Source: Escherichia phage vB_EcoM_EC001
Sequence record: MN445185.1
Length of the DNA stretch: 64,000 nt
Direction: 5' to 3' (one strand)
In this document: positions 1 to 64,000 of the stretch, one piece after another
How positions within the stretch are numbered: position 1 is the first letter of the stretch
Layout: every line of letters begins with the position of its first letter
The notes under the pieces: generated by a model
Databases searched by the model: none
What the model was told of the DNA's origin: nothing
What the model saw: only the letters and a program-made list of their open reading frames with translations
Made by a program: the position numbers and the translations under genes

Positions 1-1
1 C

Positions 2-643
2 GATCGCTATAACCCACGCTGGACATTCTATCTCAATGCCAGTCACCCGGATACTGGGTCACGTCTGGAACTCTTTAAAGAGATTTACGACTTCACGATT
101 CGTATCTGGCTTCCCCACGAATTGAATGCTACCCAGGTAGAAATCTGCCGTGCTCTAGGCGAGTATGCACCACGCAAGTCTAAGCTACTGATTACTAACT
201 ATCAGGGTGAGAAAGAGTGGACGAAGAACCAGTTCTACGTCGGCATGGTAGAGACTCTGCGCCTGGATAAAACCGGTCGTGAGTTCTCCAGTATCTCGTC
301 GATGTACACGAACTATTTGGGTTGTATTGATGCATCCAACCAAGGACGTGGTTCATATCCGATTAACCTGAAAGGGTTGAAGTGGGGTGGTCCTTCCGAG
401 CAGCGTCTTACCGACGGCTTTGGTCCGGGCAACTTCCCCGAAACTCATGACCGCGCTAATAACCCTGCGGTACACCGTGCGATCGTAACGGGGTTGTATA
501 ACTCGCCAACACCAACCAATCCGGGGGTGCTGGTCGATCGTAAGAAACTGCCAATGGGAGATTCGCAGATTGACAGGATGATACGTAACATCCATCGCTG
601 TGAAGGTTTTGAATTAGTGCGTCCAATTCGGGAGGATAAATAA
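2..643 (+). CDS. hypothetical protein, 5'-truncated by window edge
   Basis: Frame open from nt 2 to TAA 641-643 with no stop; stop overlaps next start (TAATG). Confidence 0.6.
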   Translation, partial: DRYNPRWTFYLNASHPDTGSRLELFKEIYDFTIRIWLPHELNATQVEICRALGEYAPRKSKLLITNYQGEKEWTKNQFYVGMVETLRLDKTGREFSSISSMYTNYLGCIDASNQGRGSYPINLKGLKWGGPSEQRLTDGFGPGNFPETHDRANNPAVHRAIVTGLYNSPTPTNPGVLVDRKKLPMGDSQIDRMIRNIHRCEGFELVRPIREDK

Positions 644-2748
644 TGGCGGGTCGTTCTGTACACGTGCGTGATTTGCGTATGCTTAACTCTGATCAGGTGT
701 GGAAACTACGCGGGCGTTATTACGTGACATTCGACGATGGTAAGTCGTTGGAAATGTCTAGTCGCCACATCAAACTCAGCTGGCCGTATTGGGGTGTGTC
801 GCGTCTGTATCCGCAGGTGCCCACTCCATCGACCATGGCGTATCGTCCAGGTCAGGTAGCAACAGATGACCTGCATCTGGACTTTATGTCGGAAGCAGCG
901 GTACTGGCCCGTAAAGCAGGTGTCGACCTTGCTGAAACGCGTTATATCCTGAGTCAACATGTCTACGCCGATGCGTTCAACATGACAGTGAAGAACCTGC
1001 TGTCCTATTGCACGACAATCGACTTTGATACGATGATGGAGATCTACGACCATCCGAACTTCGAACTCATCCGTCAGTGGGAAGTGCAATATCCTACTGG
1101 CTACGATGAAGATGGTCGGGATATGGTTGAAGAAGCGTACAAGCTTATCGAGAAAATCTTCAAAGACCCTGCGCTACGGTATAACCCGGTCGTGATGTCG
1201 GTACTGGATGGTACTGTGAAGATGAACCAGGTACTGCAAGCCTTCGTGCGTGGTAAAACGTCAGAAATTGACTCACGTGTATACACCAATCAGGTGTGGG
1301 AAGGCTTCTTTACCGGAATGCATTCGGTTATTTCGCGTTTGAAAGAATCTGGTGCAACTTCACGTTCCCACTTGTACAACACTGACAAGATTGCCGAAGC
1401 AGAATACGCCTCACGTAAACTGCAGCTGGCAGCAAACGTACTGATGTATTTCACGTACGACGACTGCGGTACAACTCACGCACACCGCTACACGTTTAAG
1501 GATACGCAGCTGGATGAGCGTGCCTATAAAGCGATGGTGGGGATGCGTTATCGTTTAGAAGGTGATAATGGTCCGTGGTTGAGATTTGAGAAAGGTGGAT
1601 ACGCAGACCTGGTTGGCAAACCGCTGGTCTTCCGTAGTGCCATGACCTGTAAAGAGATGGCGAATCAGTCCATCTGTGCGACCTGTATGGGGGATTTGAT
1701 TTATAACCTCTCTGAAGGTACGTCACCAGGTCATCTGGCATCCACGTCCATCTCGGAAAAGGGTACACAGGGAATTCTCTCTACCAAGCACCTTGACTTC
1801 TTGCGTTATCTGCTCAACCTGGTACTCACCCCACGTATGCGTGAGTATATGACCGAATACAAACATAACTCTCTGAAAGGGTTGTGCTTGCTGCCAAAAC
1901 CACAGCGTGGGAATTGGTCAGAATACGAGTTGGTTGTTACCGACAAAGTTTATTCGGAGCTGAGCCAGATTGCGTATCATGAAGATCTCGATGCAATTGA
2001 TGAAACGGCATTACCAGAAATCACCGACTTAACTTTCCAACGTCGTTTAGAAGATGGGCAGATAATCGCTGCGGATTCTATCGATGTGCGAATGGGTGTT
2101 TGTGGGAACTTCTCTAAACCGTTCCTGCACTACTTCTTGAAACAACGAGCGAACATTCGTATCGAGAAGAAGACGGTTCAGATTCCTTTGAAAGGATGGA
2201 ACCCGAAACACCCGGTCCTGGTCTACACCAACCGTTCTGAATCGATGGCGGAGTTCGTAGCCGGCTTAGAAACCAAGCTCCGTTCGATTGCTGCCGATAA
2301 GAACGAAGACATTGTGGAAATCATCAACACAGCCTCGACTGTGAAGCTGAACAAGAAACAAGGTCGTGTGAAACCGGTGACGTTGGTTGAAATGGGTGGT
2401 GCTACAGAGAAACAGTGTACTTATGCGTTGATGGACACGTTTAAGTATATCCAGCGTAAGCTGAGTGGTATACCGATGACGCACATTGCGATTATGTTGG
2501 CGATATCTCGTGTAGAGTCGCCAACCAATCCGTTCCCGGCAGTAGGATTTGACAGTGAGGATTCTACTAATGCCACCGGGAAACGGTTTGTCGATCACAA
2601 CACGCTCATTAGTTTGCGCTCGGCAATTCCGATGTTGTTGTTTGAAGGACAGCAGGGGAATATCGATCGCGTTGGTTTTTATACCGAGTACAAAATCCCG
2701 GCATCGTTGTACGATGACCTAGGAGCCGCTGTGGTAATTGAGTTGTAA
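643..2748 (+). CDS. hypothetical protein (701 aa)
   Basis: Long ORF, GGAGGA SD at 631-636, translationally coupled to upstream ORF, followed by intrinsic terminator; no motif recognised. Confidence 0.8.
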   Translation: MAGRSVHVRDLRMLNSDQVWKLRGRYYVTFDDGKSLEMSSRHIKLSWPYWGVSRLYPQVPTPSTMAYRPGQVATDDLHLDFMSEAAVLARKAGVDLAETRYILSQHVYADAFNMTVKNLLSYCTTIDFDTMMEIYDHPNFELIRQWEVQYPTGYDEDGRDMVEEAYKLIEKIFKDPALRYNPVVMSVLDGTVKMNQVLQAFVRGKTSEIDSRVYTNQVWEGFFTGMHSVISRLKESGATSRSHLYNTDKIAEAEYASRKLQLAANVLMYFTYDDCGTTHAHRYTFKDTQLDERAYKAMVGMRYRLEGDNGPWLRFEKGGYADLVGKPLVFRSAMTCKEMANQSICATCMGDLIYNLSEGTSPGHLASTSISEKGTQGILSTKHLDFLRYLLNLVLTPRMREYMTEYKHNSLKGLCLLPKPQRGNWSEYELVVTDKVYSELSQIAYHEDLDAIDETALPEITDLTFQRRLEDGQIIAADSIDVRMGVCGNFSKPFLHYFLKQRANIRIEKKTVQIPLKGWNPKHPVLVYTNRSESMAEFVAGLETKLRSIAADKNEDIVEIINTASTVKLNKKQGRVKPVTLVEMGGATEKQCTYALMDTFKYIQRKLSGIPMTHIAIMLAISRVESPTNPFPAVGFDSEDSTNATGKRFVDHNTLISLRSAIPMLLFEGQQGNIDRVGFYTEYKIPASLYDDLGAAVVIEL

Positions 2749-2751
2749 ACC

Positions 2752-2777
2752 GAGGGGCCTTGCGCCCCTCTTTTTTT
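2752..2777 (+). terminator. rho-independent terminator
   Basis: GC stem GAGGGGC/GCCCCTC followed by T7 run, directly after stop 2746-2748. Confidence 0.8.
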
Positions 2778-2794
2778 GTGCGAAGAGGGGCAGC

Positions 2795-5539
2795 ATGGTA
2801 GAAATTCAAATGACTTACACGAGTATGGGGGTACGGGTTGAAGTCCCTATCCGCCAGGCTGAAAGGGCCATACTCGCGTGGGCCGAAGAGAATATGCACG
2901 CCCCAAAGATGGGCAAGCAACATGGACGAATAACTACGGAACGCGGTGACGCGTACTACGCCCACATTCCGTCTTTAAGGACGTTCATTTTCCATAAAGT
3001 GTTCGCTGAGAAGATTAAACATATCCTCCAACGAGCAGCAATTGAATATGCTTTTCAGTACAAGCTTACAGAGCACCATCCTGAGCGAGGAACACCTTAC
3101 TGCTGTACATTTGATAACTACGGCTTCTCGATGGTAGAAAGCGATCCGGAGTCGCGTTTCTACTATCAGAACGAGGTTGTGGATGCAGCGTCCGATCCAA
3201 ACCGACCACAGACAATCTTTGCCATTCAGACAGGGAGAGGAAAATGCTGTGCTCATGGTACGCGTGTGCGTGTACCGGGTGGTTGGAAGAACATTGAGGA
3301 TATACAGCTAGGTGATTACGTTACGGGGCGTGACGGAAAACCAGCAATGGTCTCTGGAGTGTTCCCACAGGGTGTGGTTGACCTGTATCAGGTGACGTTT
3401 TGGGATGGTAGGAGTGTTGACGTATGTGGCGAGCACTTGTGGCAAAGCTACTACGTTAATACCACCGAGAATCGTCGCTGGGGTGTACGTGATACCCTAG
3501 AGATGAAACGTTTAATTTCGATGCCTAATCCACGGGTATACATCCCATTACCAGAACCAGAGGAAATGCCAGCTAAGGATTTTGTCATTCATCCGTATTT
3601 ACTCGGTATCCTCTTGGGTGATGGCTCCCTATCGATGCCTGGTGTTTTATACACCAAAGGCGATGTGGAGATTCGTGACCGTGTTGCTGAGGTCATGCCC
3701 GCTGGACATGCAATCCATGATTCATCGTACAGCGATGGGATAACGAAGTGCATCTCTTGTCCCGGCGGTGTTAACCTTGTCCGCAGAGAGCTTGAGCGGT
3801 TAGGGTTAATTGGCTGCAGGTCTTGGGAAAAGTTCATACCTGGAGATTACTTCGAAACGTCCATCGAACAACGGTGGGAGTTGTTGCGTGGCTTGATGGA
3901 TACTGACGGTACTGTGGATAAGGATGGTGGTACGCCTTCTTTCTGTTCCACCAGTAAAGAATTGGCTTTAGGTGTTCAGGAACTTGTGCGGTCTTTAGGA
4001 GGGATTGCAACACTACGCGAGAAACGTCCGTTCTTCACACACAACGGCGAACGTCGTGAAGGTCGTTTGGCTTATAACGTCTCCATCCGCCACAAAACAC
4101 CATCGAAACTGTTCCACCTTCCAAGGAAGAAAGAACTGTGTCGTGATAACGGACAATACACCGATATACTGAAACTCCGTGTTAAGTCTATCGAACCCAT
4201 TGGTCGTGATCTTGCCACGTGTATTCGTGTCGAGAACGACGATGCGTTGTTTGTGGTGGACAAGTGGATCGTTACGCACAACACCAAGACCTGTATGAAG
4301 TCGATGGTTAAACGGGGAACCCGTACCGCATTGATTCACCGTCCGTCGTACGTTCCCAAATGGCTGTTTGACGTCTGTGATGATGAAACAGGACTTCGTA
4401 TACTTCGTGACGAGGTGTTAGTTTGTACAGGCGTACAGGCGATTTACGACGCGCTGGAGATGGGTAAGTCGGGAGAGCTAGATAGTCGTGGTATTAAGGT
4501 AATAATCCTCCCCACGGTCTCTCTACAGCGTTTCCTGAAGGAGTACATTAACACTGCTGCGACTAACCCTGTGGACCTGGATACGTTTTATGATGTTCTG
4601 GGTGTGGGTCTGGTGGCGATGGATGAGGTGCACGAGCATTTTCACCTCGTTTACATGGCTGGTATAATGTTGAACCCTCCGGCATCGATAGAGATGTCTG
4701 CAACCCTTAAGCCGGGTAGCAGTAAAGCCTTTATCGCGGAGCGGTATTTAGAACGTTTCCCAATGGAGTACCGAATCAGTATTCCAATCATTCCGGTGGT
4801 TGACGTGAAGGCGTTGTACTATCGACTGGATGATAAGAAGTTTGCGTGGTGGGCGTCGAAGATGACGCCGTATAACCACAAGCTCTTCGAAGGGAAGCTG
4901 ATTAAAGAGAACTTGCATTTAGAATACGCGAACATGATCTGGGATGTGGTTGAGAAATCGTTCCTTAAACGGTATCAACCTGGCCAAAAATGTTTGATAC
5001 TCTTTGCTACGGTAGCGATGTGTGAGTTCTTTACCGAGTATGTGAAAGATAAGTTATCGCGTGACCCTGTATTCCATCCGTTGATGGTGGCGAAATATAA
5101 TGCAGGCGATTCGTATGACGACTTTATCCAAGCAGACTTCTCTATCTCCACACCGGGGAAAGCGGGGACTGCGGTCGATAAACCTGGGTTGGTACACATG
5201 TACATTTCAACCCCGGTAGAAGACCAGCAACTGAACGAACAGATGGCCGGTCGTCCACGTAAGATTCTCCACAACGAATGGGGTGAAATAGACCCAACGG
5301 TGTGGTTATTCCATGCGTATAACGTACCGAAGCATTGCAATTACCTGAATGCCCGCCAGAAATCACTCAAGGATGTCGTATTGTCGTTCCGTATCGCGAC
5401 ATCCCCCTACGTTGTAAGGAAATCACATGCTCACTCCGCCGCGTCCAGCAGAGCCGCTGCCACCCTACATCGGAATGACTTTAGCAAGTTTTCTCGAAAA
5501 CGTTCTAAAGGCGTATCCCGGCGTAGAAGACGTCGCTAA
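2795..5539 (+). CDS. SF2 DExH-box helicase interrupted by an intein (914 codons, about 568 aa after splicing)
   Basis: Motif I AIQTGRGK|T restored after intein removal, motif II VAMDEVHE, motif III MSATL, motif VI QMAGRPRK; ATG 2795 with GAGGGG SD; the track start 2738 is a TTG inside the upstream gene. Confidence 0.75.
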   Translation: MVEIQMTYTSMGVRVEVPIRQAERAILAWAEENMHAPKMGKQHGRITTERGDAYYAHIPSLRTFIFHKVFAEKIKHILQRAAIEYAFQYKLTEHHPERGTPYCCTFDNYGFSMVESDPESRFYYQNEVVDAASDPNRPQTIFAIQTGRGKCCAHGTRVRVPGGWKNIEDIQLGDYVTGRDGKPAMVSGVFPQGVVDLYQVTFWDGRSVDVCGEHLWQSYYVNTTENRRWGVRDTLEMKRLISMPNPRVYIPLPEPEEMPAKDFVIHPYLLGILLGDGSLSMPGVLYTKGDVEIRDRVAEVMPAGHAIHDSSYSDGITKCISCPGGVNLVRRELERLGLIGCRSWEKFIPGDYFETSIEQRWELLRGLMDTDGTVDKDGGTPSFCSTSKELALGVQELVRSLGGIATLREKRPFFTHNGERREGRLAYNVSIRHKTPSKLFHLPRKKELCRDNGQYTDILKLRVKSIEPIGRDLATCIRVENDDALFVVDKWIVTHNTKTCMKSMVKRGTRTALIHRPSYVPKWLFDVCDDETGLRILRDEVLVCTGVQAIYDALEMGKSGELDSRGIKVIILPTVSLQRFLKEYINTAATNPVDLDTFYDVLGVGLVAMDEVHEHFHLVYMAGIMLNPPASIEMSATLKPGSSKAFIAERYLERFPMEYRISIPIIPVVDVKALYYRLDDKKFAWWASKMTPYNHKLFEGKLIKENLHLEYANMIWDVVEKSFLKRYQPGQKCLILFATVAMCEFFTEYVKDKLSRDPVFHPLMVAKYNAGDSYDDFIQADFSISTPGKAGTAVDKPGLVHMYISTPVEDQQLNEQMAGRPRKILHNEWGEIDPTVWLFHAYNVPKHCNYLNARQKSLKDVVLSFRIATSPYVVRKSHAHSAASSRAAATLHRNDFSKFSRKRSKGVSRRRRRR
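3245..4282 (+). mobile_element. intein with LAGLIDADG homing-endonuclease domain (346 aa)
   Basis: In-frame insert begins with Cys right after GRGK, ends VTHN followed by Thr; two LAGLIDADG-type motifs LLGILLGDGSL and LLRGLMDTDGTV. Confidence 0.75.
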
Positions 5540-5810
5540 GAAACTCTGCACCGACGCCACTATCAACCAAGCGTTTCATTACTACATGGTCACTGAACAT
5601 TACAGTGGCCTGTTCCTTAACCAACGCGGGTTGACGTATTACGTCACCCGCACGTCAAGTATCCGTAACACTTCGTCGTACGAGCTTTATACGTACGTGT
5701 TGTGGAATGAGAACCCGGCCGGTAGTGTCGATCAGAATCCAAAGATGGCTTATCGTCTTTACTCTGAAAAATGGCACGATTGGGTGACTGTTCCACACGA
5801 TGCAAGTTAA
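5427..5810 (+). CDS. hypothetical protein (127 aa)
   Basis: ATG 5427 with AAGGA SD 6 nt upstream; overlaps helicase 3' end by 113 nt in another frame; alternative start ATG 5475. Confidence 0.55.
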   Translation: MLTPPRPAEPLPPYIGMTLASFLENVLKAYPGVEDVAKKLCTDATINQAFHYYMVTEHYSGLFLNQRGLTYYVTRTSSIRNTSSYELYTYVLWNENPAGSVDQNPKMAYRLYSEKWHDWVTVPHDAS

Positions 5811-5818
5811 TCACGTTT

Positions 5819-5843
5819 TGGGTGTATATTGTGTATACACCCA
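5819..5843. other. perfect 10-bp-stem inverted repeat (TGGGTGTATA/TATACACCCA), loop TTGTG
   Basis: Read directly; intergenic, no U-tract after it. Confidence 0.6.
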
Positions 5844-5870
5844 ACCCCTAATTTCAAAAGGATTATTACG

Positions 5871-6491
5871 ATGAGTCGTCGCAAAAAGAAACCCGCTTAT
5901 AACCCACGTAAAGACGCCCGCGATTTCGTCAAGGCGATGATGCAGTCTGTGTTGAAAAAACAAGCTGTGTTTATCGAAAGTACCGAATTCCTGTCAGGCA
6001 GAATTGATCGGGAGCGTGAAGTAACTGAAGCCATTACGCACGAAGAGCTGAAAGCCTTTACGTTGAAAGCGCTGGATGAAGCACAGGCGGCTTTCCTTGG
6101 CATGTGTCAGCAAGGCAAAGAGCTGTTCGGTAAACTGATTGTTGAGGCAGATGCTAAGGCTGTGCCGGTGTTTGACATGCTGAACGATAACAGCAAAACG
6201 TGGAAAGAAATCAAAGACCAGTTCCACGTCGACCACACCGAACTGTCCCTGATTGACCAGCGGGCAAACATGCTTGCGATGGATATTCAGGGCACCAGTA
6301 TCGAAATCTTCTCCACGTATAACGCGAAAGTGAAGTTCGTGAAGCAGGCGCTGAATAACGGGCATACCGTGGAACAAGCCGAAGTTCTGTTGGCTGAAGC
6401 TCTGGCTAATAATTCGAAGGAACTCCCTAAAAACGCCATCGTCGATCACAACGACGTTGTAGTAGAAACCGAGGAAGCGGCACATGTCTGA
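5871..6491 (+). CDS. hypothetical protein (206 aa)
   Basis: ATG 5871 preceded by AAAGGA; the track start 5829 is a TTG inside the palindrome. Confidence 0.7.
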   Translation: MSRRKKKPAYNPRKDARDFVKAMMQSVLKKQAVFIESTEFLSGRIDREREVTEAITHEELKAFTLKALDEAQAAFLGMCQQGKELFGKLIVEADAKAVPVFDMLNDNSKTWKEIKDQFHVDHTELSLIDQRANMLAMDIQGTSIEIFSTYNAKVKFVKQALNNGHTVEQAEVLLAEALANNSKELPKNAIVDHNDVVVETEEAAHV

Positions 6492-8454
6492 GATCCAAGA
6501 TCAGCGTCCGGGTAATGCCCGTCGCCCTAATCCCGACCAGCCAGCCCCTGTGGCGGCTGCTACCCAACAAGAGATGATTCTTCCGACCGTGCCTGATGAC
6601 GCGACCTCGGATGCAATCATCATGGCTATTAAACAAGCCAATCCCGATTTTTCTTTTGCCCGTGCAGAAGAAGTTTATCACCAACACTATCATCGTCCGG
6701 AGCCTAAGCTTGAGCGTCCGACGTTTGTAGAAGAGGCGTTGCCTGAACCTGCTGCACCTGTACCACCGGCACCTCAGACTTTTGCTGAACAGGTGCAGGA
6801 GCACCTACATCGTGCCCCGGAACCGGTAGTAGAGAAAGCGCCTACGGTAGAACCTGCTCCGCAGCCAAAAGCTCCGGAAGCGGTTGCACCGGCACAGCCG
6901 GCTGTAAAAGAAATGGAAGATGCAGCACCGAAGGTTCCGGAACAACAACAGATGCGTGAGATTGACTTCGGTAATACCCATTTAGCTGAAACCGCCGAAA
7001 TGGGTGAAGATGAAGCCGATCGTATTCTGACACAGTCGAAGATGTTGATTGGTCTGAAACAAGACCCTAACATCATTGCAGACTCCCTGCAAAAGTTCCT
7101 CGGTAATATTAAACGTTCACCGAAAGACGGCCGGCTGCTATTCGAAAGCCCTGAACAGCAACAGGTTTACGACGACATCTATCGTGCTTTGAACATGACC
7201 CCGCCACGTCTACAGGACGGCGTACCGGCATTCGCGGGTGCACTGGACCGTGGTGATACCGCTTGGGAACAGCGTGTGATGTTGCCGGACGGCAAGGCAT
7301 CTGGTGCTATTGCACCGCGTGACAATATGCACACTGGCGCGCTGGCTGCCTTACGTCGTGTACGTAAGTCGGGTATTCCGAACATGGTTTGGTTGCCGGC
7401 CACAGGTATCTACGTGGGCTTCCGCGCACCGCACGAACGTGACCTTTGTGACTTCGACATGCGTCTAACGCTGGAAACTGCGACCATCGGTATGCAGACC
7501 TACGGATTGATGCTGTCGTCGTCTTCTGGCGTGTACATGCGCCACATGGTTGAATTCGCACTTCAGTTTGTTACCGAAGCAACCATCGATTGTGCGGGTA
7601 ACGATCTGCGTACGGTGCTGTTGGATACCATTGATCTGGCTGACTACTGGCTGGTTATTCTGGGTCCGTTGCAGGCGAAGTGGCCGTCTGGTATTCCATG
7701 GACGCTGATGTGTGGCGAAGACGGTTGCAACCAGCAGGAAGATGTGAAGCTGAACATCGCGCGTTGTATCCGTTTCGGTTCCGGACTGTTTAGCGACCTG
7801 CAGAAACAACTGTGGGCACGTCAACGCGGTACTGAGCGTCCAGTGATTTCTATTGCAGAACAGCGCGAATATATCGCGGCGCATCAGGTTGATCCGTCCT
7901 CGGTATTTGAATACCACGACGTGCGTGTTGAATTTGGCCGTTCCACCCTGGGTAGCTTCTTTGACTCCACCGAGAAGTGGATTGAAGACGTTAACGCGTC
8001 AACTACGGCAGCGCTGTCTGAATTTGCTACCGAGCGTGAACGTGAATCCCATATGCGTTTAACTGCGGAAGCCCGTCGCTTAACGCGTTACGCTCACATG
8101 GTGAAGTCTATCACTGTTAATGAGCAACGTGAAGTAAACGGTGAAATGCAGGTTATCCCACAAACTGAAACCGACACAGCGAAAATCGTTGAGATGCTGG
8201 AAGAGCTGTCTTCCGACCGTATCTACGTTGGTCAGTTTGAAAACGCGATTGCTGAATACAACGAACGTACACGTTTAGCGGTATTCGGTTACATGGGTAA
8301 ACGCTGCCCGGCGTGTGGTAAAACACACGGCGAGAAAGACGGTCTGTATCGCGGTATTGTTACCATCAGTCCGGACAGGGTTTTTTTCGTGCTCTCTCGA
8401 GTGGTGTCCGAGATTCAGAAATTCTTGCTGGATCAATACGCCGATATTGGCTAG
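6484..8454 (+). CDS. hypothetical protein with Pro/Ala-rich N-terminal low-complexity region (656 aa)
   Basis: Long ORF, start overlaps upstream stop (ATGTCTGA); C-terminal CPACGK motif. Confidence 0.8.
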   Translation: MSEIQDQRPGNARRPNPDQPAPVAAATQQEMILPTVPDDATSDAIIMAIKQANPDFSFARAEEVYHQHYHRPEPKLERPTFVEEALPEPAAPVPPAPQTFAEQVQEHLHRAPEPVVEKAPTVEPAPQPKAPEAVAPAQPAVKEMEDAAPKVPEQQQMREIDFGNTHLAETAEMGEDEADRILTQSKMLIGLKQDPNIIADSLQKFLGNIKRSPKDGRLLFESPEQQQVYDDIYRALNMTPPRLQDGVPAFAGALDRGDTAWEQRVMLPDGKASGAIAPRDNMHTGALAALRRVRKSGIPNMVWLPATGIYVGFRAPHERDLCDFDMRLTLETATIGMQTYGLMLSSSSGVYMRHMVEFALQFVTEATIDCAGNDLRTVLLDTIDLADYWLVILGPLQAKWPSGIPWTLMCGEDGCNQQEDVKLNIARCIRFGSGLFSDLQKQLWARQRGTERPVISIAEQREYIAAHQVDPSSVFEYHDVRVEFGRSTLGSFFDSTEKWIEDVNASTTAALSEFATERERESHMRLTAEARRLTRYAHMVKSITVNEQREVNGEMQVIPQTETDTAKIVEMLEELSSDRIYVGQFENAIAEYNERTRLAVFGYMGKRCPACGKTHGEKDGLYRGIVTISPDRVFFVLSRVVSEIQKFLLDQYADIG

Positions 8455-8498
8455 ACCAGGAAGACGTTCCGTCCGAGCAAATCATTACAACGCTCAAG

Positions 8499-8870
8499 AT
8501 GGATACCACCTCTCTCTTCAAGCAGCGTAGCACACGTCCTATTACGTATCAGGAAGCCCATAACGAGCTTCTGGAAGCGTATGACCGTACACTGGCTCTT
8601 AATACCGGCGACCATCAGGTAGGGTTGTCGGATTTTGAAAACCCGGTATACGGTAGTCTTTACGATATCTGGTACGCCACTTACTTACGTGAAGAGGTCG
8701 GTGAAAACTACCGGATGTCGATAGACGAGTTCCTCGACCGTCCCCGCTGGCAGATACTGCTGATGCTCGACAATATCCGTCGTCGCAAAGCGATTATCGC
8801 CAAAGCCGGCGAACAGGTGGCAGGTGAACGTGCGCTAAAGGAGCTGGAGAAAGATCTGACGGGACATTAA
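8499..8870 (+). CDS. hypothetical protein (123 aa)
   Basis: ORF followed by strong terminator; weak SD. Confidence 0.65.
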   Translation: MDTTSLFKQRSTRPITYQEAHNELLEAYDRTLALNTGDHQVGLSDFENPVYGSLYDIWYATYLREEVGENYRMSIDEFLDRPRWQILLMLDNIRRRKAIIAKAGEQVAGERALKELEKDLTGH

Positions 8871-8878
8871 TAGAAATT

Positions 8879-8908
8879 CGGGGCTTCGGCCCCGTTTTCT
8901 TTTTTTTA
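8879..8908 (+). terminator. rho-independent terminator
   Basis: CGGGGC-TTCG-GCCCCG hairpin then T-rich run. Confidence 0.8.
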
Positions 8909-8923
8909 TTCGCCTTGGTATGA

Positions 8924-9808
8924 ATGCCCTTTTCACTATGGAACAGAGCCATGATTGATATTTATACCGACTATGCGGCTGTATTGACAGTCAACCGTCA
9001 CGAAGGTCGTGCAGCACCGATGCTAGATTTAGTGACGCTCGGTATGGATTACGGTTACGATGTGGCGTTATCCGATGTTTATAGCAACCCGTTGTCTGAC
9101 CCCGCGGACGAAACTGTCCGTCTGGAATCCATTATCGTGAAGGTAGCGGTTGGATTAGGCAACCGCCTCGGTATCGGACTTAATCCACAAATCGTCTTCC
9201 AGAAACCGAAAGAAACCGTACGTATCCTTCACGGTGTGTTGGAAGCCTTCGAGGAGTTCGAAGACAGTGATGCCCTTTACGGGATTGTCTCCTCTGGTGA
9301 GACACCAGAGTATATCCTGGAGAACATGTGTCGTTATGTTTACGGTGACGAAAACCTGCACTTCGAAGACCTGATTACTGTTGTCAGCCCACGCGTGCTT
9401 ACCGTGATGGAGAACTTCTTAGCAGCAGAGTCGTTGGAAAGCCAGAAACGAAACGGCGACGACGAGCGTCAACAGCGTATCGTCGCTTACTTGCGGTTGT
9501 TCCCTGAGAACCCGTCAGCGTTTGTCTTTATGAATCTGCCTGCTGAGCCAGACTTAACGGTGGTGCAGCAGTCGTTAGAGTTTCGCGTAGAGGACATTAG
9601 CGAAATTGATTTGCTGACGATGTATGCGGTGGGCTTATCGATTATTCCTCATGCGGAGTTTGATGGGGCTTACGGTGACTTAGAAAAGAACCTTGCCCTG
9701 TTGAACGTCGACAACGTCCCGCCTGGAGAAATCTTGCGGAAAGGATTGGAAGCGTTGAAAGTCATATACGCTAGTGGGGACGCGGAGGTAGATGATGAAC
9801 AAGATTGA
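8924..9808 (+). CDS. hypothetical protein (294 aa)
   Basis: Long ORF; start uncertain (ATG 8924 or 8951), neither with a strong SD. Confidence 0.7.
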   Translation: MPFSLWNRAMIDIYTDYAAVLTVNRHEGRAAPMLDLVTLGMDYGYDVALSDVYSNPLSDPADETVRLESIIVKVAVGLGNRLGIGLNPQIVFQKPKETVRILHGVLEAFEEFEDSDALYGIVSSGETPEYILENMCRYVYGDENLHFEDLITVVSPRVLTVMENFLAAESLESQKRNGDDERQQRIVAYLRLFPENPSAFVFMNLPAEPDLTVVQQSLEFRVEDISEIDLLTMYAVGLSIIPHAEFDGAYGDLEKNLALLNVDNVPPGEILRKGLEALKVIYASGDAEVDDEQD

Positions 9809-11090
9809 CTATCTGGTCGCTGCGTGTAAAGCAGAAGCTTGGCGTAGACTGGTGTGGCGTATTGCGGTTTTCAACGTGGCAATCTTTAATGAAAAAGGTG
9901 AGCCACCTGAGCAATACGACCTGAACTATATTGACGGCTTGCCCCACTACTGGGAAAACGAAGAAATTAAATGGGTGCCGATTGAAGGGTGCAAAAAAGA
10001 TGAAGAGCTGTTCGTGCCAGAAGAGCAGTTTGAATTGCGTCCTGAGATGTACCCAGGTTTAGCTGGTCCCATTCCGACTACCGTGGGTCGCTATGTCTTT
10101 AACTGGATTGCTATCTATTACGCTTTCGGTACCCGTCTCCCGTATCTGGCAGAGTCTCGTGACCCACTAGCCTACCGTAAAGAGATGTATGAGCGTTGTG
10201 TGGAATATGATGACAGCGATCCAGACAACGAAGACGCGATTCGACCGTACATGATAGGACGCTTTGTAGGGGGTCTACACGAGCTTGCTCCGTTGTGTCG
10301 TGGGATTGCCCCAACAGGAACTATTAGAAGCCTTACAACGCATCCTGACGCGTATAAGGTACGAGATGCGTTGCTGTTGAAGCACAAAGACGAACTGGAT
10401 AACCCTGCGGTTATCGTTATGATTGAAAAAGCTCTCGATGAACTTGATAAAGAGTGGTTGAGTGGCGACCAGTCCGTTGAGTTCTACAGCTCTCCTAAAG
10501 CGCGTATGCGTCGCCGTAAGCTGATGCTGATGTACGGTATTCAGACCGCTTTTAAAGAAGGTGCAGATTTTACCTTAATCCCAACGAGCCTGATGGAAGT
10601 TGATCAGACCGGGATGAAGTATCTGGTAGAGAAATTCAATGATACGCGAGAAGGTTCCTTCATGCGTGGTGCAGAAACTGCCAAGGGCGGGGAGCAAGTA
10701 CGTATCATCCAGATGATCTTCCAGAACCACAAAATCGTGCCTGGTGATTGCGGGACAAAACTGACACATGCAGTTGTAATTAACCAGTATAACTACAAGC
10801 GTTATGTTGGCATGAACGCGATGGTTAACGGTAAAGTTACCCAACTCACCGAAGAGTATTTGAAAACGCAATTTGGTAAAGTTGTTCGACTCCGCCGACC
10901 CATCTTATGTCAGCAAGGTCACGTAGACTGTTGTGCGGCGTGCTCCTCTGCACACAAAGCAGAAGAGCCACGGGCAATCGCTGCGGATATCTCTTCCGGC
11001 TTCTCGAACGTTATGACCACTGCAATGGGTGCGATGCACGGTCGTGAAACCGTGGTTAAAGAGTACATCCCTAAATTCCACATCACCTAA
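9792..11090 (+). CDS. hypothetical protein (432 aa)
   Basis: GGAGG SD at 9784-9788; overlaps upstream gene end; Cys-rich C-terminus. Confidence 0.75.
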   Translation: MMNKIDYLVAACKAEAWRRLVWRIAVFNVAIFNEKGEPPEQYDLNYIDGLPHYWENEEIKWVPIEGCKKDEELFVPEEQFELRPEMYPGLAGPIPTTVGRYVFNWIAIYYAFGTRLPYLAESRDPLAYRKEMYERCVEYDDSDPDNEDAIRPYMIGRFVGGLHELAPLCRGIAPTGTIRSLTTHPDAYKVRDALLLKHKDELDNPAVIVMIEKALDELDKEWLSGDQSVEFYSSPKARMRRRKLMLMYGIQTAFKEGADFTLIPTSLMEVDQTGMKYLVEKFNDTREGSFMRGAETAKGGEQVRIIQMIFQNHKIVPGDCGTKLTHAVVINQYNYKRYVGMNAMVNGKVTQLTEEYLKTQFGKVVRLRRPILCQQGHVDCCAACSSAHKAEEPRAIAADISSGFSNVMTTAMGAMHGRETVVKEYIPKFHIT

Positions 11091-11103
11091 GGATTGTTTC
11101 CTC

Positions 11104-11604
11104 ATGACTAAGAAAGACACTACTACCCTTGACCCGCGTACAGAAGGCGTGGTCCGTGATAGCGCTTCTTACAGCAACGACGACCAATATCGTGTTAAAC
11201 TGATCACCACGATGCTCGATGAAGCAGGTAACAATGCCGGTCCACGCAAAGCATCTGGTACCCAGGCTGAGAAAGATGCGTATAATAAGCTGCATCACTC
11301 TTTCCGTGAGCTGTTTAAACTGCGCGGTCAGGCCTTCCTGGACGGTTTCTACGCCTTCGTAGAAGCGGCTAATAAGCATCGTAACGGTATTTTCTACGCA
11401 CCGGCTGCTAATAACCGTATCAGTGAGAACTTCCCGAATCGCGACGAGCGTGAAGTCTTCGTTATCTTTATTAACATGCTGATTCGTTACGCACGTTGCG
11501 CCGACAAAGGCCGTTTCCGTGATACCAACGATGTTGACCGTCTGGCTCGTCGCTTGAACGACCCGGACCTGCGTTCGCTGGTTATGCACGCCTTTGGCGG
11601 TTAA
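11104..11604 (+). CDS. hypothetical protein (166 aa)
   Basis: ATG 11104 just after upstream stop (the track start 11029 would overlap it); followed by terminator. Confidence 0.65.
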   Translation: MTKKDTTTLDPRTEGVVRDSASYSNDDQYRVKLITTMLDEAGNNAGPRKASGTQAEKDAYNKLHHSFRELFKLRGQAFLDGFYAFVEAANKHRNGIFYAPAANNRISENFPNRDEREVFVIFINMLIRYARCADKGRFRDTNDVDRLARRLNDPDLRSLVMHAFGG

Positions 11605-11613
11605 ATAAAAGTA

Positions 11614-11650
11614 CCTCTCTACCCTAGGGTAGAGAGGCCTTTCTTTTTTT
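11614..11650. terminator. bidirectional rho-independent terminator between convergent genes
   Basis: CCTCTCTACCC/GGGTAGAGAGG hairpin flanked by A-run upstream and T-run downstream. Confidence 0.75.
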
Positions 11651-11653
11651 GTT

Positions 11654-13438
11654 TTAGAACCCGCAGATGTACTCCATAGGCTCTGTCACTACTTCCCCTT
11701 GCTTACGTAAGAACGTAGACAGGACAGTGTCTTTGTCCGGTAAGCAGAAGAAGTCTGTCGCTATTTCCATGGCATTAACTCGCCCAGCAGTTAAGTTGAC
11801 GCCCGTGCGACGTCGAATCTCTTCACTAACCCCATTGATGGACAGTAGTTCGATGAGTGTGGTCTCACGAGACTGGTTCATCATGTTTGTGGCCGAAGGG
11901 TAGGCCTGGGTTAAGTCCGCATCCGCAGTTTGTCCACGGAACGCAGAGTAATATTCGTCAATCTCCTCCAGAATGTTATTCAGACCGTTCTCAGCATTCA
12001 TACATGCTGTCAGGGTAACAATCCAACCGTCTGTACCGATAACCTCTTCATCGTAATCGTTACGCATTGCAGACCCTACGGAACCGATGACGTATCCTTT
12101 GTCATACAGATAATAGGTAAAGGCCACACAGATACGTTTTGGTAACGACGGGAAGATATCGTACATCGAGAAACCTGCCAGAATGGATATTGCTGAAGAC
12201 AAGTCGTTCGTCTTCTTATCCAACAACACGATTAACAAGTTATCCATCATGTTGTATACGGCATATTCGGCAGGGTAGTCCCGTTGTGCTTTTATGTGCC
12301 ATTGCAGGTTATCTTCATACGGCAGTCCAGGAATGTCGAGTTTGTGTAAACCGAGTTCGGTGTACAGTATGGCAGATAACTTGTACGAAGGACGTTGCCC
12401 TTCGTGGACACGCAACGAACGGAATAACACCATGGCATCCACACAGTAGAAAGACGCAGTACAGTAGAGTACGTGCCACTGTTGAGACGGTGCTTTGGTG
12501 AGTGACTTGGATTCCGTCTTTTTGTTCGCCTGGTCTTCTTTAAACCACAGACGACGGTATTTCTCCGGAACATCCGGATGGTTAAAGACGCCCAGTGGAT
12601 CGATACCTTCTTTCTGCAAGGTTTCCAACATGCGTGAAATATCGAACTGGTGGTTCCATGCGACCAGCAAATCAGGAAGACGTGGATGAATTTCTTCGAA
12701 CATCCTGACGATGCACTGCCCTGCCGTAGCGCAGGTATAGGTGAATATTTTATAACCGCTGATAATGTCTTTGGTCTTTGTCACCTTTTCGCCAGTCTTT
12801 TTGTCTTTCTCATCGAATTCGATTTTGCTTAAGAGTTCCTGCGCTTTTTTGAGAATGACTTCTTCCGCGTTTTTACCGATGCGGTCCATGTAGTTCTTAG
12901 CACCAAAGAAATGGATTTCGTCGTCTAAGATAAACGACACGATCCACGGTTCCTTCGTGCCGTCCATTTCGTTGGTCTCCACGTCGTATACGCAAAGACG
13001 GTTAGGGCTGATGTTGTTCGGCCAGCGCTTTAAGTATTTCTGTTTAATCCAGCTGGTAATCGGTAAGTCGGCCCAATAAACGTACGGGCTAGTACAGACT
13101 CGGCGCAGGTTCTTTTTCGGGTCAGGGAAACGTGCACCTAAACCCATCTGCAACGTCTTCGCCATCTGCGCATCAGTAGTCCAGAGTTCTTGACATTTTC
13201 CTTTTTCTTCGAACTCTTTTTTCTCCTGGTGGTTACGATATTCTTCACGGGTAACGTACACCGGACGCTTTAAATTCTCACGCATTACCAAGCGCGGGAT
13301 AAGCCTGCCATCCTTAGTATGGATGACCTCTTTGATGAGGACAAAGTCATTTTCTTTTTCTTCGTCCGTCGCATAAGCGACGTGCTTGCACTCTTTAGCG
13401 ATGACATCCTCGGGTGCGTAATAGGTATTGATTTCCAT
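11654..13438 (-). CDS. family-B DNA polymerase N-terminal fragment: 3'-5' exonuclease domain plus polymerase motif A (594 aa)
   Basis: Exo I YDVETNEMDG, Exo II VAWNHQFDISRML, Exo III YAVYNMMDNL, motif A-like DADLTQAYPS; no motif C (YGDTDS) before the stop. Confidence 0.7.
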   Translation of the reverse strand: MEINTYYAPEDVIAKECKHVAYATDEEKENDFVLIKEVIHTKDGRLIPRLVMRENLKRPVYVTREEYRNHQEKKEFEEKGKCQELWTTDAQMAKTLQMGLGARFPDPKKNLRRVCTSPYVYWADLPITSWIKQKYLKRWPNNISPNRLCVYDVETNEMDGTKEPWIVSFILDDEIHFFGAKNYMDRIGKNAEEVILKKAQELLSKIEFDEKDKKTGEKVTKTKDIISGYKIFTYTCATAGQCIVRMFEEIHPRLPDLLVAWNHQFDISRMLETLQKEGIDPLGVFNHPDVPEKYRRLWFKEDQANKKTESKSLTKAPSQQWHVLYCTASFYCVDAMVLFRSLRVHEGQRPSYKLSAILYTELGLHKLDIPGLPYEDNLQWHIKAQRDYPAEYAVYNMMDNLLIVLLDKKTNDLSSAISILAGFSMYDIFPSLPKRICVAFTYYLYDKGYVIGSVGSAMRNDYDEEVIGTDGWIVTLTACMNAENGLNNILEEIDEYYSAFRGQTADADLTQAYPSATNMMNQSRETTLIELLSINGVSEEIRRRTGVNLTAGRVNAMEIATDFFCLPDKDTVLSTFLRKQGEVVTEPMEYICGF

Positions 13439-13461
13439 GGTCTACTCTCAAATATGGTGTC

Positions 13462-13470
13462 TGCTATACT
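13462..13470 (+). promoter_or_regulatory. possible host sigma70 extended -10 element (TGcTATACT)
   Basis: TGnTATACT about 40 nt upstream of ATG 13509 in a divergent intergenic region; no clear -35. Confidence 0.3.
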
Positions 13471-13508
13471 GATTTGTGGGTAACGTATTTTCTAAAAGGA
13501 ACGTCTAA

Positions 13509-14861
13509 ATGGGACACTGGCAAAAGCACATAACCTCGTTGGCCGACGCGAAAGCCGTGGCCTCGGAATCCATCGGATTCCAAGATAAAAAGAAACTCGC
13601 CTCTTTGGCGGAAGTGGTACGTAAGTTCCGTGATGCGGGCGACTTCTCGCCAGCGGGTTATCAGAGTTCTGGTATTGCTGCCTGGGTCTTTGACAACAAC
13701 GGTATTACAGTCCTGCCTCGTAACGGGTCCGACTTAGGTGTGGCGGACGTTGTGTTTGCGGGTGTGGAGCCGCCGAAGCTCGACGCGAACAACCCAATCA
13801 TCGCCGACCTGCAACGCAAGATGGTGCAGGGTAACATCGACCTGGATGTCTACAGTAAGTTCTTAAAAGAGAACGAGCTGAACGGCGAGTTCGACGATAA
13901 AAATGCGAAGCTTTCAGGCGAACTCAGCAAGGTGCCGTCCCCACTTTGGCTGACCCCGAAACTACTGACCGGTATCGAGTTAACGGATTTAGAAGTCGCG
14001 GCGATAATTCTGCATGAAGTCGGCCACGTCTATTACTATTTCCGTACCTTGATGCGTACGGTGGTAACGAACCTGATTGCGGATGCTGCAGCGAACCGCA
14101 TGATGCAAACCGAAGACCCGACAGTGCGTTTAAAAGTCGTAAAAGACGTTGAACGTATGCTGAACACCAAAGTGAATCAGCCGGAAACTATCTGCAAAGA
14201 GATGTCTAAAGAGAACATCTACATGCATCTGGTGACAGACATTCTGCTTGAGCGTCCGTTTGTTACCGGTTCGGAAGGGTTCGCTAACCGTACCTGGGAA
14301 CGTGCTGCGGATGACTTCGCAGCTCGCTTTGGTGCAGCCCCGTACCTGGCGTCAGCCTTGTACAAAATCGAAACGTCCCAATTCTATCTCTGCCGGAACG
14401 CGTCGTACATGAACTACGGTGTGCATCTGATGCTGGAAATGCTTAACGTTTCGCTGCTGATTGTGGCTTCGACTAATCCAGTTGGCCTGTTCTTCACGAC
14501 TATCTCGGTGGCGTTCGGTCTGATTGTGAACGACCCACGCAACACCATCTACGATCCGCCGCAGGAACGTTTTGAGACGATGCGTCGTAACTTAGTGGAG
14601 GAGCTGAACACCTTAAAAGGCAGCACCACGAAAGAAGCGAACGAACACCGTAAACGTATTCTGCAGGGCATTGCGTCTATCGACGAATTACTGAAAACCG
14701 TGAAAGACAAAGACAACGTCTTTAGCTTCATCATGAAAACGCTGACCCCTGGCGGTCGCCGTGAGCGTGCTGGGGTGGATTATCAGCGTACGATGGAGCG
14801 CTATCTTTCTAATGACCTGCGTGTGGCTTCTGCGAAGCTTAGTCAGGCGACTTCTTCCTAA
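13509..14861 (+). CDS. putative zinc metallopeptidase-like protein (HExxH motif) (450 aa)
   Basis: AAIILHEVGHVYYYF contains HEVGH in a hydrophobic context; AAAGGA SD. Confidence 0.65.
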   Translation: MGHWQKHITSLADAKAVASESIGFQDKKKLASLAEVVRKFRDAGDFSPAGYQSSGIAAWVFDNNGITVLPRNGSDLGVADVVFAGVEPPKLDANNPIIADLQRKMVQGNIDLDVYSKFLKENELNGEFDDKNAKLSGELSKVPSPLWLTPKLLTGIELTDLEVAAIILHEVGHVYYYFRTLMRTVVTNLIADAAANRMMQTEDPTVRLKVVKDVERMLNTKVNQPETICKEMSKENIYMHLVTDILLERPFVTGSEGFANRTWERAADDFAARFGAAPYLASALYKIETSQFYLCRNASYMNYGVHLMLEMLNVSLLIVASTNPVGLFFTTISVAFGLIVNDPRNTIYDPPQERFETMRRNLVEELNTLKGSTTKEANEHRKRILQGIASIDELLKTVKDKDNVFSFIMKTLTPGGRRERAGVDYQRTMERYLSNDLRVASAKLSQATSS

Positions 14862-14876
14862 GTAAGGGTACTTAAC

Positions 14877-15320
14877 ATGACGCATAAAGTTTCTTTAAAT
14901 AACCTGGTACTGGATTTCAAACGTACCAACGAAGGGAAAGGTGTACACGCCCAGCGTGCTTTGACCGGCCTGGTTGCTTTCTCACTGGCGTATAACGCGG
15001 TACTGGCTGATAATGGTCAATATGGCGCTGCAGAGGCCGCTGGGACGTTTTTACGTCCGGTAATGCGTAATATCGTCTCTGACGTTAACGAGCTGTACTG
15101 TGTTGATTTGGGCGTGATTGAGGACATGACCGTGGGTCTGTACTGCAATCGTTACTGCAACGTGTATGGCGGCGCTAAAGCTCTGGAAAGTTTCTCAGTT
15201 CGTGAGATTTTCAACCAGGCACTCGGGGAAGATATCTGGGAAACCGTTGGTCTGTGGATTAGCCGCTTTATGGAAGTGGTTGGTTTCTACATGGCAGAAC
15301 TGAAAGGGCAAATTTCATGA
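14877..15320 (+). CDS. hypothetical protein (147 aa)
   Basis: TAAGGG SD; downstream gene start overlaps its stop (ATGA). Confidence 0.65.
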   Translation: MTHKVSLNNLVLDFKRTNEGKGVHAQRALTGLVAFSLAYNAVLADNGQYGAAEAAGTFLRPVMRNIVSDVNELYCVDLGVIEDMTVGLYCNRYCNVYGGAKALESFSVREIFNQALGEDIWETVGLWISRFMEVVGFYMAELKGQIS

Positions 15321-17050
15321 GCATGGAAATGACAGGTAACGCCACCCACCCCAAATGGCGTTTGGGGGAGATCGGTGAAGTCCTGCGTTCACGTATGGCC
15401 GAGCGTATTGATTCTGTCAACCAGCTCAATCTGTACATGCAACGCAACGAAGCCGACCTAATCTACGGCTCTCGACTGATTCTGCAAATTGACGCGATTC
15501 TTGACGAAGTGCGTCGCGCAGGTCTGTCGAAAGATGTCGCTGTCGCTGTTGAATCTTCTCGCCCAGGTACAATTCCCGAAGCCGTTCGCAAAATCCTGAC
15601 TTCGAACTATACCCGCACGCACCAGAAAGAGACTATTGTTGCGCTCGAATCCTGGGCAAATGCAGGTAAAGTGGGATTGGTTGTGCTGATCATGACCGCG
15701 ATTATCAAAATCATCGGTTGGATTATCAGCAACGGTAACGGGTTTGCTGGTAATGGCGAATTCGATGGCGAAGGTTACGCTGAGAAAGTCGGCGAAAAAG
15801 CAGAGAGTTTCTCCCAGACCGAAAATACTATCATCGGTCAGCTGAAAATCAGCGCAGTGAAAGATGCATACATCGAAGCCTCTAAGGGTCTGAAAGGTCG
15901 TGACCTGGAAAACCTGAACTTGGCTATCGCGATGGCCGACGAAGTGTTTACGAACATGAACGCGGAAGAGTATCTGAACGACTTGAGCAGCGCGCTGGGT
16001 CGTTCGCCGTTCACTGAGTTGTTCAAAGGTTACACTAAGAAACGTCAGTCAAGCCAGCAGGTTATTCACGATCTGTTAGATACCCTGTTACAACACAACG
16101 TGACGTACGGTATCTACCCGATTGAAGTGGGTAAGAAAGCCTGGCAGGCGTTACCGAAGTCTGCTCGCGAAGCCGGTGTGCGTATTCCGAACCTGTTGAA
16201 CTTCCATCAGATGTCGAATGTTGCCAGCGAACTTATCGGTTACTTTGGCTCGCTCCAGAGTGCCTTTAAAGCGATGATTGACCCAAGCGTCGCCGAAGGT
16301 TTTAAGAATCAGCAAGGTTCAACCACCACGCACAACGGTAAGCAGGTTAACAAAGCAGCACACGACACCGCGCTTATTTTCGGTCAGGCGTTAGCGCAGC
16401 TGAACACCACGATGAACTTCATCATCAGCGACGTTTCCCGCAAAGGATTCGAATACGCCACTGCACCTTTGGTCGTTATCCCAGAAAACAAAGTTCGTGG
16501 TTTAGTGGGTTATGATGATGGTGTGGACTTCGTGCCTGGTAAGGTATTGGTCAACGCACAAGCATCTGCGTTCTTGGGACGCGAGTGCTTAGAGCAAATG
16601 CGCCAGGCAGGCACGTTATCGGTTGGTGACGAACGTGAGTTGCTGGCTGTAGTGGTAACGTTAGGTAAACAAGGCTTTACCAACGACACCGCTGCGACTA
16701 ACCTGAATCGTTACAGTGCGCTGGATAAGGCGGTTAACAACACGATTAAAGTGTTGGAGCAGTTCCAGAAAGCAACCAAGGATAACGTTGAATACGTTAA
16801 CCTGATTAGCGAAGTCATCATGAATGAGCTTAATCAGCCTTCTGGCCTGCGTACCGATGGTCGTGAACTCTCGATGGTGTTATTCTCCCCAGACGGGGAT
16901 GAAGACCTCTTCGTCGGCTTGCGACGTAACCTGTCGTTGGTGCGTCGTTGTTGCAGTGCTGCCGCTACATTGCAGACGATACTGAACCTGGCCAAACGTA
17001 ACCCGTTGGTGAAAGGCAATAATCGCAAAAACATGCTTGACGGCGAATAA
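15317..17050 (+). CDS. hypothetical protein with one predicted TM helix (577 aa)
   Basis: Long ORF, ATGA overlap with upstream gene; hydrophobic segment VGLVVLIMTAIIKIIGWII. Confidence 0.75.
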   Translation: MSMEMTGNATHPKWRLGEIGEVLRSRMAERIDSVNQLNLYMQRNEADLIYGSRLILQIDAILDEVRRAGLSKDVAVAVESSRPGTIPEAVRKILTSNYTRTHQKETIVALESWANAGKVGLVVLIMTAIIKIIGWIISNGNGFAGNGEFDGEGYAEKVGEKAESFSQTENTIIGQLKISAVKDAYIEASKGLKGRDLENLNLAIAMADEVFTNMNAEEYLNDLSSALGRSPFTELFKGYTKKRQSSQQVIHDLLDTLLQHNVTYGIYPIEVGKKAWQALPKSAREAGVRIPNLLNFHQMSNVASELIGYFGSLQSAFKAMIDPSVAEGFKNQQGSTTTHNGKQVNKAAHDTALIFGQALAQLNTTMNFIISDVSRKGFEYATAPLVVIPENKVRGLVGYDDGVDFVPGKVLVNAQASAFLGRECLEQMRQAGTLSVGDERELLAVVVTLGKQGFTNDTAATNLNRYSALDKAVNNTIKVLEQFQKATKDNVEYVNLISEVIMNELNQPSGLRTDGRELSMVLFSPDGDEDLFVGLRRNLSLVRRCCSAAATLQTILNLAKRNPLVKGNNRKNMLDGE

Positions 17051-17059
17051 AATAAAAGG

Positions 17060-17096
17060 CTACCCTCTCCTTCGGGAGAGGGTAGTGCTTTTTTTA
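17060..17096. terminator. bidirectional rho-independent terminator between convergent genes
   Basis: CTACCCTCTCC-TTCG-GGAGAGGGTAG hairpin flanked by A-run and T-run. Confidence 0.8.
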
Positions 17097-20054
17097 TTCT
17101 TTTTCGGTATCGTGACGGTTGTACGACAGTACGATGTCATCTTTCAAACCGATGTCGCCATTGGCTTCAATATCGAGCTTCTTACCAATTGTAGCTCGCG
17201 CTGCTTCGGTAATGACAGTGAACAGCCGCAGGTCTTTATCTGGCCCCATATCGTCGAGTTCAACACCGATAATGGCATCGTTAAGCGTATTGCGTAACGC
17301 ATTACCGATCTCGGTTGCTGAAACGGTCAGATGTGTTGACAGATAGTCGTTAATGACTTGCGAAGTCCGTTTCCGGATTTGTGCCAGAAGCTCGCTGTTT
17401 GCACGGTTCGCTGCAGTGAGGTAATATTTGACAGTGAACTGGTTTTCAGCAGGCAACGGTGACACAACCCCGTCTTCGGTACGTACGTCGATATAACCCA
17501 TCGTGGTGATAGGAACAAAGAAGCCTTCAGTTTGCTCCAACAGCAGCGGTTTCAGATTAGGCAGTACCACCGTAACATAGTTGATGATGTTGTCAATTAC
17601 GCTATCAAGGTACGTTTTAACCGCCTTCGAGGTTGCGAACTTATAACGGGCATCAAAGACAGCCATTTCACTACGGAACTTAATACTGCGCGGTTTCGCA
17701 ATAATAGGCTGACCGTTCCCGTCGAAGATTTGCTCCCCAACGTGGTGTGCGATTTCTTGTTCACCGGTGGCCGGGTCTATTTTCGGATCGCCTTTACGAT
17801 GCAGGTACGTGATTTGCAACGGTGGAACAGCATTAGGGTCGTACGTATACTCAGGCGTTACACCGTCGTCTTTGGTTTTAATAACATCCTTTTCCCAATA
17901 CGCCAGAACGTCCTTCTGGTAGTATTCGTAGTTTATGCTGTCCGTTACTGCACGTGCTTTTCGCCAGTAATAGGACATGGCTTTACCCAGCTCGATTTTG
18001 AAAATCTCATGAGTAATCCCAATACCATCGCGCGCAGGTGGTACAATCATTGTATCCATTTCAGCGCGTTCGTAATTACCGGGGTAGTAACCCGTACAGC
18101 CGTAGAACACGTTATACTCGGTTAACAACGGTACCGGAGTATCCACGTCCGCTTCGGTGGTGATTCGGGTGTTGTTGATAATCAGCTCATCGTTACGGTC
18201 AACATCGAGATTGGTTTTCAACAAGAATTCCCATACACGCTCCGAACCTTGACGACCCACTAAGGTGCCGTTGATGTACGCCAACTTACCGTCTGCGTTA
18301 CGCGGCGAGAAGGAAATCTGCGCAAAGACTTGGTCATCACTTAACGCCTGGTACGGCGGTTCTGACTTAGTCACAGTGCGCAGGATATAACCTTCGCTCG
18401 TTTTCTCAATCTGATAATCTGCAGTGACAACACTCAGCTCCGTTGTCACGTTGGTGCTAACGAAACGTTTTGAGTTCAACTGCGGTTTATCGAGTTGGTA
18501 AATACGAACATCGCAAGATTTGTTGTTAATGTCCACCACGTAATGGAACGGCGTGAACAGGTAACGGTTAGTGTTACCCGCGTTAACCAAATCTTCTTTA
18601 CGCATGGTCTTCGCAAGAATGGTCATCTCCGCATCGATTTGCAGACTGGTATCCGTAAAGCGATACAGCGTATCTGGCTCAATTGTCAAACGGTTGCCGT
18701 TAATACGGACCGTCGGCAGTTTCACCAGTTCATCCCAGCTAAAGTACAGCGGGGCGGTGATGGTCCCGATAGGGGAACTCACTTTAGATAACGTGGATTC
18801 CGGCATCGGCGCGGTCAGGAAGTAAGTACGCCCAGTTACGTAATCGTTCGGCTTAGACAAGGTCAGGCCGTAATCCGATACCGTGGCTTCTAACTGCTTC
18901 TCTGTTACTGGCAGTTTGCGAATCCCCACTGCATTGTTTACCACACGGTCACGCAACTCATCAAACGAAAGTTGTGTACGCCCCCCAGTGGCGTAACTGC
19001 CTTCTTCCGCAACCAACATTTTGATGGAGAATGATTTCAACGGGTTGATGTATCCCGCATCGTATTCACCGTTCAAGTCTCGCAATGAGAAGGTGTACTC
19101 GTCCGCCGGAAATGCAGAAACGTCGAGGTCGAGTGGGCCGATGGTCGTATATACGTCCATGCGGATTTCACCACTTACCAGGTTCTTCGCCATGTAGATA
19201 GACGGTATCGTACAGCGAATGGACTGGTTAACGACTTGAATCAGCGCCGTAGGTGTGTTTGGATCGTAAACGTCACGACTGTGCGTGTGGTGGATTTCTG
19301 TCCAGGTGTTTGAATTGGACGGTTTATTCCACACCCGTGCGTAGAAGAACTTGTTGGTGAACGTGCGCGTCATCACAAACGTGTTCTGCCCCAACAACGT
19401 ATCGTTCTCGTCCTTTACACTGTACTGCATCACCGGAATACGGATAGCCAGTATCTGCGACGGTGTGCTAGGAACACTTGTCAGTTCCCAGTCCAACGCG
19501 TTAGTGGTTACGGGCGATATCGGTGACTGGGTTTCGGTAATCCACAAGACCTGGAAGGCTGGATTATCAACGGTACCATACGGCAGCACTCGAATTTCGA
19601 TGGGATACTGAATGGCAAAGTTGTAACCTGAAACAGTAAAGACGGTATCCCGTGGAATCACGACTTTACGAATACCTGCCACGTTTAACGGCATCGCCTT
19701 CGCTAATAGAGAGTCGACATCTAGAAGCAGCAGTAAGGTCGCTTGTGATGGCTGGGCAAAAACATCGACATAATCCACGTCAGACATGTGGCGGAACAGA
19801 TCATCGTGAGTTTGTGCCATAGAGGGGAACATTTTCGGAATGGTGTCCCGATCGCCCTGGATAATCGTGTGGCCCATCGTAATTCCGACTTCGGTCATGT
19901 AGACCACCGGGTCGGTCGGGTCACGTAGCAGGATTTGCCCGTCGGCGTCCTGCACGTCTTGGAGCTGGTTCAGCATTAATGACTGCATTGCTGATGGGTT
20001 ATGTGCCATCAGCAGCAAGTCTTTCGATAATGCGTCGTACGTTTTCGTAGTCAT
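17094..20054 (-). CDS. hypothetical large protein, possibly virion structural (986 aa)
   Basis: Long ORF on minus strand, start overlaps upstream stop. Confidence 0.8.
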   Translation of the reverse strand: MTTKTYDALSKDLLLMAHNPSAMQSLMLNQLQDVQDADGQILLRDPTDPVVYMTEVGITMGHTIIQGDRDTIPKMFPSMAQTHDDLFRHMSDVDYVDVFAQPSQATLLLLLDVDSLLAKAMPLNVAGIRKVVIPRDTVFTVSGYNFAIQYPIEIRVLPYGTVDNPAFQVLWITETQSPISPVTTNALDWELTSVPSTPSQILAIRIPVMQYSVKDENDTLLGQNTFVMTRTFTNKFFYARVWNKPSNSNTWTEIHHTHSRDVYDPNTPTALIQVVNQSIRCTIPSIYMAKNLVSGEIRMDVYTTIGPLDLDVSAFPADEYTFSLRDLNGEYDAGYINPLKSFSIKMLVAEEGSYATGGRTQLSFDELRDRVVNNAVGIRKLPVTEKQLEATVSDYGLTLSKPNDYVTGRTYFLTAPMPESTLSKVSSPIGTITAPLYFSWDELVKLPTVRINGNRLTIEPDTLYRFTDTSLQIDAEMTILAKTMRKEDLVNAGNTNRYLFTPFHYVVDINNKSCDVRIYQLDKPQLNSKRFVSTNVTTELSVVTADYQIEKTSEGYILRTVTKSEPPYQALSDDQVFAQISFSPRNADGKLAYINGTLVGRQGSERVWEFLLKTNLDVDRNDELIINNTRITTEADVDTPVPLLTEYNVFYGCTGYYPGNYERAEMDTMIVPPARDGIGITHEIFKIELGKAMSYYWRKARAVTDSINYEYYQKDVLAYWEKDVIKTKDDGVTPEYTYDPNAVPPLQITYLHRKGDPKIDPATGEQEIAHHVGEQIFDGNGQPIIAKPRSIKFRSEMAVFDARYKFATSKAVKTYLDSVIDNIINYVTVVLPNLKPLLLEQTEGFFVPITTMGYIDVRTEDGVVSPLPAENQFTVKYYLTAANRANSELLAQIRKRTSQVINDYLSTHLTVSATEIGNALRNTLNDAIIGVELDDMGPDKDLRLFTVITEAARATIGKKLDIEANGDIGLKDDIVLSYNRHDTEKE

Positions 20055-21316
20055 TACAGTAAGCCCGCTCGTTTAAGGATGAATTGGTAATCTGCCTGAT
20101 AAACATACCAGGTCAGTTTACGACGCAGGGAGTCGATGTGCGGATAGCCGTAGTAGTTGAACAGCGGTAGTAGCTGTGGTGCAATCGGCACAAGCTGGTC
20201 TTCAGCAATCGGGATAAAGTTGCCCGCTGCAACACTCCCTGGTTGCGGCATCATATCCGGGTTAAACATAGACACCGTCAAGTTGAACATCTCCATGTAC
20301 AATGGGTCATCGAAGCGCGCCCCGATGCATTGCCAGTTGAGGTTAATTGTGGTGTCGTCATTTAATTGAGGCTTGGTGTTATCGACATTCGCCATTTGAC
20401 CGGCGTTATCGTTCATCGGCCAACAAACACACGCTGTCCAGAAACGGGTAATGTTTCCGAGCGCGTCGTATTTAAACCCGTACATCCTTGACTGGTAGTC
20501 GATACGACGTTGGATGGAGTTACGCATCTTCGGTTTGAACTTACCCATTTTAATGCCGGACATATACTCCAGCCACACGCCCATCATTCGCATGATTGGG
20601 TTGCCGTATGGGTTGTTCAGCGACATCGACATGCTGTACTGGTTATTGATTTCATGTGTGGAGTCAACCATACCCCATTGTTCGCGCATTAAACCTTCTT
20701 CAGACATCCAGTTATCGACAGACTGGTCAGGCATCCCCGAGAGGCTCAGCATCTGCGTACTCAGCAATGGTATGAATGCCTGAAGATTGTCAAACATAAT
20801 GTCCTTCATGAATGGCGTGCCCAAACGGTTCTTTCTTCGCCCATCTTCCATCGGTGAATCAGAGAACCCCAATTCAAAATCTGGGTCTAACGCTGCCAGA
20901 ATGGAATAGTCGAGTGACGATTTCGGCTGAGAAGCCATGTTCGACATCTTGCGCGAGTTGGCAATGTTGTCAAAGCACAAGTTGAAGTCAGGGCGGGTAA
21001 TGAAGGTTAGGCCACCGTACTCACGGTTAACAGGCGTCGGGTTCGACGCCATCATATGGTTGAACCCCATGTAGGGGTTGGTCACACGCTGCGCAGCCAG
21101 ACCCAAACCTAACGTAAGACGGATACGGTCATTCCAACCCGATAACTCATCATTAACGTTGTACGCCGTGGTGGGTTTCGCATCGGACAGTCGACGGTCA
21201 AAGTAGTCGGCGACCGATGGTACTGCATCGATATTATTCGGGTTTTGATACGAATTGTCGTAGTCGGTATTCGGGTCATACCCCGGATCGTTCTTATCGG
21301 TCTCGTTACTCATCAT
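20054..21316 (-). CDS. hypothetical protein (420 aa)
   Basis: GGAG SD; first gene of minus-strand operon. Confidence 0.75.
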   Translation of the reverse strand: MMSNETDKNDPGYDPNTDYDNSYQNPNNIDAVPSVADYFDRRLSDAKPTTAYNVNDELSGWNDRIRLTLGLGLAAQRVTNPYMGFNHMMASNPTPVNREYGGLTFITRPDFNLCFDNIANSRKMSNMASQPKSSLDYSILAALDPDFELGFSDSPMEDGRRKNRLGTPFMKDIMFDNLQAFIPLLSTQMLSLSGMPDQSVDNWMSEEGLMREQWGMVDSTHEINNQYSMSMSLNNPYGNPIMRMMGVWLEYMSGIKMGKFKPKMRNSIQRRIDYQSRMYGFKYDALGNITRFWTACVCWPMNDNAGQMANVDNTKPQLNDDTTINLNWQCIGARFDDPLYMEMFNLTVSMFNPDMMPQPGSVAAGNFIPIAEDQLVPIAPQLLPLFNYYGYPHIDSLRRKLTWYVYQADYQFILKRAGLL

Positions 21317-21338
21317 TAACTCCGGAGTTTAGTTAAAA

Positions 21339-22457
21339 ATGGCAGAAAAAACATTTGAGACATCGCTCGTCTCCTTTCTTTCTAAGTTTCCCATGCTGCT
21401 TCGCCAGCGGGCGGAATCGACGGAAGAATTCAACTCTGTGCTGTACAACGAGCACACCACGCTGGTTGAACAAAGTCTGTTGGGCTTAGATTACCTGCCA
21501 GGTATTCTGGAGAAAATCCAAATCCTGCTCGCGGGCAACCAACTTACCGCCATCTCAATTCTGGTAGGTGTTCCTGAGGTTGATATCCTTGGTACGCTTG
21601 ACCAGGTTAGCACCCGTCGTAATGCCCTCGATGCGGCTGCACGTTCGGGTTCTCGCTTAGCGTCTTTCGCAATCGGCGAGTCCTCCCGTCACACGCTGCC
21701 GTCATACGATAAAATCGGGCTTGCGGTCGGTGAATCCCGTCGCCAGAAATCCGATAACAAAGTAGCGACTGAATCATCCGCAGGTTCTGTGCTGCCGAAC
21801 AACACGCTGAAGCTCCTGCACGATCAGGAAGGTCTGTCCAACGGTAAAGTGTTCTCTGTTACCTTCGAACGCGACGGTAATAAAGTCGAGCTGCCGATGC
21901 GTCTGCGTCTTGATGTGAAGTCTCTGCCAACCGATGAAATGAAGACGCTGATTGCGTTCAGCGATCAAACCAAAACCTTCTGGGAACGTGTGCTGCGGGC
22001 GAAGGTCGGTTCTCTCAGCTACGCGAAAGATATCGCGCTGTGTAATGACCTCATTGAAGAATACCGTAAGAACCGCTTCCGTGATAAGTCCGGTTATTAC
22101 CGTAAGATGATGGAAAAGAAAAACGCCAACTGGCTGTCTGGCCTGCTGACGCTGAGCCCATCCATCAACAACGCGTCTTCGGTTATGGTGGTTTCTCAAG
22201 AAACTATCGACGATCTGACTGCTCAGCTGGGCGGAGACTTCGATGATTACAATATCCGCCAGCGTGTGTTCAAAGACACCCTGACTGTTTACTACGTGGT
22301 TGTCGACCAGACCTGGAACCGTGTAACCATTTATACGCGTGGTCAGACCGGGTCTCAGGAACTCGACAAATCAGACTTTAGCAAGGCGAAGTCCGGTAGC
22401 GGCGATGTAAACAAAATCATCGATGCCTATCGCGTCGGCGCGAATCCGGTACTGTAA
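21339..22457 (+). CDS. hypothetical protein (372 aa)
   Basis: Long ORF diverging from the minus operon with only 22 bp between start codons. Confidence 0.7.
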   Translation: MAEKTFETSLVSFLSKFPMLLRQRAESTEEFNSVLYNEHTTLVEQSLLGLDYLPGILEKIQILLAGNQLTAISILVGVPEVDILGTLDQVSTRRNALDAAARSGSRLASFAIGESSRHTLPSYDKIGLAVGESRRQKSDNKVATESSAGSVLPNNTLKLLHDQEGLSNGKVFSVTFERDGNKVELPMRLRLDVKSLPTDEMKTLIAFSDQTKTFWERVLRAKVGSLSYAKDIALCNDLIEEYRKNRFRDKSGYYRKMMEKKNANWLSGLLTLSPSINNASSVMVVSQETIDDLTAQLGGDFDDYNIRQRVFKDTLTVYYVVVDQTWNRVTIYTRGQTGSQELDKSDFSKAKSGSGDVNKIIDAYRVGANPVL

Positions 22458-22467
22458 GGGGAAAAGA

Positions 22468-23400
22468 ATGCCGATTCCGAATATGTTGGCGATGTTGCTG
22501 CCGAGCTTCGAAGCCACCAACTTAAAAAATCAACTGTCATCTAACTGCGACTCGATTGCTGCGTTAGAGCCACAGTTCCAGAACCTCCAGGAACTGGTAG
22601 GAAGTATCCAGGGTAAGCCATTTAAAGCGAAGCCTGTTGCAGACCTTTCTACTGAAATCGTTAAGTACCTGCATAGCTCCGGTTTGGAAGTTAAAGGGTT
22701 ACGTAACGCAAGTATGCTGGAGTACGTCATCGCGTCTATGCAGAACGTACAGGCGCTGCGACCTTTCCTGGAGCAGTGTATCGACCGTGACATCGGGAAA
22801 ACGTTGGTGACATCATCTCTAACGTTCAACAAACAAACCGTGTTGCAGTTGCTGGATATGATCGAATTCTTCGTCGGTTACGCTAGCACCCTGATTAACT
22901 ACATCACGGCCGAAGAGATTGCCGCTGTACAAGACTCGAACATTGCAGTGAAGGGAATCGGTCCGAAAGACCTTCAGTATCTGCAAACCCGTAAGACGTC
23001 TTTCTGTATTGCGGTGCGCGTCCTGGCAACCCCCATTACCAAACTGAAAGCAGACTACGCTGAGATACCCGAAGCGGTGTTTGACGAAGAGACATATAGC
23101 CAATTGGTTCAGCAGTTCGGTTCGAACACCACTGACCCGCTGGGTATGTCCTCCGTTCCGTTCCCGCTGTCGATCGTCTACCGCGTGCGTCTGAATATTG
23201 CAGAATGGCAAATGGATCGTTATGACGAGTGCGTGGAAGCCGCGAAAGCGACTGAGCTGCGTATTCTGTTGTACAAGAAACAACAGGCTGCCGGTGAAGG
23301 GGACGTGCACATTGAGAAACTCATCGAAGCACACGAAAAGCGCTTGATGGAACTCAAGTACAAACGTGAACGTCTGGAGAAAAAATACGGTCTGGTCTAA
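22468..23400 (+). CDS. hypothetical protein (310 aa)
   Basis: ATG 22468 with AAGGGG SD just after upstream stop (the track start 22423 lies inside the upstream gene). Confidence 0.7.
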   Translation: MPIPNMLAMLLPSFEATNLKNQLSSNCDSIAALEPQFQNLQELVGSIQGKPFKAKPVADLSTEIVKYLHSSGLEVKGLRNASMLEYVIASMQNVQALRPFLEQCIDRDIGKTLVTSSLTFNKQTVLQLLDMIEFFVGYASTLINYITAEEIAAVQDSNIAVKGIGPKDLQYLQTRKTSFCIAVRVLATPITKLKADYAEIPEAVFDEETYSQLVQQFGSNTTDPLGMSSVPFPLSIVYRVRLNIAEWQMDRYDECVEAAKATELRILLYKKQQAAGEGDVHIEKLIEAHEKRLMELKYKRERLEKKYGLV

Positions 23401-23423
23401 GACCGTATTATCAGGAGAGTCTC

Positions 23424-23981
23424 ATGTTTGACAATGACCAGAATTTTAACCTCGCCGAGAAGTTGATTAAAAACTACATGGCGAAACTGACCCAAAACCC
23501 CGTGCTGGTTCATGACGACGAACTGATACATGAAACCCTGGAAGCTGCAGCCGTTGTGCTGCCGTATTTCCGCATGATGGGCGCTGACTCTGTCCAACAA
23601 GTATTATATGACGAATATCCGCAGGTCGGTTTTACGTTTAATACGTTTTATAACGAATCTGCATCGTTCATACTTGACGGTAAACGCCGTACAGTGTCAA
23701 CAGGACAGTGGTCCGTTCTTCTGGTATCGTACATGAACGATATCCACTCTACTAAGCAAGTAGAGCGAACCGGTTCCCTGGGCTCACGACTTCTTGCTGC
23801 GGCTTACGGTCGTAGTGGGCAAGTTCGCCGTATGGGAACTGCGCATCAGACGTACACGCCTGACCGGCGTCTATTATCTTATGCAGACCACGAACTGCTG
23901 GCACGTTGGTTGACACGTCCGAACGGGTTATCCGATATGATCTCGTCGTTAGCAGTGTTTTTAAAAATCGCACGTCCCTAA
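23424..23981 (+). CDS. hypothetical protein (185 aa)
   Basis: AGGAG SD at 23413-23417. Confidence 0.65.
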   Translation: MFDNDQNFNLAEKLIKNYMAKLTQNPVLVHDDELIHETLEAAAVVLPYFRMMGADSVQQVLYDEYPQVGFTFNTFYNESASFILDGKRRTVSTGQWSVLLVSYMNDIHSTKQVERTGSLGSRLLAAAYGRSGQVRRMGTAHQTYTPDRRLLSYADHELLARWLTRPNGLSDMISSLAVFLKIARP

Positions 23982-24037
23982 GGGGGCCCCTTATCTAGGG
24001 GCGTGTAATTGGGTTATAACCAAAGGAACCGAAACAA

Positions 24038-24082
24038 ATGGCAAACTTTGTAAAAAGTAAACTCGCCCGCGAGTCCGTTGAA
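24038..24082 (+). repeat. direct repeat, copy 1 (5' ends of the paralogous genes)
   Basis: First 29 nt identical to 25393..25421, then synonymous differences. Confidence 0.8.
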
Positions 24083-25315
24083 GCTACCGGCGACGTAATC
24101 GACGGTCTGAGCAACGTTGAACCGGCAGAAGAGAACATCGACGTTCAGCTGGCAGAAGTTGCGTCTATCGACGGTCAGCTGGAACAGCTCGATGGTGACC
24201 AGGAAACCCTGGCTGCTGATACCGAGCGTACCGAAGCTGCTATCGACGCTGCTGACGAAAAAATCGAAAACGGTGAAGAGATGCCTGAAGAAGCCATCGC
24301 TCACACCGAAGTGGCGCAGGAATCTATCCGTAAGCGTTGGGCTATCGATCGTACCAAACTGGCACGCGAATCTTATCGCCGCGGCCGTGGCATGACCAAA
24401 GCAGCTCAGGAAGGCTGGAAAGAAACCCTGAAAGATCTGTTCAAGCGCTTCGTTGAACTGTGTAAAGCAGTTATCGCGAAAGCGAAAGAGCTGAAGCTGA
24501 AATACATCAACGTTGGTAAGTCTGCACAGAAACGTGCGAAAGCTTACCAAGAGATGCTGCGTAAGCTCGGTAAGCAGAAGAAAGAAAACATCTCTGGCGG
24601 CTTTATTAGCAAACTGTCTATCGAAGGCGACTTCGATGTGGCCAACTCCATCGCTATCGCGAAAGAGCTGACCGGCGGTAAAGCGAAAGATGCTATCAAC
24701 AAGCTGTCCTCTCAGGCGGCTGACTCTGCCGTAGCGATCACCAAAACTGCAGAAGGTACTGCAACGGCTGCTAAAGGCGCCGTTGATGTTGCCCTGTTCG
24801 GTACCGCTGCTAAGAAACTGCGCACCCTGCCGCAGTTCGAAGATGGCGAAGGCGGTCAGAAAGTTCTGGCACTGCCAGGCAACGCCTATGTGCAGATCGG
24901 TAGCAAAACTCTGGCCGGCGGCCAGGAGTACACTGCGGTGGCGTTCCTGTCAACTGGCGACTCTACCGACACGAAAGAGATTGCTACCCCGGCAATTACC
25001 GCACTGGCGTCTGCAGCAACCGCTCTTGATGCGATCGGTAAAGGTTTCGAGAAAGTGCTGCAGGACTTCCGCTCCTATGACGCCGAAGTTGAGAAACTGG
25101 AGCAGGCTGCTAGCAAAGCTGCTGCTGCCCTGGATAAATCCAACGACGAAGGCGAGTGGGAAGCACTGCGTAATGCACGTACTGCAGCCGACCAGGCTGT
25201 GCGTAACTACCAGACTCTGAACCGTGCCGTGGCGCATGTTGGTAACACTGTTATCAGCGGCCTGAACGGTTACATCGGTGCTGGTATCGGCGCGTACGAA
25301 AAGTCTAAAGCTTAA
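24038..25315 (+). CDS. abundant virion protein candidate, paralog A (425 aa)
   Basis: Strong codon bias; acidic N-terminal region; repeated A-Q-E motifs; paralogous to 25393..26652. Confidence 0.8.
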   Translation: MANFVKSKLARESVEATGDVIDGLSNVEPAEENIDVQLAEVASIDGQLEQLDGDQETLAADTERTEAAIDAADEKIENGEEMPEEAIAHTEVAQESIRKRWAIDRTKLARESYRRGRGMTKAAQEGWKETLKDLFKRFVELCKAVIAKAKELKLKYINVGKSAQKRAKAYQEMLRKLGKQKKENISGGFISKLSIEGDFDVANSIAIAKELTGGKAKDAINKLSSQAADSAVAITKTAEGTATAAKGAVDVALFGTAAKKLRTLPQFEDGEGGQKVLALPGNAYVQIGSKTLAGGQEYTAVAFLSTGDSTDTKEIATPAITALASAATALDAIGKGFEKVLQDFRSYDAEVEKLEQAASKAAAALDKSNDEGEWEALRNARTAADQAVRNYQTLNRAVAHVGNTVISGLNGYIGAGIGAYEKSKA

Positions 25316-25355
25316 TCCGCTTTACGTACCAAACGTCGGTTGACAAATCATTAAT

Positions 25356-25376
25356 GGCGGTACACGGCGTACCGCC
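25356..25376 (+). other. intergenic hairpin between the paralogs (GGCGGTAC/GTACCGCC, loop ACGGC)
   Basis: Read directly; no U-tract, so not a canonical terminator. Confidence 0.5.
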
Positions 25377-25392
25377 TAGAGGATAGAAAAAG

Positions 25393-25437
25393 ATGGCAAA
25401 CTTTGTAAAAAGTAAACTCGCTCGTGAATCTGTCGAA
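25393..25437 (+). repeat. direct repeat, copy 2
   Basis: See copy 1. Confidence 0.8.
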
Positions 25438-26652
25438 GGCGCAGGCACTGTCGTTCCAGATGGTATCGAGCTGCCGGCTGAGTCCGTGGAAGGTACTCTG
25501 GCTGACATCGAGCATGACACCAAACCGATCGACCAGCTGGACGCAGAAGCAGACGTGCTGGCAGAAGACGGTGACGAAACTGATGCACAGCTGGATGCAG
25601 TTGATGCTGCTGAAGCTGCCGCTGACGGTGAAGGTGAAGATGGCGAAGAGCCAATGGAAGTGGAAGAAGATATGCCTGACGATGCTGCTGAGCAGCTGGA
25701 CGTTGCGCAGGAATCTATCCGTAAACGTTGGGCATTCGACCACCGCGTAAGCGTTGCGCAGGAATCTTACGGTGCACGTAAGCGTCGTCAGGTTGCTCGT
25801 GAAAGCCTGTGGGAAGATATCAAAGCCTTCCTGAAGCGCATCTACGAGTGGCTGAAAGAGCAGGGCCGTAAAATCAAAGATCGCTGGCTCAAGTTCAGCA
25901 ACCAGGGTAAATCCATTCAGGCGCGTGCTAAGAAATATGACGCTGCGCTGTCTGGCCTGGGCAAGCAGAAGAAAGACACCGTTTCCGGTGGCTTCATCAA
26001 GAACCTGACCTCTAACGGCAAGTTCCTGGGTGACAACCTGCAGGTGCTGAAAGAGCTGCTGGCTAACATCGGTGGCGTTTACAGCATGCAAGAAGACGTC
26101 GTTCGTGAAGCAACTGTAATGGTAACTTCTATTGAGTCTGGCAAACACGTTGGCGGTTTCGCTGCAGCGGTTAATAAAGCAGTTTCTGGTAAGTCCGGCG
26201 ATCTGCAGCTGCTGGGCAACCAGATCGGTAAAGCTGACGTTAAAGTCAACGGTGACGACCTGGAAGCATCCTTCACTGTTATCGATGCAGAAGGCAGCGT
26301 AGAGCAGTCCGTAGCGACTCCTTCTCTGACCACCCTGAGTGGTCTGGTGGCGTTCTTCAATCAGCTGGGTAAAGCTGTGGAAGAAAACGTGAAAGCGTAC
26401 CACAAGAACAACCAGGCGCAAGAGAAGTACGAGCAGGCTATTGACAAGCTGCTGAAGCGTATCGACAGCGTGAAGATCGACGACAACGCCGAGCTGACCA
26501 ACAACGTACGTGTTGCTCGCCGTGCTATCACCATCGCGAACCAGTTCGTTTCCTGGACCGAACGTTGCGTTGCAACTGGCCAGAAAAACCTGATCGCCGG
26601 TGTTAACGGCTACATCAGCGCCGGTATCGGTGCTTATGAAAAGGCTAAGTAA
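25393..26652 (+). CDS. abundant virion protein candidate, paralog B (419 aa)
   Basis: Same N-terminus MANFVKSKLARESVE, shared VAQESIRKRW and C-terminal GYIxAGIGAYEK; AGAGGA SD. Confidence 0.8.
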   Translation: MANFVKSKLARESVEGAGTVVPDGIELPAESVEGTLADIEHDTKPIDQLDAEADVLAEDGDETDAQLDAVDAAEAAADGEGEDGEEPMEVEEDMPDDAAEQLDVAQESIRKRWAFDHRVSVAQESYGARKRRQVARESLWEDIKAFLKRIYEWLKEQGRKIKDRWLKFSNQGKSIQARAKKYDAALSGLGKQKKDTVSGGFIKNLTSNGKFLGDNLQVLKELLANIGGVYSMQEDVVREATVMVTSIESGKHVGGFAAAVNKAVSGKSGDLQLLGNQIGKADVKVNGDDLEASFTVIDAEGSVEQSVATPSLTTLSGLVAFFNQLGKAVEENVKAYHKNNQAQEKYEQAIDKLLKRIDSVKIDDNAELTNNVRVARRAITIANQFVSWTERCVATGQKNLIAGVNGYISAGIGAYEKAK

Positions 26653-26663
26653 TTAGTCTGGCG

Positions 26664-26703
26664 AATCCCCCACTTCGGTGGGGGATTTACCCTTTCTTTT
26701 TTT
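26664..26703 (+). terminator. rho-independent terminator
   Basis: AATCCCCCAC-TTCG-GTGGGGGATT hairpin, T-run after a 5-nt gap. Confidence 0.65.
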
Positions 26704-26720
26704 GTCTCGGATTAGAAAAG

Positions 26721-26746
26721 ATTTCAGATATATATTACCTAGGTGA
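26721..26746 (+). promoter_or_regulatory. phage promoter-like motif, class I (ATTTCAGATATATATTACCTAGGTGA)
   Basis: 26/26 identical to 35839..35864; just downstream of a terminator, 43 nt before ATG 26789. Confidence 0.6.
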
Positions 26747-26788
26747 GATTGCATTGGTAATCTTTTAACCGACTATCACTTAAGGAAT

Positions 26789-27550
26789 ATGAAAATGAAA
26801 ACTATCAATCTGCTCACTCTGGCTAATGGCTCTATCGAACGTAACGAAGACGACGGTGCTATCCTGCAAGCAACCAACGGCTTTAAAGTTATACTGTCCC
26901 CAATTCAATTCACAGGCTTACAAGTCTGGCTGCGCGAAATCAACAAACGCAAACTGCCGCGTCGTATGGCGGTTGGCGACCTGCTCTTTACACTGGATAA
27001 CGTTGACGGTGTTAAACCGGAACTGTACGAAGTTCAGTACAAAGCCGCAGTCGATACACTGCGACTGAAGAAAGGGGAAGAAATCAAATTCATTCCGGTG
27101 ACCTATAATGGTAACACTTACCTGCAGATGGAAGACACTCCGTTCGCTGCGCACGTCACTGACACTGCTGTTGAACTGGTCATTGCCATTGGTCTGGTTG
27201 CGACTCCGGCGGTACTGGAAGTCAGCGAAGATCCACTGCAGGATTTCGGTACGCTGTTCGAAACCATACTGGGTGGCACGAAGCTCGGGAACATCACCAA
27301 GGTCATCCGCCGTATTCCGATTCGGAATGCGCAGCCGAAAGTGATGACGCTGGCAGAAAGCATGACGGAACACCCGGAGCTGACTGCTGAAGAAATTCAG
27401 GCGCAAGAAGAAGCAATTGAAGAAGAACGTCAGAACGCCCAGCGTGAAGCCATGAAGCCGTTCCGTGGTTTCCTGGATGCTATCTTCGACTGTGCGAACT
27501 CGCTGATGAAACCGGTTGAAGTGAAAACCGCTGAAGAACCAGCAGCGTAA
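26789..27550 (+). CDS. hypothetical protein (253 aa)
   Basis: First gene after the promoter motif; TAAGGAA SD. Confidence 0.7.
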   Translation: MKMKTINLLTLANGSIERNEDDGAILQATNGFKVILSPIQFTGLQVWLREINKRKLPRRMAVGDLLFTLDNVDGVKPELYEVQYKAAVDTLRLKKGEEIKFIPVTYNGNTYLQMEDTPFAAHVTDTAVELVIAIGLVATPAVLEVSEDPLQDFGTLFETILGGTKLGNITKVIRRIPIRNAQPKVMTLAESMTEHPELTAEEIQAQEEAIEEERQNAQREAMKPFRGFLDAIFDCANSLMKPVEVKTAEEPAA

Positions 27551-27608
27551 ATATTACGTTAGCCCGAAACCGTATGTAATCGACCATTAATCTTAAGGAG
27601 TATTTATA

Positions 27609-28154
27609 ATGAAACGTGTCAATCTTAAAGATATTATTAGCGTAAGTAACGATAAATCATCACCCCTTTGGGATGAGGTTACTACGCTGCAATTTAGTAC
27701 CAGTGTCATGACAATTCCACGTCCAGTTATGATTGGTCTAGGTGTGTTTATTTTAGAATGTGACCGTCGCTCAGCAGGCACGCACATTCTAACGTACGGT
27801 GGGTACGAGTTTGTCGTCGAAAGCGAACTTAACAAACATTGCTCAGAGGGCATCATCGGTCTTTGGAAATACTTAATCGATGCGGGATTGTCCGACATGT
27901 CTAAAGTCTGTAGTCACGATTACGGTAAGTTGGAGCATTTTGTTCGTCGTAACGGTGAGCGTGTTCCGGTGACGATTGATGGTTACCAGACCAAAATGGT
28001 CACCGCGCCTTACAGCGCTGAGGGGATACGTGCAACGCTTTACATTCGCCAGACGCTCGTACGCGATGACCTGTTAGACGAAGCAGAGCAAACTCTACAT
28101 GGTCGTGTTGTGAACCTCGCACCGTCTTACGACGCGCAGCGTATGGTTCAATGA
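27609..28154 (+). CDS. hypothetical protein (181 aa)
   Basis: CTTAAGGAGTATT SD context; followed by terminator. Confidence 0.7.
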   Translation: MKRVNLKDIISVSNDKSSPLWDEVTTLQFSTSVMTIPRPVMIGLGVFILECDRRSAGTHILTYGGYEFVVESELNKHCSEGIIGLWKYLIDAGLSDMSKVCSHDYGKLEHFVRRNGERVPVTIDGYQTKMVTAPYSAEGIRATLYIRQTLVRDDLLDEAEQTLHGRVVNLAPSYDAQRMVQ

Positions 28155-28160
28155 TTTAAT

Positions 28161-28190
28161 AAGGTGGCCTAACAAGCCACCTTCTTTTTT
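28161..28190 (+). terminator. rho-independent terminator
   Basis: AAGGTGGC/GCCACCTT hairpin then T6. Confidence 0.7.
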
Positions 28191-28201
28191 GGGATTGTGT
28201 G

Positions 28202-28573
28202 ATGACTGATAAATTTAAATTTGAGATGACGCCAGAAACCGCAAACGTAGAACCGCAGATTCGCCTCCGTGTACGAGATGACGAATACTGTCTAGCGATA
28301 GTTGAAGAAGACCTGGCAGAGGCCTTGTTGCTGCTCGGCGACAGAGAATGGCTTGGCACGCTAACTATTAGGCTTAAGAGGCCGTTGGTTGGTAGTGGGA
28401 TGTTTGCAGGTTGCTGTACGAACAGTCTGTTGGTCGATGTGGATGCCAGAACGGTATCACTGTCGGTGATTCTGGACTATCCGGTGACATTCTCGTATAG
28501 CCGTCTTGAATTTAGTCGCCATTTACGCCACGCAATGAAAGAATTATCTAAAGCCCGTAGGAGCAAACCGTGA
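28202..28573 (+). CDS. hypothetical protein (123 aa)
   Basis: ATG 28202 (GTG 28199 also possible); stop overlaps DHFR start. Confidence 0.6.
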   Translation: MTDKFKFEMTPETANVEPQIRLRVRDDEYCLAIVEEDLAEALLLLGDREWLGTLTIRLKRPLVGSGMFAGCCTNSLLVDVDARTVSLSVILDYPVTFSYSRLEFSRHLRHAMKELSKARRSKP

Positions 28574-29121
28574 AACTCTCTATTATCGTCGCGATGGACC
28601 GCAACAATGCCATCGGTAAAAACAATGAACTGCCGTGGCGTCTGCCTGCCGACCTGGCTAACTTTAAGGCAATTACCACAGGGAAGAACGTTATCATGGG
28701 TAGTAGGACCTGGGAATCGTTAGGTTGTCGTCCTTTGCCTAACCGCGGCAACTTAATTGTTACTCGTAACCCAGAAGGGTACATCAATGGCCGGGAAGAA
28801 CACACGGACATGCGTTTGGTGACGTTTCACACGAGTATTGATTTAGCCATCAAAGCTCTGGAACGTATCGAGAAAGATACCGGAAAAGAGCAAGAGGTGA
28901 TGATTATTGGTGGCGCATCAGTTTATCAACAAACCCTCGCTCGTGCGGATCGTATTTATCTATCGCGTATTGACATCGCTGTTGAAGGTGCCGATGCTTT
29001 CTTCCCAGAAATTGACAGAGATGTTTTTCAAGTCGATTACACCATGACCCATTTACCCGACGGCCAGAAACACACGCACCGTTGGACGTATCAAATTTTA
29101 AATCGTATCGCTGGAGTTTAA
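28570..29121 (+). CDS. folA: dihydrofolate reductase (183 aa)
   Basis: Matches DHFR family signatures (NAIGKNNELPW, LPADLANFK, VIMGSRTWES, PLPNRGNLIVT, MIIGGASVY, IDIAVEGADAFFPE); GTG start with AGGAG SD. Confidence 0.9.
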   Translation: MKLSIIVAMDRNNAIGKNNELPWRLPADLANFKAITTGKNVIMGSRTWESLGCRPLPNRGNLIVTRNPEGYINGREEHTDMRLVTFHTSIDLAIKALERIEKDTGKEQEVMIIGGASVYQQTLARADRIYLSRIDIAVEGADAFFPEIDRDVFQVDYTMTHLPDGQKHTHRWTYQILNRIAGV

Positions 29122-29122
29122 A

Positions 29123-29452
29123 GTGGAAAAGAAATCTGTTAAAGGTTACGTGATGGAAGTAACCCCAAAAGCGGCTGAACTGGCGAGAGAATATACCGGA
29201 TGTATCGTGCCACTGACCTCAATCGTGGTGTGTGAGGGTTCCTTCTATCTCATCTTCGGCAGTAATGAGCCGGTCTATGCGTACATCGATGACCCTGATC
29301 AAGTTACAGCCCTCTCTATTGCGATGGGTAAAATGGTATCAGACAAGATGATTGAATTCGTTGTCGGGAAAACGATGGACATTATCCGCAATCCGGTTGG
29401 ACACAGCGGAATAAAATGTAAGAAGTGGCAGCTAGCTTGGCTGGCACATTAA
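29123..29452 (+). CDS. hypothetical protein (109 aa)
   Basis: GTG 29123 with GGAG SD right after the DHFR stop; alternative ATG 29153. Confidence 0.55.
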   Translation: MEKKSVKGYVMEVTPKAAELAREYTGCIVPLTSIVVCEGSFYLIFGSNEPVYAYIDDPDQVTALSIAMGKMVSDKMIEFVVGKTMDIIRNPVGHSGIKCKKWQLAWLAH

Positions 29453-29479
29453 ACGGTTATCTTCTTAAGGAGTATTAAA

Positions 29480-30070
29480 ATGCTTAGTGAACGTGCGCCC
29501 CGTTTAGAAGCGGCGGTATTGAAAATTGAACGTGTGAATATCAAATTGTTATCGAACGATGTTGGTCGGGCATCGTACAGTGACTTATGGAGTATCCCCG
29601 CACCACCGCGTACGTTGGTGGTGAACTGGTTAACGAATCGTTTGGGCTCATGCGATGTTAAAGCCAAGGATGTCGTACTAACGCTACCTGACGGCAAAAC
29701 AACTACCGGCGATGTGTTGATTGCCAGTGGTTCTAAATTGCGTATGGGCGATATTCGCTTGGGTGAGTCCTATCTTCCGGACGGTATGCGACCTATGCCG
29801 ATTGGCGAGGTAGAAAACCGAATTCTGGAAAAAGAAAGAGTGCTGGCGTTCATACGCCGCCCGCCGGATAGCACGGTGTCGTTTAAGCAACGTAAACCGG
29901 CTGCAGACAACACACCCGTTGTCGAGTGGCTCGAAAAGTATTTTGGCGAATATGGCATCAGTCCTGATGAGGTCATTCTCATCAACGGCCACGCCATGAT
30001 GCCGTTTAAGCCCAGCCCGTATTACACGATGGGACAACTGCGCGCTTCCTTCAAAGGGAAAGCACGCTAA
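29480..30070 (+). CDS. hypothetical protein (196 aa)
   Basis: CTTAAGGAGTATT SD context; followed by terminator. Confidence 0.7.
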   Translation: MLSERAPRLEAAVLKIERVNIKLLSNDVGRASYSDLWSIPAPPRTLVVNWLTNRLGSCDVKAKDVVLTLPDGKTTTGDVLIASGSKLRMGDIRLGESYLPDGMRPMPIGEVENRILEKERVLAFIRRPPDSTVSFKQRKPAADNTPVVEWLEKYFGEYGISPDEVILINGHAMMPFKPSPYYTMGQLRASFKGKAR

Positions 30071-30076
30071 AGTGTG

Positions 30077-30104
30077 GGGGACTTCGGTCCCCTTTCTTTT
30101 TTTG
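30077..30104 (+). terminator. rho-independent terminator
   Basis: GGGGAC-TTCG-GTCCCC hairpin then T-run. Confidence 0.8.
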
Positions 30105-30144
30105 CGTTTTAGGCCAGTGATATGACTACAACGAGGGACAGCTA

Positions 30145-31647
30145 ATGCAACAGTATTTTGAAATTCCATCGTTGGACAAGACCATGCGCAAAGCTGTGGT
30201 CGACGGCGTCGTAGAACGTGTGCTAAACGAATCTGGTATTGAACGTGCCAGTGTTGTTTTCACGGATAGCTTCAACACCGCCCATCAGCCAGGCTCTACG
30301 CTCGGCGATGAGACACCGGTGGACTATTCAGCACCGAACCGTGTCTACGTCGAAGTGGAAGAAGAACGTGATGAACGCGCACGCATTAACCGTCAAGTTG
30401 GGTTAGCGGCAGAGATTCCATTCTTCCATAACCCCGAAGACCAAGTACGCGCCGCTCCTGTCCGCGTAATGTATAACGTGACTATCACGCTACGGCGTGT
30501 CGGCCCATCGCGTGACGAATTGTTACGTTGGGCGAACCGCCTGGATTCACTTATCGACATGGGTCGCTATTCAACCATGACGGAATCCGAAGCGTACTAC
30601 TTGATTCCAAAACCTGCGCTTAAGCTATTGAACGAATGCTATATCGCCGCAGGGACCCGTGTGCCGAAATACGATGACTTTAAAGATTATCTAAAGGCGC
30701 ACTTCACACCCGACGTTTTCACCACAGGTAATGTTGCCGGTGGTCAGAATGTCTTAGCGGTACGCTACGCACCAACCCGTATCGAGACGGTTTACGATGT
30801 TATCTCTCCTACCTGGGATAACGACGAAAACCGTTACGAGACCAGCTTCGTTATACGCTTCTCATATCAGCGACCCGAAGAGGTGGTGATTACCTACCCG
30901 TACATTATCAACCAGACACCGTTGCCTGATGAATGGTGGCCTGAGATAGACCCACCGTTTGTGAGTAATGAAGAGGGTGTGCAACGTCACCAACAGCAAA
31001 AGAACCTCGACGGCACTTGGTGGATTAATGAATCTCGCCAGTTCTTACGCCTACCGTATCTGCTGTCACCGACAGAACAGTTTGAACGTACACACTCGCC
31101 GCTAAAAGCAAAGCTTCTGCATGTGTTCGGCACCGATGTAGCCTTCGGTGAAGAAAACATGATCGACCCTGAGGTTTGTAGTATCGATGATTTACCGTAT
31201 GTCTGGAATGCCGACGTGGTTCCTTATATCGAACACTGTCGCACGATAGACCCGACAGGTCAGACTGGCATTATCCGTATGGAATTGTTCGAGAATGGTC
31301 AAATCATTGAACCACGTTTCTACCATTGGGAAAACGGCGTCTTCTCGCTACGTAACCGTGAAGTTCATGTCGAGAAAGCGTACTACTTAACAGAGTCGGC
31401 AATACACGACTGGCGTAATATGGACTTATGGCCACTGCATCTTTATCCAAAAGCGGCAAAAGTGCTTATTGAGTGGTTATTCCCAGATTGGGATTGCCCG
31501 GATTGGTGGTGGGATAAACCTGTGTTACCACCAAGTGTGATTGATGAAATCACGAAGTTCTATCGCCGTGTCCTGTTGACGCAATTTAATACCACGATTA
31601 TAGCCATCAGAGGAGCCGATAATGCTCAAGGCGAACAAGAGGGGTGA
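30145..31647 (+). CDS. hypothetical protein, first of a five-gene operon (500 aa)
   Basis: GAGGGA SD; long ORF. Confidence 0.75.
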   Translation: MQQYFEIPSLDKTMRKAVVDGVVERVLNESGIERASVVFTDSFNTAHQPGSTLGDETPVDYSAPNRVYVEVEEERDERARINRQVGLAAEIPFFHNPEDQVRAAPVRVMYNVTITLRRVGPSRDELLRWANRLDSLIDMGRYSTMTESEAYYLIPKPALKLLNECYIAAGTRVPKYDDFKDYLKAHFTPDVFTTGNVAGGQNVLAVRYAPTRIETVYDVISPTWDNDENRYETSFVIRFSYQRPEEVVITYPYIINQTPLPDEWWPEIDPPFVSNEEGVQRHQQQKNLDGTWWINESRQFLRLPYLLSPTEQFERTHSPLKAKLLHVFGTDVAFGEENMIDPEVCSIDDLPYVWNADVVPYIEHCRTIDPTGQTGIIRMELFENGQIIEPRFYHWENGVFSLRNREVHVEKAYYLTESAIHDWRNMDLWPLHLYPKAAKVLIEWLFPDWDCPDWWWDKPVLPPSVIDEITKFYRRVLLTQFNTTIIAIRGADNAQGEQEG

Positions 31648-32977
31648 TACTAAATTCGTTCCTGTTGAACCTGAAATTCCGATTATCAATAAACCGCAGG
31701 ACGGGGTGAAAGAAGCCAGCAACTTGGTAACGATTCCAACCCGCACCACGGTAACGGACTTCGACAGGATTCCGAAACAGTATCTCCTGCAATACAACGA
31801 AGGTTCTGAATGGCCGGTTGATTTTTATCACGCGTTGTCGGGTCGCAACGATCCGAAGACGATGTTCGATACTCAGAATGACAGCCCTACGCAACAGCTG
31901 CTTAAGATTGTTAATCTGTCATTACGTGTTAACGCACCGCTCGACCGTACGCAGGACGAACAACGTAAGACTTTCGAACTGACCGGGACGTCGACCCTGG
32001 TAGCATCGATTACACCGAACGAGGGTGACTTCTTTGTTGCGCCGATAGGCGACCATCGCCACGGTCTGTTTAACATCACTGCCGTTACCCGAATGTCGAA
32101 CAACAAAATTGCAACGTACCAGATACGTTACACGATGTTGTACGAGATTACACCGCAGATTGCAGAGACGATTCGTCTGTGCACTGTGAGAACGCTCCAT
32201 TACGTCCGTGAGCGCGCGTGGACCGGTGGTGATACCTTACTGACCCCCAACGAGTATCGTACGTTCCTGGAGCTGGGAGACCGCATTAAGGACATTGAGA
32301 CGACGTTTGTTCGCCGTTTCTACGATACCAGTTTAGAAACCCTCGCCTATCCACGTGACTGGAAACTCGACGGGTTAAAGGCGGGGGGTTATTACGACGT
32401 TTTCTTGGCGATGTTTGTGAAGGCTATTGGTCTTCGAACCGTTGGTAAAGATATCCGTATTTACCCGCACCCGCCGAAACCCGTGCAAGATATCGAAACG
32501 CTGTTCACGGTGTTGTTAAATCAACAGCCAGAACTGCTACCTTACGTCGAGAAAGAATGCAGCGCAGTTAACCCGCGCACGTTCAGAACGATGCAGACCC
32601 GCAACACTATTGCATGGTCACAGTTCAGTTCGACGCGTTACTTTACATCACAGATTCGTCAGTTGGCAACGTACGATGGGGAGTGGCCAGAGTTCGAAGC
32701 ATTCGAACCGGTTATGTTCCCTGAGTATCATGGCAACGCAGGCGAGGATATGGTGGCTTTTCTGCCGTTGACGTATAAACCCTACCTGTTAAGCGAAACG
32801 TTCTATAGCGGCTCGTACAGCTCGGTTCTGGAGCATTGTTTGTACCTGTATCTGAACAAACAACCAGTACCTAGTGAAGTGGCTGCGCGTTTAGCAGAAT
32901 TGGTGCTGGCTTTACCGAAGGACAGTCAGTTCTATTACGTCCCGATGGTCTACGTGATTTTGAAATACGCGAGGTAG
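31622..32977 (+). CDS. hypothetical protein (451 aa)
   Basis: AGGAG SD; overlaps upstream gene end. Confidence 0.75.
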   Translation: MLKANKRGDTKFVPVEPEIPIINKPQDGVKEASNLVTIPTRTTVTDFDRIPKQYLLQYNEGSEWPVDFYHALSGRNDPKTMFDTQNDSPTQQLLKIVNLSLRVNAPLDRTQDEQRKTFELTGTSTLVASITPNEGDFFVAPIGDHRHGLFNITAVTRMSNNKIATYQIRYTMLYEITPQIAETIRLCTVRTLHYVRERAWTGGDTLLTPNEYRTFLELGDRIKDIETTFVRRFYDTSLETLAYPRDWKLDGLKAGGYYDVFLAMFVKAIGLRTVGKDIRIYPHPPKPVQDIETLFTVLLNQQPELLPYVEKECSAVNPRTFRTMQTRNTIAWSQFSSTRYFTSQIRQLATYDGEWPEFEAFEPVMFPEYHGNAGEDMVAFLPLTYKPYLLSETFYSGSYSSVLEHCLYLYLNKQPVPSEVAARLAELVLALPKDSQFYYVPMVYVILKYAR

Positions 32978-32979
32978 TA

Positions 32980-33519
32980 ATGTCGGAGAAGAAGCGCAGT
33001 GCAGCATTTATGCTGTTTAAAGCGTGGGTGTTCTTCCGGGTACCGGAATACGCAACCATCACAACCTACGCCAGTCAGGAACACGGATTGTTCTTGCCAG
33101 AAGACCCGAAGAAACGACAAGCGTTGTTACTGAACATGAAGCCTATCTATCTGCACCCCTCAGAAGCTGCCGAGTATTTAGCGACCGGTGGTGCGTTAGA
33201 TGTACACGACCCGCATGACGGGATTAAAGTGTACGGGTGGATTATGGAACACCTTGCGGACTGGCTGAACTATCTGGAGAACCCGACGCTGATTTACCGG
33301 GAAGTCCCTATCGAAGGGTTGCGTCAGTTCAATGTGCTGGCTTCGAAACTGTTTCCTGTGGCTAACCGCTACGGGTATTTCAAGAAACCCACTGCAACGA
33401 TGGCGGACTGTGTTCAGTCGTTATTTGGGCAGGTCCGCCTGGAGTCTAAACTCCACCGTTTTAATGATACGATTATGAAACGTATTGAGTACGCTTATAG
33501 AGCCCGAGGAGGTCGCTAA
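32980..33519 (+). CDS. hypothetical protein (179 aa)
   Basis: GAGG SD; starts 3 nt after upstream stop. Confidence 0.7.
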   Translation: MSEKKRSAAFMLFKAWVFFRVPEYATITTYASQEHGLFLPEDPKKRQALLLNMKPIYLHPSEAAEYLATGGALDVHDPHDGIKVYGWIMEHLADWLNYLENPTLIYREVPIEGLRQFNVLASKLFPVANRYGYFKKPTATMADCVQSLFGQVRLESKLHRFNDTIMKRIEYAYRARGGR

Positions 33520-34832
33520 TGTCGTTTGGTCGGTTACAACAGATGGCGAACGGTCACATCGCTAATGCTCGGGGGTTACCGGCTATCGACTACGGGATAT
33601 TCCTCACGGTACACGGTGCCCCAGTGACGGTGTTGAAGATGCTGTCTATCATTCACACCGGTCACTTTACGCGTGATATCTGTTTATTGACACATCTCAC
33701 CTTGGCTATACCCTACAGCCACATGCGAATGATCACGTCGTCCGCAGAAGGGGATTTGAAGGTAAAGCTGTTATTGCGTCGTGGACAGAAAATCGCGGGG
33801 GTCTTTAACTACCGCGGCATCGTGATAAATAACCGCGACCACAACGCGGAAACACCGACGATGTTCTTGAGTCAGTCTGATGAGAAATCTATCGCTTTGG
33901 TAACATTGGAGCTGATGGATGAGTCGATGTGGTTCCTGCGTAATCGTCAAGTGGGCGGCATCTACCACGAAACAGATGGGTTAACAGTGGCACGCTCGAT
34001 ACTGGCGGATACGTTGCCGGAAGGGGTGGCTGCAGAGGGGCAGTTGAAAGGGATTGAATACGATGAAGAAGAACAGCAGGCATATCGGGACATCGTTATA
34101 CCAGACTCCGAAGACTTCTTAAGCGTGTTTGATTATCTGCAGAACCATTACGGTGTTTACAGCAAAGGTATTGGGGTCTTCCAATACCTACAACGTTGGT
34201 ATCTGTATCGACCTTGGGACTCGTTGAAGTTTAATAACACAACGAAGCCTAAACTGGTCATTTATAACTTGCCTCGTGAACAGGCTGCTCACATTGACCG
34301 CACCACCGATATCGCGGGTAATGTTATCTATCTGATTTGTGGCGGCGACACCAGTAGTTTGGAATACCGTGACCAGACCGCGCTTAACCAGGGTACGGGT
34401 TACCGGGTAGGGTCTGTACGTGTGTTGGATGGGCGTAGTAGTTCATTTACGCCTGGCGACATCAGTATGACCACACCTGATAAATTTGTGGCACAGGCCG
34501 ACCCTGCTGCGTATCCAGGTGGTGTGGTTAACGCACCAATCGATCCTGATAAGCACTTTAGCGATACCGATAAGCCGCAGCGGTCTAAACTGGAGATGGG
34601 TCTGGGTACGATTGTGCAAACAACCTGGAACCGTTCAACGCACGGCATCCTATATCCTGGTATGCCAGTAAAATACGTTTTTGCCAACGAGTATGGGGTC
34701 TATACCCGCTACGGCACGTTGGTGGGGGAGGTGTTCCAGTCTGCTATCGACGGTCAAACGATGGCGTCCGGGCGCTATAACACCCAATCTCAACTGAGCC
34801 TTTGGCTCAAAGATGAAAAATTTACAGCTTAG
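33519..34832 (+). CDS. hypothetical protein (437 aa)
   Basis: GGAGG SD; TAATG overlap with upstream gene. Confidence 0.75.
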   Translation: MSFGRLQQMANGHIANARGLPAIDYGIFLTVHGAPVTVLKMLSIIHTGHFTRDICLLTHLTLAIPYSHMRMITSSAEGDLKVKLLLRRGQKIAGVFNYRGIVINNRDHNAETPTMFLSQSDEKSIALVTLELMDESMWFLRNRQVGGIYHETDGLTVARSILADTLPEGVAAEGQLKGIEYDEEEQQAYRDIVIPDSEDFLSVFDYLQNHYGVYSKGIGVFQYLQRWYLYRPWDSLKFNNTTKPKLVIYNLPREQAAHIDRTTDIAGNVIYLICGGDTSSLEYRDQTALNQGTGYRVGSVRVLDGRSSSFTPGDISMTTPDKFVAQADPAAYPGGVVNAPIDPDKHFSDTDKPQRSKLEMGLGTIVQTTWNRSTHGILYPGMPVKYVFANEYGVYTRYGTLVGEVFQSAIDGQTMASGRYNTQSQLSLWLKDEKFTA

Positions 34833-34875
34833 TCATCTAGTATGACCCGTAAGTAACCTTAAGGAAAATATTGCA

Positions 34876-35673
34876 ATGAAAGCGATTCACACCTTTCGCA
34901 TGACCGGCCAAACTGTTCTCGACATTGATGCGTATGAAGCCGCTAACTTCACCAAACCGACCAAGCTCTGGGATCGCTTGGTTAAGGTACTGCCGCAAAG
35001 CGGTGAGGTGCAGTTGGATTTTGTCATGGCATCGACGTTGGATAAAACAGTGGCAGTTATTTATACTGCTGACGGTGTGCAGAGTAAGAAGGACCTGGCA
35101 ATCGAAGATAAAGGCGGGCTGGGTTATCACTTGTTCCTGCACTGCGTAACCACTGCACCGATTTCAGCTGCGCTGGCGGGACAGTACGGTTTCGCGAATG
35201 CGTATTTCCTGGCACAGAAACTCGCCGTGAATGTTATTCCGGGTGACGTGACCACTTACCCTGAATACGTACAGCGTATCCTGCCAGAGCACTTCGCTGC
35301 AGACGACTACGATTTCAACGTGTTCCGTTTCGCATTGATCGGCGAATCGCGCGATCCAGAATACACCGTTGGCTTGCGTGCCTGTCTGCGTCACTCCGTT
35401 ATCTCTTCGGATGAAGGGATGTCGAATAACGTGAACGAAGTGTTCCCGATGATGCAAGTCGGTCCGTATATCACTTTCAACTCGTACATTCCGTTCCCGG
35501 CACAGATTCTGCCGCCGCAGAACGATAACAGTGTACTGCCAATCGCCGACAAGTATTCACTGCGTGCGAGCGAAGCAGTTGAAGTGATTAACGATCGTCG
35601 CTTTACATTGTCAGTGACCAGCGGCATCAGTGAACCGGAAGTTGCGGTCTCTCAGAGCCTGGATTTGATGTAA
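34876..35673 (+). CDS. hypothetical protein, possibly structural (265 aa)
   Basis: CTTAAGGA SD; moderately biased codon usage; followed by terminator. Confidence 0.75.
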   Translation: MKAIHTFRMTGQTVLDIDAYEAANFTKPTKLWDRLVKVLPQSGEVQLDFVMASTLDKTVAVIYTADGVQSKKDLAIEDKGGLGYHLFLHCVTTAPISAALAGQYGFANAYFLAQKLAVNVIPGDVTTYPEYVQRILPEHFAADDYDFNVFRFALIGESRDPEYTVGLRACLRHSVISSDEGMSNNVNEVFPMMQVGPYITFNSYIPFPAQILPPQNDNSVLPIADKYSLRASEAVEVINDRRFTLSVTSGISEPEVAVSQSLDLM

Positions 35674-35680
35674 AAGTGTG

Positions 35681-35715
35681 CCTGGTCTCCTTGTGAGACC
35701 AGGTCTCTTTATTTT
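35681..35715 (+). terminator. rho-independent terminator
   Basis: CCTGGTCTC/GAGACCAGG hairpin then T-rich run. Confidence 0.75.
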
Positions 35716-35717
35716 AG

Positions 35718-35828
35718 CCCTCTAAACGCACTCACAACCTTCTAAAGCCTCTCTAACGGTAGAACGACCCTCTAAAGTGATAAAAGCTCTCAAAACGCGT
35801 TTGAGAGCGTTATAGAGGGTATACTCTG
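35718..35828 (+). repeat. array of CCCTCTAAA(G)-like direct repeats plus near-palindrome CTCTCAAAACGCGTTTGAGAG
   Basis: Copies at 35718, 35738, 35748, 35768; palindrome 35787..35807; inverted TATAGAGGGTATA at 35811. Confidence 0.6.
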
Positions 35829-35838
35829 AATAAAAATA

Positions 35839-35864
35839 ATTTCAGATATATATTACCTAGGTGA
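35839..35864 (+). promoter_or_regulatory. phage promoter-like motif, class I (ATTTCAGATATATATTACCTAGGTGA)
   Basis: Identical to 26721..26746; 52 nt upstream of ATG 35916. Confidence 0.6.
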
Positions 35865-35915
35865 TAGAAGACAATCTATCAACTCAATCGACTATTAATC
35901 TAAAGGAGTATTGCC

Positions 35916-36059
35916 ATGTTAACTCGTAACCATAAACGTGCCATCTTCGCCATCGTTGCTGTTGTTGCTTTCGCGGTATTGTCTATCACTGTAACTCAAG
36001 ATTACAACAAATGCATCGATAACGGTAACTCTGTTGCCATGTGTACAGGTCGCGGCTAA
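35916..36059 (+). CDS. small membrane protein (47 aa, one TM helix)
   Basis: TAAAGGAGT SD 6 nt upstream; hydrophobic core AIFAIVAVVAFAVLSITV; below the ORF-track size cutoff. Confidence 0.5.
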   Translation: MLTRNHKRAIFAIVAVVAFAVLSITVTQDYNKCIDNGNSVAMCTGRG

Positions 36060-36241
36060 TGGACTTTTCTGATACGCAGTTTGCCGAGTTCTTATCTCAC
36101 CCGCGTGTTAAACGTGAGTGGGATAATCTCACTAACGGTGTTCGTCATCAGGACGAAGAAGAAATTGTTCACGTTACCGCGCAAGTCTTACTCGTCTCAC
36201 CGACAGGTAATGTGTTTCCAATGCAGCAGGAGATTTACTAA
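36059..36241 (+). CDS. small hypothetical protein (60 aa)
   Basis: ATG overlaps upstream stop (TAATG); the track start 36041 is a GTG inside the upstream ORF. Confidence 0.5.
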   Translation: MDFSDTQFAEFLSHPRVKREWDNLTNGVRHQDEEEIVHVTAQVLLVSPTGNVFPMQQEIY

Positions 36242-36429
36242 TGGGCGTTTTAGTTAATTACGATGGTAAAAACGGAATCGTGCTTCGCGAAGTGGAAGAT
36301 AACGAAACAGTAGAGGTGAATCCGCAAACCTCAGAACGTACGTTTATCGTGGGGCCGAAAAGCGCATTACCGAAGCCGGACTGGAAAGAAGAGCTGGCGA
36401 AGTTCCGTGGGGAACTCGGGAAGAAGTAG
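36241..36429 (+). CDS. small hypothetical protein (62 aa)
   Basis: TAATG coupling; followed by terminator. Confidence 0.5.
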   Translation: MGVLVNYDGKNGIVLREVEDNETVEVNPQTSERTFIVGPKSALPKPDWKEELAKFRGELGKK

Positions 36430-36442
36430 TATAGATAATTTA

Positions 36443-36470
36443 ATACCACCTACGGGTGGTATTATTTTTT
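36443..36470 (+). terminator. rho-independent terminator
   Basis: ATACCACC-TACG-GGTGGTAT hairpin then T6. Confidence 0.75.
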
Positions 36471-36481
36471 GCCTAAGGAAC

Positions 36482-36904
36482 ATGAAAATGATTAATGAGA
36501 AGCTCCAAAAGTATTTAAAGAACGACACTGACTGGATGGTTCTTGACCAGTACGGACGATTTGTTCCGCTATCCAAGGATTCCCCTATACCCCGTGACAA
36601 GGCGATTTATATTCCTGACGGTAAGGGTGGCTATCGTTTCTGGGAAGGCCAGGAAGTAAAAGAGGAAATGTTCTACATGGAGCCGAAGTTCCGTGCAGCG
36701 TTCCCATCGAAAAATATTAACGGATATGTTTACAACGCAATTCCGCCAATCACGCATCCTAACTTTGAGGTTGTGAACTACCCCGCAACTGTTCTGGATT
36801 GGCAACGTGCCATTAGTGAACACTACACGATTCCGCTTGAAGGTGTTTACTTCCCATTCCGTGATATTAGTTTAGATGACTTTATTAACTCTCTTAAGGA
36901 CTAA
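36482..36904 (+). CDS. hypothetical protein (140 aa)
   Basis: CTAAGGAA SD then ATG 36482; the track start 36407 is a GTG inside the upstream gene and terminator. Confidence 0.65.
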   Translation: MKMINEKLQKYLKNDTDWMVLDQYGRFVPLSKDSPIPRDKAIYIPDGKGGYRFWEGQEVKEEMFYMEPKFRAAFPSKNINGYVYNAIPPITHPNFEVVNYPATVLDWQRAISEHYTIPLEGVYFPFRDISLDDFINSLKD

Positions 36905-36908
36905 AAAA

Positions 36909-37769
36909 ATGTACAGCATTACTGATTTTATCAAAAGTTCAGATTTCCCCCTACCTCCAGACCACGAAGTATTGGCTAGCGATCCGTTAACCGATGCGGC
37001 CATTGTCCAGCTGGACCGTGACAAACGTCGTACTTACGTCGTGTTGGTCGAAGGAAAGAGCTACGGCCTGTCTTCTTACGACCTGGAGCAGCAAGAGCGC
37101 TTCCTCGATGAAAACCGCAAAACGTCAATGTATAGCGCTATCTCGCGCGCGTTGTGCAAGGTAATGGCGACGATCACGGACAGCAAAAAGCGCGTCGCCG
37201 TGCTACAGGGTATCAATGCGCTAACGACCAAAATCCAACAACTTGAAGGTTTCCATTGCCCACGATTGGAAGCCGCACAGAAGGATGCTAAGGGTGATGA
37301 GGCCATGGTGCTGTTTGGAGGCAATACTGTCTTTGCAACAGCTGAAGCTTGTTATCTCACCTATCCAACCTTTAACTATACGCCAATCAGCGACACCGTA
37401 GACGGGATTAAAGTAGAGAACGTCGTGCAATGGGGTCGCGCAAATCTCAAGTTTGTGATGTCCCATGAAGAAGAAAATCAAGACGGCCTTGGCCAGAAGA
37501 TTCAACGTTGGTTCACGGCACGTTTGGACGCCGACTGGGAAGCGCATGTTAACGCACAGCTTCGTAAATTTCACGCGGTGGTCGCATTGTTAAAAGAAAA
37601 TACTCCTGCCCCGAAACAATCGAAGGCACCGGTGGTTGGCTGGACGTGTTCCGGCTGTAACCGCAACCATGTCGCCACAGTACCGAGAACCCATCGCTAC
37701 ACTTCGCAGACGATGAACATTGCTTGTCCGGCTTGCGGCAAGATCAACGAAGTTGATTATAAACCGTAG
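36909..37769 (+). CDS. hypothetical protein with C-terminal zinc-ribbon-like CxxC...CxxC (286 aa)
   Basis: AAGGA SD; motifs CSGCN and CPACGK near the C-terminus. Confidence 0.7.
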   Translation: MYSITDFIKSSDFPLPPDHEVLASDPLTDAAIVQLDRDKRRTYVVLVEGKSYGLSSYDLEQQERFLDENRKTSMYSAISRALCKVMATITDSKKRVAVLQGINALTTKIQQLEGFHCPRLEAAQKDAKGDEAMVLFGGNTVFATAEACYLTYPTFNYTPISDTVDGIKVENVVQWGRANLKFVMSHEEENQDGLGQKIQRWFTARLDADWEAHVNAQLRKFHAVVALLKENTPAPKQSKAPVVGWTCSGCNRNHVATVPRTHRYTSQTMNIACPACGKINEVDYKP

Positions 37770-37776
37770 TAGTACC

Positions 37777-37815
37777 CCCTCTTACCTTCGGGTAAGAGGG
37801 TTTTATATTTATTTT
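37777..37815 (+). terminator. rho-independent terminator
   Basis: CCCTCTTACC-TTCG-GGTAAGAGGG hairpin then T-rich run. Confidence 0.8.
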
Positions 37816-37857
37816 CCGAAAAGAAAATAAAAGGCGCTCTCTCCCGAAGGAGAGAGC
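37816..37857 (-). terminator. probable minus-strand rho-independent terminator
   Basis: GCTCTCTCC/GGAGAGAGC hairpin whose loop reads UUCG and whose U-run follows only on the minus strand. Confidence 0.55.
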
Positions 37858-37883
37858 TTATTCACATCCACTTAGAGGTTAAC

Positions 37884-38030
37884 ATGAATACCTTTATGCA
37901 ACAACTGCGTCAGCAACAGCTGAAACAAGTCGCTTTTCAACAACGTCTGCAAGAGGTTACCCGCCAACCGCAGACTTCCACCCGTACCATTAAAGGACTA
38001 GGAGGTGAGATAATACTCAACAAGAGATAA
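37884..38030 (+). CDS. possible small Gln-rich protein (48 aa)
   Basis: AGAGG SD 5 nt upstream; lies between convergent terminators, so possibly non-coding. Confidence 0.3.
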   Translation: MNTFMQQLRQQQLKQVAFQQRLQEVTRQPQTSTRTIKGLGGEIILNKR

Positions 38031-38175
38031 CATGAATATTTGCATGGACTAACTGTACCCGAGTGTTCACAGCACTCGGGTTATTCCATGCATATAAATA
38101 GTTCGTCGTATTTTTTTTTGATCTTGGCAGGACGCATAAACTGCCCGTAGGGGAGCTTAGGCTCCCCAGTGTTCG

Positions 38176-39738
38176 TTAGAACAAATCATCACCCATTCCA
38201 CCGGTGAAGAAGTTGATAGACGACGCTGTTACGGTTTCTTCTTTATCACAATCCCAAGGCAGGATGCCAACATCCTGGAAAGGTATCACTGTGTAGTGAT
38301 AAGATTCTTTAGTATCGATAATGGTGCGGTGCTTACCGCGTTGAACTTCTAAGAAGCTATGGCCGTTGACCACACGCTTGTTAAAATACATTTCACCATC
38401 GGCCTCGTTATCAAGGCTCGAACAACTATCGTAAAGACCACGACCAGGTAAGTTCTTACAGAAACCTACCGGGTCTAACGCTTTTAAGCGCTTACCTTCT
38501 GGGGAAATCTGGTGTGGGGCAATTAAGAACCCACGGTTGCGTACCACTTGGATGTTACGAGCAATACGATAAATTTCTTTGATATCACTCCCGGCAATAC
38601 CGTTGCCGTGTCCTGCTTTGCTGATTGTGCCTAAGTAGTCTGCGCGAATGCCAACAACATGATAACCGCGACGACGTAAGTCGAGAATAAGGTCGTTGAT
38701 GTAGTGCACTTTAAAATCGGAGTTGGTGTGCTTTTGGAAAACGTAGTCCCAACCGTTTGCGCGAATCTTACCACAGAGGTAATCAGACATTGCTGTTGTG
38801 TGTGCTAACTTCTCTTCAGCGGTTGCATCCTGTGCAATGGTCATCTGTGGAACTTGTCCTTCAAAATGACCGTACAGTGCTTGATAGCCGTAAGCTAAGT
38901 TAACGTCGAGTTCGTTTTCTAAACTCAAGTCAAGAATAATTGGTTGCAGTGTGCCCTTCACATCCGCCATTACTTTCTCAGGCGTGTTGAAGATAGGAAT
39001 CGACAAGCTCAGTAAGAGACTGAACAAAGACTTACAGTTAAAAGGTAACGCCGGCATTAGCCACAGTTCTTCGGTAATCCCTTTGTTACAACCGAGCATT
39101 TGGTTAATGGCTTTCCAGCCCGTCTGCAAACCATTACCTGCTGCTTTCTTGTTAATCGAGTCGAACACTTTAACAAACGGAGCCCGATTATCTGTAACCA
39201 GCTCACCGACCAGCGATGGAATCTTATTATGAGAGCGTTCACCGAACGTAGATAGCGCCTCTTTGAGTTCGAGCACTGCGGTGTTCAGATCAACACGTGT
39301 CTCAGTTCCATTCAATGCTCCGAACGCGCGACCCATTTTTGTTTTGAGTTCGACGCTCTGTAAACATTGACGTAATTGGAAATAATATTGAGACAGTTGT
39401 CGATTAAGATGCTCGGTACGTTTGTCTTCTTCCTCGGGCAAATCGTCTTCGAGGAATTTGGTAATCGTATCGTATAGAGGACGTACTTGAGTGGTGGCCA
39501 GCTTCAAGCGCTTCATAACGCTCGCGTGGTCGTATTCCATGCCGCCGTCTATGATAGATGTGATAATGTCCTTGATCTCGATGAGTGCAAAGCGCTCTTC
39601 GCCATCTTCCGCATATTCCGGAAGCTTGATCTGCATCAGAACTTTTCTTATGACATCATGATCCTTGCTAGGGTCCGTCAGCATAGATTCTGTATACAGT
39701 GCGGCTAAGGCGGTTATCAACATCATTTTACTATTCAT
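38176..39738 (-). CDS. hypothetical protein (520 aa)
   Basis: Long ORF; AAGGA SD on minus strand; hydrophobic N-terminus. Confidence 0.75.
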   Translation of the reverse strand: MNSKMMLITALAALYTESMLTDPSKDHDVIRKVLMQIKLPEYAEDGEERFALIEIKDIITSIIDGGMEYDHASVMKRLKLATTQVRPLYDTITKFLEDDLPEEEDKRTEHLNRQLSQYYFQLRQCLQSVELKTKMGRAFGALNGTETRVDLNTAVLELKEALSTFGERSHNKIPSLVGELVTDNRAPFVKVFDSINKKAAGNGLQTGWKAINQMLGCNKGITEELWLMPALPFNCKSLFSLLLSLSIPIFNTPEKVMADVKGTLQPIILDLSLENELDVNLAYGYQALYGHFEGQVPQMTIAQDATAEEKLAHTTAMSDYLCGKIRANGWDYVFQKHTNSDFKVHYINDLILDLRRRGYHVVGIRADYLGTISKAGHGNGIAGSDIKEIYRIARNIQVVRNRGFLIAPHQISPEGKRLKALDPVGFCKNLPGRGLYDSCSSLDNEADGEMYFNKRVVNGHSFLEVQRGKHRTIIDTKESYHYTVIPFQDVGILPWDCDKEETVTASSINFFTGGMGDDLF

Positions 39739-39752
39739 GGAGCATCCTTAAA

Positions 39753-40277
39753 ATGCAAATTCGTTTTAGTCCACCGTGGGAAGTTCAATCTAACATAGAT
39801 AAAGGGGCTGGCGTTAAAAAGTTGGAGGAACTCCAAGCAAGCTTCTTTAACTGGTTATATGACTGCTCGTCGGGCTTTAGTTCCATCATACTGCCAGTGA
39901 GTGACCCTATTTCGATTTATAAATCGATTATGGCACCACCTGCACTTCCGACTCTTTATTATGACCAGGTCTTAAACCTGGTTGAGAAAGGTACGAATGA
40001 AACCCTTGCTGATTTATATGGGGAATCATTCGACGGTCGTTTACGTTGGGTGTTCTCACAACGTGGCGATGTTGTTGTGGCGTCTTTTGCAGAAGCTAAA
40101 TCCGGACCGGGTTTTTCTTTAAGTGAAGACCACGCTGCGAAAAAGATGTTCTGCGCAGAACTTTTTAAATATATGCGTCCCAAGACTCGTGTCGTGGATG
40201 ATACGTTCAGTACGTCGACGCAGTTTGCTGCGCACGAAGTGCTGACGCAGTTGTACGCATGTCATTTATCTAAATAA
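39753..40277 (+). CDS. hypothetical protein (174 aa)
   Basis: ATG 39753 is 14 bp from the divergent minus-strand start; the track start 39699 overlaps that gene. Confidence 0.65.
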   Translation: MQIRFSPPWEVQSNIDKGAGVKKLEELQASFFNWLYDCSSGFSSIILPVSDPISIYKSIMAPPALPTLYYDQVLNLVEKGTNETLADLYGESFDGRLRWVFSQRGDVVVASFAEAKSGPGFSLSEDHAAKKMFCAELFKYMRPKTRVVDDTFSTSTQFAAHEVLTQLYACHLSK

Positions 40278-40289
40278 GGTAAACTTGAA

Positions 40290-42590
40290 ATGAAAGATAC
40301 CCGTATCGCTAGTCTGGACCAGCTGGTTCAGCAGGGCAATGCTCTGGTCGCTGCTGCCAAGGCAGGCTCTTCCGCTAATGACGTATGGCAAACCGTAGCC
40401 GTTGGCGAATCTGTACGTAAAAATGCTGCCGGCTTCACCAACCTGCGTGACACTGCTCAGCAGCACTACGAAGCTGTAAACCCTGGCAAAACCATGAGCC
40501 ACGCTGCTCAGGTTGCTTCTGCGATGATTCTGGCTGCTGCCGGTCACGAAGACGACTTCATGACCCGTGTTGCTGCCGAGAGCGCGAAGCCGGAATACGC
40601 CAGCTACATGCCGATCGCTATTTCTGGTGCAGCATCTCTGGCTGCTGACTACGGTAAAACTCCGCTGGTCGCAACTGAATACTACACCAACAAAGACCTG
40701 GACAAAAACCTGGGTCTGACCTGGACGCTGAACGTGCGTGCTCTGGAAACTCAATCCAAGTTTGCAGAAACCCTGTTCCCGACCATCACTGTGGACACCA
40801 ACGACGTCGGCATCACCGTTCGTACCAAAGTTACTACTGTATCTCGTGGTATCCTGAACGCCCTGCTGACCAAAGACGTGGTTGAAGACAACCGTCAGCC
40901 GCTGCATAACGCGCTGTCTAACCACAAAGTCCTGCAGGACGATGCTATCCGTATCGTACCTTACGTGATGGAAACCGGTGAGAACGCGAAGTTCTTCGTA
41001 TCCGAAGACATCATCGAAAACGAAAACGTTCAGCTGGGTCGTGTGCCGGCGTATCCGACCAACTACCTGAGCTTCTCTGAACGTCGTCTGAACCTGTTCC
41101 AGCTGTCTGCCCATCCGGGTATCGTGCAGGAAGGTTACGATGAAACCGACGAAATCGCACCGGGTGCAGCGCTGGGTAGCCTGCTGCTGTCTGTGCGTAA
41201 GCCGACTGAAGAAGCGAAAGATGGCGCGCTGATCAAACTGAACGTACGCGACATGCAGTTCGCTACCTTCCAGCGTCCTCCTGAAGGTGATGGCCGTGAG
41301 CTGGTCCTGCAGTTCCGTCGCACTGTGTTCTCCCTGAACGCCAAGTCTCTGGACTGGAAAGGTGCTGAAATCCCGGCACTGGCCGCTCTGGCACAGAACG
41401 ATTACACCATTCGTTATTCCATGAACATCAGCATGTCTCTGTTCACCAACGGTCAGTTCTCTGGTCGTGTTGACGTGACTGCACCGTCTCTGGAAATCGA
41501 AGGTCTGTACGACGCAACTGGTACTGCTGTTGATATCGAAAGCGGCACCGGTAAAGTTATCATCGACAACCTGAAACTGGAGCTGCTGGGCTGGCGCTTC
41601 GACGGTACTCGTACCAACGAGAACCGGAGAACCCAGGGCCTTCTGCTCGACCCGATTTGGGAACAAGAGAACTACAAACTGCAGTACGGTTCTCCGATCA
41701 TGACCAAATCTCCGGTTGGCGTTGAATACGACGACACCGAACGTCTGGACGACCTCGTTTCTGCGGTTAACATCCGTAACGAAATGCTGGCTATCACTCA
41801 GACTCTGTCTTACACCGAAGCGGTTAAGAACGCAGCTGCGTCCATGATCACTCCGTGGGACAAACCTGCTATCCGCGGCCTGGGCCGTCACTGGGTTGCT
41901 CCGTGGTACAGCGAAAGCGACTACGAAGTGGACAAAGTGATCCAGTCTCTGGATACCAAAGATGCGCTCATCAACGCCCGTCAGGGTCTGGTACAGCGTA
42001 TCGGCGACCAGGTAACTCGTGCTATCCAGGATTCTCGTTTCATGCCGGCTCTGCGCCTGCTGACTGCGGACCCGAACGCACTGCCGAAAGTTGTTATCGC
42101 AACTGACGAACCGACTGCTGCAATGCTGCTGCTGGTTCAGGGTGACCAGCGTCTGCTGGGCGATCGCTACGAGTACGAAGTTATCACCACCAACGATGAC
42201 CGCTGGCGTGTGAAGAACGAAGCTGACGGCAGCTGGACTCGCCGCCTGCAGTGGGTTCTGAAAGTTCCAACCGCTGATGACGGTTCTTACTGTGTTCTGA
42301 ACTGGGGTAACCACTTCTGGTCTCCGATCATGGTAACCAACATCAACATCCAGCGTAACGGCGCTACCAGCAAAGAGCTGGCAGTACAGCCTCGTAACGC
42401 GCACATCTGCCACTGCCCGATCACTGGTCTGATCTGGATTAAAGGTATCACCAAGTTCGTGGAAGAGAAACTGGCGTTCAACGTCACTACTACTTCCAAC
42501 GGTACTGGCGGTACTAATGGCGGTAATGCGGGTGATGTTGGCGGCGGCGCTACCCAGCCAGGTACTGGCGGTGAAGGCGCTGGCGGCTAA
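40290..42590 (+). CDS. abundant virion structural protein, candidate major capsid protein (766 aa)
   Basis: Strongest codon bias in the window; size typical of jumbo-phage capsid proteins; Gly-rich C-terminal tail; strong terminator downstream. Confidence 0.6.
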   Translation: MKDTRIASLDQLVQQGNALVAAAKAGSSANDVWQTVAVGESVRKNAAGFTNLRDTAQQHYEAVNPGKTMSHAAQVASAMILAAAGHEDDFMTRVAAESAKPEYASYMPIAISGAASLAADYGKTPLVATEYYTNKDLDKNLGLTWTLNVRALETQSKFAETLFPTITVDTNDVGITVRTKVTTVSRGILNALLTKDVVEDNRQPLHNALSNHKVLQDDAIRIVPYVMETGENAKFFVSEDIIENENVQLGRVPAYPTNYLSFSERRLNLFQLSAHPGIVQEGYDETDEIAPGAALGSLLLSVRKPTEEAKDGALIKLNVRDMQFATFQRPPEGDGRELVLQFRRTVFSLNAKSLDWKGAEIPALAALAQNDYTIRYSMNISMSLFTNGQFSGRVDVTAPSLEIEGLYDATGTAVDIESGTGKVIIDNLKLELLGWRFDGTRTNENRRTQGLLLDPIWEQENYKLQYGSPIMTKSPVGVEYDDTERLDDLVSAVNIRNEMLAITQTLSYTEAVKNAAASMITPWDKPAIRGLGRHWVAPWYSESDYEVDKVIQSLDTKDALINARQGLVQRIGDQVTRAIQDSRFMPALRLLTADPNALPKVVIATDEPTAAMLLLVQGDQRLLGDRYEYEVITTNDDRWRVKNEADGSWTRRLQWVLKVPTADDGSYCVLNWGNHFWSPIMVTNINIQRNGATSKELAVQPRNAHICHCPITGLIWIKGITKFVEEKLAFNVTTTSNGTGGTNGGNAGDVGGGATQPGTGGEGAGG

Positions 42591-42620
42591 TAATCCGTAA
42601 GGATTACGTTGCCTAAGATT

Positions 42621-42659
42621 AGCTTACTCCCTTCGGGGAGTAAGCTTTTTCTTTTTTTC
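42621..42659 (+). terminator. rho-independent terminator
   Basis: AGCTTACTCCC-TTCG-GGGAGTAAGCT hairpin then long T-run. Confidence 0.85.
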
Positions 42660-42670
42660 TAAAAATTTAT

Positions 42671-42693
42671 AGATAGATATTATCTTAGGGAGA
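42671..42693 (+). promoter_or_regulatory. phage promoter-like motif, class II (AGATAGATATTATCTTAGGGAGA)
   Basis: Related copies at 42869 and 63176; directly downstream of a terminator. Confidence 0.6.
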
Positions 42694-42725
42694 GAGTCAT
42701 TCGGTTTTAACTTAAGGAGACAGTA

Positions 42726-42809
42726 ATGGAAGTCAATTTAGAGAGATCAAGACTAGTTGCACCGATGTTTGATGGGCGCGGTTTTATGGCGAACGGTCAC
42801 CACGTTTGA
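42726..42809 (+). CDS. possible leader peptide (27 aa)
   Basis: TAAGGAGA SD 6 nt upstream; sits between two promoter motifs and is followed by a hairpin. Confidence 0.3.
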   Translation: MEVNLERSRLVAPMFDGRGFMANGHHV

Positions 42810-42832
42810 TACCCTAAAGTTTTTTACGTTAA

Positions 42833-42857
42833 GGGCACTGGGTATGAACCCGTGCCC
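42833..42857 (+). other. stable hairpin without U-tract (GGGCAC...GTGCCC)
   Basis: 10-bp stem with one bulge, loop ATGA; between the small ORF and the second promoter motif. Confidence 0.5.
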
Positions 42858-42868
42858 AAAGTAATCTG

Positions 42869-42889
42869 AGATAGATATTATCTACGTGA
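42869..42889 (+). promoter_or_regulatory. phage promoter-like motif, class II variant (AGATAGATATTATCTACGTGA)
   Basis: 15/15 identical core with 42671; 33 nt upstream of ATG 42923. Confidence 0.55.
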
Positions 42890-42922
42890 ATAATTCTTTT
42901 GGTATTATTACTGGGATGTTCA

Positions 42923-43927
42923 ATGAACCGTTATGATTTAGACGTTCAGCCAACGCTAACCCAGCGGCCCATGCACCGTGGTGCCGTGTCGAAGACTATC
43001 ACGTACGAAAATAATACCGGGTTTCCCATATACGTCACTGAACTCAGTGGCGGGCATTTTGTTTTAGCCCCGTCGTCCACCACAGCGGCGGAATTTGGGA
43101 TTGTGATTTACGTGACCTATACGGTGTTTGCGAACGGTGCTAACCTATCTGGTTTGCGCGACGCACATTCGCCAAAGCAGTATGCGCAGATATGTAAGGA
43201 ATTAACTACGAACGGCGAAACAACGCTGATGTATGTAGTTGATGATATCGGAGCGTTAATGCGAGGCGACTTGGTGGTGTTGAAGAAGCTAGGAATGGCT
43301 TTCTCTACCCAACCAGTAAAACTCGATTCTGAGGTTATTGGTAAGCCAGGAGGGGATCGTAAAGAATTTGCCTTGGGCGTGGTAGTTGTACAGAAGTACG
43401 AAGACCCAGCACCTTTAAAGTGGCTGAGGTTCTATACAACGATGTTGGAAGTCGAACCGATTCGATCGAAGTATTACGACGAGGGTATATACATGGTAAT
43501 CGGTGGTGCGGAGTGCGTCGAAGGGGGTAAGATGATAATGTACTCTTTCGATGACCCGATGTCCCCGTTCCGGGCGTTTGCATCTGAAGATGAAGCGAGG
43601 CGTTATCGGTGGCTCGATAACATTCCAGAGTTGCGAGATGTTCGTGCGAAGCTGGAAGCCACGTATCAGGCCAAGTTGCAAGATCTCGATGAGAAAAAGA
43701 ATCGGCAAGACCTCGATTATCGTACACAACTTAATAATCTGGCGCTAGAGAAGGAGAGGATTAACACCCTTAACACAATCCAGACGAATGAGCTTAAGTT
43801 GCGTTCCGATGTTCGTAAAGACCAATACGAGTCCCGAGCTTATCAGCGAAAAGATAGCTCGGAGTTCTTGAAATCCATTCCCGCGTATTTGGCTGCAGGG
43901 GTAGCACTCGTTGGGATGATTCTCTGA
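42923..43927 (+). CDS. hypothetical protein with C-terminal coiled coil and hydrophobic anchor (334 aa)
   Basis: First in-frame ATG (the track start 42899 is a TTG); C-terminus IPAYLAAGVALVGMIL. Confidence 0.7.
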   Translation: MNRYDLDVQPTLTQRPMHRGAVSKTITYENNTGFPIYVTELSGGHFVLAPSSTTAAEFGIVIYVTYTVFANGANLSGLRDAHSPKQYAQICKELTTNGETTLMYVVDDIGALMRGDLVVLKKLGMAFSTQPVKLDSEVIGKPGGDRKEFALGVVVVQKYEDPAPLKWLRFYTTMLEVEPIRSKYYDEGIYMVIGGAECVEGGKMIMYSFDDPMSPFRAFASEDEARRYRWLDNIPELRDVRAKLEATYQAKLQDLDEKKNRQDLDYRTQLNNLALEKERINTLNTIQTNELKLRSDVRKDQYESRAYQRKDSSEFLKSIPAYLAAGVALVGMIL

Positions 43928-43938
43928 GGGAGGCCGGT

Positions 43939-45717
43939 GTGTTTAAAGATGCGATTAGGAAGATTAAAGAGGCAGGCGAAATAGTGCCTTTTAATCGTGC
44001 AATTGCAGAAGGAGTTGGGTACACACAAGCTAAAGACGGGATACATGATCGTGTGGCAACCATTCTACGTCGTGAGTTGACGTATGATGAAATCGATAAC
44101 CCGAAATTACCAGAAGGGTTAACGGTATTAGGTTGTCGCCAAATGTCGCCGTTTGAAGCTTTTATCTTTAAGTTATCGAAGTCGGATAACAATTCACGAA
44201 ATAATCGTGGCCGGTCAATTATTAACATCTCATCCACTGATACGTATATGGTAATGGCCTCGTTCCGAGTTCCAGGCGATCCTCGCCCGGTGCAACGACC
44301 AATGAGCTTACCATTTATTCGTCGTGGCGGCTTAATGAACTACTACGGTACAACGTACCACGTAGCACCTGTAATCCACCAACCTGGTATTTGTCGTGAG
44401 CACGGTGGTATCTTTATTAACTTTGACTTCACCCGCAAGGTGTCTATCAAGTTCTGTAAGAAACCAACGAAGATTCTGGTGAATGGTCGCCCTGAGCAGC
44501 TGTTCTTGCCAGGTACATCGAATCTGTTTGTCTCAACCGGACAGATTGGACACGACACCGATGAGAAGCCGTTGATGTATTGGCTCTTCGGGCGCTACGG
44601 CTTTAAACAAGCTGTGAAGCGTTATGCGGGTGTTGATGTGGCGATTTGGCCAGCGATTAAAGTACGTGATGTGGACTTAACGAAGTATGTGGTGATTCAG
44701 TCCGGTGAGCCACAACTCGCGAAGACCATCCAGTACGTACTGTTGGTTAAACGTGAAGATATGCCTAACACCGATGCAGGGCGTTGGGATCAGAATGAAC
44801 ATCTGTTGCTGGTAGCGACTGCCGCATTCTTCAAAGCAGCGCACTACTACGCAGGTAAACAGAACAGTAAGAACGGTCGTGCACCAACACTGCCGGGGCT
44901 GTTTACACAGATTAACGAAATGGCAATGGACGAAGATATTGCGAACCTCAATTCTGCAGCCTCCTGGCGCGAAGTGTTGGGTCGTAGTATTCGCGGACTG
45001 AAGCCTTCGGATATCGAACTGAGTCGCAGTATGGACAGCCACTTCCAGGAATGTGAACGCTATGTCAACAGCACCTTCCGTGGTGAGCTGATGGCAAACG
45101 ATCCGTCCATCCCTGATGATTTGGATATGTTTGATTTCCTCTGGTACACCACGCAGCTGATGGTGCGTACTCGTCTTACCAAACAAGATGATATTCCGTC
45201 TATGTACGGAAAACGTCTCACGGTAACCGATTACTTACTGTTGGGCCAACGTGGCTTTACCACAACGATCTCGAAAATACGTTGGAAGCTGGGGCAGTTG
45301 GAACATCGGACTCCAGAGACAGCGGCGAAGTCTATTCGAGACGCACTGAACAAACAGATCGTGCTCAATCTGGTGATGCGCACCATTACGAGCAACGGCG
45401 GTATCAGTTTCTTCAATGCCTCTACAGAATCAATGGTATTGGCAGTGTCTACGCACGCCATCGGTCAAACCGAAACCGATGCTAAGCGTTCGAAGAAAGG
45501 AGGCAAGACCGTTAACTTGAACGACCGTACTAAGCACGCATCTGCGTCGCATCTGGAATGTGGTAACGTCTACTATATTCCTAAGTCGGCACCGTTTAAG
45601 GCAAACATCCTCAACCCGTACATGAAGACCAACCCAAGTTTGGTAATGATGCGGAACCCTAAACTGGACCCGTACATCAGACCGACCGAAGAAGACATTG
45701 CTAAAATCGGCCGCTAA
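43939..45717 (+). CDS. hypothetical protein (592 aa)
   Basis: GTG start with GAGGGAGG SD 5 nt upstream. Confidence 0.75.
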   Translation: MFKDAIRKIKEAGEIVPFNRAIAEGVGYTQAKDGIHDRVATILRRELTYDEIDNPKLPEGLTVLGCRQMSPFEAFIFKLSKSDNNSRNNRGRSIINISSTDTYMVMASFRVPGDPRPVQRPMSLPFIRRGGLMNYYGTTYHVAPVIHQPGICREHGGIFINFDFTRKVSIKFCKKPTKILVNGRPEQLFLPGTSNLFVSTGQIGHDTDEKPLMYWLFGRYGFKQAVKRYAGVDVAIWPAIKVRDVDLTKYVVIQSGEPQLAKTIQYVLLVKREDMPNTDAGRWDQNEHLLLVATAAFFKAAHYYAGKQNSKNGRAPTLPGLFTQINEMAMDEDIANLNSAASWREVLGRSIRGLKPSDIELSRSMDSHFQECERYVNSTFRGELMANDPSIPDDLDMFDFLWYTTQLMVRTRLTKQDDIPSMYGKRLTVTDYLLLGQRGFTTTISKIRWKLGQLEHRTPETAAKSIRDALNKQIVLNLVMRTITSNGGISFFNASTESMVLAVSTHAIGQTETDAKRSKKGGKTVNLNDRTKHASASHLECGNVYYIPKSAPFKANILNPYMKTNPSLVMMRNPKLDPYIRPTEEDIAKIGR

Positions 45718-45748
45718 TTATTACATCTCTTAAGGAGTATTATTTACA

Positions 45749-47419
45749 ATGAGCATTACTGTTGAACAAATCAAAAACGTCATCGTTAAACACCTCGATC
45801 AGGACGCGGTACTGTCGCAGCTGAATAATGTGATGCGCAGCCGTAGCATTCCGCCAGATCAGGCGTTAAAGATTGCGACGTATGTTGCGGCATGGGCAGC
45901 ATCCAAAGGGGGTAGTGAAGCACAGGTTATCGCATATGCGGTCGATGCGTATAAAGCAGCTGCCTATCAGCAGGTGCATAACGCAGGCGACGCGTATAAC
46001 GACGATCGTCACACCAAACTGGTTAATGCTTGGGAACAAGTCGGTAAGATTCTTGCCGAAATTCGTTCTCAGCAGTCTGGCGGTTTGGGTGGCAGTGGTG
46101 GTTTAGGTGGTGGTAGCAACGCAGGTGGGTTACTGGGCGGTAACAGTTCTGGCGGTGTTCGTGTTACTGATGGCCTGACCATGTCTTCTGCGCCATCTGG
46201 TGGTGTTAAGATTGGTAACACAGATGCGGCACTAACCGTGATTGCTGGCGGTGAAGGTCTTAACCTGGTCAATGATCCTATTCTGAACCCACAACCGGCG
46301 CAAGTAGCCCCAGCACAACAGCCCCGGCCTGAACCAGCACCGGTGCCTGTACAACCAATGCCGGTGTCTAATGCTACAGTTAATAACCCAGTGCTTTCCC
46401 CACTCGGCGCAACAGAAGAAACCGAGAAGGACACTATCAATGGCCCAATTAACAACATTCTGCAGGAGATTGATTTGATGGAAGACTACGCACTTCACGA
46501 GCTGAAAACCCCCGAGCTTAAAATGTCGATTCCAGCGAAGGAAGCTAACAGTCGCATTAAGCAATCTGTTTACGCGGAAACTCGTGATTGGGCTACACCG
46601 TTGCAAGATATCTTTAACGGTAATGAAGAGGTTGTTTTCTACGACGGGGCTGACCTGATTGTGCGTGCACGTGATAGCTATCGCGCGTATCTGGTCGGTG
46701 TTAACACTGACATGTGCGAACGCATGAAACAATTCGTTGCTAAGCACGATGCGCTGAAATCCGATCTCGACAACCTGGCACTGGTAGAAGATGTTGAAAC
46801 TATCATGGCTAAGGTGAAGCGTACGATCGATGAACTGCGTAAGAACACGAAAGAACTGCACGAATATGCGATTGCGAACAGCAGCGAAGCAGAAGTGGTT
46901 ATCAGTGAAATTTCTCGCTTTGCTAATGCGTACCTGGCGAATATCACTTTCCTGGTACACAACGCGCTGTCGCTGGGCACTAAGCGTGGTAAAGATGTGC
47001 CGAAGTTCAAAGCTATCGATTTCGAACGGAAAATCAGCGATATTGATTTCTTCGTAAAAGATCTGTTCACAGCAACCGCTGGCGACAACGGTGTAAGTGA
47101 ATATGAAGACTGGTTCCGTGACCTGTTCCTGATGGTAGCAAACTCTCTGCGCAAACTGACTATCAAGCTGAGCGATTCTGGCAAGGTGGTTAATCTGATT
47201 CAGAGCCAGTTCACCATCGTGATTCCAGGCATGTACCATTCTGTTGATAAACACGACGTAGTTACGGTAGCGTCTCTGGGCAATACCGCAGACCCAGTTG
47301 TGTCTATCTACGAAGCAGTACAGGAAAACGTGCCACATGCAATTGTGTTAATGCAGCTGCCGCAGCGCACCTACCTGCTTCTGAGCAATGGTGAGAAAAC
47401 TGCACCAGTGTTGTACTAA
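45749..47419 (+). CDS. hypothetical protein with Gly-rich and Pro-rich linker segments (556 aa)
   Basis: CTTAAGGAGTATT SD context; followed by terminator. Confidence 0.8.
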   Translation: MSITVEQIKNVIVKHLDQDAVLSQLNNVMRSRSIPPDQALKIATYVAAWAASKGGSEAQVIAYAVDAYKAAAYQQVHNAGDAYNDDRHTKLVNAWEQVGKILAEIRSQQSGGLGGSGGLGGGSNAGGLLGGNSSGGVRVTDGLTMSSAPSGGVKIGNTDAALTVIAGGEGLNLVNDPILNPQPAQVAPAQQPRPEPAPVPVQPMPVSNATVNNPVLSPLGATEETEKDTINGPINNILQEIDLMEDYALHELKTPELKMSIPAKEANSRIKQSVYAETRDWATPLQDIFNGNEEVVFYDGADLIVRARDSYRAYLVGVNTDMCERMKQFVAKHDALKSDLDNLALVEDVETIMAKVKRTIDELRKNTKELHEYAIANSSEAEVVISEISRFANAYLANITFLVHNALSLGTKRGKDVPKFKAIDFERKISDIDFFVKDLFTATAGDNGVSEYEDWFRDLFLMVANSLRKLTIKLSDSGKVVNLIQSQFTIVIPGMYHSVDKHDVVTVASLGNTADPVVSIYEAVQENVPHAIVLMQLPQRTYLLLSNGEKTAPVLY

Positions 47420-47426
47420 GTAATAC

Positions 47427-47460
47427 GGAGACCTTCGGGTCTCCTATTATTATTTTTTAT
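47427..47460 (+). terminator. rho-independent terminator
   Basis: GGAGACC-TTCG-GGTCTCC hairpin then T-rich run. Confidence 0.8.
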
Positions 47461-47484
47461 TCTATCATGAAAAGGAGTATTAAA

Positions 47485-47751
47485 ATGTCTAGTGTTGAAG
47501 CAGTAATCTATTTTGAAAACGATGGGGTCGCAGGGTGTGGCTTCCCGAAGACAACAGGGGTTAAATCTCTGTTGGCAAAGTATAAAGAAGAGCTTAAGAA
47601 AACGGCAGGGCAGAACCCTGGCGTGCCACTGCGTAGTGTTTTTCCTGAGATGGAGAAGGCCGCAAAAACTGATCCGGTGTTGGATATGTTCTGCGGGATG
47701 ATCAAAGAGCGATTCCCTGACATTGATAAGTACCACATTACGCTGGCGTAA
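47485..47751 (+). CDS. hypothetical protein (88 aa)
   Basis: ATG 47485 preceded by AAAGGAGTATT; the track start 47467 has no SD. Confidence 0.6.
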   Translation: MSSVEAVIYFENDGVAGCGFPKTTGVKSLLAKYKEELKKTAGQNPGVPLRSVFPEMEKAAKTDPVLDMFCGMIKERFPDIDKYHITLA

Positions 47752-47754
47752 TTA

Positions 47755-47773
47755 TTATAGAGTAGCTCTATAA
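47755..47773. other. intergenic inverted repeat TTATAGAG/CTCTATAA
   Basis: Read directly; 8-bp arms, 3-nt spacer, no U-tract. Confidence 0.5.
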
Positions 47774-47785
47774 TGAGGTTCGAGC

Positions 47786-48088
47786 ATGGTAAAGTTCATT
47801 GTTGTCAACATGGATTTTGAGCGTAGTGTGCGTTTTCGCTTTGAGTTACCTGAAAACAAAGCGACTGAAGCTTTCTTAGCCGACTTCCACAAAGCCAAAA
47901 CAGCGATCAGTCATGGACGTCGCTGGCAAATCTTCTATAACGCCCGTAAAGGCCTCCTGAAGGCGTTAAAAGCAGCAAAGGATACAAAGGTATTGGAAAA
48001 GCTAGAACCTTTCCAGAACGACCCTCTGGCGATTGGTATCATGCTCGACGAACTGGTTAATAAACCCAAAGCTGCTACAGAAGATTAA
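47786..48088 (+). CDS. hypothetical protein (100 aa)
   Basis: GAGG SD; followed by bidirectional terminator. Confidence 0.6.
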   Translation: MVKFIVVNMDFERSVRFRFELPENKATEAFLADFHKAKTAISHGRRWQIFYNARKGLLKALKAAKDTKVLEKLEPFQNDPLAIGIMLDELVNKPKAATED

Positions 48089-48148
48089 AAAAAGAAAAGG
48101 TACCTCTCCCCGAAGGGAGAGGTAAACCTTATTTCTTTTTCTTTTTTT
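48089..48148. terminator. bidirectional rho-independent terminator between convergent genes
   Basis: TACCTCTCCC/GGGAGAGGTA hairpin flanked by A-run and T-run. Confidence 0.85.
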
Positions 48149-48150
48149 GT

Positions 48151-50895
48151 TTAGAGGACGTTGTCTGGGTTGTCGTCGGTAGTTCCTTCACCACCTTCTG
48201 TGCCTTCCGTTCCCTCGGTAGTTGTTTCCGTGGTTTCGGTCGACTCAGTCGTTTCCCCTGTACTATCCCCGTCGGTTCCGTTATCCGTATCGAAATCGAG
48301 GTCTAAATCATCGTCACCCCCACCACCGAGATCTCCTTCGCCACCACCGGTGTCACCGCCCGCATCAAAACCACCGCTGAATCCGCCAGCAGATTCGTTA
48401 GGGTCAAGGTCAGCATTTTTCGCCAACGTTTCCAGACGACCTGTAAAACGTTTCGCCAACTGAATCAGCGTCTTCGAAGCAGCCATCGCTTCATCAGTCA
48501 TCATGGTGATGTTGTCTTGACGAGATTTATCGTCGTAAACCAGATCGAAGAAGTCAGTTTCAATGCCTTGTTTACGCAGCCAGTTGCGCGTATAGAAGGA
48601 TTTGATCATCGTCTTCAGATCGTTCGGGTCCATCGAGATGCCTTCTTGCTGGAGTTGCGCAGCAATGTCATCCGTTACAACCAGATCAGCCAGCTTCTCA
48701 AAGAACTCCGTACGTTTATCGAACAGCTCCATCTGCGAAGCTGCTGCAGAGGTGTCTGGCGGTGGTAAGGTTACTTTCATACCGTTGATAAACGCAGCCA
48801 GGTACTCAGAGACCTTTTTCGTAATCTGGTCAGTAGTCATCCCATTGCCGTTAGCATTGATATACTCTGCAATGATTTTAATCATCGCTGATTGCAACGA
48901 CGGGGAGGCCAACATCCCATTAACTACGTAACGTGTCAGTGGCTTAGAGAGAATCTCTTGCTTCTTAACAACTTGTTGCGTGACCAGCAACGATTTAGAG
49001 AAAATCTGTGAAGCGAATTCGATGTTCTCGGGGGTCATTACCAGGTCGGGGTCAACGCCAGCGATGTGACAAGTGCGACGTAACAGACCTTCGTCGAAAT
49101 CCTTATCCGGGTATTTATAATCCGGCGTAGTATCCGACACAGACACTTTGGTACTACCGTAGTAGTCGTTACCAATAACGTTAAACGCAATACCTGCGTT
49201 TGTCGTCATTGCCCAGGTGTCGTTCATGTCCCCCCACATCGGTTGACGACGGTTATAGGAGTTCATGATGTCTGTTTTCAGCTGGTCAATTGTTTTCTGA
49301 CCGTTCATGTCGTCTGGTGCCAACTCAATGTCGTACTGCATGTGACGTGCAGAGTTCAACACCGCAGAGTTCATGGTAGCGAACAACAGCGCCATACGGA
49401 CAGTAGAGATAACGAACGAGCGTTCGGTAATAGACACACCGATACCATCTTCATCAAAGTCCGTGGCAAAATAGCAAAGGTTTTCCGCAGGAATATAGAT
49501 AACCTGCGTGTGGCGTTTTGCCAGATGGCGCGCCAGCATGATACGGCTGAACGTTTCGGTTACCGTCATGCTAATCTCAGCACCACCCAACGCCTCACCC
49601 AACGCTTTTGTCAGCTGGTCTTCAGCAATCTCACCATAACGCGCTGTTAAGCGGTTAGCAATGTCTGGTGTGATTCGGGTTGTGTTGCCCATCCCCAGAT
49701 TCGCGCGGTTGATTGTCGAATCTACCATACCGTCGTTGTTCAGGTAGTTCATGAAGTTCGCATCCCCGTAAAGTGTGGAACGCGAGTTAATGAAGTTACC
49801 CATTTCGTCAACGATGGCCAGATAACCTATGGGGTTACGAACATCGTCACCGATAACGAGTGGGAGTGTGGACTCTGCTGGCAGTAATCGTTCCGTGTAT
49901 TCGATTTTGTTGGCATCGGAGAAACTCATCTTCGGTACTTCGCCGTAAAGCTTTTGCTCAGGCGTTTTCTGGTACGCTTCGTTGAGGTCGCCGATGTTGA
50001 TTAAACCGAGTTTTGCCTTCTCTTGTTCACTGTCTGTGAACTGGTCAGCGTTATACTCTGACGCACCTGTCGGCGTAGAAGGTTGTTCATATGCGTACTG
50101 CTCTAACTGACCGAACAGGCCGGTGCGAGCATTCTCCTGTGCTACACGGCGATAAGCCTCCGGTAGCAGGGTAATACGCGGGTTGTCGGTGATAACGATA
50201 TCCAGGGAAGCTAACATACCGTCTGCTTTAAACGGACTGTTAGGGGCTGCTGCAAAGTTAAGTTTAATGGTTTGTGGCTTGGTGGGCTTGTCAGCTCCAC
50301 GTGCACGACCCAGAATACTTTCTACACCAACCTTCGGTTTGTTCTCACCACCAATCTTGCCTAAAATACCCAACTGACGTTCAAAGAAGTCAGATTGGCT
50401 ACGGCGCAACGATTCGGTTGCAACAGACGGCTTTAAGCCGAAGAGTTCATCGAATCCGGTATCTGAAATCAGCAACACCGGGCTCGCGCCTTTGGATTTC
50501 AGTGCATCGTAAATCCACTGATACAGTTTGTTGGGTAACTGGCGCGTGTGGTCATGGAATTCACGCACAGGTTCCAACAACTGTTGACGCAGGTCGATCG
50601 GGATATCAGCCACGTTGTCGTAAATCAGCGTGGTGTTAATCAAATCTTTTGTGGACAGGAGTGAGGAGGTCGCGATGGTAACAATGACCTCTAACTCAGG
50701 GAGCGCATCAAAGATACGTTCGGCATTTTTAACGGTGCGAATGCGGCTACTCGCAATGCCCGTGAGTTCTGTACGGGTTGGTGTAACGCCACCATCTTCA
50801 CGCTTACCGCGTTGCTGCTGAGCCGACGGGCTCGTGGACTTACGCAGTATGGCAGCTACCGCGGGGTCGCCCGTTAATTTACTAATATCTTCCAT
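48151..50895 (-). CDS. hypothetical large protein with acidic Gly/Asp/Thr/Glu-rich C-terminal tail, possibly virion structural (914 aa)
   Basis: Long ORF; GGAG SD on minus strand. Confidence 0.8.
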   Translation of the reverse strand: MEDISKLTGDPAVAAILRKSTSPSAQQQRGKREDGGVTPTRTELTGIASSRIRTVKNAERIFDALPELEVIVTIATSSLLSTKDLINTTLIYDNVADIPIDLRQQLLEPVREFHDHTRQLPNKLYQWIYDALKSKGASPVLLISDTGFDELFGLKPSVATESLRRSQSDFFERQLGILGKIGGENKPKVGVESILGRARGADKPTKPQTIKLNFAAAPNSPFKADGMLASLDIVITDNPRITLLPEAYRRVAQENARTGLFGQLEQYAYEQPSTPTGASEYNADQFTDSEQEKAKLGLINIGDLNEAYQKTPEQKLYGEVPKMSFSDANKIEYTERLLPAESTLPLVIGDDVRNPIGYLAIVDEMGNFINSRSTLYGDANFMNYLNNDGMVDSTINRANLGMGNTTRITPDIANRLTARYGEIAEDQLTKALGEALGGAEISMTVTETFSRIMLARHLAKRHTQVIYIPAENLCYFATDFDEDGIGVSITERSFVISTVRMALLFATMNSAVLNSARHMQYDIELAPDDMNGQKTIDQLKTDIMNSYNRRQPMWGDMNDTWAMTTNAGIAFNVIGNDYYGSTKVSVSDTTPDYKYPDKDFDEGLLRRTCHIAGVDPDLVMTPENIEFASQIFSKSLLVTQQVVKKQEILSKPLTRYVVNGMLASPSLQSAMIKIIAEYINANGNGMTTDQITKKVSEYLAAFINGMKVTLPPPDTSAAASQMELFDKRTEFFEKLADLVVTDDIAAQLQQEGISMDPNDLKTMIKSFYTRNWLRKQGIETDFFDLVYDDKSRQDNITMMTDEAMAASKTLIQLAKRFTGRLETLAKNADLDPNESAGGFSGGFDAGGDTGGGEGDLGGGGDDDLDLDFDTDNGTDGDSTGETTESTETTETTTEGTEGTEGGEGTTDDNPDNVL

Positions 50896-50906
50896 TGGGG
50901 TCTCCG

Positions 50907-53090
50907 ATGCAGAGATTTAACATTTTTCGTGACCAGGCTATCCAGTTAGCGAAATCCCTGATTGTCAAATCAGAGAGCATCGCACAACAGATGAACCTGG
51001 CAATAACCAAAAACGGCGGTTTCGTTTCCGAGAACCGTGAGACGTGGCGGTATTACCTACACTTAGCAGGTAAACGACATGCAATCGACAAGCCGATATA
51101 CATTACGTCACTCGACACGCAAGAGCAGATAGAGTTAACGACGCAGAACCTCTCCCGTCATAAAAAGACCTCAAACGTATATCGTTCTAACCCGGAGTAT
51201 ATCGACGACTTAATCGCCGAGTATCCGGACTACGCAGTATATATTCGAGGCACTTTCAATCCGATTGATATTGCATACGCGATACGTGTCGATGACTGCT
51301 CAATTTTGTATTACGATCCTGCTTTAGTTGAACCGCAGGAGACGTCGTTAATTACACATATTGAGAACTTTATTCGTGCGGCACATGTGCGGTTCATGGC
51401 CGATGGCTGGAAAGTTCACAACGACTGTTTCGTACTGGCCTTTTACATGCAACAGTACCCGGTGTGGCCGGGGCTTATCATGTACATCCGCAAACGGTTA
51501 CAGTTTACGACCGAAACGCACTCCTACTACGTGACCGAGTTCTTGGCTTCACACCAAGAACTGCACGAGTTCATGCCGTACCTGACCCTCAAGCAGAAAT
51601 TCACACTGTATCGCAATATCCGTTACTGGGAACGTAACTCTGGTAAGGAAGAAATCTTTACCTGGATGATTGACACCCTGCTGACGGGTTGGGGTATGCC
51701 TGCTGTTGGATATAAGGTCGCCCAGCAGATTCACGACCCGACGACGGGCAGTGATGATGACCTGACACCACTCCCGATCGGCTACCAGTCATCGCTTAAC
51801 TATACTGAACGTGACTCGGGTCGTGACCTGGACATTGTTAGCACAACTGACATCATCCGGAAAGAAATCAATCTGGCGTACAATAACCCAGTGCACGAAC
51901 CTGACTATCAGGAAGACCTCGATCGGCGTTTGAGCTTGACGCAGTATCCGAACCTGCCAACGAAGTTAGTTGAGGTAACGGCGATTGACCCAGAGGCCAT
52001 CGAACGTTGGGAATTTATGCATGGCTTGTTCAACGAGTGGATGCATATCGTGGCACGTGGACAGTACAACATTTACCACGAAATTCTTAACCCAACGAAC
52101 GGGGATACGCTAAAGCTCACTTCAAAAGAGCTGCTGGCACTGTTCTTGTATGCGAGCTTCAAAGGTTATTCTGGCGTAGCACTGGATAAGATCCCGGTGT
52201 GGAACGTGTTTGGTGTGTTAATCAAACGCTGGGTTGGTTTTGATGAGATGGAGCAGTATCTGCCAAGCTCATGGCCCGGTCGTTTTAATGCGTTGATTAA
52301 CTATTACACGGACACGCATCATGAAGTTATCGGTAATTTGACGTCTGCAGATGAGTTGTACGATGAAATCAGCGAAATCATGGTGCAGAAGCGTCGTCGT
52401 TACCGTTACTCGTATAATCGACACAAGCTAGCCGACCGTGCTGCCGGCACAATGTTGTTTACCTACCACTACCGTGACTATAAGTGCGATCTTGACCTAC
52501 CTTACCGCGATTACGACGAGTTCTTCAAAACGTTTGGTTTTGATTACAAGTTAGTCTCCGCGGAAACCTGGCAGGACATCGCCACCGACGCTTTAAACGT
52601 GGCCACTAATCTGGAAACACGTGCGTCTGTCTCACAAGCTGAAATACAACGCGCGATGGTGCGGTTAATGACGAAACTCTCGTCGTATACTGTCCATTTT
52701 GCCGCACGTATGGGTTCTGACACCTACGATGTCACCGACCCAGTCATCCCGATTCTGGATGATATTCTCGCAGAGGCTGCCGATACAACAAATATCATTT
52801 ACCCTCTGACAGACGTGCAGCGTGTGAGCCGTAGTTCATTCATGACGACGGATAAGCCCATCCCTGTCGCTCCCGTGATAAAGGAAATGGCAATCCCGCA
52901 ACGTATTAAGTTGCGGATGAATGTCTACCCTGGTATCCGCGTGAAGGTCGAGCAGGATGTTGTGGTCGATATGGTACAGCCGCCTATTGATATTATCCGT
53001 GTGCGGACGTCATTTGAGGAGTGGACGCTTGCCGAGCGCGTGGCCGACCGTGACATGGATGGCTTCCGGTTAGACCAATTACCAAAGTGA
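50907..53090 (+). CDS. hypothetical protein (727 aa)
   Basis: First in-frame ATG (the track start 50895 is a TTG that overlaps the divergent start codon). Confidence 0.8.
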   Translation: MQRFNIFRDQAIQLAKSLIVKSESIAQQMNLAITKNGGFVSENRETWRYYLHLAGKRHAIDKPIYITSLDTQEQIELTTQNLSRHKKTSNVYRSNPEYIDDLIAEYPDYAVYIRGTFNPIDIAYAIRVDDCSILYYDPALVEPQETSLITHIENFIRAAHVRFMADGWKVHNDCFVLAFYMQQYPVWPGLIMYIRKRLQFTTETHSYYVTEFLASHQELHEFMPYLTLKQKFTLYRNIRYWERNSGKEEIFTWMIDTLLTGWGMPAVGYKVAQQIHDPTTGSDDDLTPLPIGYQSSLNYTERDSGRDLDIVSTTDIIRKEINLAYNNPVHEPDYQEDLDRRLSLTQYPNLPTKLVEVTAIDPEAIERWEFMHGLFNEWMHIVARGQYNIYHEILNPTNGDTLKLTSKELLALFLYASFKGYSGVALDKIPVWNVFGVLIKRWVGFDEMEQYLPSSWPGRFNALINYYTDTHHEVIGNLTSADELYDEISEIMVQKRRRYRYSYNRHKLADRAAGTMLFTYHYRDYKCDLDLPYRDYDEFFKTFGFDYKLVSAETWQDIATDALNVATNLETRASVSQAEIQRAMVRLMTKLSSYTVHFAARMGSDTYDVTDPVIPILDDILAEAADTTNIIYPLTDVQRVSRSSFMTTDKPIPVAPVIKEMAIPQRIKLRMNVYPGIRVKVEQDVVVDMVQPPIDIIRVRTSFEEWTLAERVADRDMDGFRLDQLPK

Positions 53091-53097
53091 GAGACTT

Positions 53098-53625
53098 ATG
53101 GGATACCGTATAGATTTATCAAAAACCCCGAAACAGATTCTGGTTGAGAGAATCAATTACGTTTTTAAGTTATCGTATAGTGAAAATAACTACGAGTTTA
53201 ACCCACGTGGGGTGTGGCCGTTAACCCAAGCAGAGCGACGCGCTAAAGGTGTGGAGTCTAAAGTTGCGGCGCGCTTTGTAAATGGGGTACACGGCACTCA
53301 AGAGTTTTACCTGACTCGTGCGGACTTAAACAAGTTACTTAAAGACGTAACGGTTGAAGTCCCGAAGGGTGCGGCAGAATGGAGCCATGAATTAGTTCCG
53401 TATATTGTCGATGAGCTGGGTCTCCAGCTTGACACCTACGATATCATGGTTGAACCGATTACCCCGGAAATGGAATCGTATGAGGCGCGCTTAATCCCGC
53501 ACCATCTATCTTTCAAAGGCACGATTGCGATTACTTTTGTTGACCCAACTCCCCGTAAGCTGGCGCAGCTGGTAACTAAACGGGCACTCGACGGGTTTCG
53601 CCCAGGAGAATTTTTAAATGGCTAA
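53098..53625 (+). CDS. hypothetical protein (175 aa)
   Basis: Tightly packed operon member. Confidence 0.65.
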   Translation: MGYRIDLSKTPKQILVERINYVFKLSYSENNYEFNPRGVWPLTQAERRAKGVESKVAARFVNGVHGTQEFYLTRADLNKLLKDVTVEVPKGAAEWSHELVPYIVDELGLQLDTYDIMVEPITPEMESYEARLIPHHLSFKGTIAITFVDPTPRKLAQLVTKRALDGFRPGEFLNG

Positions 53626-54505
53626 CACCAAAGTTTACGACGGTAAACTGTCAACAGTGACTCTTAACGCGATGCGACTTACGACCGCGCTATTGACAGG
53701 TGCTGACGTGCAGTACCCACAGAAATCCACGATGAATGAGTTTTATAAACTCATGACCGCGAAGGTTCCCGATGGCGCTACACGTCCGCATTTAGGATAC
53801 ATGTGCGTGGGTAACCGTGGTCACATCGTTGATCAGTCTGATGTTGTGGCAGACGTTGTTCCCGTCGCGAAATCCCCGATTGCGTCAGGGATGTTCTCGC
53901 GCGTTCCATTGGTACTGCGTACGTTGGATAATGACTTGTCTGATGAGCAACGTAAACAGTACGCTTTCCGTACTCGTGAAACTATCGGCGCGCGGGATTA
54001 CTGGGCGTATTATCTGAAACGTATCGACATGCGCGCAGTGAAGACCACTGACCTGGATATCACTCGCGAAAACGGTGTTGAAACCGTCAAAGATTTCGTC
54101 TATACCGATGCGGAACTGAACCCGGTACCGAAAGAACTCCCAGACTACGATTACGACGATGACGGCACTGTAGAGATCCCCGACGGTCGTTATGTTGAAT
54201 CGGGCGCAGACCTGGTGATTCCATGGACTGAGTTTGATGTTCAGGAATACATGAACGTGACGGCGATTCTACGTGGTACGCCACGCAGTTCGATTATCTC
54301 TGAAATTGCGCTGTGCTCTGGCGTTGATACCCCTGAAACGGGTGAGTCGGCTACCGGTTCACAGTTCAGCTACGACGAAGCTATCGGTGTGCAGGCGTTG
54401 TACTACATCTCCCTGTTCACTAACCTGGCACAGACCAACGATCGTCTGTCACTGACCATCCGTATCGGCCAGCCGGCACCGTGGTTCTTAGGGACAGCTA
54501 ACTGA
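53618..54505 (+). CDS. hypothetical protein (295 aa)
   Basis: AGGAGAA SD; overlaps upstream gene end. Confidence 0.7.
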   Translation: MANTKVYDGKLSTVTLNAMRLTTALLTGADVQYPQKSTMNEFYKLMTAKVPDGATRPHLGYMCVGNRGHIVDQSDVVADVVPVAKSPIASGMFSRVPLVLRTLDNDLSDEQRKQYAFRTRETIGARDYWAYYLKRIDMRAVKTTDLDITRENGVETVKDFVYTDAELNPVPKELPDYDYDDDGTVEIPDGRYVESGADLVIPWTEFDVQEYMNVTAILRGTPRSSIISEIALCSGVDTPETGESATGSQFSYDEAIGVQALYYISLFTNLAQTNDRLSLTIRIGQPAPWFLGTAN

Positions 54506-55155
54506 TGCTGATTCCTGAGCCGAGGTTACCCGACAGTATGGTGAGGATTGCGGCTGTTGACCCCGGTACTGCCCATCTTGGGATGGCGGTTATCGACTGG
54601 GAATTTGGCCAACCTCAAGGTGAAGTTGTCTGGGCGGGCACGGCTCATGTTGCGGACCCTACGCACAATGGCTCTTTTGGTGAGTGCGTAGGGAAACGCG
54701 ATGCGCGTTTGGTAGAATTAGAAGAACGCTTTCGTGAGTTTTTAAAACTGGCAAGGCCGACTTTTGTCGCTACCGAAACTCCGTTCATGCGAAGAGCTAA
54801 GCTCTCAGCGTACGAGTCTGGGGTGGAGTTGCAACTGATGTTGCGGCGAACGCTTTGGGACGTGTTTCCCGAAAAATATCTCCATGGGTTTAATCCTATT
54901 ATTGTGAAGTCGTACGTTGGTGTGGAAGCAAAGGGTACAGATAAATCGCATATGCAGCAAGCGGTTACCAAGCTCTACGCTAACCATACCCGGTGCGACT
55001 TATCGGTATTGGATGAACACAGTATCGATGCCGTGGCGGTGGGTAATATCTTCGTCAGGGTCAACTTATTAAACCTAAATAGTCTCCTTCCGCCCAAGGT
55101 TAAAGTTCCTAAAGCTAAGGCTGGTAAGCGGAAAGGAAGACGCCGGAGGAAATAG
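54505..55155 (+). CDS. RuvC-like Holliday junction resolvase (216 aa)
   Basis: N-terminal VRIAAVDPGTAHLGMAV resembles the RuvC catalytic strand; C-terminal DEHSIDAVAVG resembles the RuvC acidic helix; basic tail; alternative start 54538. Confidence 0.6.
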   Translation: MLIPEPRLPDSMVRIAAVDPGTAHLGMAVIDWEFGQPQGEVVWAGTAHVADPTHNGSFGECVGKRDARLVELEERFREFLKLARPTFVATETPFMRRAKLSAYESGVELQLMLRRTLWDVFPEKYLHGFNPIIVKSYVGVEAKGTDKSHMQQAVTKLYANHTRCDLSVLDEHSIDAVAVGNIFVRVNLLNLNSLLPPKVKVPKAKAGKRKGRRRRK

Positions 55156-55157
55156 CG

Positions 55158-55730
55158 ATGTCGCAGTCTTTGCAAGAAGCCTCGACGGATGTGTTGGATG
55201 TTCTTATCCAGGCGGGCACCAATAAATTAAGCCTGGAAGAGAGTAAACGACTAAAAACAGCCGCCCAGACCGCCTTGGGAAGTGATGTTGAAATTGATGT
55301 CACTAAACCTGCTAACGTGATTCTTACTTCTTTACGCCCCCTCATCCTTGAGCAGGTGGGGAACATGGCGAAAACGTTTGAATCGCAAGCAAAAGCCGCC
55401 GTAGAAAGCATGGATGAAAAGCTCGCCAAAGAAACGTTATTGACCCTGTGGCCAAATTTGAAAGGTCCGCAGAAAGTCCTTATCGTTTTGTTGGTGCTGA
55501 CCACTGTGGTGATTACTGGCGTGATGGCCTGGGACACACACCTGCATTATCCACAAGAGTTAACGGATGTGCTGGTTGTGGCGCTCTTACCTTTGTTTGC
55601 TCAGGCCGTGTTCTTTACATGGCCGATTAAGACGCTTGCTTATAACTCGATGGCCATTGGTGCCAAAGTTGTTGAATACAAGCTGAATAAGAGCAACGCG
55701 AAGCAACAGACTACCGCACCTAAAGTGTAA
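55158..55730 (+). CDS. putative membrane protein with two C-terminal TM helices (190 aa)
   Basis: GGAGGA SD; hydrophobic segments KVLIVLLVLTTVVITGVMAW and LVVALLPLFAQAVFF. Confidence 0.65.
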   Translation: MSQSLQEASTDVLDVLIQAGTNKLSLEESKRLKTAAQTALGSDVEIDVTKPANVILTSLRPLILEQVGNMAKTFESQAKAAVESMDEKLAKETLLTLWPNLKGPQKVLIVLLVLTTVVITGVMAWDTHLHYPQELTDVLVVALLPLFAQAVFFTWPIKTLAYNSMAIGAKVVEYKLNKSNAKQQTTAPKV

Positions 55731-55736
55731 TTAAGC

Positions 55737-55777
55737 CCTCTTCTCCTCCGGGGGAAGAGGCTTCTTATTTTTTTTAT
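55737..55777 (+). terminator. rho-independent terminator
   Basis: 10-bp GC-rich stem with UCCG loop then T-rich run. Confidence 0.75.
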
Positions 55778-55827
55778 TACGTCTACGTAAATTACTGTGT
55801 AAGCACGACCCAAAAGGAATATAAAAA

Positions 55828-56466
55828 ATGCAATTACAATTTCGTCAACGGTCTGTACTACTACCGTTTAGCGCTATATTAGGTTCGTTTACCAAAATGC
55901 TGTCTGTGGATTTTACTGCAGCTGAGAAAGAAGCGCTGTTATTGGCGGCAGTCGAAGAAGTATTGTGGGAGGCATTTTACGTAGTGCCGTTTCGTAGCTG
56001 CTTAAACGCCCCGTATGTTGAAGGGCAGTTTGTCAGCGCGCTTTCCGCCGCGATTACCAAACGTAAACTAAATGCCATGGCGCATGTCAAAGAGATCACC
56101 GCGCAACGAGGACGGATATTCGCTGCCGTCAGAAATGTGTTAATTAAAGAAGGGTTTCTTGCAGATGCGTTAGGTCCCGAAGTTCCTTGGGAACCAGGCC
56201 ATCCGCCGCGTCAGTTTGACCACGGGTACAAGTTAAATATAATTATGCCACGCGGTAAGCGTGACGTCTCATTGGGGAAATGGTTACAGATAAGTTGGGT
56301 TCGTCCTACTATCGATTGGCAAGAAATGTCGGTCAATCGCTATCTGGAACACCTGGCAAAAACACCGGCACAGTTTCACCGTTCAACAATCCTGCCGCTA
56401 CACATGCTGTTAAAACCGTCCCTGTCATTGGCAGAAGCCAGATACCTGCTTAGTGGAGAGAAGTGA
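55828..56466 (+). CDS. hypothetical protein (212 aa)
   Basis: AAAGGAA SD. Confidence 0.65.
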   Translation: MQLQFRQRSVLLPFSAILGSFTKMLSVDFTAAEKEALLLAAVEEVLWEAFYVVPFRSCLNAPYVEGQFVSALSAAITKRKLNAMAHVKEITAQRGRIFAAVRNVLIKEGFLADALGPEVPWEPGHPPRQFDHGYKLNIIMPRGKRDVSLGKWLQISWVRPTIDWQEMSVNRYLEHLAKTPAQFHRSTILPLHMLLKPSLSLAEARYLLSGEK

Positions 56467-56948
56467 TGCTTGTTATTAATGTGGTCGAGGATAAGATTCC
56501 CGCGAATGTTTATCCTGAACTGGTTGAATGGGTGCGCGACTTAAACAGTATCCGCGAGGAGCCTATTAAACTCACGATGTTTGTTGAGGATGATATCGTG
56601 CGTGGAATCATGGCATGGGAACCTGGCCATTTGGTCTATATGGTAGTGCCCGAAGAATCGCGGCGGGGCGGTGTCGGCAGATTTATGCTTAAGTATCTTC
56701 AGCAGAACTCCGATCGTAAACACATCAGCTGTCGTGTTCACCCGACCAACATTCCCGCGCTAGGATTCTTTCACCAACAAGGCTTCCAGATTGACCGATG
56801 GTATATTGCTGCTGACGGCCAACGGTATTTTCGTATGACGAACTACAATGTTATTTCGTCACACACGCCACCGGAGGAAAAGCTTTTAACTCATTACGCT
56901 GAAAGCGTTCCCATTTTTCTCTCGATGGCAGAAGGTCATTTCGTCTAA
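56466..56948 (+). CDS. GNAT family N-acetyltransferase (160 aa)
   Basis: Motif A RRGGVGRFMLKYL and motif B NIPALGFFHQQGF; ATG overlaps upstream stop (TGATG). Confidence 0.7.
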   Translation: MLVINVVEDKIPANVYPELVEWVRDLNSIREEPIKLTMFVEDDIVRGIMAWEPGHLVYMVVPEESRRGGVGRFMLKYLQQNSDRKHISCRVHPTNIPALGFFHQQGFQIDRWYIAADGQRYFRMTNYNVISSHTPPEEKLLTHYAESVPIFLSMAEGHFV

Positions 56949-56965
56949 ACGAGCGAGAGTGTATA

Positions 56966-57442
56966 ATGATACGTGTTGCTTACGAAACACGAGATACGGA
57001 TGGAACCCGTATAAACGTCATCCGCCGTGTGGAGCTTGTTCCTCAGCATGAACTGAATATTGCAGACAGTTCGCTTAGGGGCACTCCTGTTAAGATTCTG
57101 AATCTTACGAGACGTTCTTTTCATCACAGTAAGACTTCACCAGCAATACGGTCCAGTAAAAGAAAAAGTTATGCCGATTTAAAACATCGGTTGTCCCGGC
57201 ATTTTCGTCGGAGTGCCTGGAAGGCTTTAGTTGAGATTTTGGTTGACGAACACCTTATCCAGAAGTTGGAATGGGAAGAGGTTCTCAAGGAAGCGGGCTA
57301 TCCAACTAAACCTTTCTCTTATCACTGGCATCACTTCAAAAAACAGTTCCATGATACTTTACAGGTATCGCCAAACACTCGCAACATGATTCACCGTTTG
57401 GAGAAAATGGACTGGCTTCTACCCTATCTGGAAGAGGACTAG
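56966..57442 (+). CDS. hypothetical protein (158 aa)
   Basis: GAGAG SD. Confidence 0.6.
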   Translation: MIRVAYETRDTDGTRINVIRRVELVPQHELNIADSSLRGTPVKILNLTRRSFHHSKTSPAIRSSKRKSYADLKHRLSRHFRRSAWKALVEILVDEHLIQKLEWEEVLKEAGYPTKPFSYHWHHFKKQFHDTLQVSPNTRNMIHRLEKMDWLLPYLEED

Positions 57443-57444
57443 AT

Positions 57445-57834
57445 ATGATGCGTGCTGTATTAGCTGTGTTTATAATTTGCGTTACTACGTCAGTATACGC
57501 GTTTACTGTTCAGGACTTCCCGCAATACAAACCAATGTGGGAAACTGACGCACCTGTGAAATTCAGCGACAAAGATGAACCAGTCGTGTCGGTGGAGAAG
57601 GGTGAGTTTGCCGTGGTCAACTACGGACGTTCTGAACTGTGTCCAGGCGGTGGCTTTTATCTCATTAACACAAAGCGTAAGACGTACCAGCCGATAGATG
57701 CCGGTACGTGTTCGCCGAAAGTTAAAGCGACAATTGTCCCGTCAGTACGAACACATCGCAGCGTTAATACCCACCAGTTAACTTTTTGGGTAGGTAAAGA
57801 AATTTCCGCGCGGTATCCTTTGTACGATTACTAA
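57445..57834 (+). CDS. small secreted or periplasmic protein with N-terminal signal peptide (129 aa)
   Basis: MMRAVLAVFIICVTTSVYA then polar mature region. Confidence 0.6.
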   Translation: MMRAVLAVFIICVTTSVYAFTVQDFPQYKPMWETDAPVKFSDKDEPVVSVEKGEFAVVNYGRSELCPGGGFYLINTKRKTYQPIDAGTCSPKVKATIVPSVRTHRSVNTHQLTFWVGKEISARYPLYDY

Positions 57835-57842
57835 ACACAGCG

Positions 57843-57879
57843 TATAGGGGCTTCGGCCCCTATACTGTTTATTATTTTC
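57843..57879 (+). terminator. rho-independent terminator
   Basis: TATAGGGGC-TTCG-GCCCCTATA hairpin, T-rich tail interrupted. Confidence 0.6.
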
Positions 57880-57924
57880 CTGTGAAGTATTATGACCCCC
57901 TTAATCAAATACCAGGAGCGAGGC

Positions 57925-58542
57925 ATGTCTTTTGTTATTGACTTTAACCACCATCATAGTCAAACCTTGCTCGATTTAGTCAATGCTTTTAATGCTGAAA
58001 CCGTTTATACGCCCCTGACCACAGAACGTATCCGAGTGGAGAGTTATGGTCCACCGGAACCGGACGGTCGTGTAAGTGCTTTGCTGACTAATAAGAGTAA
58101 GCCAGATGACTATGTGGTTGTGCGTTACCGCAAATTGAGCTTAAATGATATAATCACGTTGAAGCCTGAACATCTCACATGGTTTGATTTGTCGAAAGGT
58201 AAACCGGCCGATTTGCGCGTATGGTCTGAACCTGCAATGGCCAGTTTTGAATCGGCGTGTGCAGAACGTGGCATCGTTGTAAGTAAGGCGTGGGAAAACC
58301 CCGCGCAATGCCACGTAGAGTACGACATCCCGACTGATCGATACGTCCTCGTCTATGAATGTGAATCATTTGTTTACGAATCGCGCACACGCATTACGCT
58401 ACCGTACCATATCGGCCAAGACTTAACCAAGACAACGTTGCCTGGTCTGGAATACGACTTGGCTGGTTTCTGGGGGCATAAGCTGTTAGAAGAAGTGACT
58501 ATCACGAAGCTTAACGGTTTTCGTTATCGTGAGTTTGTTTAA
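57925..58542 (+). CDS. hypothetical protein (205 aa)
   Basis: ATG 57925 has AGGAG 6 nt upstream; the track start 57892 has no SD. Confidence 0.65.
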   Translation: MSFVIDFNHHHSQTLLDLVNAFNAETVYTPLTTERIRVESYGPPEPDGRVSALLTNKSKPDDYVVVRYRKLSLNDIITLKPEHLTWFDLSKGKPADLRVWSEPAMASFESACAERGIVVSKAWENPAQCHVEYDIPTDRYVLVYECESFVYESRTRITLPYHIGQDLTKTTLPGLEYDLAGFWGHKLLEEVTITKLNGFRYREFV

Positions 58543-58546
58543 GACA

Positions 58547-58590
58547 CTACCCTCGCCCGTTTAGCGAGGGTAGGTATTTATTTTTTTCTT
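58547..58590 (+). terminator. rho-independent terminator
   Basis: CTACCCTCGC/GCGAGGGTAG hairpin then T-rich run. Confidence 0.75.
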
Positions 58591-58623
58591 ACGAATCGTC
58601 CACTCCGTATAGGAGGTAAGTCC

Positions 58624-59223
58624 ATGAAAAAGATTTATAAAATTGCGGTAATCGGTTCTCGGAAGACCGATGAAGATACCATGTCTGAAATGTACATGCG
58701 ATTGTTACGTGGGTTTAATGCGCTGCACGCCAAAGATTACACGATTCGTTTTTCTTCTGGCGGCTGCTGGTGTGGTCCAGACCAATTGCAATTCCGATTT
58801 GCCCGACAGTGGGCGAATACAATAGACCAAGATACCGGCAAGAAAGTGGCGTGGGATGATGAGTTCATTTGTTACCTACCCGATGAGAAAAAGCTCTGGC
58901 TCAGGAAACAGAATCCCAACGTAGAGTTCCGTGTAATCCCTCAGGATGACCGCTATCGTGAGATAGTAGGTAAGCTTCATCCCGCGCCAGAAAAGCTCCA
59001 GGAGTTCGCCTGGGCGCTTCACGGGCGTAATCTGAATATAATTATGGGCGATGATTTAGCAACGCCTGTAGACGCAGTCTATTACTCTGCGCCTTTAGAT
59101 AAACAAGGTAATCCGACCGGCGGTACTGCAATGGGCGTAAAATACGCTAAGCAGTGTGGTATTCCTTGTTACCACCATGCGCTTGAAGGACATCTGTGGC
59201 TTGAGAGCTTGTGCTTATTATGA
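58624..59223 (+). CDS. SLOG-superfamily Rossmann-fold protein (DprA/LOG-like) (199 aa)
   Basis: AGGAGG SD; IAVIGSR, SSGGCWCGPD and PTGGTAMG resemble SLOG glycine-rich loops. Confidence 0.5.
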   Translation: MKKIYKIAVIGSRKTDEDTMSEMYMRLLRGFNALHAKDYTIRFSSGGCWCGPDQLQFRFARQWANTIDQDTGKKVAWDDEFICYLPDEKKLWLRKQNPNVEFRVIPQDDRYREIVGKLHPAPEKLQEFAWALHGRNLNIIMGDDLATPVDAVYYSAPLDKQGNPTGGTAMGVKYAKQCGIPCYHHALEGHLWLESLCLL

Positions 59224-59253
59224 CCACGTTGCCTTTAATCAGAGGTCGCTATT

Positions 59254-59526
59254 ATGCAAACAACCGGTTTAGCTCGTCGTTTGTGGGAAGCCTTCTTCCC
59301 CACGCCATCAAAACCCATTAAGAAGGTGACTAGCCTTCGCTTGTTCCCAGGCACCGAGGATGAGTTCTTCGATTACCTGGAACGGCATGGTTTTGATTCG
59401 AAAGTTGCACCGCAGGAAAATGACCCAATTCAGACGGTCTACACTACACCGGATACGGGTGAAATATTTGCTTTGTGTGTTCGCTGGCCACATCGTAATT
59501 ATTACTACACTTTGACGCAGATATAA
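59254..59526 (+). CDS. hypothetical protein (90 aa)
   Basis: AGAGG SD. Confidence 0.55.
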   Translation: MQTTGLARRLWEAFFPTPSKPIKKVTSLRLFPGTEDEFFDYLERHGFDSKVAPQENDPIQTVYTTPDTGEIFALCVRWPHRNYYYTLTQI

Positions 59527-59536
59527 GGAGCAGGGG

Positions 59537-60670
59537 ATGTCGACGCTCGATTTAGATTTAGAAGTCCTGACTGACGACTACGATCGCCTGGTCGCACTCG
59601 AAGGTCTGGGAGTTAAGCCCGACTTCCCTGCGGTTTGCGCGATTCGTCAGCGTTGGTGCTTAACCGACGACGGTGAAGATATGTTGGTTGCTCGTGAATC
59701 GCGTGAAGCGATGGAGCGTGCTCAGTTTATGACTGATACCGACCCGCGAGCTGGTATCCATCGCGCAGCAGGGCGCATTACTGCGAAGGCTGTTAAAGGC
59801 GCTGGAAAGTTAGTGGGTGCTGGACTAGGTGCAACCGCAAAGGGTGCGGGTAAACTTTCGAAAAAGCTCGCATTACGCTTTTACGATTTCGCGGAAGCGC
59901 TAGCGAAAGAACAAGCCGACCGTTTGAAAGAAATAACTTCGAAAGCTGCTTTCATGGAACGTAAGCTCAATAAGCTTAAAACGCGAATGTCGCTGCTAGA
60001 TGAGCACAAAACACTCGCTGCAGTTGACGTTCACACTAGCAGCTGGACGTCTAAAATTTGTTTTGAAGATCGACCCGATTTTGAAGCGTGTGTTCGGTTT
60101 TCTAAACAAACAAATGCGTACGAAGGCGTCGTGCAAAAGTACACGGTTTACACACGCACTGCTCTGAAGAAAAGCAAAGCATTCGAAGGGCCGGGCTTAA
60201 AACAAATCAGCAAGTCCACAAACTGGGCAGTTAAGCGTGCCGCTGGATTGCTTGGCATCATCGATCCCTTTAAAAAGGTGGAAGCTTTTCCTGTTCCTGG
60301 AAATATCGTTGTGGTTGAGCACCATAGTGGTAAGATCAGTTGGGCAATTGCGCGTGACGGCGATTATGGTGAAACCATTAAATCGCTGGATATGCATCAG
60401 TGTGGGAAAGCAATAGAGGCTGTGGAAGCACTTATCAAATCTATTGCTGCGCGCGGAACAAAGAACCGTGTTGTAGGCTACACTGGTATCTACGAAGAAG
60501 TGGAAGCGATGAAGTCCGAGCTTAAGAACCTGGAAGGGGATGAGCTGAAAGAAGCCACTTTGCGCTACCGCAATGCAATGGCGATGGAAGACGCTTTTAC
60601 CACGGCATTGGTACGTGTGGCGGAGGGTCTAATGGAATGGACGAAGCAATCGCTGGCCGAGGTGAACTGA
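59537..60670 (+). CDS. hypothetical protein (377 aa)
   Basis: AAGGAG SD. Confidence 0.7.
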   Translation: MSTLDLDLEVLTDDYDRLVALEGLGVKPDFPAVCAIRQRWCLTDDGEDMLVARESREAMERAQFMTDTDPRAGIHRAAGRITAKAVKGAGKLVGAGLGATAKGAGKLSKKLALRFYDFAEALAKEQADRLKEITSKAAFMERKLNKLKTRMSLLDEHKTLAAVDVHTSSWTSKICFEDRPDFEACVRFSKQTNAYEGVVQKYTVYTRTALKKSKAFEGPGLKQISKSTNWAVKRAAGLLGIIDPFKKVEAFPVPGNIVVVEHHSGKISWAIARDGDYGETIKSLDMHQCGKAIEAVEALIKSIAARGTKNRVVGYTGIYEEVEAMKSELKNLEGDELKEATLRYRNAMAMEDAFTTALVRVAEGLMEWTKQSLAEVN

Positions 60671-61131
60671 TGAAGATTATTACCATAGTGGGGCCAGACA
60701 CGGCTAACGGCAGGAAATATTCCACAGATATCCTCGCGCTTTATAACGAGCTGGACAAAAGCGAAATAGAAAGCTATCGAAAAGAGACGGGTATTAATGT
60801 CCGTTTTACGCCGGCTAAATCGTTAGCCGAGCGCTTCCGGGGTCGTTTACTGGCGGTCGTGGACGACGGTGTCTTGTATGGCTTTGCGCAATACCGCACG
60901 ATGACTGAAGAGGGTGTGACGATGATGTCGGTATCCTCACTGGTCGTTAGCAGCAGCGCACGTGGTAAAGGTTACGGCACCGCGTTGATGGATGCGGTAA
61001 AGAAATCCGCAACGGAAAAAGGGTGTACAGTTGTTCACCTGTCCGTGAACGCCGGTAACGCTGCCGCGAAGTCGCTCTACGACAAAGCTGGCTTTAAGGT
61101 AGGTGCTTACCAGATGTATTGGAGGGTGTGA
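60670..61131 (+). CDS. GNAT family N-acetyltransferase, tandem paralog 1 (153 aa)
   Basis: Motif A ARGKGYGTALMDAV and motif B NAGNAAAKSLYDKAGF; TGATG coupling. Confidence 0.7.
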   Translation: MKIITIVGPDTANGRKYSTDILALYNELDKSEIESYRKETGINVRFTPAKSLAERFRGRLLAVVDDGVLYGFAQYRTMTEEGVTMMSVSSLVVSSSARGKGYGTALMDAVKKSATEKGCTVVHLSVNAGNAAAKSLYDKAGFKVGAYQMYWRV

Positions 61132-61595
61132 TGAAAATTGTTTTTGTCACCAAGCCCAACTCTCCGTATGGAAAGAAATACTACGCGGACTTGTTAGGAC
61201 TACACAACAAGTTATACGACGATCAGAAAATAAAACTTGCCGACTTAAACGGTCGTGAAGGGTTTAATCAAATCTCAAAACTGGAGGAGGTTTGGGGTGA
61301 AGGTACGCTGTGCGCTTGCGCCGTTGATGACCGTGGTGTGGCTGTTGGTTTCATCACCTTTGGCTACACCAAAAAGGGACAACGTTTCCTCTGGGTATAT
61401 AACTTTTTTGTAGATGAATCGGTTCGTTCACAAGGCGTTGGCCATGAACTGATCGAAGCCGTAGAGAACTATGGCAAATCAAAAGGCTGCGCATGGATGC
61501 AGCTTAACGTGCTCGGTAATAACGACCGTGCTATTGCGTTTTATGAACGTTTCGGATTCCGAACTGAATACCAGGATATGGTAAAGGAGCTTTAA
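61131..61595 (+). CDS. GNAT family N-acetyltransferase, tandem paralog 2 (154 aa)
   Basis: Motif A RSQGVGHELIEAV and motif B NNDRAIAFYERFGF; GGAGGG SD; N-terminus parallels paralog 1. Confidence 0.7.
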   Translation: MKIVFVTKPNSPYGKKYYADLLGLHNKLYDDQKIKLADLNGREGFNQISKLEEVWGEGTLCACAVDDRGVAVGFITFGYTKKGQRFLWVYNFFVDESVRSQGVGHELIEAVENYGKSKGCAWMQLNVLGNNDRAIAFYERFGFRTEYQDMVKEL

Positions 61596-61596
61596 C

Positions 61597-62205
61597 ATGG
61601 TGGCTGTCCGCAGCGTGCCACATCAGACTGGCTCGCGATATACTTTTTGTGTAAAGCGTTTCGGGGCAAGAAATCGCCCTGGTTGGAAGGTGGTACGTGC
61701 GATGGGACAGTTCTGGCAATTACCACCTGGCACGTTAAAATATTTTTCAGTAGACAGAATAACCCGGTTCTTAAACGCGGCTGACCCAAGTCAACGCTCC
61801 AGTTTTATGGCAGGGATCGTTTGTCGTCCCGATGGGAAAACACGCGATGCAACCACTCGTGGAATCTACTGGACAGGACAGAACGCGTTTCAGGTTGGCT
61901 TACCTTGCCTGAAGTGTGAAGTGACACCGTTTAATGGTCCCTACGCCGATGCGCACTTCACCGGTATCTTTGTGTCGTTCCCAGACGACCCGTCTTTAAA
62001 CTACTTTTTATCAGTGGACAAAGACGTCAGTATTGATACCTTTTACAAATACTTGTTGTTTTACAGCCGGTATATCCGCGTGACTCCTGTGCATGAAGAT
62101 TGGTATTATAAAAATCCCTTGAACTATGGGAGGGACAGGAGACTAGAAGGATGTTCTATCGAGAGCTTCAACTCTGTACCGCAGCGCTCCATGGCGCTAA
62201 TGTGA
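61597..62205 (+). CDS. hypothetical protein (202 aa)
   Basis: AAGGAG SD. Confidence 0.65.
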   Translation: MVAVRSVPHQTGSRYTFCVKRFGARNRPGWKVVRAMGQFWQLPPGTLKYFSVDRITRFLNAADPSQRSSFMAGIVCRPDGKTRDATTRGIYWTGQNAFQVGLPCLKCEVTPFNGPYADAHFTGIFVSFPDDPSLNYFLSVDKDVSIDTFYKYLLFYSRYIRVTPVHEDWYYKNPLNYGRDRRLEGCSIESFNSVPQRSMALM

Positions 62206-62522
62206 GCAAGAACGGGGACCTGGAAGACGTCGCGCAAGCCTTACGGGCTGTGTCGGAGGTTGACCAGGTCGACATCGACGCTAAGTATTTAGGCGGCGGT
62301 GTAAAGCGTATTCAGTTGACCGTGCGAGCCAAACATGGCAGCTGCTCGTTACATTTTCGAGTCAGTGCGGATTATTTCCTGGTACTGCGCTCCACATTCA
62401 GTCACGATGGTCGGACTCACCGGGTTCGGTGGATGCACGACATTACTAAATTTGGCTACCCGCTTGCAGAACAACGTAAAGTCGTACATGACTTTATGGC
62501 TGCAGTCGTTGCGGGGTTTTAA
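62151..62522 (+). CDS. hypothetical protein (123 aa)
   Basis: AGAAGG SD; overlaps upstream gene by 55 nt. Confidence 0.55.
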   Translation: MFYRELQLCTAALHGANVSKNGDLEDVAQALRAVSEVDQVDIDAKYLGGGVKRIQLTVRAKHGSCSLHFRVSADYFLVLRSTFSHDGRTHRVRWMHDITKFGYPLAEQRKVVHDFMAAVVAGF

Positions 62523-62534
62523 GGGGAGACTGTG

Positions 62535-63131
62535 ATGTCTGAGATGATTCTCGATTCGCTGTTTTTGATTACGGTTGCAAACATCAATAAAAACGGCAAT
62601 CTTCCAGAATACGTAGACATAAGTCGTCATGGCTTTAAGCGTCGTTATCAAATCGGTAAGGTACTAGAGATTGCCTGCTTAGTAACGAACATGCGTAGAC
62701 CGGTGGAAGGCTGTAGCGTTAAACATGCACAGATGATACTCGGGCGTGCTATTTCAGAAGTACGTCGTAAGCGTCGTCGTGCACCGTATCGCTTTTATCC
62801 TAACTCCACCAAACAGGTGGTCGGTGAGGGGGAAGGTGTGGTTGATTTGCGTGAGGCCAGTTGTAATGTAGGCGGTATTGCACGTGACTGGTTAATGAGC
62901 ATTATCAGTAAGCATCCACGTACACCTACGCCGCAAGAAGGACAGGCGGTACTCGCACTTATGCGTAAGACCCATTTGGTGATTACTGATACACCAAACC
63001 AGGCAGCACGAATGCAGCACTATTTGGCATGTCGTGGCTTCACCACACTTGCAGTACCTTCTGAATACACAGCTGATATTAAACTTCCGCCAGTCCCAGA
63101 TTGGTCTGAACCGACAGTTGATCATCAGTGA
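62535..63131 (+). CDS. hypothetical protein with basic RRKRRR segment (198 aa)
   Basis: AAGGGGA SD; followed by terminator. Confidence 0.65.
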   Translation: MSEMILDSLFLITVANINKNGNLPEYVDISRHGFKRRYQIGKVLEIACLVTNMRRPVEGCSVKHAQMILGRAISEVRRKRRRAPYRFYPNSTKQVVGEGEGVVDLREASCNVGGIARDWLMSIISKHPRTPTPQEGQAVLALMRKTHLVITDTPNQAARMQHYLACRGFTTLAVPSEYTADIKLPPVPDWSEPTVDHQ

Positions 63132-63137
63132 GTTATA

Positions 63138-63174
63138 CCCACTCCTTCGGGAGTGGGTCGACTCTATTTTTTTT
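63138..63174 (+). terminator. rho-independent terminator
   Basis: CCCACTCC-TTCG-GGAGTGGG hairpin, T8 run after an 8-nt gap. Confidence 0.55.
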
Positions 63175-63175
63175 G

Positions 63176-63197
63176 GATAGATGTTATCTTAGGGAGA
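63176..63197 (+). promoter_or_regulatory. phage promoter-like motif, class II (GATAGATGTTATCTTAGGGAGA)
   Basis: 21/23 identical to 42671..42693; abuts the terminator T-run; 95 nt upstream of ATG 63292. Confidence 0.55.
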
Positions 63198-63221
63198 CGT
63201 GCAAAAATTACGTTTCATCCT

Positions 63222-63233
63222 TAGCATATGCTA
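63222..63233. other. perfect 12-bp palindrome TAGCATATGCTA in the leader
   Basis: Read directly; between the promoter motif and ATG 63292. Confidence 0.5.
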
Positions 63234-63291
63234 GAAGCCGTTGTGAGTCGGTTAAAACTCACCAACTTAAACTTAAAAGCGAGTAAACAAA

Positions 63292-64000
63292 ATGTCAAAA
63301 CTCAATAAAGCAGCAACCAAAGAATGGCTTTCCGTACCTACCGCAGATGGTCAGTATCGCTACGTATTCACGTATGACGAAAATGACCTGACGGCAAAAG
63401 GTATTCCGCACATGTTAAGTCACAAACTGATTAACAGCGTGACCGGTGCCACCTTAGTAGGTTCCGGCGGAAGGACAATCTTTTGTGCCCCCAGTTGGGA
63501 TCAAACTGAACTGACCAAGAAAATGCTCGGTGAACTCCGGGCGGTTTCCGCACGTCTGTTCTTTAAGCTGATTGCCAGAAAACCGGCGCTATGGGATGCA
63601 TGGTCTCAACACAATCTCGAGGCATTGCGTGGGGAGTGTCTGAATTACGTATTGGTCGAAGAAGTGATTGATAACTTCTTCGCTAACGTGATGAAAACCG
63701 AACGACTGCGTAAGCCGAACACCGACGGTTATTCGTTTGTCTCCGTTAAGAGCAGCGAACTGATTCGGGGTGAGTTTGCAGGGCATGTCCTTTCGGTAAC
63801 TCGGAACCTGAGTTTCTTTGGCCAGCCTTTCAGTGAGCCAGTTGTTCAGGTAACTTATGATTTCCGTTTACCGTTTACTGTTCGGAATGAGTTTGACCCA
63901 GGTCAAGTTTCGTTGAAGTTTTTATATCCTCTCCAGTCATGGCCGTTATTGAAGAGGTTCTTAGCTGAGCCCCGTGTAGCTGCGGTGCTGCAAGCGTGGA
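63292..64000 (+). CDS. hypothetical protein, 3'-truncated by window edge (>=236 aa)
   Basis: ATG 63292; frame translated by hand to the window end with no stop; absent from the ORF track. Confidence 0.6.
   Translation, partial: MSKLNKAATKEWLSVPTADGQYRYVFTYDENDLTAKGIPHMLSHKLINSVTGATLVGSGGRTIFCAPSWDQTELTKKMLGELRAVSARLFFKLIARKPALWDAWSQHNLEALRGECLNYVLVEEVIDNFFANVMKTERLRKPNTDGYSFVSVKSSELIRGEFAGHVLSVTRNLSFFGQPFSEPVVQVTYDFRLPFTVRNEFDPGQVSLKFLYPLQSWPLLKRFLAEPRVAAVLQAW

What the first reader, a model, noticed from the sequence alone, without database searches (positions are those of the whole stretch)
13509..14861. HExxH zincin-like protein in the replication/early region
The sequence AAIILHEVGHVYYYF carries a canonical HExxH zinc-binding motif in a hydrophobic helix context. 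Phage metallopeptidases can process virion proteins or attack host targets. The call rests on the motif only.
Basis: inference. Interest (0 to 1): 0.4.

Follow-up and report, generated by a model that had tools for sequence, protein, structure and literature searches.

The report
Capsid-packaged M48-like zinc protease
The gene encodes a head protein of a giant Salmonella phage (SPN3US gp45, counterpart of phiKZ gp84) that the experimental papers I could search list as "function unknown", and that is almost certainly a very diverged M48-type zinc protease carried inside the capsid.

Summary
The ORF (13509-14861, +, 450 aa) and its HEVGH motif are real. A bare HExxH is not significant: about 0.8 are expected by chance in this window's long ORFs and 2 occur.

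The family context makes it meaningful:
- The window is an SPN3US-like jumbo phage, and the ORF is SPN3US gp45 (99.8% aa), the homolog of phiKZ gp84.
- In 147 homologs averaging 26% identity, only 8 columns are invariant: H169, E170, G172, H173, E264, D268, R354 and E20.
- E264/D268 lie in an ExxAD motif that aligns with the third zinc ligand (E415) of human ZMPSTE24 (profile E = 3.3e-5).
- A bona fide cellular Peptidase_M48 aligns across both motifs (30% identity, E = 7e-7).
- E20 is the published cleavage site (ASE-20) of prohead protease gp245.

So this is a capsid-internal M48-like metallopeptidase made with a short cleavable N-terminal propeptide and a conserved hydrophobic helical hairpin. 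Its substrate and site of action are inferred, not shown. It is a virion gene, not an early or replication gene. At least one GenBank record (Serratia phage Moabite) already labels a homolog M48, so novelty is modest.

The parts
13509..14861 (+). ORF of 450 aa (stop included). It equals SPN3US gp45, a head protein, and is the homolog of phiKZ gp84. It is predicted here to be an M48-like zinc metallopeptidase.
   Evidence: ORF listing. It is 99.8% aa identical to SPN3US_0045. PHROG 2767 matches at E = 9e-167. BLASTP against phiKZ gp84 gives E = 1e-21.
13509..13568 (+). N-terminal 20-residue propeptide MGHWQKHITSLADAKAVASE. It is removed by prohead protease gp245 after E20 (site ASE-20) and resembles a T4 capsid-targeting sequence.
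   Evidence: Published mass spectrometry (PMC10052503 Table 2; PMC5694885). E20 is invariant in 147 homologs. AF2 pLDDT is about 50-54 (block means) for residues 1-20.
13998..14042 (+). Active-site helix segment AAIILHEVGHVYYYF. HEVGH lies at 14013-14027: H169 and H173 are the predicted zinc ligands and E170 the general base.
   Evidence: These residues are invariant. They align to the HELGH of ZMPSTE24 and to the HExxH of E. coli HtpX/BepA/LoiP/YcaL (hhalign probability 91%).
14286..14366 (+). Glutamate helix motif NRTWERAADDFAARFGAAPYLASALYK. E264 (14298-14300) is the predicted third zinc ligand and D268 (14310-14312) is invariant.
   Evidence: It aligns to [28 protein letters not shown] of ZMPSTE24, placing E264 on E415. 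E264 and D268 are invariant. The spacing from HExxH is constant at 94-96 aa in distant homologs.
14415..14528 (+). Hydrophobic helical hairpin, residues 303-340 (YGVHLMLEMLNVSLLIVASTNPVGLFFTTISVAFGLIV). It is either a candidate membrane-insertion element or a buried core.
   Evidence: This is the only stretch where the Kyte-Doolittle 19-residue mean exceeds 1.2. AF2 predicts helices 303-320 and 324-340. Hydrophobicity is conserved across 147 homologs (median best 17-residue window 2.24) while the sequence varies.
14550..14570 (+). Conserved motif YDPPQER (Y348, D349, R354). It is a possible counterpart of the C-terminal HPxxxxR motif of M48 peptidases, with Tyr in place of His.
   Evidence: R354 is invariant and Y348/D349 are at least 90% conserved. 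The motif is present in most of the distant homologs checked, with variants in phiKZ gp84 and Moabite. The correspondence to HPPxxxR comes only from a non-significant alternative hhalign alignment.
14877..15320 (+). Downstream co-oriented gene gp46 (147 aa). It is the positional counterpart of phiKZ gp85, a protein of the inner-capsid vertex-binding complex. Context only.
   Evidence: PHROG 8529. The phiKZ gp85 location comes from PMC11297242. There is no pairwise BLASTP similarity to gp85.
15317..17050 (+). Downstream gene gp47 (577 aa), an essential head protein that is cleaved by gp245. Its start overlaps the gp46 stop by 4 nt. Context only.
   Evidence: Literature: PMC10052503 Table 2 and PMC5694885. 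The N-terminal extensions of some metagenomic M48-like fusion proteins resemble gp47 weakly.

Best explanation
The ORF encodes SPN3US gp45, a catalytically competent but very diverged M48-type (gluzincin) zinc metallopeptidase carried inside the phage head. Zinc would be held by H169, H173 and E264, with E170 as the general base. Substrate would bind along the beta-strand (residues 144-148) that precedes the active-site helix. The protein is made with a 20-residue N-terminal propeptide. The prohead serine protease gp245 removes it after E20 during head maturation, which is the hallmark of proteins targeted to the capsid interior (compare T4 capsid-targeting sequences). Inferred: the mature enzyme leaves the capsid with the DNA and the other ejected head proteins. 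It would then use its conserved hydrophobic helical hairpin (residues 303-340) to associate with the host inner membrane or the early-infection vesicle, and cleave host or co-ejected phage proteins in the first minutes of infection. My confidence that it is an active M48-like metallopeptidase head protein is about 0.85-0.9. My confidence in the post-ejection, membrane-associated role is about 0.4. The figure given is for the whole statement.
Confidence: 0.6

Rival explanations
1. It is the same enzyme but works inside the capsid. After prohead protease gp245 cuts at A-x-E sites, the M48-like peptidase would degrade the released propeptides and scaffold fragments (111-254 residues long) into pieces small enough to leave the head. 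It could also trim internal proteins. It would be a second maturation protease rather than an effector.
For: The protein is in proheads/heads and is itself activated or trimmed by gp245. In phiKZ and 201phi2-1 the long N-terminal propeptides are reported to be completely cleared from heads (PMC5694885), which needs further degradation. Several M48 enzymes act on peptides or unfolded chains (established knowledge). The gene sits in a conserved block with inner-capsid proteins. It is fused to head-protein-like domains in some metagenomic relatives.
Against: The published semi-tryptic analyses report A/S/G-x-E termini attributed to the serine protease only. Some SPN3US propeptide fragments persist in the head. 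The conserved hydrophobic hairpin has no obvious role inside a capsid. No data address this directly.
Confidence: 0.25
2. It is a structural or scaffolding head protein that has only kept a zincin-derived fold (a pseudoprotease). The conserved residues would bind a structural metal or stabilise the fold, and there would be no proteolysis.
For: The literature lists it only as a head protein of unknown function. The family is too diverged for the Pfam M48 threshold, and the third M48 motif has Tyr where M48 has His.
Against: Pseudoenzymes normally lose the general base or a ligand. Here H, E, H, E and D are invariant in 147-152 sequences at 26% mean identity, and they are nearly the only invariant positions. 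Tyr is a standard transition-state-stabilising residue in other zincins (established knowledge). gp84 is not among the ordered shell proteins of the phiKZ capsid structure.
Confidence: 0.08
3. The HExxH is a chance motif in an unrelated helical protein.
For: About 0.8 HExxH are expected by chance in this window's long ORFs, and a second one, evidently fortuitous, occurs in a helicase-like ORF.
Against: The motif is invariant across the family, is accompanied by the collinear ExxAD motif at fixed spacing, and gives significant profile and pairwise matches to genuine M48 proteases.
Confidence: 0.01

Closest known systems
Peptidase family M48 (Ste24/ZMPSTE24, HtpX, BepA, LoiP, YcaL, Oma1) and the related minigluzincins (proabylysin)
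   Different: It scores below Pfam's M48 threshold, and more distant members give no hit. The region between HExxH and the Glu helix is made of soluble helices rather than the two transmembrane helices of HtpX-type enzymes. The hydrophobic hairpin comes after the Glu helix. The C-terminal HPxxxxR appears as YDxPxxR. It carries an N-terminal alpha/beta region and a long C-terminal helical region with no PDB match. It is packaged in a virus capsid and is N-terminally processed by a viral serine protease.
SPN3US gp45 / phiKZ gp84 (PHROG 2767), a conserved head protein of phiKZ-like jumbo phages
   Same: It is the same gene: 99.8% aa identity to SPN3US gp45 and the same neighbours. The phiKZ gp84 homolog is annotated as a structural head protein.
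   Different: Nothing differs in sequence terms. What is added here is the functional assignment. The experimental papers call it 'Head, unknown function' and PHROGs lists it as 'unknown function', while a few GenBank records carry M48-type labels.
T4 internal head proteins with capsid-targeting sequences (IPI-III, Alt), processed by prohead protease gp21
   Same: It has a short (about 10-20 aa) N-terminal propeptide removed by the prohead protease after Glu (PMC5694885). It is located inside the capsid, and enzymatic cargo is delivered with the DNA (Alt is an ADP-ribosyltransferase; established knowledge).
   Different: There is no sequence relationship. The enzymatic chemistry differs (metallopeptidase). 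Ejection of gp45/gp84 has not been shown.

Membership tests
Peptidase family M48 (Pfam PF01435; MEROPS M48) | HExxH zinc-binding/catalytic motif on a helix | tested here: met
   HEVGH occupies residues 169-173 inside predicted helix 160-199. It is invariant in 147-152 homologs.
Peptidase family M48 (Pfam PF01435; MEROPS M48) | Third zinc ligand Glu in an ExxAD-type motif on a second helix C-terminal to HExxH (gluzincin arrangement) | tested here: met
   E264 in NRTWERAAD aligns with E415 of ZMPSTE24 and with the ERQAD of a bona fide cellular M48. E264 and D268 are invariant. Spacing is 94-96 aa in all distant homologs.
Peptidase family M48 (Pfam PF01435; MEROPS M48) | Score above the curated Pfam gathering threshold | tested here: not met
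   The score is 17.7 bits against a cut-off of 20.3 (E = 0.0034). All 13 close homologs hit only sub-threshold (best E = 4.5e-4). phiKZ, Goslar and PCH45 homologs give no hit. NCBIfam HtpX gives 12.8 bits against 422.
Peptidase family M48 (Pfam PF01435; MEROPS M48) | Significant profile-level homology to solved or curated M48 members | tested here: met
   The family profile matches ZMPSTE24 at E = 3.3e-5. hhalign against four E. coli M48 proteins gives probability 91.4%, E = 9e-7, but over only 36 columns. BLASTP to a Pfam-positive cellular M48 gives E = 7e-7 over 141 residues.
Peptidase family M48 (Pfam PF01435; MEROPS M48) | Zincin/M48 catalytic-domain fold | tested here: inconclusive
Peptidase family M48 (Pfam PF01435; MEROPS M48) | C-terminal conserved HPxxxxR motif (His near the active site) | tested here: inconclusive
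   The E. coli M48 paralogs share H..P....R. The phage family has a conserved Y348-D349-x-P-x-x-R354 with the same Y/H-to-R spacing. The two are paired only in a non-significant alternative hhalign alignment.
Peptidase family M48 (Pfam PF01435; MEROPS M48) | Zinc-dependent peptidase activity | not testable with these tools
   This needs purified protein. No report was found in the searchable literature.
Capsid-internal proteins targeted by a cleavable N-terminal sequence (T4 CTS-type) / jumbo-phage ejection proteins | Present in purified heads, with a short N-terminal propeptide removed by the prohead protease | tested here: met
   This rests on published mass spectrometry, not my own test: ASE-20 was found in virions and heads in all replicates (PMC10052503 Table 2; PMC5694885). 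The sequence here has ASE at residues 18-20, and E20 is invariant.
Capsid-internal proteins targeted by a cleavable N-terminal sequence (T4 CTS-type) / jumbo-phage ejection proteins | [quoted passage not shown] | not testable with these tools
   gp84 is not mentioned in the main text of PMC10449902, whose validated injected proteins do not include it. It is absent from the ordered shell proteins of the phiKZ capsid map, which is compatible with an internal location but does not prove it.

The most novel reading that the evidence does not exclude
The packaged M48-like protease is an ejected, membrane-inserting effector. [quoted passage not shown] Its proteolytic activity would be needed either to form or remodel that vesicle, or to release the genome to the nascent phage nucleus. 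It would be the first identified phage-encoded component of the EPI vesicle membrane, whose formation mechanism is stated to be unknown (PMC12908238).
Probability: 0.12. Interest if true: 0.8.

Novelty: new member of a known kind. Interest (0 to 1): 0.45.

Why it matters
gp45/gp84 is conserved in every phiKZ-like (Chimalliviridae) phage checked and in other jumbo phages. A profile search found 2,488 clusters of relatives at 50% identity. The phiKZ gene tolerated no transposon insertions. Even so, the experimental literature lists it as a head protein of unknown function.

Assigning it a concrete, mutable chemistry (a zinc peptidase with ligands H169, H173 and E264 and base E170) turns it into a testable candidate for one of two open problems:
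- how these phages clear long propeptides from their heads;
- what the injected head proteins do in the first minutes of infection, including formation of the membrane-bound early-infection vesicle.

It would also add a metalloprotease to the enzymes known or predicted to be carried in jumbo-phage heads (virion RNA polymerase, the prohead serine protease, a predicted helicase). The gain is incremental, because the M48 resemblance already appears in some database annotations and no activity has been shown.

Tried and rejected
- **afdb50 fold library.** Not available, so no search for cellular structural neighbours was possible.
- **NCBIfam.** Only a 12.8-bit HtpX trace.
- **The search for related loci with the 147-sequence alignment.** It failed for lack of a conserved 7-10 column block.
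- **The search for related loci with the 13-sequence alignment.** It found 2 loci in 185,579 genomes. One is a jumbo-phage-like contig binned in a MAG. The other is a cellular M48. The search is pattern-limited, so it does not prove the family is phage-only.
- **Literature not held.** Thomas et al. 2012 (phiKZ head proteolysis) and Mozumdar et al. 2024 are not held. The PCH45 Tn-seq supplementary tables are not held either, so I could not read the essentiality of the PCH45 homolog.
- **Literature searches.** Searches for M48 or metalloprotease together with jumbo phages or Chimalliviridae found nothing relevant.
- **gp46/gp47 as sequence homologs of phiKZ gp85/gp86.** Pairwise BLASTP shows nothing. 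I treat them as positional counterparts only.
- **Rejected readings.** Chance motif, and peptidoglycan-degrading enzyme. The second was rejected because of the head location and M48 chemistry, and was not tested.

Full report
**1. Observation**

The window contains an ATG-started ORF of 450 codons at exactly 13509-14861 on the + strand.

A bare HExxH is weak evidence. From the His and Glu frequencies of the window's ORFs of at least 150 aa, 0.83 occurrences are expected by chance and two are seen. The second (VHEHFH) lies in a helicase-like ORF at 2738-5539 and is evidently fortuitous.

**2. What the locus is**

- The DNA is 98-99% identical to Salmonella jumbo phage SPN3US and its relatives.
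- The protein is 99.8% identical to SPN3US_0045 (gp45, "putative virion structural protein 1").
- It belongs to PHROG 2767, "unknown function" (E = 9e-167).
- tblastn finds homologs in 197 phage records, all of those listed jumbo phages of Erwinia, Pseudomonas, Serratia, Ralstonia, Vibrio, Klebsiella, Burkholderia and Escherichia. They include phiKZ gp84, annotated "structural head protein" (pairwise E = 1e-21).
- Gene order is conserved. A DNA polymerase gene lies on the opposite strand upstream. A gene of about 147 aa and then a larger head-protein gene follow downstream. This holds in SPN3US, phiKZ, PCH45 and Goslar.
- The window also carries virion RNA polymerase beta-subunit genes and the major head protein gene.
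- This is therefore not an early or replication gene but a virion gene lying next to replication genes.

**3. What is already published**

- Mass spectrometry of SPN3US virions and purified heads lists gp45 as "Head, unknown function". [quoted passage not shown]
- An earlier paper notes that gp45 is the only processed SPN3US head protein whose propeptide has the length of a T4 capsid-targeting sequence (PMC5694885).
- The sequence here reads ...KAVASE|SIGFQ..., with E at residue 20.
- In a phiKZ transposon screen, PHIKZ084 has 0 filtered insertions in 1242 bp (supplement of PMC12676376).
- That paper warns of polar effects and reports that orf85-86 also lacked insertions yet could be deleted.
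- I found no paper that calls gp45 or gp84 a metalloprotease.
- Several GenBank records label homologs "beta-barrel assembly-enhancing protease". The Serratia phage Moabite record says [quoted passage not shown].

**4. Conservation test**

- The word-indexed search found only close relatives.
- A profile of 13 of them, searched against 1.84 billion cluster representatives, found 2,488 proteins at E <= 1e-3 and 1,005 at E <= 1e-30. Nearly all are 410-450 aa and match full length.
- In an alignment of 147 of these (mean column identity 26%), only eight columns are invariant: E20, H169, E170, G172, H173, E264, D268 and R354. Y348 and D349 are at least 90% conserved (independent 152-sequence check).
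- Ten further, more distant phage homologs taken from GenBank all keep HExGH. This set includes phiKZ gp84, Goslar gp067, PCH45, RSL2 and RAY, plus homologs from a marine phage and from Vibrio, Serratia and Klebsiella phages.
- They also keep an Exx(A/S)D motif 94-96 residues later, and most keep a YDxxxxR motif.
- In short, the invariant positions are almost exactly a zincin catalytic set plus the prohead-protease cleavage site.

**5. Relationship to known metallopeptidases**

- Pfam Peptidase_M48 is the only family hit, but below threshold (17.7 bits against 20.3, E = 0.0034). All 13 close homologs give the same sub-threshold hit (best E = 4.5e-4).
- More distant members give no Pfam hit.
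- With the 147-sequence profile, the match to human ZMPSTE24 becomes significant (E = 3.3e-5). Two segments align in order: ...EiAAIiLHEvGHv with EEVLAVLGHELGHW, and RswEqlADqFAarhGaGrdLataLdKl with [27 protein letters not shown].
- That alignment places E264 on E415, the third zinc ligand. The E336A mutant chain scores 6 bits lower, a useful internal control.
- Profile-profile comparison with E. coli HtpX, BepA, LoiP and YcaL (fetched and aligned) gives probability 91.4%, E = 9e-7. It covers the edge strand plus the HExxH helix.
- A relaxed alignment keeps HExxH and ExxAD collinear.
- A scan of one genome per species returned a 607-aa multi-transmembrane, TPR-bearing protein in a Desulfotignum MAG (ORF translation). 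It passes Pfam M48 (5e-14).
- That protein aligns directly to gp45 residues 148-287 at 30% identity (E = 7e-7), spanning both motifs.
- There, the segment between the motifs is strongly hydrophobic in the cellular protein. In gp45 it consists of helices outside the protein's only strongly hydrophobic stretch.

**6. Structure**

- With 13 sequences, AF2 gave pLDDT 73. With 147 it gave pLDDT 91.4 and pTM 0.91.
- The predicted order of elements is:
  - a disordered propeptide (residues 1-24);
  - a helical and beta region, with strands 68-71, 84-86, 126-129, 134-137 and 144-148;
  - the long active-site helix 160-199;
  - three short helices;
  - the Glu helix 256-273 and helix 277-290;
  - a hydrophobic helix-turn-helix (303-320, 324-340);
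  - the YDPP motif;
  - four long C-terminal helices.
- The rest of the top list is generic long-helix hits of similar Z.
- Foldseek gives no significant match with either model.
- My reading is that the catalytic core is M48/minigluzincin-like, while the overall architecture has no solved counterpart.
- I had no access to coordinates, so the zinc-site geometry and the exposure of the hairpin remain unchecked.

**7. Other conserved features**

- Residues 303-340 are the only strongly hydrophobic stretch in the protein.
- Across the family this stretch keeps its hydrophobicity (median best 17-residue Kyte-Doolittle mean 2.24) while its sequence drifts. Only 10 of 147 members have another comparably hydrophobic window.
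- This pattern is typical of lipid-facing helices but also fits a buried core.
- The motif Y348-D349-x-P-x-x-R354 has the same spacing as the HPxxxxR motif shared by the E. coli M48 paralogs. It pairs with that motif only in a non-significant alternative alignment.
- A Tyr-for-His replacement of a transition-state-stabilising residue would be chemically plausible. This is inference.
- Nine of the 150 listed relatives are much longer. Two recurrent types carry N-terminal extensions of about 400 aa or about 800 aa. The latter is weakly similar to the gp47 family.
- In each of the seven N-terminally extended fusions, the junction keeps xxE followed by (S/A)-(I/V)-x-(F/H), usually then Q.
- That implies the prohead protease releases the M48-like domain from a polyprotein. 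The cleavage, rather than the particular 20-residue leader, would then be the conserved feature.

**8. Mechanism**

The following is shown:
- head location and ASE-20 processing (literature);
- an intact, invariant gluzincin catalytic set;
- homology to M48.

From these I conclude, with about 0.85-0.9 confidence, that gp45 is an active zinc metallopeptidase packaged inside the capsid.

Where it acts is inferred. I favour action after ejection (about 0.4) for four reasons:
- short cleavable N-terminal targeting sequences mark internal, often ejected, cargo in T4;
- gp84 is not an ordered shell component;
- cellular M48 enzymes work at or in membranes;
- the conserved hydrophobic hairpin would have a purpose there.

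The main rival (about 0.25) is an in-capsid role, degrading the long propeptides released by the serine protease. A pseudoenzyme (about 0.08) is unlikely given invariance of the general base and all ligands. A chance motif is excluded.

**9. Novelty and score**

The gene itself is known and the M48 resemblance appears in some database annotations. It is absent from the experimental and review literature I could search, where the protein is "unknown function". I class it as a new (highly diverged, capsid-packaged) member of a known kind, with interest 0.45.

The most novel reading not excluded is that it is an ejected membrane-anchored protease involved in forming or opening the early-infection vesicle of nucleus-forming phages. 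The mechanism of vesicle formation is stated to be unknown (PMC12908238). I give this a probability of about 0.12.

Noticed in passing
window 15317-15340 (start of gp47) and 14877-15320 (gp46): The longest ORF for gp47 starts at ATG 15317 (MSMEMTGN...). That is 4 codons upstream of the start annotated in SPN3US GenBank JN641803 (equivalent to window 15329). It overlaps the gp46 stop codon by 4 nt (ATGA). This agrees with the start-site revision made from mass spectrometry in PMC5694885 and PMC10052503.
   Followed up: partly
window 2738-5539 (+): The window's second HExxH (VHEHFH) lies in a 933-aa ORF that matches PHROG DNA helicase, primase and terminase-type ATPase families. It looks like a chance occurrence and shows that the bare motif is not diagnostic.
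   Followed up: partly
proteins P0056, P0088, P0122 (about 800-840 aa); P0066, P0090, P0128 (about 1200 aa); P0160 (1452 aa): Metagenomic relatives carry the M48-like domain at the C-terminus of larger proteins. There are two recurrent N-terminal extension types, one weakly similar to the gp47 family. All seven N-terminally extended fusions keep an xxE|(S/A)-(I/V)-x-(F/H) junction, so the protease domain is probably released from a polyprotein by the prohead protease. P0116 and P0175 instead have C-terminal extensions.
   Followed up: partly
L017 3333-5156 (+), Desulfotignum MAG contig JBFLKI010000196.1: This is a cellular 607-aa protein with a highly hydrophobic N-terminal half (apparently several membrane-spanning stretches), a Pfam-positive M48 domain and C-terminal TPR repeats. 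It is unusually close to the phage family across the catalytic core (30% identity over 141 residues, ELAAVILHETGHV). It may be a lead to the cellular lineage from which the phage enzyme derives.
   Followed up: partly
window 40266-42413 (-) versus 40290-42590 (+); also 25351-26421 (-) versus 25393-26652 (+), and 46232-47338 (-) versus 45749-47419 (+): Very long antisense 'shadow' ORFs (715, 356 and 368 aa) overlap genes on the + strand. The first lies opposite the major head protein gene (PHROG 3231). They are probably non-coding.
   Followed up: no
proteins P0028-P0034 (Salmonella phages SPFM1-SPFM20); SPFM hits: The SPFM-series phage records give gp45 homologs of varying length (275-445 aa). 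HMMER scores are high but the best BLASTP segment covers only 4-5% of the query, and the DNA match stops at nt 1331 of 1353. This suggests frameshifts or sequencing errors in those records rather than real variation.
   Followed up: no
window 14877-17050 versus L002 6921-8646 (phiKZ gp85, gp86): gp46 and gp47 occupy the positions of phiKZ gp85 and gp86 (components of the inner-capsid vertex-binding complex), and gp46 is similar in size to gp85 (147 vs 149 aa). Pairwise BLASTP shows no similarity. These head proteins have diverged beyond pairwise detection, whereas the adjacent M48-like gene has not.
   Followed up: partly

Follow-up and report, generated by a model that had tools for sequence, protein, structure and literature searches.

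Sequence comparison identifies the two tandem genes at 24038..25315 (gene 1, 425 aa) and 25393..26652 (gene 2, 419 aa), both on the plus strand of the 64-kb stretch of phage DNA analyzed here (the window), as the orthologs of gp53 and gp54 of Salmonella phage SPN3US, respectively, and thus as PF12699 internal head / ejection proteins. The full explanation, comprising gp53/gp54 identity, high abundance, processing by gp245, a charge switch upon cleavage and the layout of the expression signals, is very probably correct, and no evidence counter to the gp53/gp54 identification was met. The two open reading frames, which the earlier note had described as tandem paralogs, are indeed related (35% identical, E 6e-58), and no third paralog was found in the 64-kb window. 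The pair goes back to an ancient tandem duplication of one PF12699 'internal head protein' gene and is maintained in at least five enterobacterial jumbo-phage genera. The gene pair, its abundance, paralogy, identical N-termini and A-x-E processing are already published for SPN3US, and the additions made here, namely hairpin conservation, apparent gene conversion at the 5' ends and apparently mosaic mature parts, are small.

Both proteins match the PF12699 family (phiKZ_IP, phiKZ-like internal head proteins) with 260.0 bits for gene 1 and 184.3 bits for gene 2 (gathering score 27), spanning HMM positions 2-387 of 387. Likewise, both matched PHROG 2497, 'internal head protein' (E 5e-151 and 3e-133, respectively). 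The locus is syntenic with that of SPN3US gp53/gp54 ('paralog family A', high-abundance E proteins), with the same flanking genes and gene order, and the likeness extends to the lengths of 425 and 419 aa, the N-terminal 15 residues, the five gp245 sites, the masses of propeptide and mature protein, the intergenic hairpin and the terminator. DNA identity to SPN3US amounts to 90-93% across the pair and 97.3% across the surrounding 25 kb, and the whole proteins are 96% (gp53) and 87% (gp54) identical. What differs from SPN3US are the alleles of the mature parts. The propeptide of gene 1 is 100% and its mature part 94% identical to gp53, the latter being of the JN03/SPFM type (gene 1 DNA is 99.8% identical to phage JN03). 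For gene 2 the corresponding values relative to gp54 are 99% and 81%; this mature part is at most 81% identical to that of any isolated phage, and the closest protein, P0001 (98%), comes from a Salmonella Enteritidis assembly.

The suggestion that the two products are head or inner-body proteins processed by a phiKZ-like prohead protease is supported by the PF12699 matches, by synteny and by the conservation of all cleavage sites mapped in SPN3US. In that phage gp245, a prohead serine protease of the MEROPS S80 type, cleaves after Ala-x-Glu; recombinant gp245 cuts gp53 in vitro, and protease mutants keep the propeptides intact (PMC7411985). Virion mass spectrometry located gp245 sites at ARE-12, AQE-95 and AQE-125 of gp53 and at AQE-124 and ARE-137 of gp54 (PMC10052503, Table 2), and all five recur here under unchanged residue numbers, gene 1 reading LARE12|S, VAQE95|S and AAQE125|G and gene 2 VAQE124|S and VARE137|S. 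On the plus strand, the A-x-E sites of gene 1 are encoded at 24071-24073 (E12), 24320-24322 (E95), 24368-24370 (E111) and 24410-24412 (E125), and those of gene 2 at 25426-25428 (E12), 25711-25713 (E107), 25762-25764 (E124) and 25801-25803 (E137). They form four homologous positions common to the paralogs (gene 1/gene 2: 12/12, 95/107, 111/124 and, as the maturation site, 125/137). The five mapped sites are invariant or near-invariant among 22 homologs, the most distant of which is 43% identical, and across the paralog pairs of 12 phages. The repeated A-Q-E tripeptides described in the earlier note are present (two copies in gene 1, three in gene 2), and the number of A[QR]E motifs exceeds that in shuffled proteins for both (gene 1: 4 versus 0.57 expected, P = 0.003; gene 2: 5 versus 0.43 expected, P <0.0002), with 8 of the 9 located in the N-terminal third. 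Both products would be cleaved after A-x-E by a gp245-type protease, as the SPN3US orthologs are. Of the broader S/A/G-x-E motif put forward in the earlier note, cleavage after Glu stands and the Ser and Gly alternatives do not, the motif of this clade being A-x-E with a preference for Val at P4 and Ser at P1'. The SPN3US gene number of gp245 suggests that the protease gene lies far outside the window; within the window lie the major capsid gene and the genes of four further known substrates, all retaining their A-x-E sites.

Based on these sites, the predicted propeptide of gene 1 comprises residues 1-125 (24038-24412) and its mature protein residues 126-425, and that of gene 2 residues 1-137 (25393-25803) followed by a mature protein of residues 138-419 (plus strand in each case). 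The calculated fragments of 13.7 + 31.5 kDa for gene 1 and 14.8 + 30.7 kDa for gene 2 compare with published values of 13.8 + 31.5 and 14.8 + 30.3 kDa (PMC10052503). The N-terminal region had been noted as acidic, and both propeptides (~14-15 kDa, pI ~4.2) proved to be so, with a pI of 4.4 and a net charge of -15 in gene 1 and a pI of 4.1 and a net charge of -26 in gene 2; the C-terminal bodies of ~31 kDa are basic (pI 9.3). Cleavage would thus free a basic, predicted helical body from a strongly acidic propeptide. In an AlphaFold2 model (pLDDT 76, pTM 0.73) long helices are combined with a small beta insertion, and a BFVD search with this model gave 103 matches at E<=1e-3; among the best 50, the named ones were jumbo-phage internal/virion or uncharacterised phage proteins. 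The predicted helix-rich fold is hence one common to other jumbo-phage internal head proteins. Sequence searches for relatives of solved structure gave nothing significant with the proteins, the family profile or the propeptide alone, and the capsid-bound phiKZ gp93/gp162 fragments in the PDB showed no sequence-level match to the propeptide.

Among the non-shell proteins of jumbo-phage heads, those of the PF12699 family are the most abundant, and SPN3US gp53 and gp54, made late in very large amounts, are present at >600 copies each per capsid and at about equal abundance in virions (SC/M 21.0 versus 20.2). In line with these data, the strong codon bias seen earlier was borne out by calculation against the rest of the window: the effective number of codons is 35.9 and 36.9 (window median 49.9), E. 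coli-type optimal codons account for a fraction of 0.81 and 0.80 (median 0.54), and the two genes rank second and third among 58 open reading frames, after the major capsid gene. This bias is consistent with a high output from both genes and, by analogy with SPN3US, with many copies of both products being housed within the virion head. In the SPN3US prohead, gp53 and gp54 are incorporated and make up most of the inner T=1 shell.

The basic bodies would then stay with the packaged DNA and be ejected into the host along with the genome, by analogy to phiKZ gp93, gp95 and gp97 and Goslar gp58, which are injected. Residues 13 to ~95/107 of the propeptides may in turn remain as cement on the inner capsid surface, as residues 14-84 of phiKZ gp93 do. 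Since the biological role of PF12699 proteins is still called 'a key unsolved mystery', deletion of phiKZ gp93 causes no growth defect and phiKZ gp162 is not injected, ejection of SPN3US gp53/gp54 with the DNA is assumed by analogy only. Alternatively, the two proteins could primarily constitute a scaffold or core, whose T=1 inner shell guides the assembly of the T=27 prohead, with the mature fragments being leftovers retained with the DNA instead of host effectors. In 'mottled' capsids of protease-deficient mutants the inner shell consists mainly of uncleaved gp53/gp54 and is remodelled after proteolysis and packaging, a gp243 mutant that fails to incorporate gp53/gp54 has unstable heads, and the propeptide is the best conserved part across both orthologs and paralogs; its resemblance to the HK97 capsid scaffolding delta domain is non-significant (E 1.8) and merely a curiosity. 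However, the mature parts are kept in virions at >600 copies each, unlike classical scaffolds, and injection of the PF12699 homologs of phiKZ and Goslar into cells has been visualized. A primarily scaffolding function is therefore possible, if doubtful, and it could coexist with a role in ejection.

The idea that the mature domain is an alpha pore-forming or membrane-remodelling protein similar to the ClyA family, which would build the early-infection vesicle, is extremely improbable. Although the best 50 Foldseek matches in the PDB were mostly ClyA-family toxins (SmhB, AhlB, MakA/B/E, NheA, Hbl, ClyA), and injected phiKZ gp93 co-purifies with host membrane and lipid proteins, no Foldseek match was significant (E >= 0.09, probability <= 0.33, TM ~0.1-0.25). 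Moreover, neither protein has a hydrophobic segment (maximum Kyte-Doolittle values of 1.45 and 1.06 in a 19-aa window), and the predicted beta-hairpin is charged and lies within a hypervariable region. With neither structural similarity nor a hydrophobic beta-tongue/head, a ClyA-type toxin is largely refuted.

Among known systems, phiKZ gp93, gp95, gp97 and gp162 (also gp92, 94, 96 and 163) and Goslar gp53-gp58 resemble the present proteins in belonging to PF12699, in their helix-rich predicted fold, high copy number in the head and clustered paralogs, and in N-terminal x-E cleavage by an S80-family prohead protease with a first cut near residue 12-13. The similarity to them is seen at the profile level only, the motif here is restricted to A-x-E, and there are two paralogs here versus six to eight in phiKZ and Goslar. 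SPN3US has no visible cylindrical inner body, unlike the phiKZ/Goslar group, and the injection and capsid-cement roles have been demonstrated for phiKZ and Goslar proteins only. The mechanism is also similar to that of T4 IPI-III, abundant basic proteins packaged with the DNA, whose short conserved N-terminal peptide is trimmed after Glu by the prohead protease (gp21) and which are ejected into the host, a step shared here by analogy at most. In contrast to IPI-III, the propeptides here are far longer (125-137 aa) and acidic, and the proteins exceed those of T4 in size and, by far, in abundance. No homology to the T4 proteins was found, Pfam and PHROG matching only phiKZ-type internal head proteins, so that this likeness is functional only.

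The first 29 nt of gene 1 (24038..24066, plus strand) and gene 2 (25393-25421) are identical (ATGGCAAACTTTGTAAAAAGTAAACTCGC) and encode MANFVKSKL(A), which is part of the N-terminal peptide freed by cleavage at ARE-12. As reported in the earlier note, this tract and the peptides MANFVKSKLARESVE, VAQESIRKRW and GYIxAGIGAYEK are all present in both genes. The identical 5' ends probably reflect recurrent gene conversion between the paralogs, which would hold the first 24-29 coding nt of both genes identical within many lineages. Such identity could also arise without gene conversion, if a targeting peptide and/or the translation-initiation region were under purifying selection independently in each gene: the first 12-15 residues are functionally important, carry ARE-12 and have been likened to T4 capsid-targeting sequences, translation initiation is favoured by A/U-rich starts, and an 'AQRKI' version of the tract is common to distant lineages. 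Yet codons 1-9 of the paralogs are near-identical (26-27 of 27 nt in many lineages), while codons 10-15, which encode the same ARES[VI]E, differ at synonymous sites (12-15 of 18 nt identical). In addition, the paralogs match within a lineage while the tract differs among lineages (VKSKL, AQRKI, or loss of codon 2 in both paralogs), and in lineage L019 the gene 2 start equals the gene 1 start at 45 of 45 nt, compared with 30 of 45 in its sisters L016 and L020. Purifying selection by itself is thus an unlikely explanation, and gene conversion is preferred. The parts encoding the mature proteins, on the other hand, appear to be recombination mosaics. The divergent mature domains have a dS 10-40 times as high as the flanks, which indicates recombination as the source of their divergence; positive selection was rejected (dN/dS 0.09-0.23).

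The hairpin reported between the two genes was recovered at exactly 25356..25376 (plus strand) as an 8-bp stem with a 5-nt loop (GGCGGTAC-acggc-GTACCGCC), a stability of -15.1 kcal/mol and a GC-rich stem (six of eight pairs G-C). A conserved TCATTAA (25348-25354) lies ahead of the hairpin, and 1 nt beyond it comes the invariant Shine-Dalgarno sequence of gene 2, AGAGGA (25378-25383), both on the plus strand. The structure is found in 20 of 20 distinct relatives (162 Watson-Crick pairs, 7 G-U pairs, not a single mismatch), its end is always 0-1 nt from AGAGGA, and six of the eight pairs have changed on both sides, giving a covariation score that was reached by none of 500 shuffles. The strand test (G-U versus A-C wobbles), in which the plus strand was the more stable in 12 of 20 sequences, leans weakly to the sense strand.

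The claim that this hairpin tunes the ratio of the two products as an attenuator found no support. A partial terminator lowering gene 2 relative to gene 1 might be expected from a GC-rich 8-bp stem-loop that sits between two genes and is conserved with covariation, particularly as the multisubunit RNA polymerases of the phage itself are non-canonical and their termination signals incompletely known. However, a U-tract is absent 3' of the stem here, where TAGAGGATAGAAAAAG follows, and in all 20 lineages, whereas the terminator after gene 2 has one in all; the hairpin is therefore not an ordinary terminator, and it was not called by a terminator scan. Furthermore, the fixed spacing of 0-1 nt to the Shine-Dalgarno sequence would be unneeded by a terminator, and SPN3US virions contain gp53 and gp54 in roughly equimolar amounts. 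Attenuation is thus very unlikely. Instead, the hairpin may act as an RNA element on the stability or initiation of gene 2 mRNA, for example as a 5'-terminal protective hairpin on a processed or internally initiated transcript. A simple opening of the ribosome-binding site is unsupported, because partition-function modelling across 18 lineages gave a nearly unchanged probability of the site being unpaired (0.55 in the wild type; 0.53 and 0.50 after disruption and deletion of the hairpin, respectively). A repeated regulatory element was likewise rejected, as a covariance model run with filters off found a single copy in 64 kb; the flanking TCATTRA motif was not enriched (21 occurrences versus 18.5 expected), and in 23300-27300 Rfam yielded no family for the hairpin and nothing beyond matches below threshold over the terminator.

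Stem-loops that set segmental mRNA stability or output occur in the Rhodobacter puf operon, in E. coli papBA and in the T7 gene 10 leader. The present hairpin is like these in being a stable stem-loop without a U-tract, in an operon of highly expressed structural genes and just before a strong Shine-Dalgarno sequence, but differs in having no sequence relation to them and no Rfam match. Tentatively, and with rather low confidence, we propose that the hairpin and the gene-converted starts of 24-29 nt could form a conserved 'expression-matching' module, which would hold the diverged paralogs at about 1:1 with the same cleavable targeting peptide for co-assembly into the inner shell. If true, this would be a stoichiometry control based on a cis-RNA and recombination, so far undescribed for jumbo-phage head genes. 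The covarying stem-loop at the gene 2 ribosome-binding site together with the putative 5'-end gene conversion, the four homologous cleavage sites common to both paralogs, and the predicted charge switch from acidic precursor to basic mature protein offer starting points for experiments on the production, targeting and balance of these proteins.

Upstream of gene 1, a near-invariant element of non-coding and 3'-coding sequence (23971..24030, plus strand) represents a candidate late-promoter or leader region. It contains a 9-bp hairpin without a U-tract, in which CACGTCCCT (23971-23979) pairs with AGGGGCGTG (23997-24005), as well as the palindrome GGTTATAACC (24012-24021) and a Shine-Dalgarno-like AAGGAA, and occurs as a single copy in the window. 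The element is near-identical in 11 phages of five genera with proteins just 55-70% identical. The phiKZ late-promoter motif TATG was absent upstream of both genes, and there is no late-promoter consensus for this clade. The two genes form one unit, which is ended by a canonical intrinsic terminator at 26663..26706 on the plus strand (GAATCCCCCAC-ttcg-GTGGGGGATTT, followed by a T-rich run; z = -3.2) that is kept, with compensatory stem changes and the UUCG loop, in all relatives examined. Beyond it, a predicted early (virion RNA polymerase) promoter at 26722..26746 on the plus strand, TTTCAGATATATATTACCTAGGTGA, matches the consensus of predicted early promoters in phiKZ-related phages (table in PMC7058600) and probably opens the next transcription unit, which is separate from the pair. 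TTTCAGATATATATTACCTAGGTGA is conserved in all relatives, and TATATTAC occurs just twice in the window.

The two open reading frames that the earlier note had singled out, gene 1 (24038..25315, + strand, 425 aa) and gene 2 (25393..26652, + strand, 419 aa), are paralogs with 35% full-length identity (E 6e-58), and no third paralog was found in the 64-kb window. As had been noticed, their first 29 nt are identical, and both proteins carry the N-terminus MANFVKSKLARESVE, VAQESIRKRW and a C-terminal GYIxAGIGAYEK. Both match Pfam PF12699, 'phiKZ-like phage internal head proteins' (260 bits for gene 1 and 184 for gene 2; cut-off 27), as well as PHROG 2497, 'internal head protein'. The DNA of the pair is 90-93% identical to that of SPN3US-like Salmonella jumbo phages (genus Seoulvirus), and the 25 kb around the pair share 97.3% identity and the gene order with SPN3US; together with the family matches, this identifies gene 1 and gene 2 as orthologs of SPN3US gp53 and gp54. 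The tandem pair is kept in Seoulvirus, Erskinevirus, Machinavirus, Wellingtonvirus, Derbicusvirus and metagenomic relatives. The strong codon bias was borne out by comparison with the rest of the window, where the two genes rank second and third among 58 ORFs (ENC 35.9 and 36.9; window median 49.9), exceeded only by the 766-aa ORF of the major head protein; their fractions of E. coli-type optimal codons are 0.81 and 0.80 versus a window median of 0.54, and 90% of the Leu codons of the pair are CTG versus 38% elsewhere. In SPN3US, gp53 and gp54 constitute 'paralog family A', and each has similarity to pfam12699; by spectral counts (21.0 and 20.2) they are nearly as abundant as the major capsid protein (22.6), each capsid is estimated to hold over 600 copies of each protein, and their identical 15 N-terminal residues have been likened to the capsid-targeting sequences of T4 (PMC5694885).

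The proposal that these are processed head or inner-body proteins whose A-Q-E repeats (two in the gene 1 protein, three in the gene 2 protein) serve as prohead protease sites is upheld by published experiments on the near-identical SPN3US orthologs, from which this finding is already known. By mass spectrometry, the SPN3US prohead protease gp245 cuts gp53 after ARE-12, AQE-95 and AQE-125, and gp54 after AQE-124 and ARE-137, the motif being A-x-E with Val at P4 and Ser at P1' preferred (PMC10052503). Recombinant gp245 cleaves gp53 in vitro, and the propeptides of gp53 and gp54 remain intact in protease mutants (PMC7411985). 'Mottled' protease-deficient capsids contain a T=1 inner shell made up mostly of gp53 and gp54 in uncleaved form, which is remodelled during maturation (PMC7552025). 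All five mapped sites are kept in the window at SPN3US residue numbers, namely LARE12/S, VAQE95/S and AAQE125/GWKETLKDLFKR in gene 1 and VAQE124/S and VARE137/SLWEDIK in gene 2 (slash, cut). The tripeptide A-[QR]-E occurs four times in gene 1 (0.57 expected from shuffles of the same protein, P = 0.003) and five times in gene 2 (0.43 expected, P <0.0002), with 8 of the 9 copies in the N-terminal third. When both paralogs of 12 phages were aligned, the maturation sites 125 (gene 1) and 137 (gene 2) shared one column and ARE-111 of gene 1 fell opposite AQE-124 of gene 2; both proteins thus have in common four homologous A-x-E positions, all of which are covered by the published evidence taken together. 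Across 22 homologs with identities as low as 43%, the site residues vary little or not at all. Predicted fragments of 13.7 and 31.5 kDa for gene 1 and of 14.8 and 30.7 kDa for gene 2 compare with published values of 13.8 and 31.5 kDa and of 14.8 and 30.3 kDa, respectively. In addition, the window encodes orthologs of four further gp245 substrates with their sites retained: a gp45-like protein (ASE-20), a gp47-like protein (ALE-111), a gp50-like protein (KVATE/S) and the major capsid protein (PLVATE-130/YYTN). The sole A-x-E site of the gp50-like protein (21339-22457) is KVATE-145/SSAG. Table 2 of PMC10052503 lists 'ATE-127' for SPN3US gp50, yet gives a propeptide of 15.8 kDa, which corresponds to ~145 residues, and the annotated SPN3US ORF is equal in length (372 aa); 'ATE-127' therefore looks like a numbering discrepancy.

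The acidic N-terminal region corresponds to the propeptides (residues 1-125 of gene 1, pI 4.4; residues 1-137 of gene 2, pI 4.1), whose central fragments have net charges of -24 and -34, respectively, and the mature parts have a basic pI of 9.3 and a net charge of +8, so that proteolysis would yield a basic protein from an acidic precursor. An AlphaFold2 model of gene 2 (pLDDT 76, pTM 0.73) has a disordered N-terminus, helical propeptide segments and a mature domain of four long helices with a small beta insertion that lies within the hypervariable region; the maturation site is located close to where the first long helix of this domain begins, and cleavage site E124 is within a low-confidence linker. 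Injection along with the DNA is documented for phiKZ gp93, gp95 and gp97 and for Goslar gp58. Residues 14-84 of phiKZ gp93, a fragment that begins at its first cleavage site, stay on the inner capsid surface as cement, and the helix-rich domain is freed. By analogy with these homologs, the mature bodies of gene 1 and gene 2 would be injected with the DNA and part of the propeptide may be retained as cement on the inner capsid surface; the unusual persistence of gp53-propeptide peptides in SPN3US heads would fit a retained fragment like that of gp93. What the injected PF12699 bodies ultimately do is still termed an unsolved mystery.

Outside the mature-coding parts of the two genes the window is 97-100% identical to SPN3US, while within them it drops to as little as 65%, with divergence hot spots at 24431-25230 (gene 1) and 25831-26630 (gene 2). 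Positive selection, which might be invoked for such divergence, was ruled out by a dN/dS of 0.09-0.23 combined with a dS of 0.36-1.1, against 0.02-0.05 in flanking genes; these values identify the mature-coding parts as imported recombinant alleles. Gene 1 is the JN03 allele (99.8% identity). Among 50,697 phage records, none matched the mature part of gene 2 at more than 82%, and this part is 98% identical to a protein of a Salmonella Enteritidis assembly. The alleles of the two genes reassort independently, a weak argument against the mature domains being tightly co-adapted.

The 5' ends of the paralogs evolve in concert. In many lineages the first 24-27 nt are identical at 26-27 of 27 (or 23 of 24) positions within a phage, although the shared tract varies from lineage to lineage; the six codons that follow specify ARES[VI]E in both paralogs, with synonymous differences. 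Such tracts occur in the window (24038-24066 and 25393-25421) and in the related loci L003, L004, L011, L019, L021, L032 and L033. In contig L019 the gene 2 start matches the gene 1 start at 45 of 45 nt, compared with 30 of 45 in the sister loci L016 and L020, a fresh conversion in which the gene 2 start was overwritten by that of gene 1. Taken together, these sequence comparisons indicate that gene conversion recurs in the region of the translation start and N-terminal peptide. We found no description of it, or of the hairpin covariation reported below, in the published work consulted; both are modest additions that leave the classification unchanged.

The pair is a discrete two-gene unit, as delimited by a conserved upstream element, a terminator and an early-promoter match after it. 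A 60-nt element (23971..24030), almost unchanged across five genera, takes in the upstream gene's stop codon together with the gene 1 leader and is a possible late promoter or leader; it comprises the palindrome GGTTATAACC and a 9-bp hairpin without U-tract, for which covariation is not assessable since its sequence does not vary across genera. The terminator (26663..26706) has a UUCG loop, covaries and is followed by a U-tract in every lineage. Directly 3' of it, TTTCAGATATATATTACCTAGGTGA fits the early-promoter consensus predicted for the virion RNA polymerase of phiKZ-related phages, so that the ORF that follows (26789..27550) probably represents an early gene among late structural genes. 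The unit itself is presumably late, going by the production profile of its orthologs. TATATTAC is also present at 35849-35856.

Between the two genes, the hairpin GGCGGTAC-acggc-GTACCGCC (25356..25376) is conserved among relatives. A stem-loop of 7-10 bp folds independently in all 20 distinct intergenic sequences (-12.6 to -19.1 kcal/mol) and ends 0-1 nt upstream of an invariant AGAGGA, its stems comprising 162 Watson-Crick and 7 G-U pairs without a mismatch. In a model-based alignment, which is fitted to the structure but with which the independent folds concur, 6 of 8 pairs show two-sided changes, 91% of cells pair (42-62% with partners slid) and the covariation score was reached by 0 of 500 shuffles. 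The hairpin had been suggested to tune the ratio of the two genes. Its presence was confirmed, but ordinary attenuation is unlikely, because in every lineage examined the stem lacks the 3' U-tract of the true terminator after gene 2, and because gp53 and gp54 are about equimolar. Modelling likewise lends no support to a simple unmasking of the ribosome binding site. We therefore favor a role at the RNA level, in the stability or initiation of the gene 2 message, for example as a stem-loop that protects the 5' end of a transcript arising by processing or internal initiation.

The element matches no Rfam family and occurs once in the 64-kb window. The next-best match to its model (21305-21341; 16.4 bits, E 1.1), ~20 nt upstream of the gp50-like gene start, shares only the motif ATCATTAA and is probably due to chance, since the window has about as many copies of this motif as expected (21 versus 18.5). 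A second stem-loop, AATACGGTCT-ggtcta-AGACCGTATT (23384-23409), lacks a sense-strand U-tract; it extends over the stop codon of ORF 22423..23400, and its 3' end lies 3 nt upstream of the SD (AGGAG) for the ORF at 23424. A terminator scan calls it a minus-strand terminator, and the greedy gene-like set contains no long minus-strand ORF; it is not kept in all genera, in some of which the genes overlap or are separated by a gap of varying length. The ORF at 23424-23981 (185 aa), directly 5' of gene 1, matches PF25618, 'PhiKZ vertex-binding protein gp91' (30.2 bits; cut-off 27), and a counterpart of the phiKZ capsid-interior vertex complex is thus probably encoded beside the internal head protein genes. 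Finally, gp54 homologs of ~60% identity (P0010-P0065) lie on ~220-227 kb contigs in dozens of assemblies from Salmonella, E. coli and Shigella isolates, in what looks like a distinct jumbo-phage lineage, including loci L016-L020, that is often co-sequenced with enterobacterial isolates.

Follow-up and report, generated by a model that had tools for sequence, protein, structure and literature searches.

Jumbo phages that encode their own RNA polymerases (RNAPs) all carry an AT-rich motif near -10 upstream of their early operons, and wherever transcripts were profiled this motif turned out to be the early promoter (PMC7598289). For phiKZ, 28-32 early promoters are given in the literature, and phiKZ-type promoters are described as conserved at -10, -20 and -30 with a T-rich block upstream of -19 (PMC8244752 among the sources for both); most early leaders of this phage are 31-40 nt long (PMC8244752). 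A 38-nt “consensus early promoter” of phiKZ, tatattaaaaaaaatttaagatgtatattacaaatgtg, is given in a 2025 preprint (supplement of PMC12676376). The late promoters of phiKZ, which are used by the non-virion RNAP (nvRNAP), are defined by T(-3)ATG(+1) at the start (PMC7598289). The early promoters of 201phi2-1 are also conserved at -10, -20 and -30, in three blocks as in the motif described here. Early transcription in phiKZ and AR9 depends neither on the host RNAP, as judged by rifampicin, nor on new protein synthesis (PMC7598289); this host independence is not universal, because the RNAP-encoding jumbo phages RSL2 and RSF1 are rifampicin-sensitive (PMC7598289). According to a 2017 paper on AR9, no virion RNAP (vRNAP) of a jumbo phage had been purified by then.

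The DNA analysed here, a window of 64,000 nt from Escherichia phage vB_EcoM_EC001 (MN445185.1), belongs to an SPN3US-like jumbo phage (Seoulvirus) and is 96-99% identical to SPN3US and SPFM phages. SPN3US-like jumbo phages are related to phiKZ, form a nucleus and possess two multisubunit RNA polymerases. Identity around the first copy of the element discussed below is 96% with Salmonella phage SPN3US and E. coli phage Lh1B; around the second copy, the SPFM and SPLA Salmonella phages agree with the window at 99.3%. Five vRNAP subunits of SPN3US (gp42, gp218, gp240, gp241 and gp244) are essential virion proteins, as mass spectrometry together with amber mutants revealed (PMC5694885); a packaged multisubunit RNAP is documented in this way for the close relative SPN3US and not for the EC001 isolate. 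The gp42 homologue of the window lies at 9792-11090 (+) and matches SPN3US gp42 (39365-40660) in position and length, while Pfam, which barely detects the divergent RNAP subunits, did not find it. Window and SPN3US coordinates are shifted by about 1 kb because of an intein-like insertion in the homologue of SPN3US gp36: this 933-aa ORF (2738-5539, +), compared to 568 aa in SPN3US, which lacks the insertion, contains two additional domains, Hint (PF05203, E=2e-6) and LAGLIDADG homing endonuclease (PF14528, E=4e-10). A literature search found no transcriptome, transcription start site map, timing or rifampicin study for SPN3US-like phages, and no paper that prints or maps a promoter consensus for the SPN3US group.

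A preliminary description of this DNA had pointed to an identical 26-mer at 26721 and 35839. We found exactly this repeat: ATTTCAGATATATATTACCTAGGTGA occurs in two perfect copies, 26721-26746 and 35839-35864, both on the + strand and with 0 expected, and the likeness between the two loci spans 41 nt at 88% identity. No further match with up to three mismatches is present in the window, and 100 dinucleotide-preserving shuffles yielded 0 matches. The full 49-nt motif around copy 1 (site 1) covers 26702-26750 (+) with the 8-nt core TATATTAC at 26731-26738, and reaches 51.5 bits in a position weight matrix (PWM). Immediately 5' of it, an intrinsic terminator with an 11-bp stem and a T-run (26663-26700, +; hairpin 26663-26688) ends an internal-head-protein gene. 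Downstream follows transcription unit 1 (26789-30070, +) with six genes homologous to SPN3US gp55-gp60, among them the DHFR gene (28570-29121, +; PF00186, E=1e-46), an internal terminator (28161-28183) and a closing terminator (30076-30105, +; hairpin 30076-30093). Site 2 spans 35820-35868 (+; core 35849-35856; 49.0 bits) and stands about 135 nt 3' of the terminator after the gp65 homologue (35680-35714, +; hairpin 35680-35704). Its transcription unit 2 (35916-36429, +) consists of three tiny genes (47, 60 and 62 aa) that are homologous to SPN3US gp66-68 and for which Pfam gave no match, and is closed by a bidirectional terminator hairpin (36441-36475, +; hairpin 36441-36464). The operon contents named in the preliminary description are therefore correct, and so is the distance of 43-52 nt to the first gene (26746 to 26789, 43 nt; 35864 to 35916, 52 nt). 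Its placement of the motif “just after a terminator” suits copy 1, where hairpin and T-run end about 30 nt upstream, and copy 2 only loosely, and “Class I” is no recognised designation.

The surroundings of both copies show features of their own. The two genes immediately 5' of promoter 1 (24038-25315 and 25393-26652, +) are adjacent paralogues for internal head (ejection) proteins, homologous to SPN3US gp53/gp54, which have several repeat segments in common at an offset of 1391 nt. The spacer of about 130 nt between terminator and promoter 2 (35705-35835, +) harbours five CTCTAAA-like repeats (ccCTCTAAAcgc, cTTCTAAAgcc, tCTCTAAcgg, ccCTCTAAAgtg and gCTCTCAAAacg), and a perfect 9-bp hairpin, GCTCTCAAA-ACGCG-TTTGAGAGC, is located at 35786-35808 and partly kept in phage Asesino.

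Both 26-mers belong to a larger family, which has the consensus AAaaaaTtTcAGATAkATATTAyCTnngtGAg, and are conserved best within it. A relaxed motif, GATANATNTTAYCT, has five matches in the window (26727, 35845, 42672, 42870 and 63176) versus 0.43 expected, all of them on the + strand and intergenic, so that the copy number of two given earlier is right for exact copies and an undercount for the motif. Site 3 (42647-42695, +; core 42672-42685; 52.4 bits; 23/38 matches to the phiKZ consensus) belongs to the sub-type GATAGATATTATCT, lies directly 3' of the major capsid gene's terminator and has a 27-aa ORF behind it that lacks annotation. Site 4, of the same sub-type (42845-42893, +; core 42870-42883; 45.0 bits), is positioned 53 nt 5' of a gp76 homologue, after which comes the gene of an nvRNAP subunit (ORF 43939-45717, +), the homologue of SPN3US gp77 and phiKZ gp123. 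Site 5 (63151-63199, +; core GATAGATGTTATCT at 63176-63189; gene start 63292) is a weak member: within 63136-63199 the upstream A-tract and the TTTCA block are replaced by the T-run of a terminator, and its score of 19.9 bits compares with 39.9 bits for the SPN3US orthologue (92500-92560), a difference that suggests isolate-level variation in promoter strength. As a side observation, the 27-aa ORF MEVNLERSRLVAPMFDGRGFMANGHHV (42726-42809, +) between sites 3 and 4 has a strong Shine-Dalgarno sequence (SD) and falls within the gap of 333 nt that begins behind the major capsid gene. A GC hairpin without T-run (about 42833-42857) comes next; the region could encode a micro-protein or a short early RNA.

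To obtain the genome-wide distribution, the 49-nt weight matrix was applied to the complete SPN3US genome with its 264 annotated genes, from which the consensus cTc.AAaaaaTtTcAGATAGATATTATCTa.gtGAga emerged. Matches were found 23 times on the + strand and once on the - strand, the latter (15.4 bits) being the shadow of a partly palindromic site. Although intergenic DNA makes up only 6.4% of the genome, 21 of the 23 sites are intergenic (binomial probability about 1e-23), mostly 44-153 nt 5' of a co-oriented start codon. Hence the whole-genome scan proposed in the preliminary description, here run on SPN3US, argues against a motif that is equally frequent inside genes or in random orientation. 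Two sub-types can be distinguished, as GATATATATTAC(C/T)TAGGTGAGAGT accounts for six SPN3US sites and takes in the two 26-mer copies, and GATAGATATTATCT for most of the remaining ones. Two SPN3US sites count against a reading as early promoters, namely 25227, well inside gp30, and 174955, a weak site of 18.5 bits that overlaps the last bases of gp196. The former is a full-strength member (38 bits) within the gene of a gp68-like nvRNAP subunit, 279 nt before gp31, and may be an internal promoter.

The same distribution bears on the idea that the motif primarily serves a DNA-binding regulator of the phage as its operator, for instance in early-gene shut-off or timing. The main sub-type, AGATAGATATTATCT, does contain 5-nt inverted arms around a 5-nt spacer (AGATA-N5-TATCT), a weak dyad that would also be suitable for binding by a dimeric protein; one SPN3US site still scores 15.4 bits on its reverse strand, and the putative transcriptional regulator gp101 is encoded directly 3' of one site. 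Nevertheless, we regard an operator as extremely improbable, and the strong directionality of the motif, with a strand ratio of 23:1, led us to reject a symmetric operator as its main function. The conserved flanks are asymmetric (A-tract and TTT upstream, GTGA downstream), an architecture in common with the mapped phiKZ early promoters, and both 26-mer copies (AGATATATATTACCT) break the dyad. Besides, the spacing to start codons and the placement after terminators are typical of promoters, and an operator overlapping a promoter would be an addition rather than an alternative.

That the core resembles the early promoter of phiKZ-like phages had been stated in the preliminary description, and this likeness is borne out by the phiKZ sites and by the match to the 38-nt consensus. 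When tatattaaaaaaaatttaagatgtatattacaaatgtg was slid along both strands of the window, the two best positions were 26708 and 35826 with 28/38 matches each, in register with the two copies, in comparison to peaks of 21-25/38 in 20 block-shuffles of the window. The bare 8-mer TATATTAC is not over-represented (2 versus 1.4 expected in the window, 7 versus 5.7 in the first 50 kb of phiKZ). It occurs 33 times on the + strand of the whole phiKZ genome, and 25 of these 33 occurrences share the context tAtT.AAA..aaTTTaAaat.TATATTACaaat.TGa, are intergenic and stand before + strand genes. Among the 25 are the sites 5' of PHIKZ054 and PHIKZ260, for which primary early starts were mapped by dRNA-seq (PMC8244752). 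It is the extended context together with strand and location, and not the bare core, that is non-random. In line with this, the column-wise correlation between the SPN3US and phiKZ profiles amounts to 0.55 in register and to at most 0.40 when shifted, and the flanks alone, without the 8-nt core, still give 0.52 in register. A chance or low-complexity AT repeat is ruled out by the shuffles, the enrichment of the family and the match to the phiKZ consensus. A structured RNA or known RNA family was dropped as an explanation, since Rfam gave no match anywhere in the window and none over the sites. The early-type sites of phiKZ (NC_004629) visibly split into sub-families as well, such as ttcaaacatatttaaacagTATATTAC and ctaaaaaaagtttaagatcTATATTAC, which parallels the two SPN3US sub-types and suggests that promoter families expand by duplication.

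The genes behind the motif give insights into the enzyme that could read it. In SPN3US, sites precede gp5, gp9, gp22 (two sites), gp30, gp31, gp34-35, gp55, gp66 and gp76-77, with another one in the gap after the capsid gene; further sites stand before gp99, gp101, gp112, gp125, gp135, gp175, gp180, gp209, gp221, gp249 and gp263, and a weak one before gp198. The gp55 operon carries DHFR, gp66 is the first of the tiny genes, and many other small non-structural genes are also preceded by the motif, while vRNAP genes and structural clusters have no site directly before them. According to the SPN3US annotation, gp23, which follows gp22, is an RNAP beta subunit and gp34-35 are RNAP beta and beta'. 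Furthermore, gp30 is the homologue of phiKZ gp68, a sigma-like nvRNAP subunit (E=2e-13), and gp77 that of phiKZ gp123 (E=1e-22), both of which are listed among the nvRNAP subunits (PMC12676376). All non-virion RNAP clusters of SPN3US (gp22-23, gp30, gp34-35 and gp76-77) are consequently headed by the motif. As the nvRNAP cannot first transcribe its own genes, the motif must be read by an enzyme present at time zero; the candidates are the virion polymerase that is ejected with the DNA and the RNAP of the host.

Whether a polymerase other than the virion enzyme uses these promoters, either host sigma70 (-10-only, as in T4-type early promoters) or the nvRNAP (as a middle class), can be judged from the same sites, and we consider this improbable. 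The motif holds TATTAT or TATATT, which agree with TATAAT at 5/6 positions including A2 and T6, and given this good -10-like hexamer it may be used weakly by host sigma70; moreover, some RNAP-encoding jumbo phages need the host RNAP (PMC7598289), and part of the downstream genes (DHFR, replication-type) would suit a middle class as well. Against host sigma70, the best -35 match averages 2.4/6 over 22 sites versus 2.44 at random genome positions, and only one of the 22 sites reaches 9/12 with at least four matches per hexamer. A consensus scanner called no sigma70-like site at either copy, a TG extension is lacking, and in a 20-kb region sigma70-like sites show no enrichment (19 versus 20.9 expected). 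Some invariant positions lie outside any sigma70 element, namely AGA ahead of the core, CT behind it and GA where the start is predicted, and apart from CT they are common to phiKZ, whose early transcription is host-RNAP-independent. A sigma70 promoter was rejected on the missing -35 element and the lack of regional enrichment, and the argument of the preliminary description against a plain sigma70 promoter gains support from the random-level -35 match and the empty scanner result at both copies. With regard to the nvRNAP, these promoters drive every one of its subunit genes, so that another enzyme has to read them first, and the late element T(-3)ATG(+1) of phiKZ is absent at the predicted start, where the sequence after the core reads CTAGGTGA.

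Based on our data, it is probable that the 26-mer is the central part of an early promoter which corresponds, in the SPN3US group, to that of phiKZ and is used by the virion RNAP. By analogy with phiKZ, from which the reading polymerase, the start site and the timing are predicted, the 26-mer would correspond to about -24 to +2 of a phage-specific early promoter of 35-40 nt. A five-subunit virion RNAP, ejected into the cell together with the DNA, would recognise the A-tract at about -30, the TTT/CAGA block at about -20 and the ATATTAY core at about -10, and would start transcription at the conserved G/A of “GTGA”, some 6-7 nt beyond the core, which places the predicted starts at ~26745 (+/-2) and ~35863 (+/-2) on the + strand. 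Early transcription would then need neither the host RNAP nor new protein synthesis, and the predicted leaders of about 44 and 53 nt would fall within the range reported for phiKZ. The transcript of unit 1 is expected to begin at 26745, cover six genes and end at the terminator hairpin at 30076-30093, with a partial stop at 28161-28183, and that of unit 2 to extend from 35863 through the three tiny genes to the hairpin at 36441-36464. Since the promoter is placed behind an intrinsic terminator, each short non-structural operon would form an insulated early unit, one with DHFR and another with the three tiny genes; elsewhere in the genome, the same promoters would drive the non-virion RNAP genes.

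Comparison of Seoulvirus, Erskinevirus and Machinavirus shows that the motif is kept at its orthologous position in all three genera, whereas the leader diverges. Behind the internal-head-protein gene, Asesino (Erskinevirus) and ChrisDB (Machinavirus) retain the terminator and TCAGATAnATATTACCTnnGTGA, with a different leader and downstream gene, and in ChrisDB the pairing of the terminator stem is preserved by a compensatory A/T to T/A change. Machina has a near-perfect copy (58 bits) at a different locus. The orthologue of site 2 is present in Asesino, where an extra 81-aa gene follows, and absent in Wellington. In addition, the exact 23-mer CAGATATATATTACYTAGGTGAG was found in 14 IMG/VR contigs, 13 of them 107-246 kb in size, with 2-4 copies per contig and always on one strand; in the IMG/VR stretches, 43 of 48 PWM matches are followed by an SD and an ORF at a median of 70 nt.

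Another competing reading is a recombination or mobility scar. The PeSL (promoter-early stem-loop) elements of T4-type phages are repeated units that flank exchanged, variable small ORFs. In the genomes compared here, terminator-promoter-leader units are repeated with a gene content behind them that varies between genera. The repeat could mark the boundary of a PeSL-like terminator-promoter-leader cassette through which small accessory genes are shuffled, with its identity maintained by gene conversion instead of recognition by a polymerase. Such a scenario would fit the 41 nt at 88% identity and the similar leader/RBS segments of the two copies (D1, D19), the conserved leader, AATCGACYATTA..AAGGAG, by which the TATATTAC sub-type is accompanied, and the variable genes behind the orthologous promoter, with the extra gene in Asesino and no promoter in Wellington. 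Distant Erwinia phages, too, match only a segment of about 75 nt that comprises promoter and leader, at non-orthologous intergenic places. As a competing explanation, we nonetheless judge the scar to be very improbable: family members with unrelated flanks keep the same core, this core is common to phiKZ, which otherwise has no detectable DNA similarity, and a cassette presupposes promoter function and does not conflict with it.

A recurring leader element, AATCGAC(C/T)ATTAaTCTtAAGGAGtAtt, was observed at 26768-26788, 27578-27604 and 35886-35912 in the window and at 57148, 65457, 94282, 114032, 167594, 223320 and 224199 in SPN3US, which has about nine such intergenic sites. It ends about 27-29 nt before start codons, is often found directly 3' of TATATTAC-type promoters, occurs in Asesino and Wellington as well, and may be a conserved signal for translation initiation or processing.

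An extension of the early-promoter reading, to which we assign a low though not negligible probability, is a two-tier family and thus a sub-structured early programme beyond that described for phiKZ. In the first tier, the TATATTAC(C/T)TAGGTGAGAGTTA sub-type with both 26-mer copies would form, together with the conserved leader AATCGACYATTA-N-AAGGAG, an immediate-early expression cassette of about 95 nt, which might spread, via duplication or recombination, to places ahead of small genes for host takeover. In the second tier, the dyad-like AGATAGATATTATCT sub-type would drive polymerase and replication genes and could possibly be gated by a phage regulator in addition.

The motif does not reveal a new kind of element but is useful for annotation: with about 23 phage-specific promoters, the SPN3US group adds to a known type, which will not surprise a specialist. 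Its consensus provides a map of early transcription units for SPN3US-like jumbo phages of Salmonella, E. coli and Erwinia, and it flags likely host-takeover genes and unannotated small ORFs. These phages are candidate agents for therapy and biocontrol, and most of their genes lack an annotation. The motif, its family, their distribution and conservation and the match to phiKZ are direct observations of this study, and they indicate that the architecture of vRNAP promoters is conserved between Pseudomonas and enterobacterial Chimalliviridae despite otherwise unalignable DNA. This offers a useful handle on how a polymerase without a sigma homologue finds its promoters, and on phage-activated expression cassettes.

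T7-type promoters are long, conserved, directional and phage-specific, run through the start site and are repeated many times per genome. The SPN3US-group motif is alike as a long, conserved, directional repeat through the predicted start; T7 relies on an unrelated enzyme class, in contrast to the split beta/beta' multisubunit enzyme in the virion of the SPN3US group. With sigma70 and T4 early promoters, the motif has in common the 5/6 match of a -10-like hexamer, which by itself does not suffice for a sigma70 promoter, and the place upstream of early genes, but it differs by the missing -35 element and TG extension and by conservation at positions that sigma70 does not read. Going by published descriptions, 201phi2-1 and AR9 likewise combine an AT-rich element near -10 with virion RNAPs, and their motifs were found by computer 5' of early operons and later confirmed by transcript mapping, although the consensus differs from phage to phage (PMC7598289).

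The closest counterpart is phiKZ. Its early starts were mapped from transcripts, whereas those of the SPN3US group are predicted by analogy. Most SPN3US-group members use ATATTATCT after an invariant AGATAG instead of TATATTAC, and the members of the motif family other than the two copies carry the core variants ATATTAT or ATGTTAT; a conserved CT follows the core in the SPN3US group and is lacking in phiKZ. The hosts of the SPN3US group are enterobacterial and the genome has about 48% GC, and for this reason the motif stands out more from the background. In phiKZ, an early-type site is also found after the capsid gene and before gp121-123, like site 4, a positional parallel that is carried by gp77/gp123 only, as SPN3US gp76 shows no detectable homology to phiKZ gp122. 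In both phages sites precede homologous nvRNAP genes (gp68/gp30 and gp123/gp77), and in both they are intergenic, co-oriented, often behind a terminator and present as a few dozen per genome. Finally, the 8-nt core TATATTAC of phiKZ is matched at 8/8 positions in both window copies, and the layout is the same, with an A-tract at about -30, TTT and A.A at about -20, the core at about -10 and TG(A) at the expected start.

Follow-up and report, generated by a model that had tools for sequence, protein, structure and literature searches.

Few auxiliary nucleotide-metabolism genes are as widespread in large phages as those for dihydrofolate reductase (DHFR), with homologues in 1113 phage records, and a further example carries little weight as a discovery. 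In bacteriophage T4, the frd and td genes are adjacent, and the phage DHFR (Frd) serves a thymidylate synthase of the ThyA type that is likewise encoded by the phage. The expression of T4 frd peaks early (PMC13478754). Amongst the jumbo phages of the Chimalliviridae, DHFRs of one family are found in phiKZ (PHIKZ004, the gp4 protein), PhiPA3 (FolA), and the Erwinia phages Machina and Asesino. In phiKZ the gene belongs to the first operon, at the left end of the genome, where it is the last gene of a multi-gene plus-strand unit that is closed by a hairpin and then followed by a TATATTAC motif. DHFR, thymidylate synthase, and thymidylate kinase are shared genes of the SPN3US-like phages (PMC6614189), and according to reviews every jumbo phage that encodes its own RNA polymerase has a conserved AT-rich motif ~10 nt 5' of its early start sites (PMC7598289, PMC11512511).

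The window analysed here, a stretch of 64,000 nucleotides of Escherichia phage vB_EcoM_EC001 (sequence record MN445185.1), is ~98% identical to the Salmonella jumbo phage SPN3US, which makes its source an SPN3US-like phage (Seoulvirus). Its DHFR gene (28570-29121, plus strand) is the same gene as SPN3US gp58 (SPN3US_0058 / YP_009153352.1), with 98.2% nucleotide identity and one non-synonymous difference, and SPN3US and the Seoulvirus orthologues have the same DHFR neighbours, upstream motif, and terminators. Since this SPN3US counterpart is annotated ('putative dihydrofolate reductase'; JN641803; the SPN3US genome of Lee et al. 2011), the gene is already known. An apparent loss of the gene from some near-identical records, whose number fell from ~33 to 22 when the protein was used for searching, was dismissed, as the SPFM assemblies align the gene in 9-10 pieces, probably as a result of sequencing indels.

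The gene is an uninterrupted open reading frame of 183 codons with a GTG start and a TAA stop. An earlier note on this DNA had seen DHFR signatures throughout the protein and had proposed a profile search and an alignment of the active-site residues; both were carried out, and both bear it out. The Pfam profile DHFR_1 (PF00186) matches with E=1e-46 and 159 bits, against a cut-off of 25, and is covered over its full length (positions 2-159 of 159), PHROG 316 ('dihydrofolate reductase') matches at 5.6e-51, and a PDB search matched 174 DHFR sequences (best 6e-31), a level of similarity that chance could not produce. T4 Frd is not among the best 60 of these 174 PDB matches, and no close sequence relationship to it was seen. 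The likeness to Escherichia coli FolA (42% identity over 177 residues, E=1e-40 with BLASTP; the FolA query sequence is identical to PDB 1ddr_A) runs end to end along the profile and includes the catalytic aspartate and the folate- and NADPH-binding residues. In the alignment, the catalytic D27 of E. coli corresponds to D28 of the phage protein and the Pro-Trp of the Met20 loop to P22-W23 (E. coli W22 becoming W23); D28 and P22-W23 are invariant in all six aligned sequences (five phage DHFRs and FolA), as are most of the other mapped active-site and NADPH residues. Amongst the folate-binding positions (E. coli L28, F31, I50, L54, R57, I94, Y100, and T113, corresponding to phage L29, F32, L51, L56, R59, I113, Y119, and S132), the sole changes are I50 to L and T113 to S, both conservative; R52 of FolA, of the same active-site/folate-binding group, is R54 in the phage protein. 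The NADPH-binding elements G43, T46, and G95-G96 are retained as G44, T47, and G114-G115, so that G114-G115-A-S-V-Y119 is the counterpart of FolA G95-G96...Y100, and the supporting residue D122 is retained as D142.

Across six SPN3US-like phages, the gene has a dN/dS of 0.03-0.11, and in view of this purifying selection and the intact residues a pseudogene or decayed copy was rejected. It is an intact, ordinary gene of the FolA type, and its sequence predicts NADPH-dependent reduction of dihydrofolate, the activity classed as EC 1.5.1.3. The protein did not reach the cut-off of the NCBIfam equivalog model for enterobacterial type 3 DHFR (NF008037; 124 bits versus 168), and by the NCBI criterion it is a diverged relative and not an equivalog of that family. 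The expected fold, with an eight-stranded sheet and four helices, is drawn only from homology to solved DHFRs; a single-sequence AlphaFold2 model had a mean pLDDT of 38 and a pTM of 0.30, values too low for it to be of use.

The start of the gene differs from that given in several database records. In the GenBank and RefSeq versions of SPN3US, and in several other records, the coding sequence begins at an internal ATG eight codons (24 nt) downstream, giving a protein of 175 aa as compared with the 183 aa considered here, whereas MET_P1_082_240 annotates the gene from the GTG. A Shine-Dalgarno sequence, AGGAG, can be read directly at 28559-28563 (plus strand), 6 nt 5' of the GTG, and inspection of the sequence before the annotated internal ATG revealed no AGGAG-like site. 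At the codon homologous to the GTG, Machina, Asesino, and SPAsTU have ATG and JN03 has TTG; Met9 is not conserved in these four phages, and the first eight residues of the 183-aa form match the N-terminus of FolA. Because of the AGGAG, the homologous start codons, the non-conserved Met9, and the FolA-like N-terminus, GTG 28570, from which the earlier note also began the gene, appears to be the better start. The SPN3US GenBank/RefSeq coding sequence would thus be short by its first eight residues, which we take to form the first beta-strand of the FolA structure, and the corrected start is a practical gain of the analysis. The stop codon of the upstream gene, gp57, overlaps the DHFR start codon (GTGA), and the annotations of Machina, Asesino, and SPAsTU show an identical 4-nt overlap; this arrangement suggests that translation of DHFR is coupled to that of gp57.

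Compared with E. coli FolA, the phage protein is 24 residues longer, with insertions of ~9 residues after P66, ~7 after A84, and 1 before R52 (phage R54), and it carries N31 in place of W30 and S132 in place of T113. The two longer insertions presumably lie in surface loops of the adenosine-binding subdomain of FolA. The DHFRs of phiKZ, PhiPA3, Machina, and Asesino have all three insertions at the same positions, although phiKZ gp4 is only 35% identical to the protein described here. Because of the insertions shared with phiKZ gp4, the change of W30 to N, and the constant coupling to gp57, DHFRs of the chimallivirus type could conceivably have a phage-specific partner or altered inhibitor or regulatory properties (e.g., intrinsic insensitivity to trimethoprim), a suggestion to which we give little credence; if it held, the phage could keep making dTMP when the folate metabolism of the host is blocked. 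In a related reading, which we judge improbable, the enzyme would be Dfr-like rather than a plain FolA, and its main value would be natural insensitivity to trimethoprim or to folate limitation on the host side. One SPFM2 record is labelled 'dhfrIII: Dihydrofolate reductase type 3', DfrA3 is the second-best NCBIfam model, and W30, replaced by N31 here, is to our understanding a site of trimethoprim-resistance mutations in FolA. However, the best NCBIfam model is that of the ordinary chromosomal type 3 FolA, all models of trimethoprim-resistant Dfr proteins fall far under their cut-offs (the best, DfrA3, with 115 bits versus 350), and P21, A26, D27, L28, and I94, which we take to be the other classical resistance positions of FolA, are unchanged. 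Membership of a trimethoprim-resistant Dfr family (DfrA or DfrB-type) was rejected, as none of the NCBIfam cut-offs specific to these families was reached.

No thymidylate synthase was matched among the open reading frames flanking DHFR, as the earlier note had remarked, and a tblastn search of the whole window with SPN3US ThyA returned nothing (best E-value 2.3), so that a synthase hidden in the window was rejected. The expectation that the partner enzyme would be encoded elsewhere, and the accompanying advice to look for further nucleotide-metabolism genes, proved well founded in the 98%-identical reference SPN3US, the present phage being known from the window alone: SPN3US encodes a ThyA-type enzyme at 197633-198649 (PF00303, E=1e-111), ~139 kb from DHFR, and a thymidylate kinase (PF02223) just beyond the position where the window ends. 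The roles are analogous to those in T4, but the adjacent frd and td genes of T4 contrast with the distance between DHFR and ThyA in SPN3US. The most likely task of the DHFR is to regenerate folate for the phage-encoded thymidylate synthase while the DNA is being replicated. The ThyA-type enzyme would convert dUMP to dTMP, oxidising methylene-tetrahydrofolate to dihydrofolate, the phage DHFR would return the dihydrofolate to tetrahydrofolate, and together with the phage thymidylate kinase the two enzymes would keep dTTP supplied during many rounds of replication of a 240-kb genome.

The assignment of DHFR to an operon in the earlier note agrees with a block of plus-strand genes lying between a promoter-like motif at 26722 and a terminator at 30076, in which DHFR comes fourth, 1.8 kb beyond the motif. 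The block opens with gp55 (26789-27550; PHROG 18643), which RefSeq starts at the second ATG (26795), followed by gp56 (27609-28154; PHROG 12369) and gp57 (28199-28573; PHROG 9893). Downstream of DHFR are gp59 (29123-29452; PHROG 17656), whose start may be GTG 29123 or, as in the SPN3US annotation, ATG 29153, and the last gene of the block, gp60 (29480-30070), which matches PHROG 23313 over its C-terminal half only and is an accessory gene missing from most SPN3US-like phages. All of these homologues are on the plus strand, and the matches of gp55, gp56, gp57, gp59, gp60, and gp61 are confined to PHROGs of unknown function, with zero matches to Pfam or NCBIfam; a PDB search with gp57 and gp59 was also without any match. 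A scan of the whole window against Rfam at the gathering threshold gave 0 matches, and no inverted repeats of at least 12 nt were found, the hairpins described here being shorter.

Both ends of the block are marked by intrinsic terminators on the plus strand. The first (26663-26688; 11-bp stem, CUUCGG-type loop, and T-run; MFE -22.4 kcal/mol, z=-3.0) ends the gene for an internal head protein (25393-26652; Pfam phiKZ_IP match, 5e-54) and is conserved in Asesino, SPAsTU, and Machina. The second, which the earlier note had placed at 30077, is a real hairpin at 30076-30093 (GGGGGAC-UUCG-GUCCCC(U), then TTTCTTTTTTT), with a 7-bp stem, a UUCG loop, and an MFE of -15.5 kcal/mol (z=-3.1), a stability that 0 of 200 shuffled sequences reached, and it is conserved in SPAsTU, Asesino, Machina, and SPLA3.

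Virion structural genes lie downstream of the block. DHFR here and in the Erwinia phages lies between head-protein genes, a location that differs from that in phiKZ and that could point to a protein serving mainly as a virion component. T4 Frd was historically claimed as a baseplate component. The presence of a DHFR in T4 virions is reported in literature to which PMC13478754 refers (its reference 30). For the present phage such a role is highly improbable, as the terminator-promoter pair upstream and the terminator downstream set the block apart from its late neighbours, purifying selection on the catalytic residues is strong, and gp58 goes unmentioned in the main text of those papers on SPN3US virions and head assembly that were consulted. 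A virion DHFR like that claimed for T4 was rejected for want of any evidence.

The promoter-like motif of 'class I' (TTTCAGATATATATTACCTAGGTGA), noted earlier at 26721, is real and occupies 26722-26746 on the plus strand. An identical second copy of this 25-mer occurs at 35840 (0 expected by chance), and Machina and Asesino have kept the motif at the corresponding site. In SPN3US, ATATATTAC has six copies, all on the plus strand and all intergenic, and the wider family GATA[TG]AT[AG]T[TC]A[CT] has 18 copies on the plus strand and 0 on the minus strand (~0.44 expected), nearly all of them intergenic. A short hairpin (26745-26765, plus strand), which would be a stem-loop in the 5' leader or else an inverted repeat resembling an operator, directly follows the motif; a hairpin of ~7 or more bp follows the motif in all nine copies tested, with similar spacing and differing stem sequences. 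In the first 50 kb of phiKZ, the TATATTAC core was found upstream of genes seven times in forward orientation and never in reverse, and the genes concerned include PHIKZ054, for which an early-promoter motif has been reported (PMC8244752).

Like the early promoters of phiKZ, the SPN3US motif is AT-rich and conserved, contains TATATTAC, is strictly strand-specific and intergenic, and usually stands just after a terminator and before small genes of unknown function (PMC7598289, PMC8244752, PMC11512511). Unlike them, it has a longer consensus, (T)CAGATATATATTACYTAGGTGAG, and a second sub-class, GATAGATATTATCT. A sigma-70 promoter scan returned 9 sites versus 10.4 expected, without enrichment and hence giving no hint of host-type promoters, and a full-text literature search for TATATTAC gave only unrelated papers among the matches listed. 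The motif at 26722 is a candidate early promoter for the virion RNA polymerase, and the 'early' label of the DHFR block is suggested by its resemblance to the phiKZ TATATTAC core and by the kind of genes that lie downstream.

One further element, overlooked by the earlier note, complicates the picture of a simple operon. Between the motif and DHFR, immediately upstream of gp57, lies a terminator-like hairpin (28161-28183, plus strand; 8 bp, 7-nt loop, then CTTTTTTGGG) that is weak when taken alone (MFE -12.3 kcal/mol, z=-1.6, with 13 of 200 shuffles folding as well). SPAsTU and Machina have a hairpin and a T-run at the equivalent place with a different stem sequence, and because the position is conserved despite these differences the element is argued to be functional; it probably acts ahead of gp57 and DHFR as an attenuator or a leaky terminator. 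Much of the transcription that originates at 26722 could end there. Given this hairpin, the 'operon' is either a single unit whose internal terminator leaks or a pair of units.

In the case of two units, transcripts from 26722 would end at the hairpin and cover only gp55 and gp56, and gp57, DHFR, gp59, and gp60 would be transcribed by a non-virion RNA polymerase from an unrecognised middle or late promoter, so that DHFR would not be early. The six T's and the hairpin are aptly placed for such an end, and the consensus sequences of the phiKZ middle and late promoters are so short or weak that the sequence alone does not reveal them (PMC7598289). No recognisable promoter was seen between the hairpin and gp57, however; the gap between the T-run and the gp57 start is only 15 nt long, and the relatives share nothing there but the hairpin and T-run. 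The modest stability of the hairpin, equalled by some of the shuffles, and the Asesino gp73/gp74 junction (a 9-nt spacer), where no hairpin was seen, also argue against two separate units, a reading that appears rather unlikely.

With a single leaky unit as the preferred arrangement, DHFR expression probably needs read-through of the internal hairpin. Transcription would most likely start from the 26722 motif, which would be the SPN3US counterpart of a phiKZ early promoter and be recognised by the RNA polymerase packaged in the virion, and the transcripts would partly pass the weak hairpin at 28161-28183 and stop at the strong terminator at 30076-30093. Translation of DHFR would begin at GTG 28570 behind the AGGAG, coupled to the upstream gene. 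Taken as a whole, the combination of DHFR identity, a role in the thymidylate cycle, and this expression model is very probably the best explanation of the locus. The comparison yields a sequence-level catalogue of a likely early-promoter family in SPN3US-like phages, with a hairpin after each copy tested, and offers a concrete transcription-unit model for a phage that serves as a genetic model of the nucleus-forming jumbo phages.

The open reading frame at 28570-29121 on the + strand (183 open codons, GTG to TAA) matches Pfam DHFR_1 over its whole length (E=1e-46, profile positions 2-159 of 159; 159 bits against a cut-off of 25) as well as PHROG 316, 'dihydrofolate reductase' (5.6e-51), and a PDB search matched 174 DHFR sequences (best 3tq8, 6e-31; E. 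coli FolA ~1e-28), bearing out the earlier note's claim of DHFR signatures throughout the frame. By BLASTP the protein is 42% identical over 177 residues to FolA, the E. coli dihydrofolate reductase (query sequence identical to PDB 1ddr_A), and residues were mapped from this alignment together with a six-sequence alignment. Failure to align with the active site had been named beforehand as evidence against the gene, and the residues do align: the catalytic Asp27 of FolA corresponds to D28 in the phage protein, Pro21-Trp22 to P22-W23, Leu28 to L29, Phe31 to F32, Gly43 to G44, Thr46 to T47, Ile50 to L51, Arg52 to R54, Leu54 to L56, Arg57 to R59, Ile94-Gly95-Gly96 to I113-G114-G115, Tyr100 to Y119, Thr113 to S132, and Asp122 to D142. 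The roles of these residues are established knowledge on E. coli DHFR, and only the alignment was computed here; judged by it, the function-defining residues are all present. A dN/dS of 0.03-0.11 among six SPN3US-like phages indicates strong purifying selection. At the level of sequence, the phage protein is an intact FolA-type DHFR under purifying selection.

Compared with FolA, the phage DHFR is 24 residues longer, has insertions of ~9 residues after FolA Pro66, ~7 residues after Ala84, and one residue (Cys53) before Arg52, and carries Asn31 in place of Trp30. The two larger insertions presumably belong to loops on the surface of the adenosine-binding subdomain, clear of the Met20, FG, and GH loops. 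The DHFRs of SPAsTU, the Erwinia phages Asesino and Machina, and phiKZ (gp4) carry the three insertions at matching positions, so these are a clade feature, not damage. The nearest NCBIfam model, the ordinary chromosomal 'type 3' FolA, is matched with 124 bits, under the equivalog cut-off of 168, while membership among the trimethoprim-resistant Dfr proteins is ruled out by scores far below the cut-off of every NCBIfam model for them (best DfrA3, 115 vs 350). These profile scores describe a FolA-type enzyme that has diverged and is not among the recognised resistance determinants.

The 4-kb stretch around the gene is 97.9% identical to the Salmonella jumbo phage SPN3US (Seoulvirus; JN641803 / NC_027402) and 95-98% identical to ~30 further SPN3US-like phages; near DHFR, the window coordinate equals the SPN3US coordinate minus 29568. 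The homologous SPN3US gene is SPN3US_0058 (gp58), which carries the annotation 'putative dihydrofolate reductase'. In about eleven assemblies of SPFM phages (LR535901, LR535903-LR535908, LR535911-LR535913, LR535917), the alignment to the DHFR region breaks into 9-10 short pieces at ~97% identity, and most of the annotations call the gene only 'hypothetical protein'; this fragmentation looks like the product of indel-rich assemblies rather than real gene decay.

The GTG at 28570 is a better start than that of the SPN3US GenBank/RefSeq CDS, which begins at an ATG 24 nt downstream (Met9 in the long numbering; window 28570-28596, SPN3US NC_027402.1 / JN641803.1 58138-58162). An AGGAG sits 6 nt ahead of the GTG, and inspection of the sequence upstream of the internal ATG found no comparable site. 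The GTG shares 4 nt with the end of the preceding gene, whose stop codon it overlaps (GTGA). Machina, Asesino, and SPAsTU are annotated with an equal 4-nt overlap and have ATG as the homologous codon; in JN03 this codon is TTG, so a valid initiator occupies the position in every case. Where the long form has Met9, Machina, Asesino, and SPAsTU carry Thr, Val, or Cys. In the alignments, residues 1-8 correspond to FolA residues 1-7, which form the first beta-strand, and the long form is already annotated in the related record MET_P1_082_240. By this comparison the GTG is the conserved start, with a plausible ribosome-binding site and translational coupling to the gp57 homologue. The internal ATG is also used in the SPLA3, SaP7, and JN03 records, cutting off eight N-terminal residues. 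The gp59 homologue could start at either of two codons (window 29123-29155): GTG 29123, 2 nt past the DHFR stop, is used in MET_P1_082_240 and ATG 29153 in SPN3US.

The earlier note had placed the gene in a promoter-proximal early operon driven from a class I motif. The gene preceding this motif (25393-26652) encodes a phiKZ-type internal head protein (Pfam phiKZ_IP, 5e-54). Genes for subunits of multisubunit RNA polymerases are present in SPN3US, which is therefore placed among the phiKZ-like phages, in which transcription is carried out by their own virion and non-virion polymerases (PMC7598289). The 25-mer TTTCAGATATATATTACCTAGGTGA at 26722 has an identical copy at 35840 (0 matches expected by chance), and ATATATTAC occurs in the SPN3US genome in six copies, all on the + strand and intergenic, most of them directly after a terminator and each followed by a conserved-leader gene. 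The looser pattern GATA[TG]AT[AG]T[TC]A[CT] is found 18 times on the + strand and 0 times on the - strand of SPN3US (~0.44 expected), nearly always between genes, and falls into two sub-classes, 'class I' (GATATATATTACYTAGGTGAG; window 26727 and 35845) and a second class (GATAGATATTATCT; window 42672, 42870, and 63176). Asesino (class I form) and Machina (second form) keep the motif at the orthologous site, each time after the head-protein terminator. The first 50 kb of phiKZ contain the TATATTAC core in 7 forward and 0 reverse copies, always upstream of genes, one of which precedes PHIKZ054, a gene with an early-promoter motif at its primary start site (PMC8244752). RNAP-encoding jumbo phages each have a conserved AT-rich element ~10 nt upstream of early starts that is read by the virion polymerase (PMC7598289; PMC11512511). 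Sigma-70-like sites show no enrichment (9 vs 10.4 expected). The class I motif is likely an early promoter, and we infer its early timing and start site.

Nine motif copies were folded (six of class I from SPN3US, SPN3US 4428, and the orthologous ones from Machina and Asesino), and each has a hairpin of ~7 or more bp behind it at a similar distance (window 26745-26765 and 35863-35885; SPN3US 94262, 114009, 165710, 223300, and 4450; sequences L008 at ~2810 and L009 at ~2318). The stem sequence varies among the copies, which suggests that structure rather than sequence is conserved, and the hairpin may represent a stem-loop at the 5' end of early transcripts or an operator-like inverted repeat.

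The head-protein gene is closed by a terminator hairpin at 26663-26688 (-22.4 kcal/mol). The terminator claimed at 30077 is confirmed as a stable hairpin at 30076-30093 (GGGGGAC-UUCG-GUCCCC then a T-run; z=-3.1, 0/200 shuffles fold as well), kept in all relatives examined (SPAsTU, Asesino, Machina, SPLA3). Overlooked in the earlier note was a third hairpin with a T-run (28161-28183) that separates the gp56 homologue from the gp57 homologue, and so also the promoter from DHFR. Taken alone it is weak (-12.3 kcal/mol, z=-1.6), but SPAsTU and Machina have a hairpin and T-run at the matching position with a different stem sequence, which argues that it is functional. A terminator kept at this place would also suit a division into two units, with DHFR under an unrecognisable middle or late promoter; given the weak fold, and with no motif conserved against relatives in the 15 nt between the T-run and gp57, we regard this arrangement as unlikely. 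One early unit of six genes (the gp55-gp60 homologues) with a leaky internal terminator is the most economical reading, and the hairpin is possibly an attenuator that sets how much of the distal, DHFR-containing genes is made relative to the first two. DHFR does lie downstream of the motif, but as the fourth gene.

None of the flanking ORFs matches a Pfam or NCBIfam family, and an Rfam search gave no matches. The block ends with the gp60 homologue (29480-30070, 196 aa), which SPN3US, Escherichia phage Lh1B, and the window possess and most SPN3US-like phages lack; the terminator directly follows gp59 in SPLA3, and Asesino has a longer homologue (355 aa). Just past the block terminator, at 30104-30144, CAGTGATATGACTAC lies ahead of the 500-aa gp61 homologue (start 30145). 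It is conserved in the window, SPAsTU, Asesino, and SPLA3, and Machina keeps the CAGTGATATG core. CAGTGATATGACTAC includes TATG, the core of late promoters in phiKZ (PMC7598289), and is a candidate late promoter.

The absence of thymidylate synthase from the flanking genes holds for the whole window, where tblastn with SPN3US ThyA found nothing. As anticipated, the partner enzyme is probably encoded elsewhere: the reference genome SPN3US has a ThyA-type thymidylate synthase (197633-198649; PF00303, E=1e-111) ~139 kb from DHFR. ThyA, unlike ThyX, yields dihydrofolate, so DHFR is a logical companion. The suggested check for other nucleotide-metabolism genes adds a thymidylate kinase (SPN3US 93524-94147; PF02223) just past the window's right end and an annotated MazG nucleotide pyrophosphohydrolase (SPN3US 200971) that matched no Pfam family. 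The window ends (63293-64000) within the homologue of SPN3US 92653-93411, and the reference kinase gene would start ~160 nt beyond; another class I motif follows that gene at SPN3US 94243.

There are 1113 phage records with a DHFR homologue. DHFR, thymidylate synthase, and thymidylate kinase are listed as shared genes of SPN3US-like phages (PMC6614189), and the first two are among the most conserved jumbo-phage genes (2026 review, PMC13282480). With the caveats on timing, gene order, and the internal hairpin, the original interpretation is supported. The virion polymerase would transcribe the block soon after DNA entry, and gp57 and DHFR would be translated in coupled fashion. The finding is an ordinary one, a phage auxiliary metabolic gene that is already annotated, whose product would recycle the dihydrofolate produced by the phage ThyA, a cycle that, with thymidylate kinase, may keep dTTP supplied for replication of the 240-kb genome.
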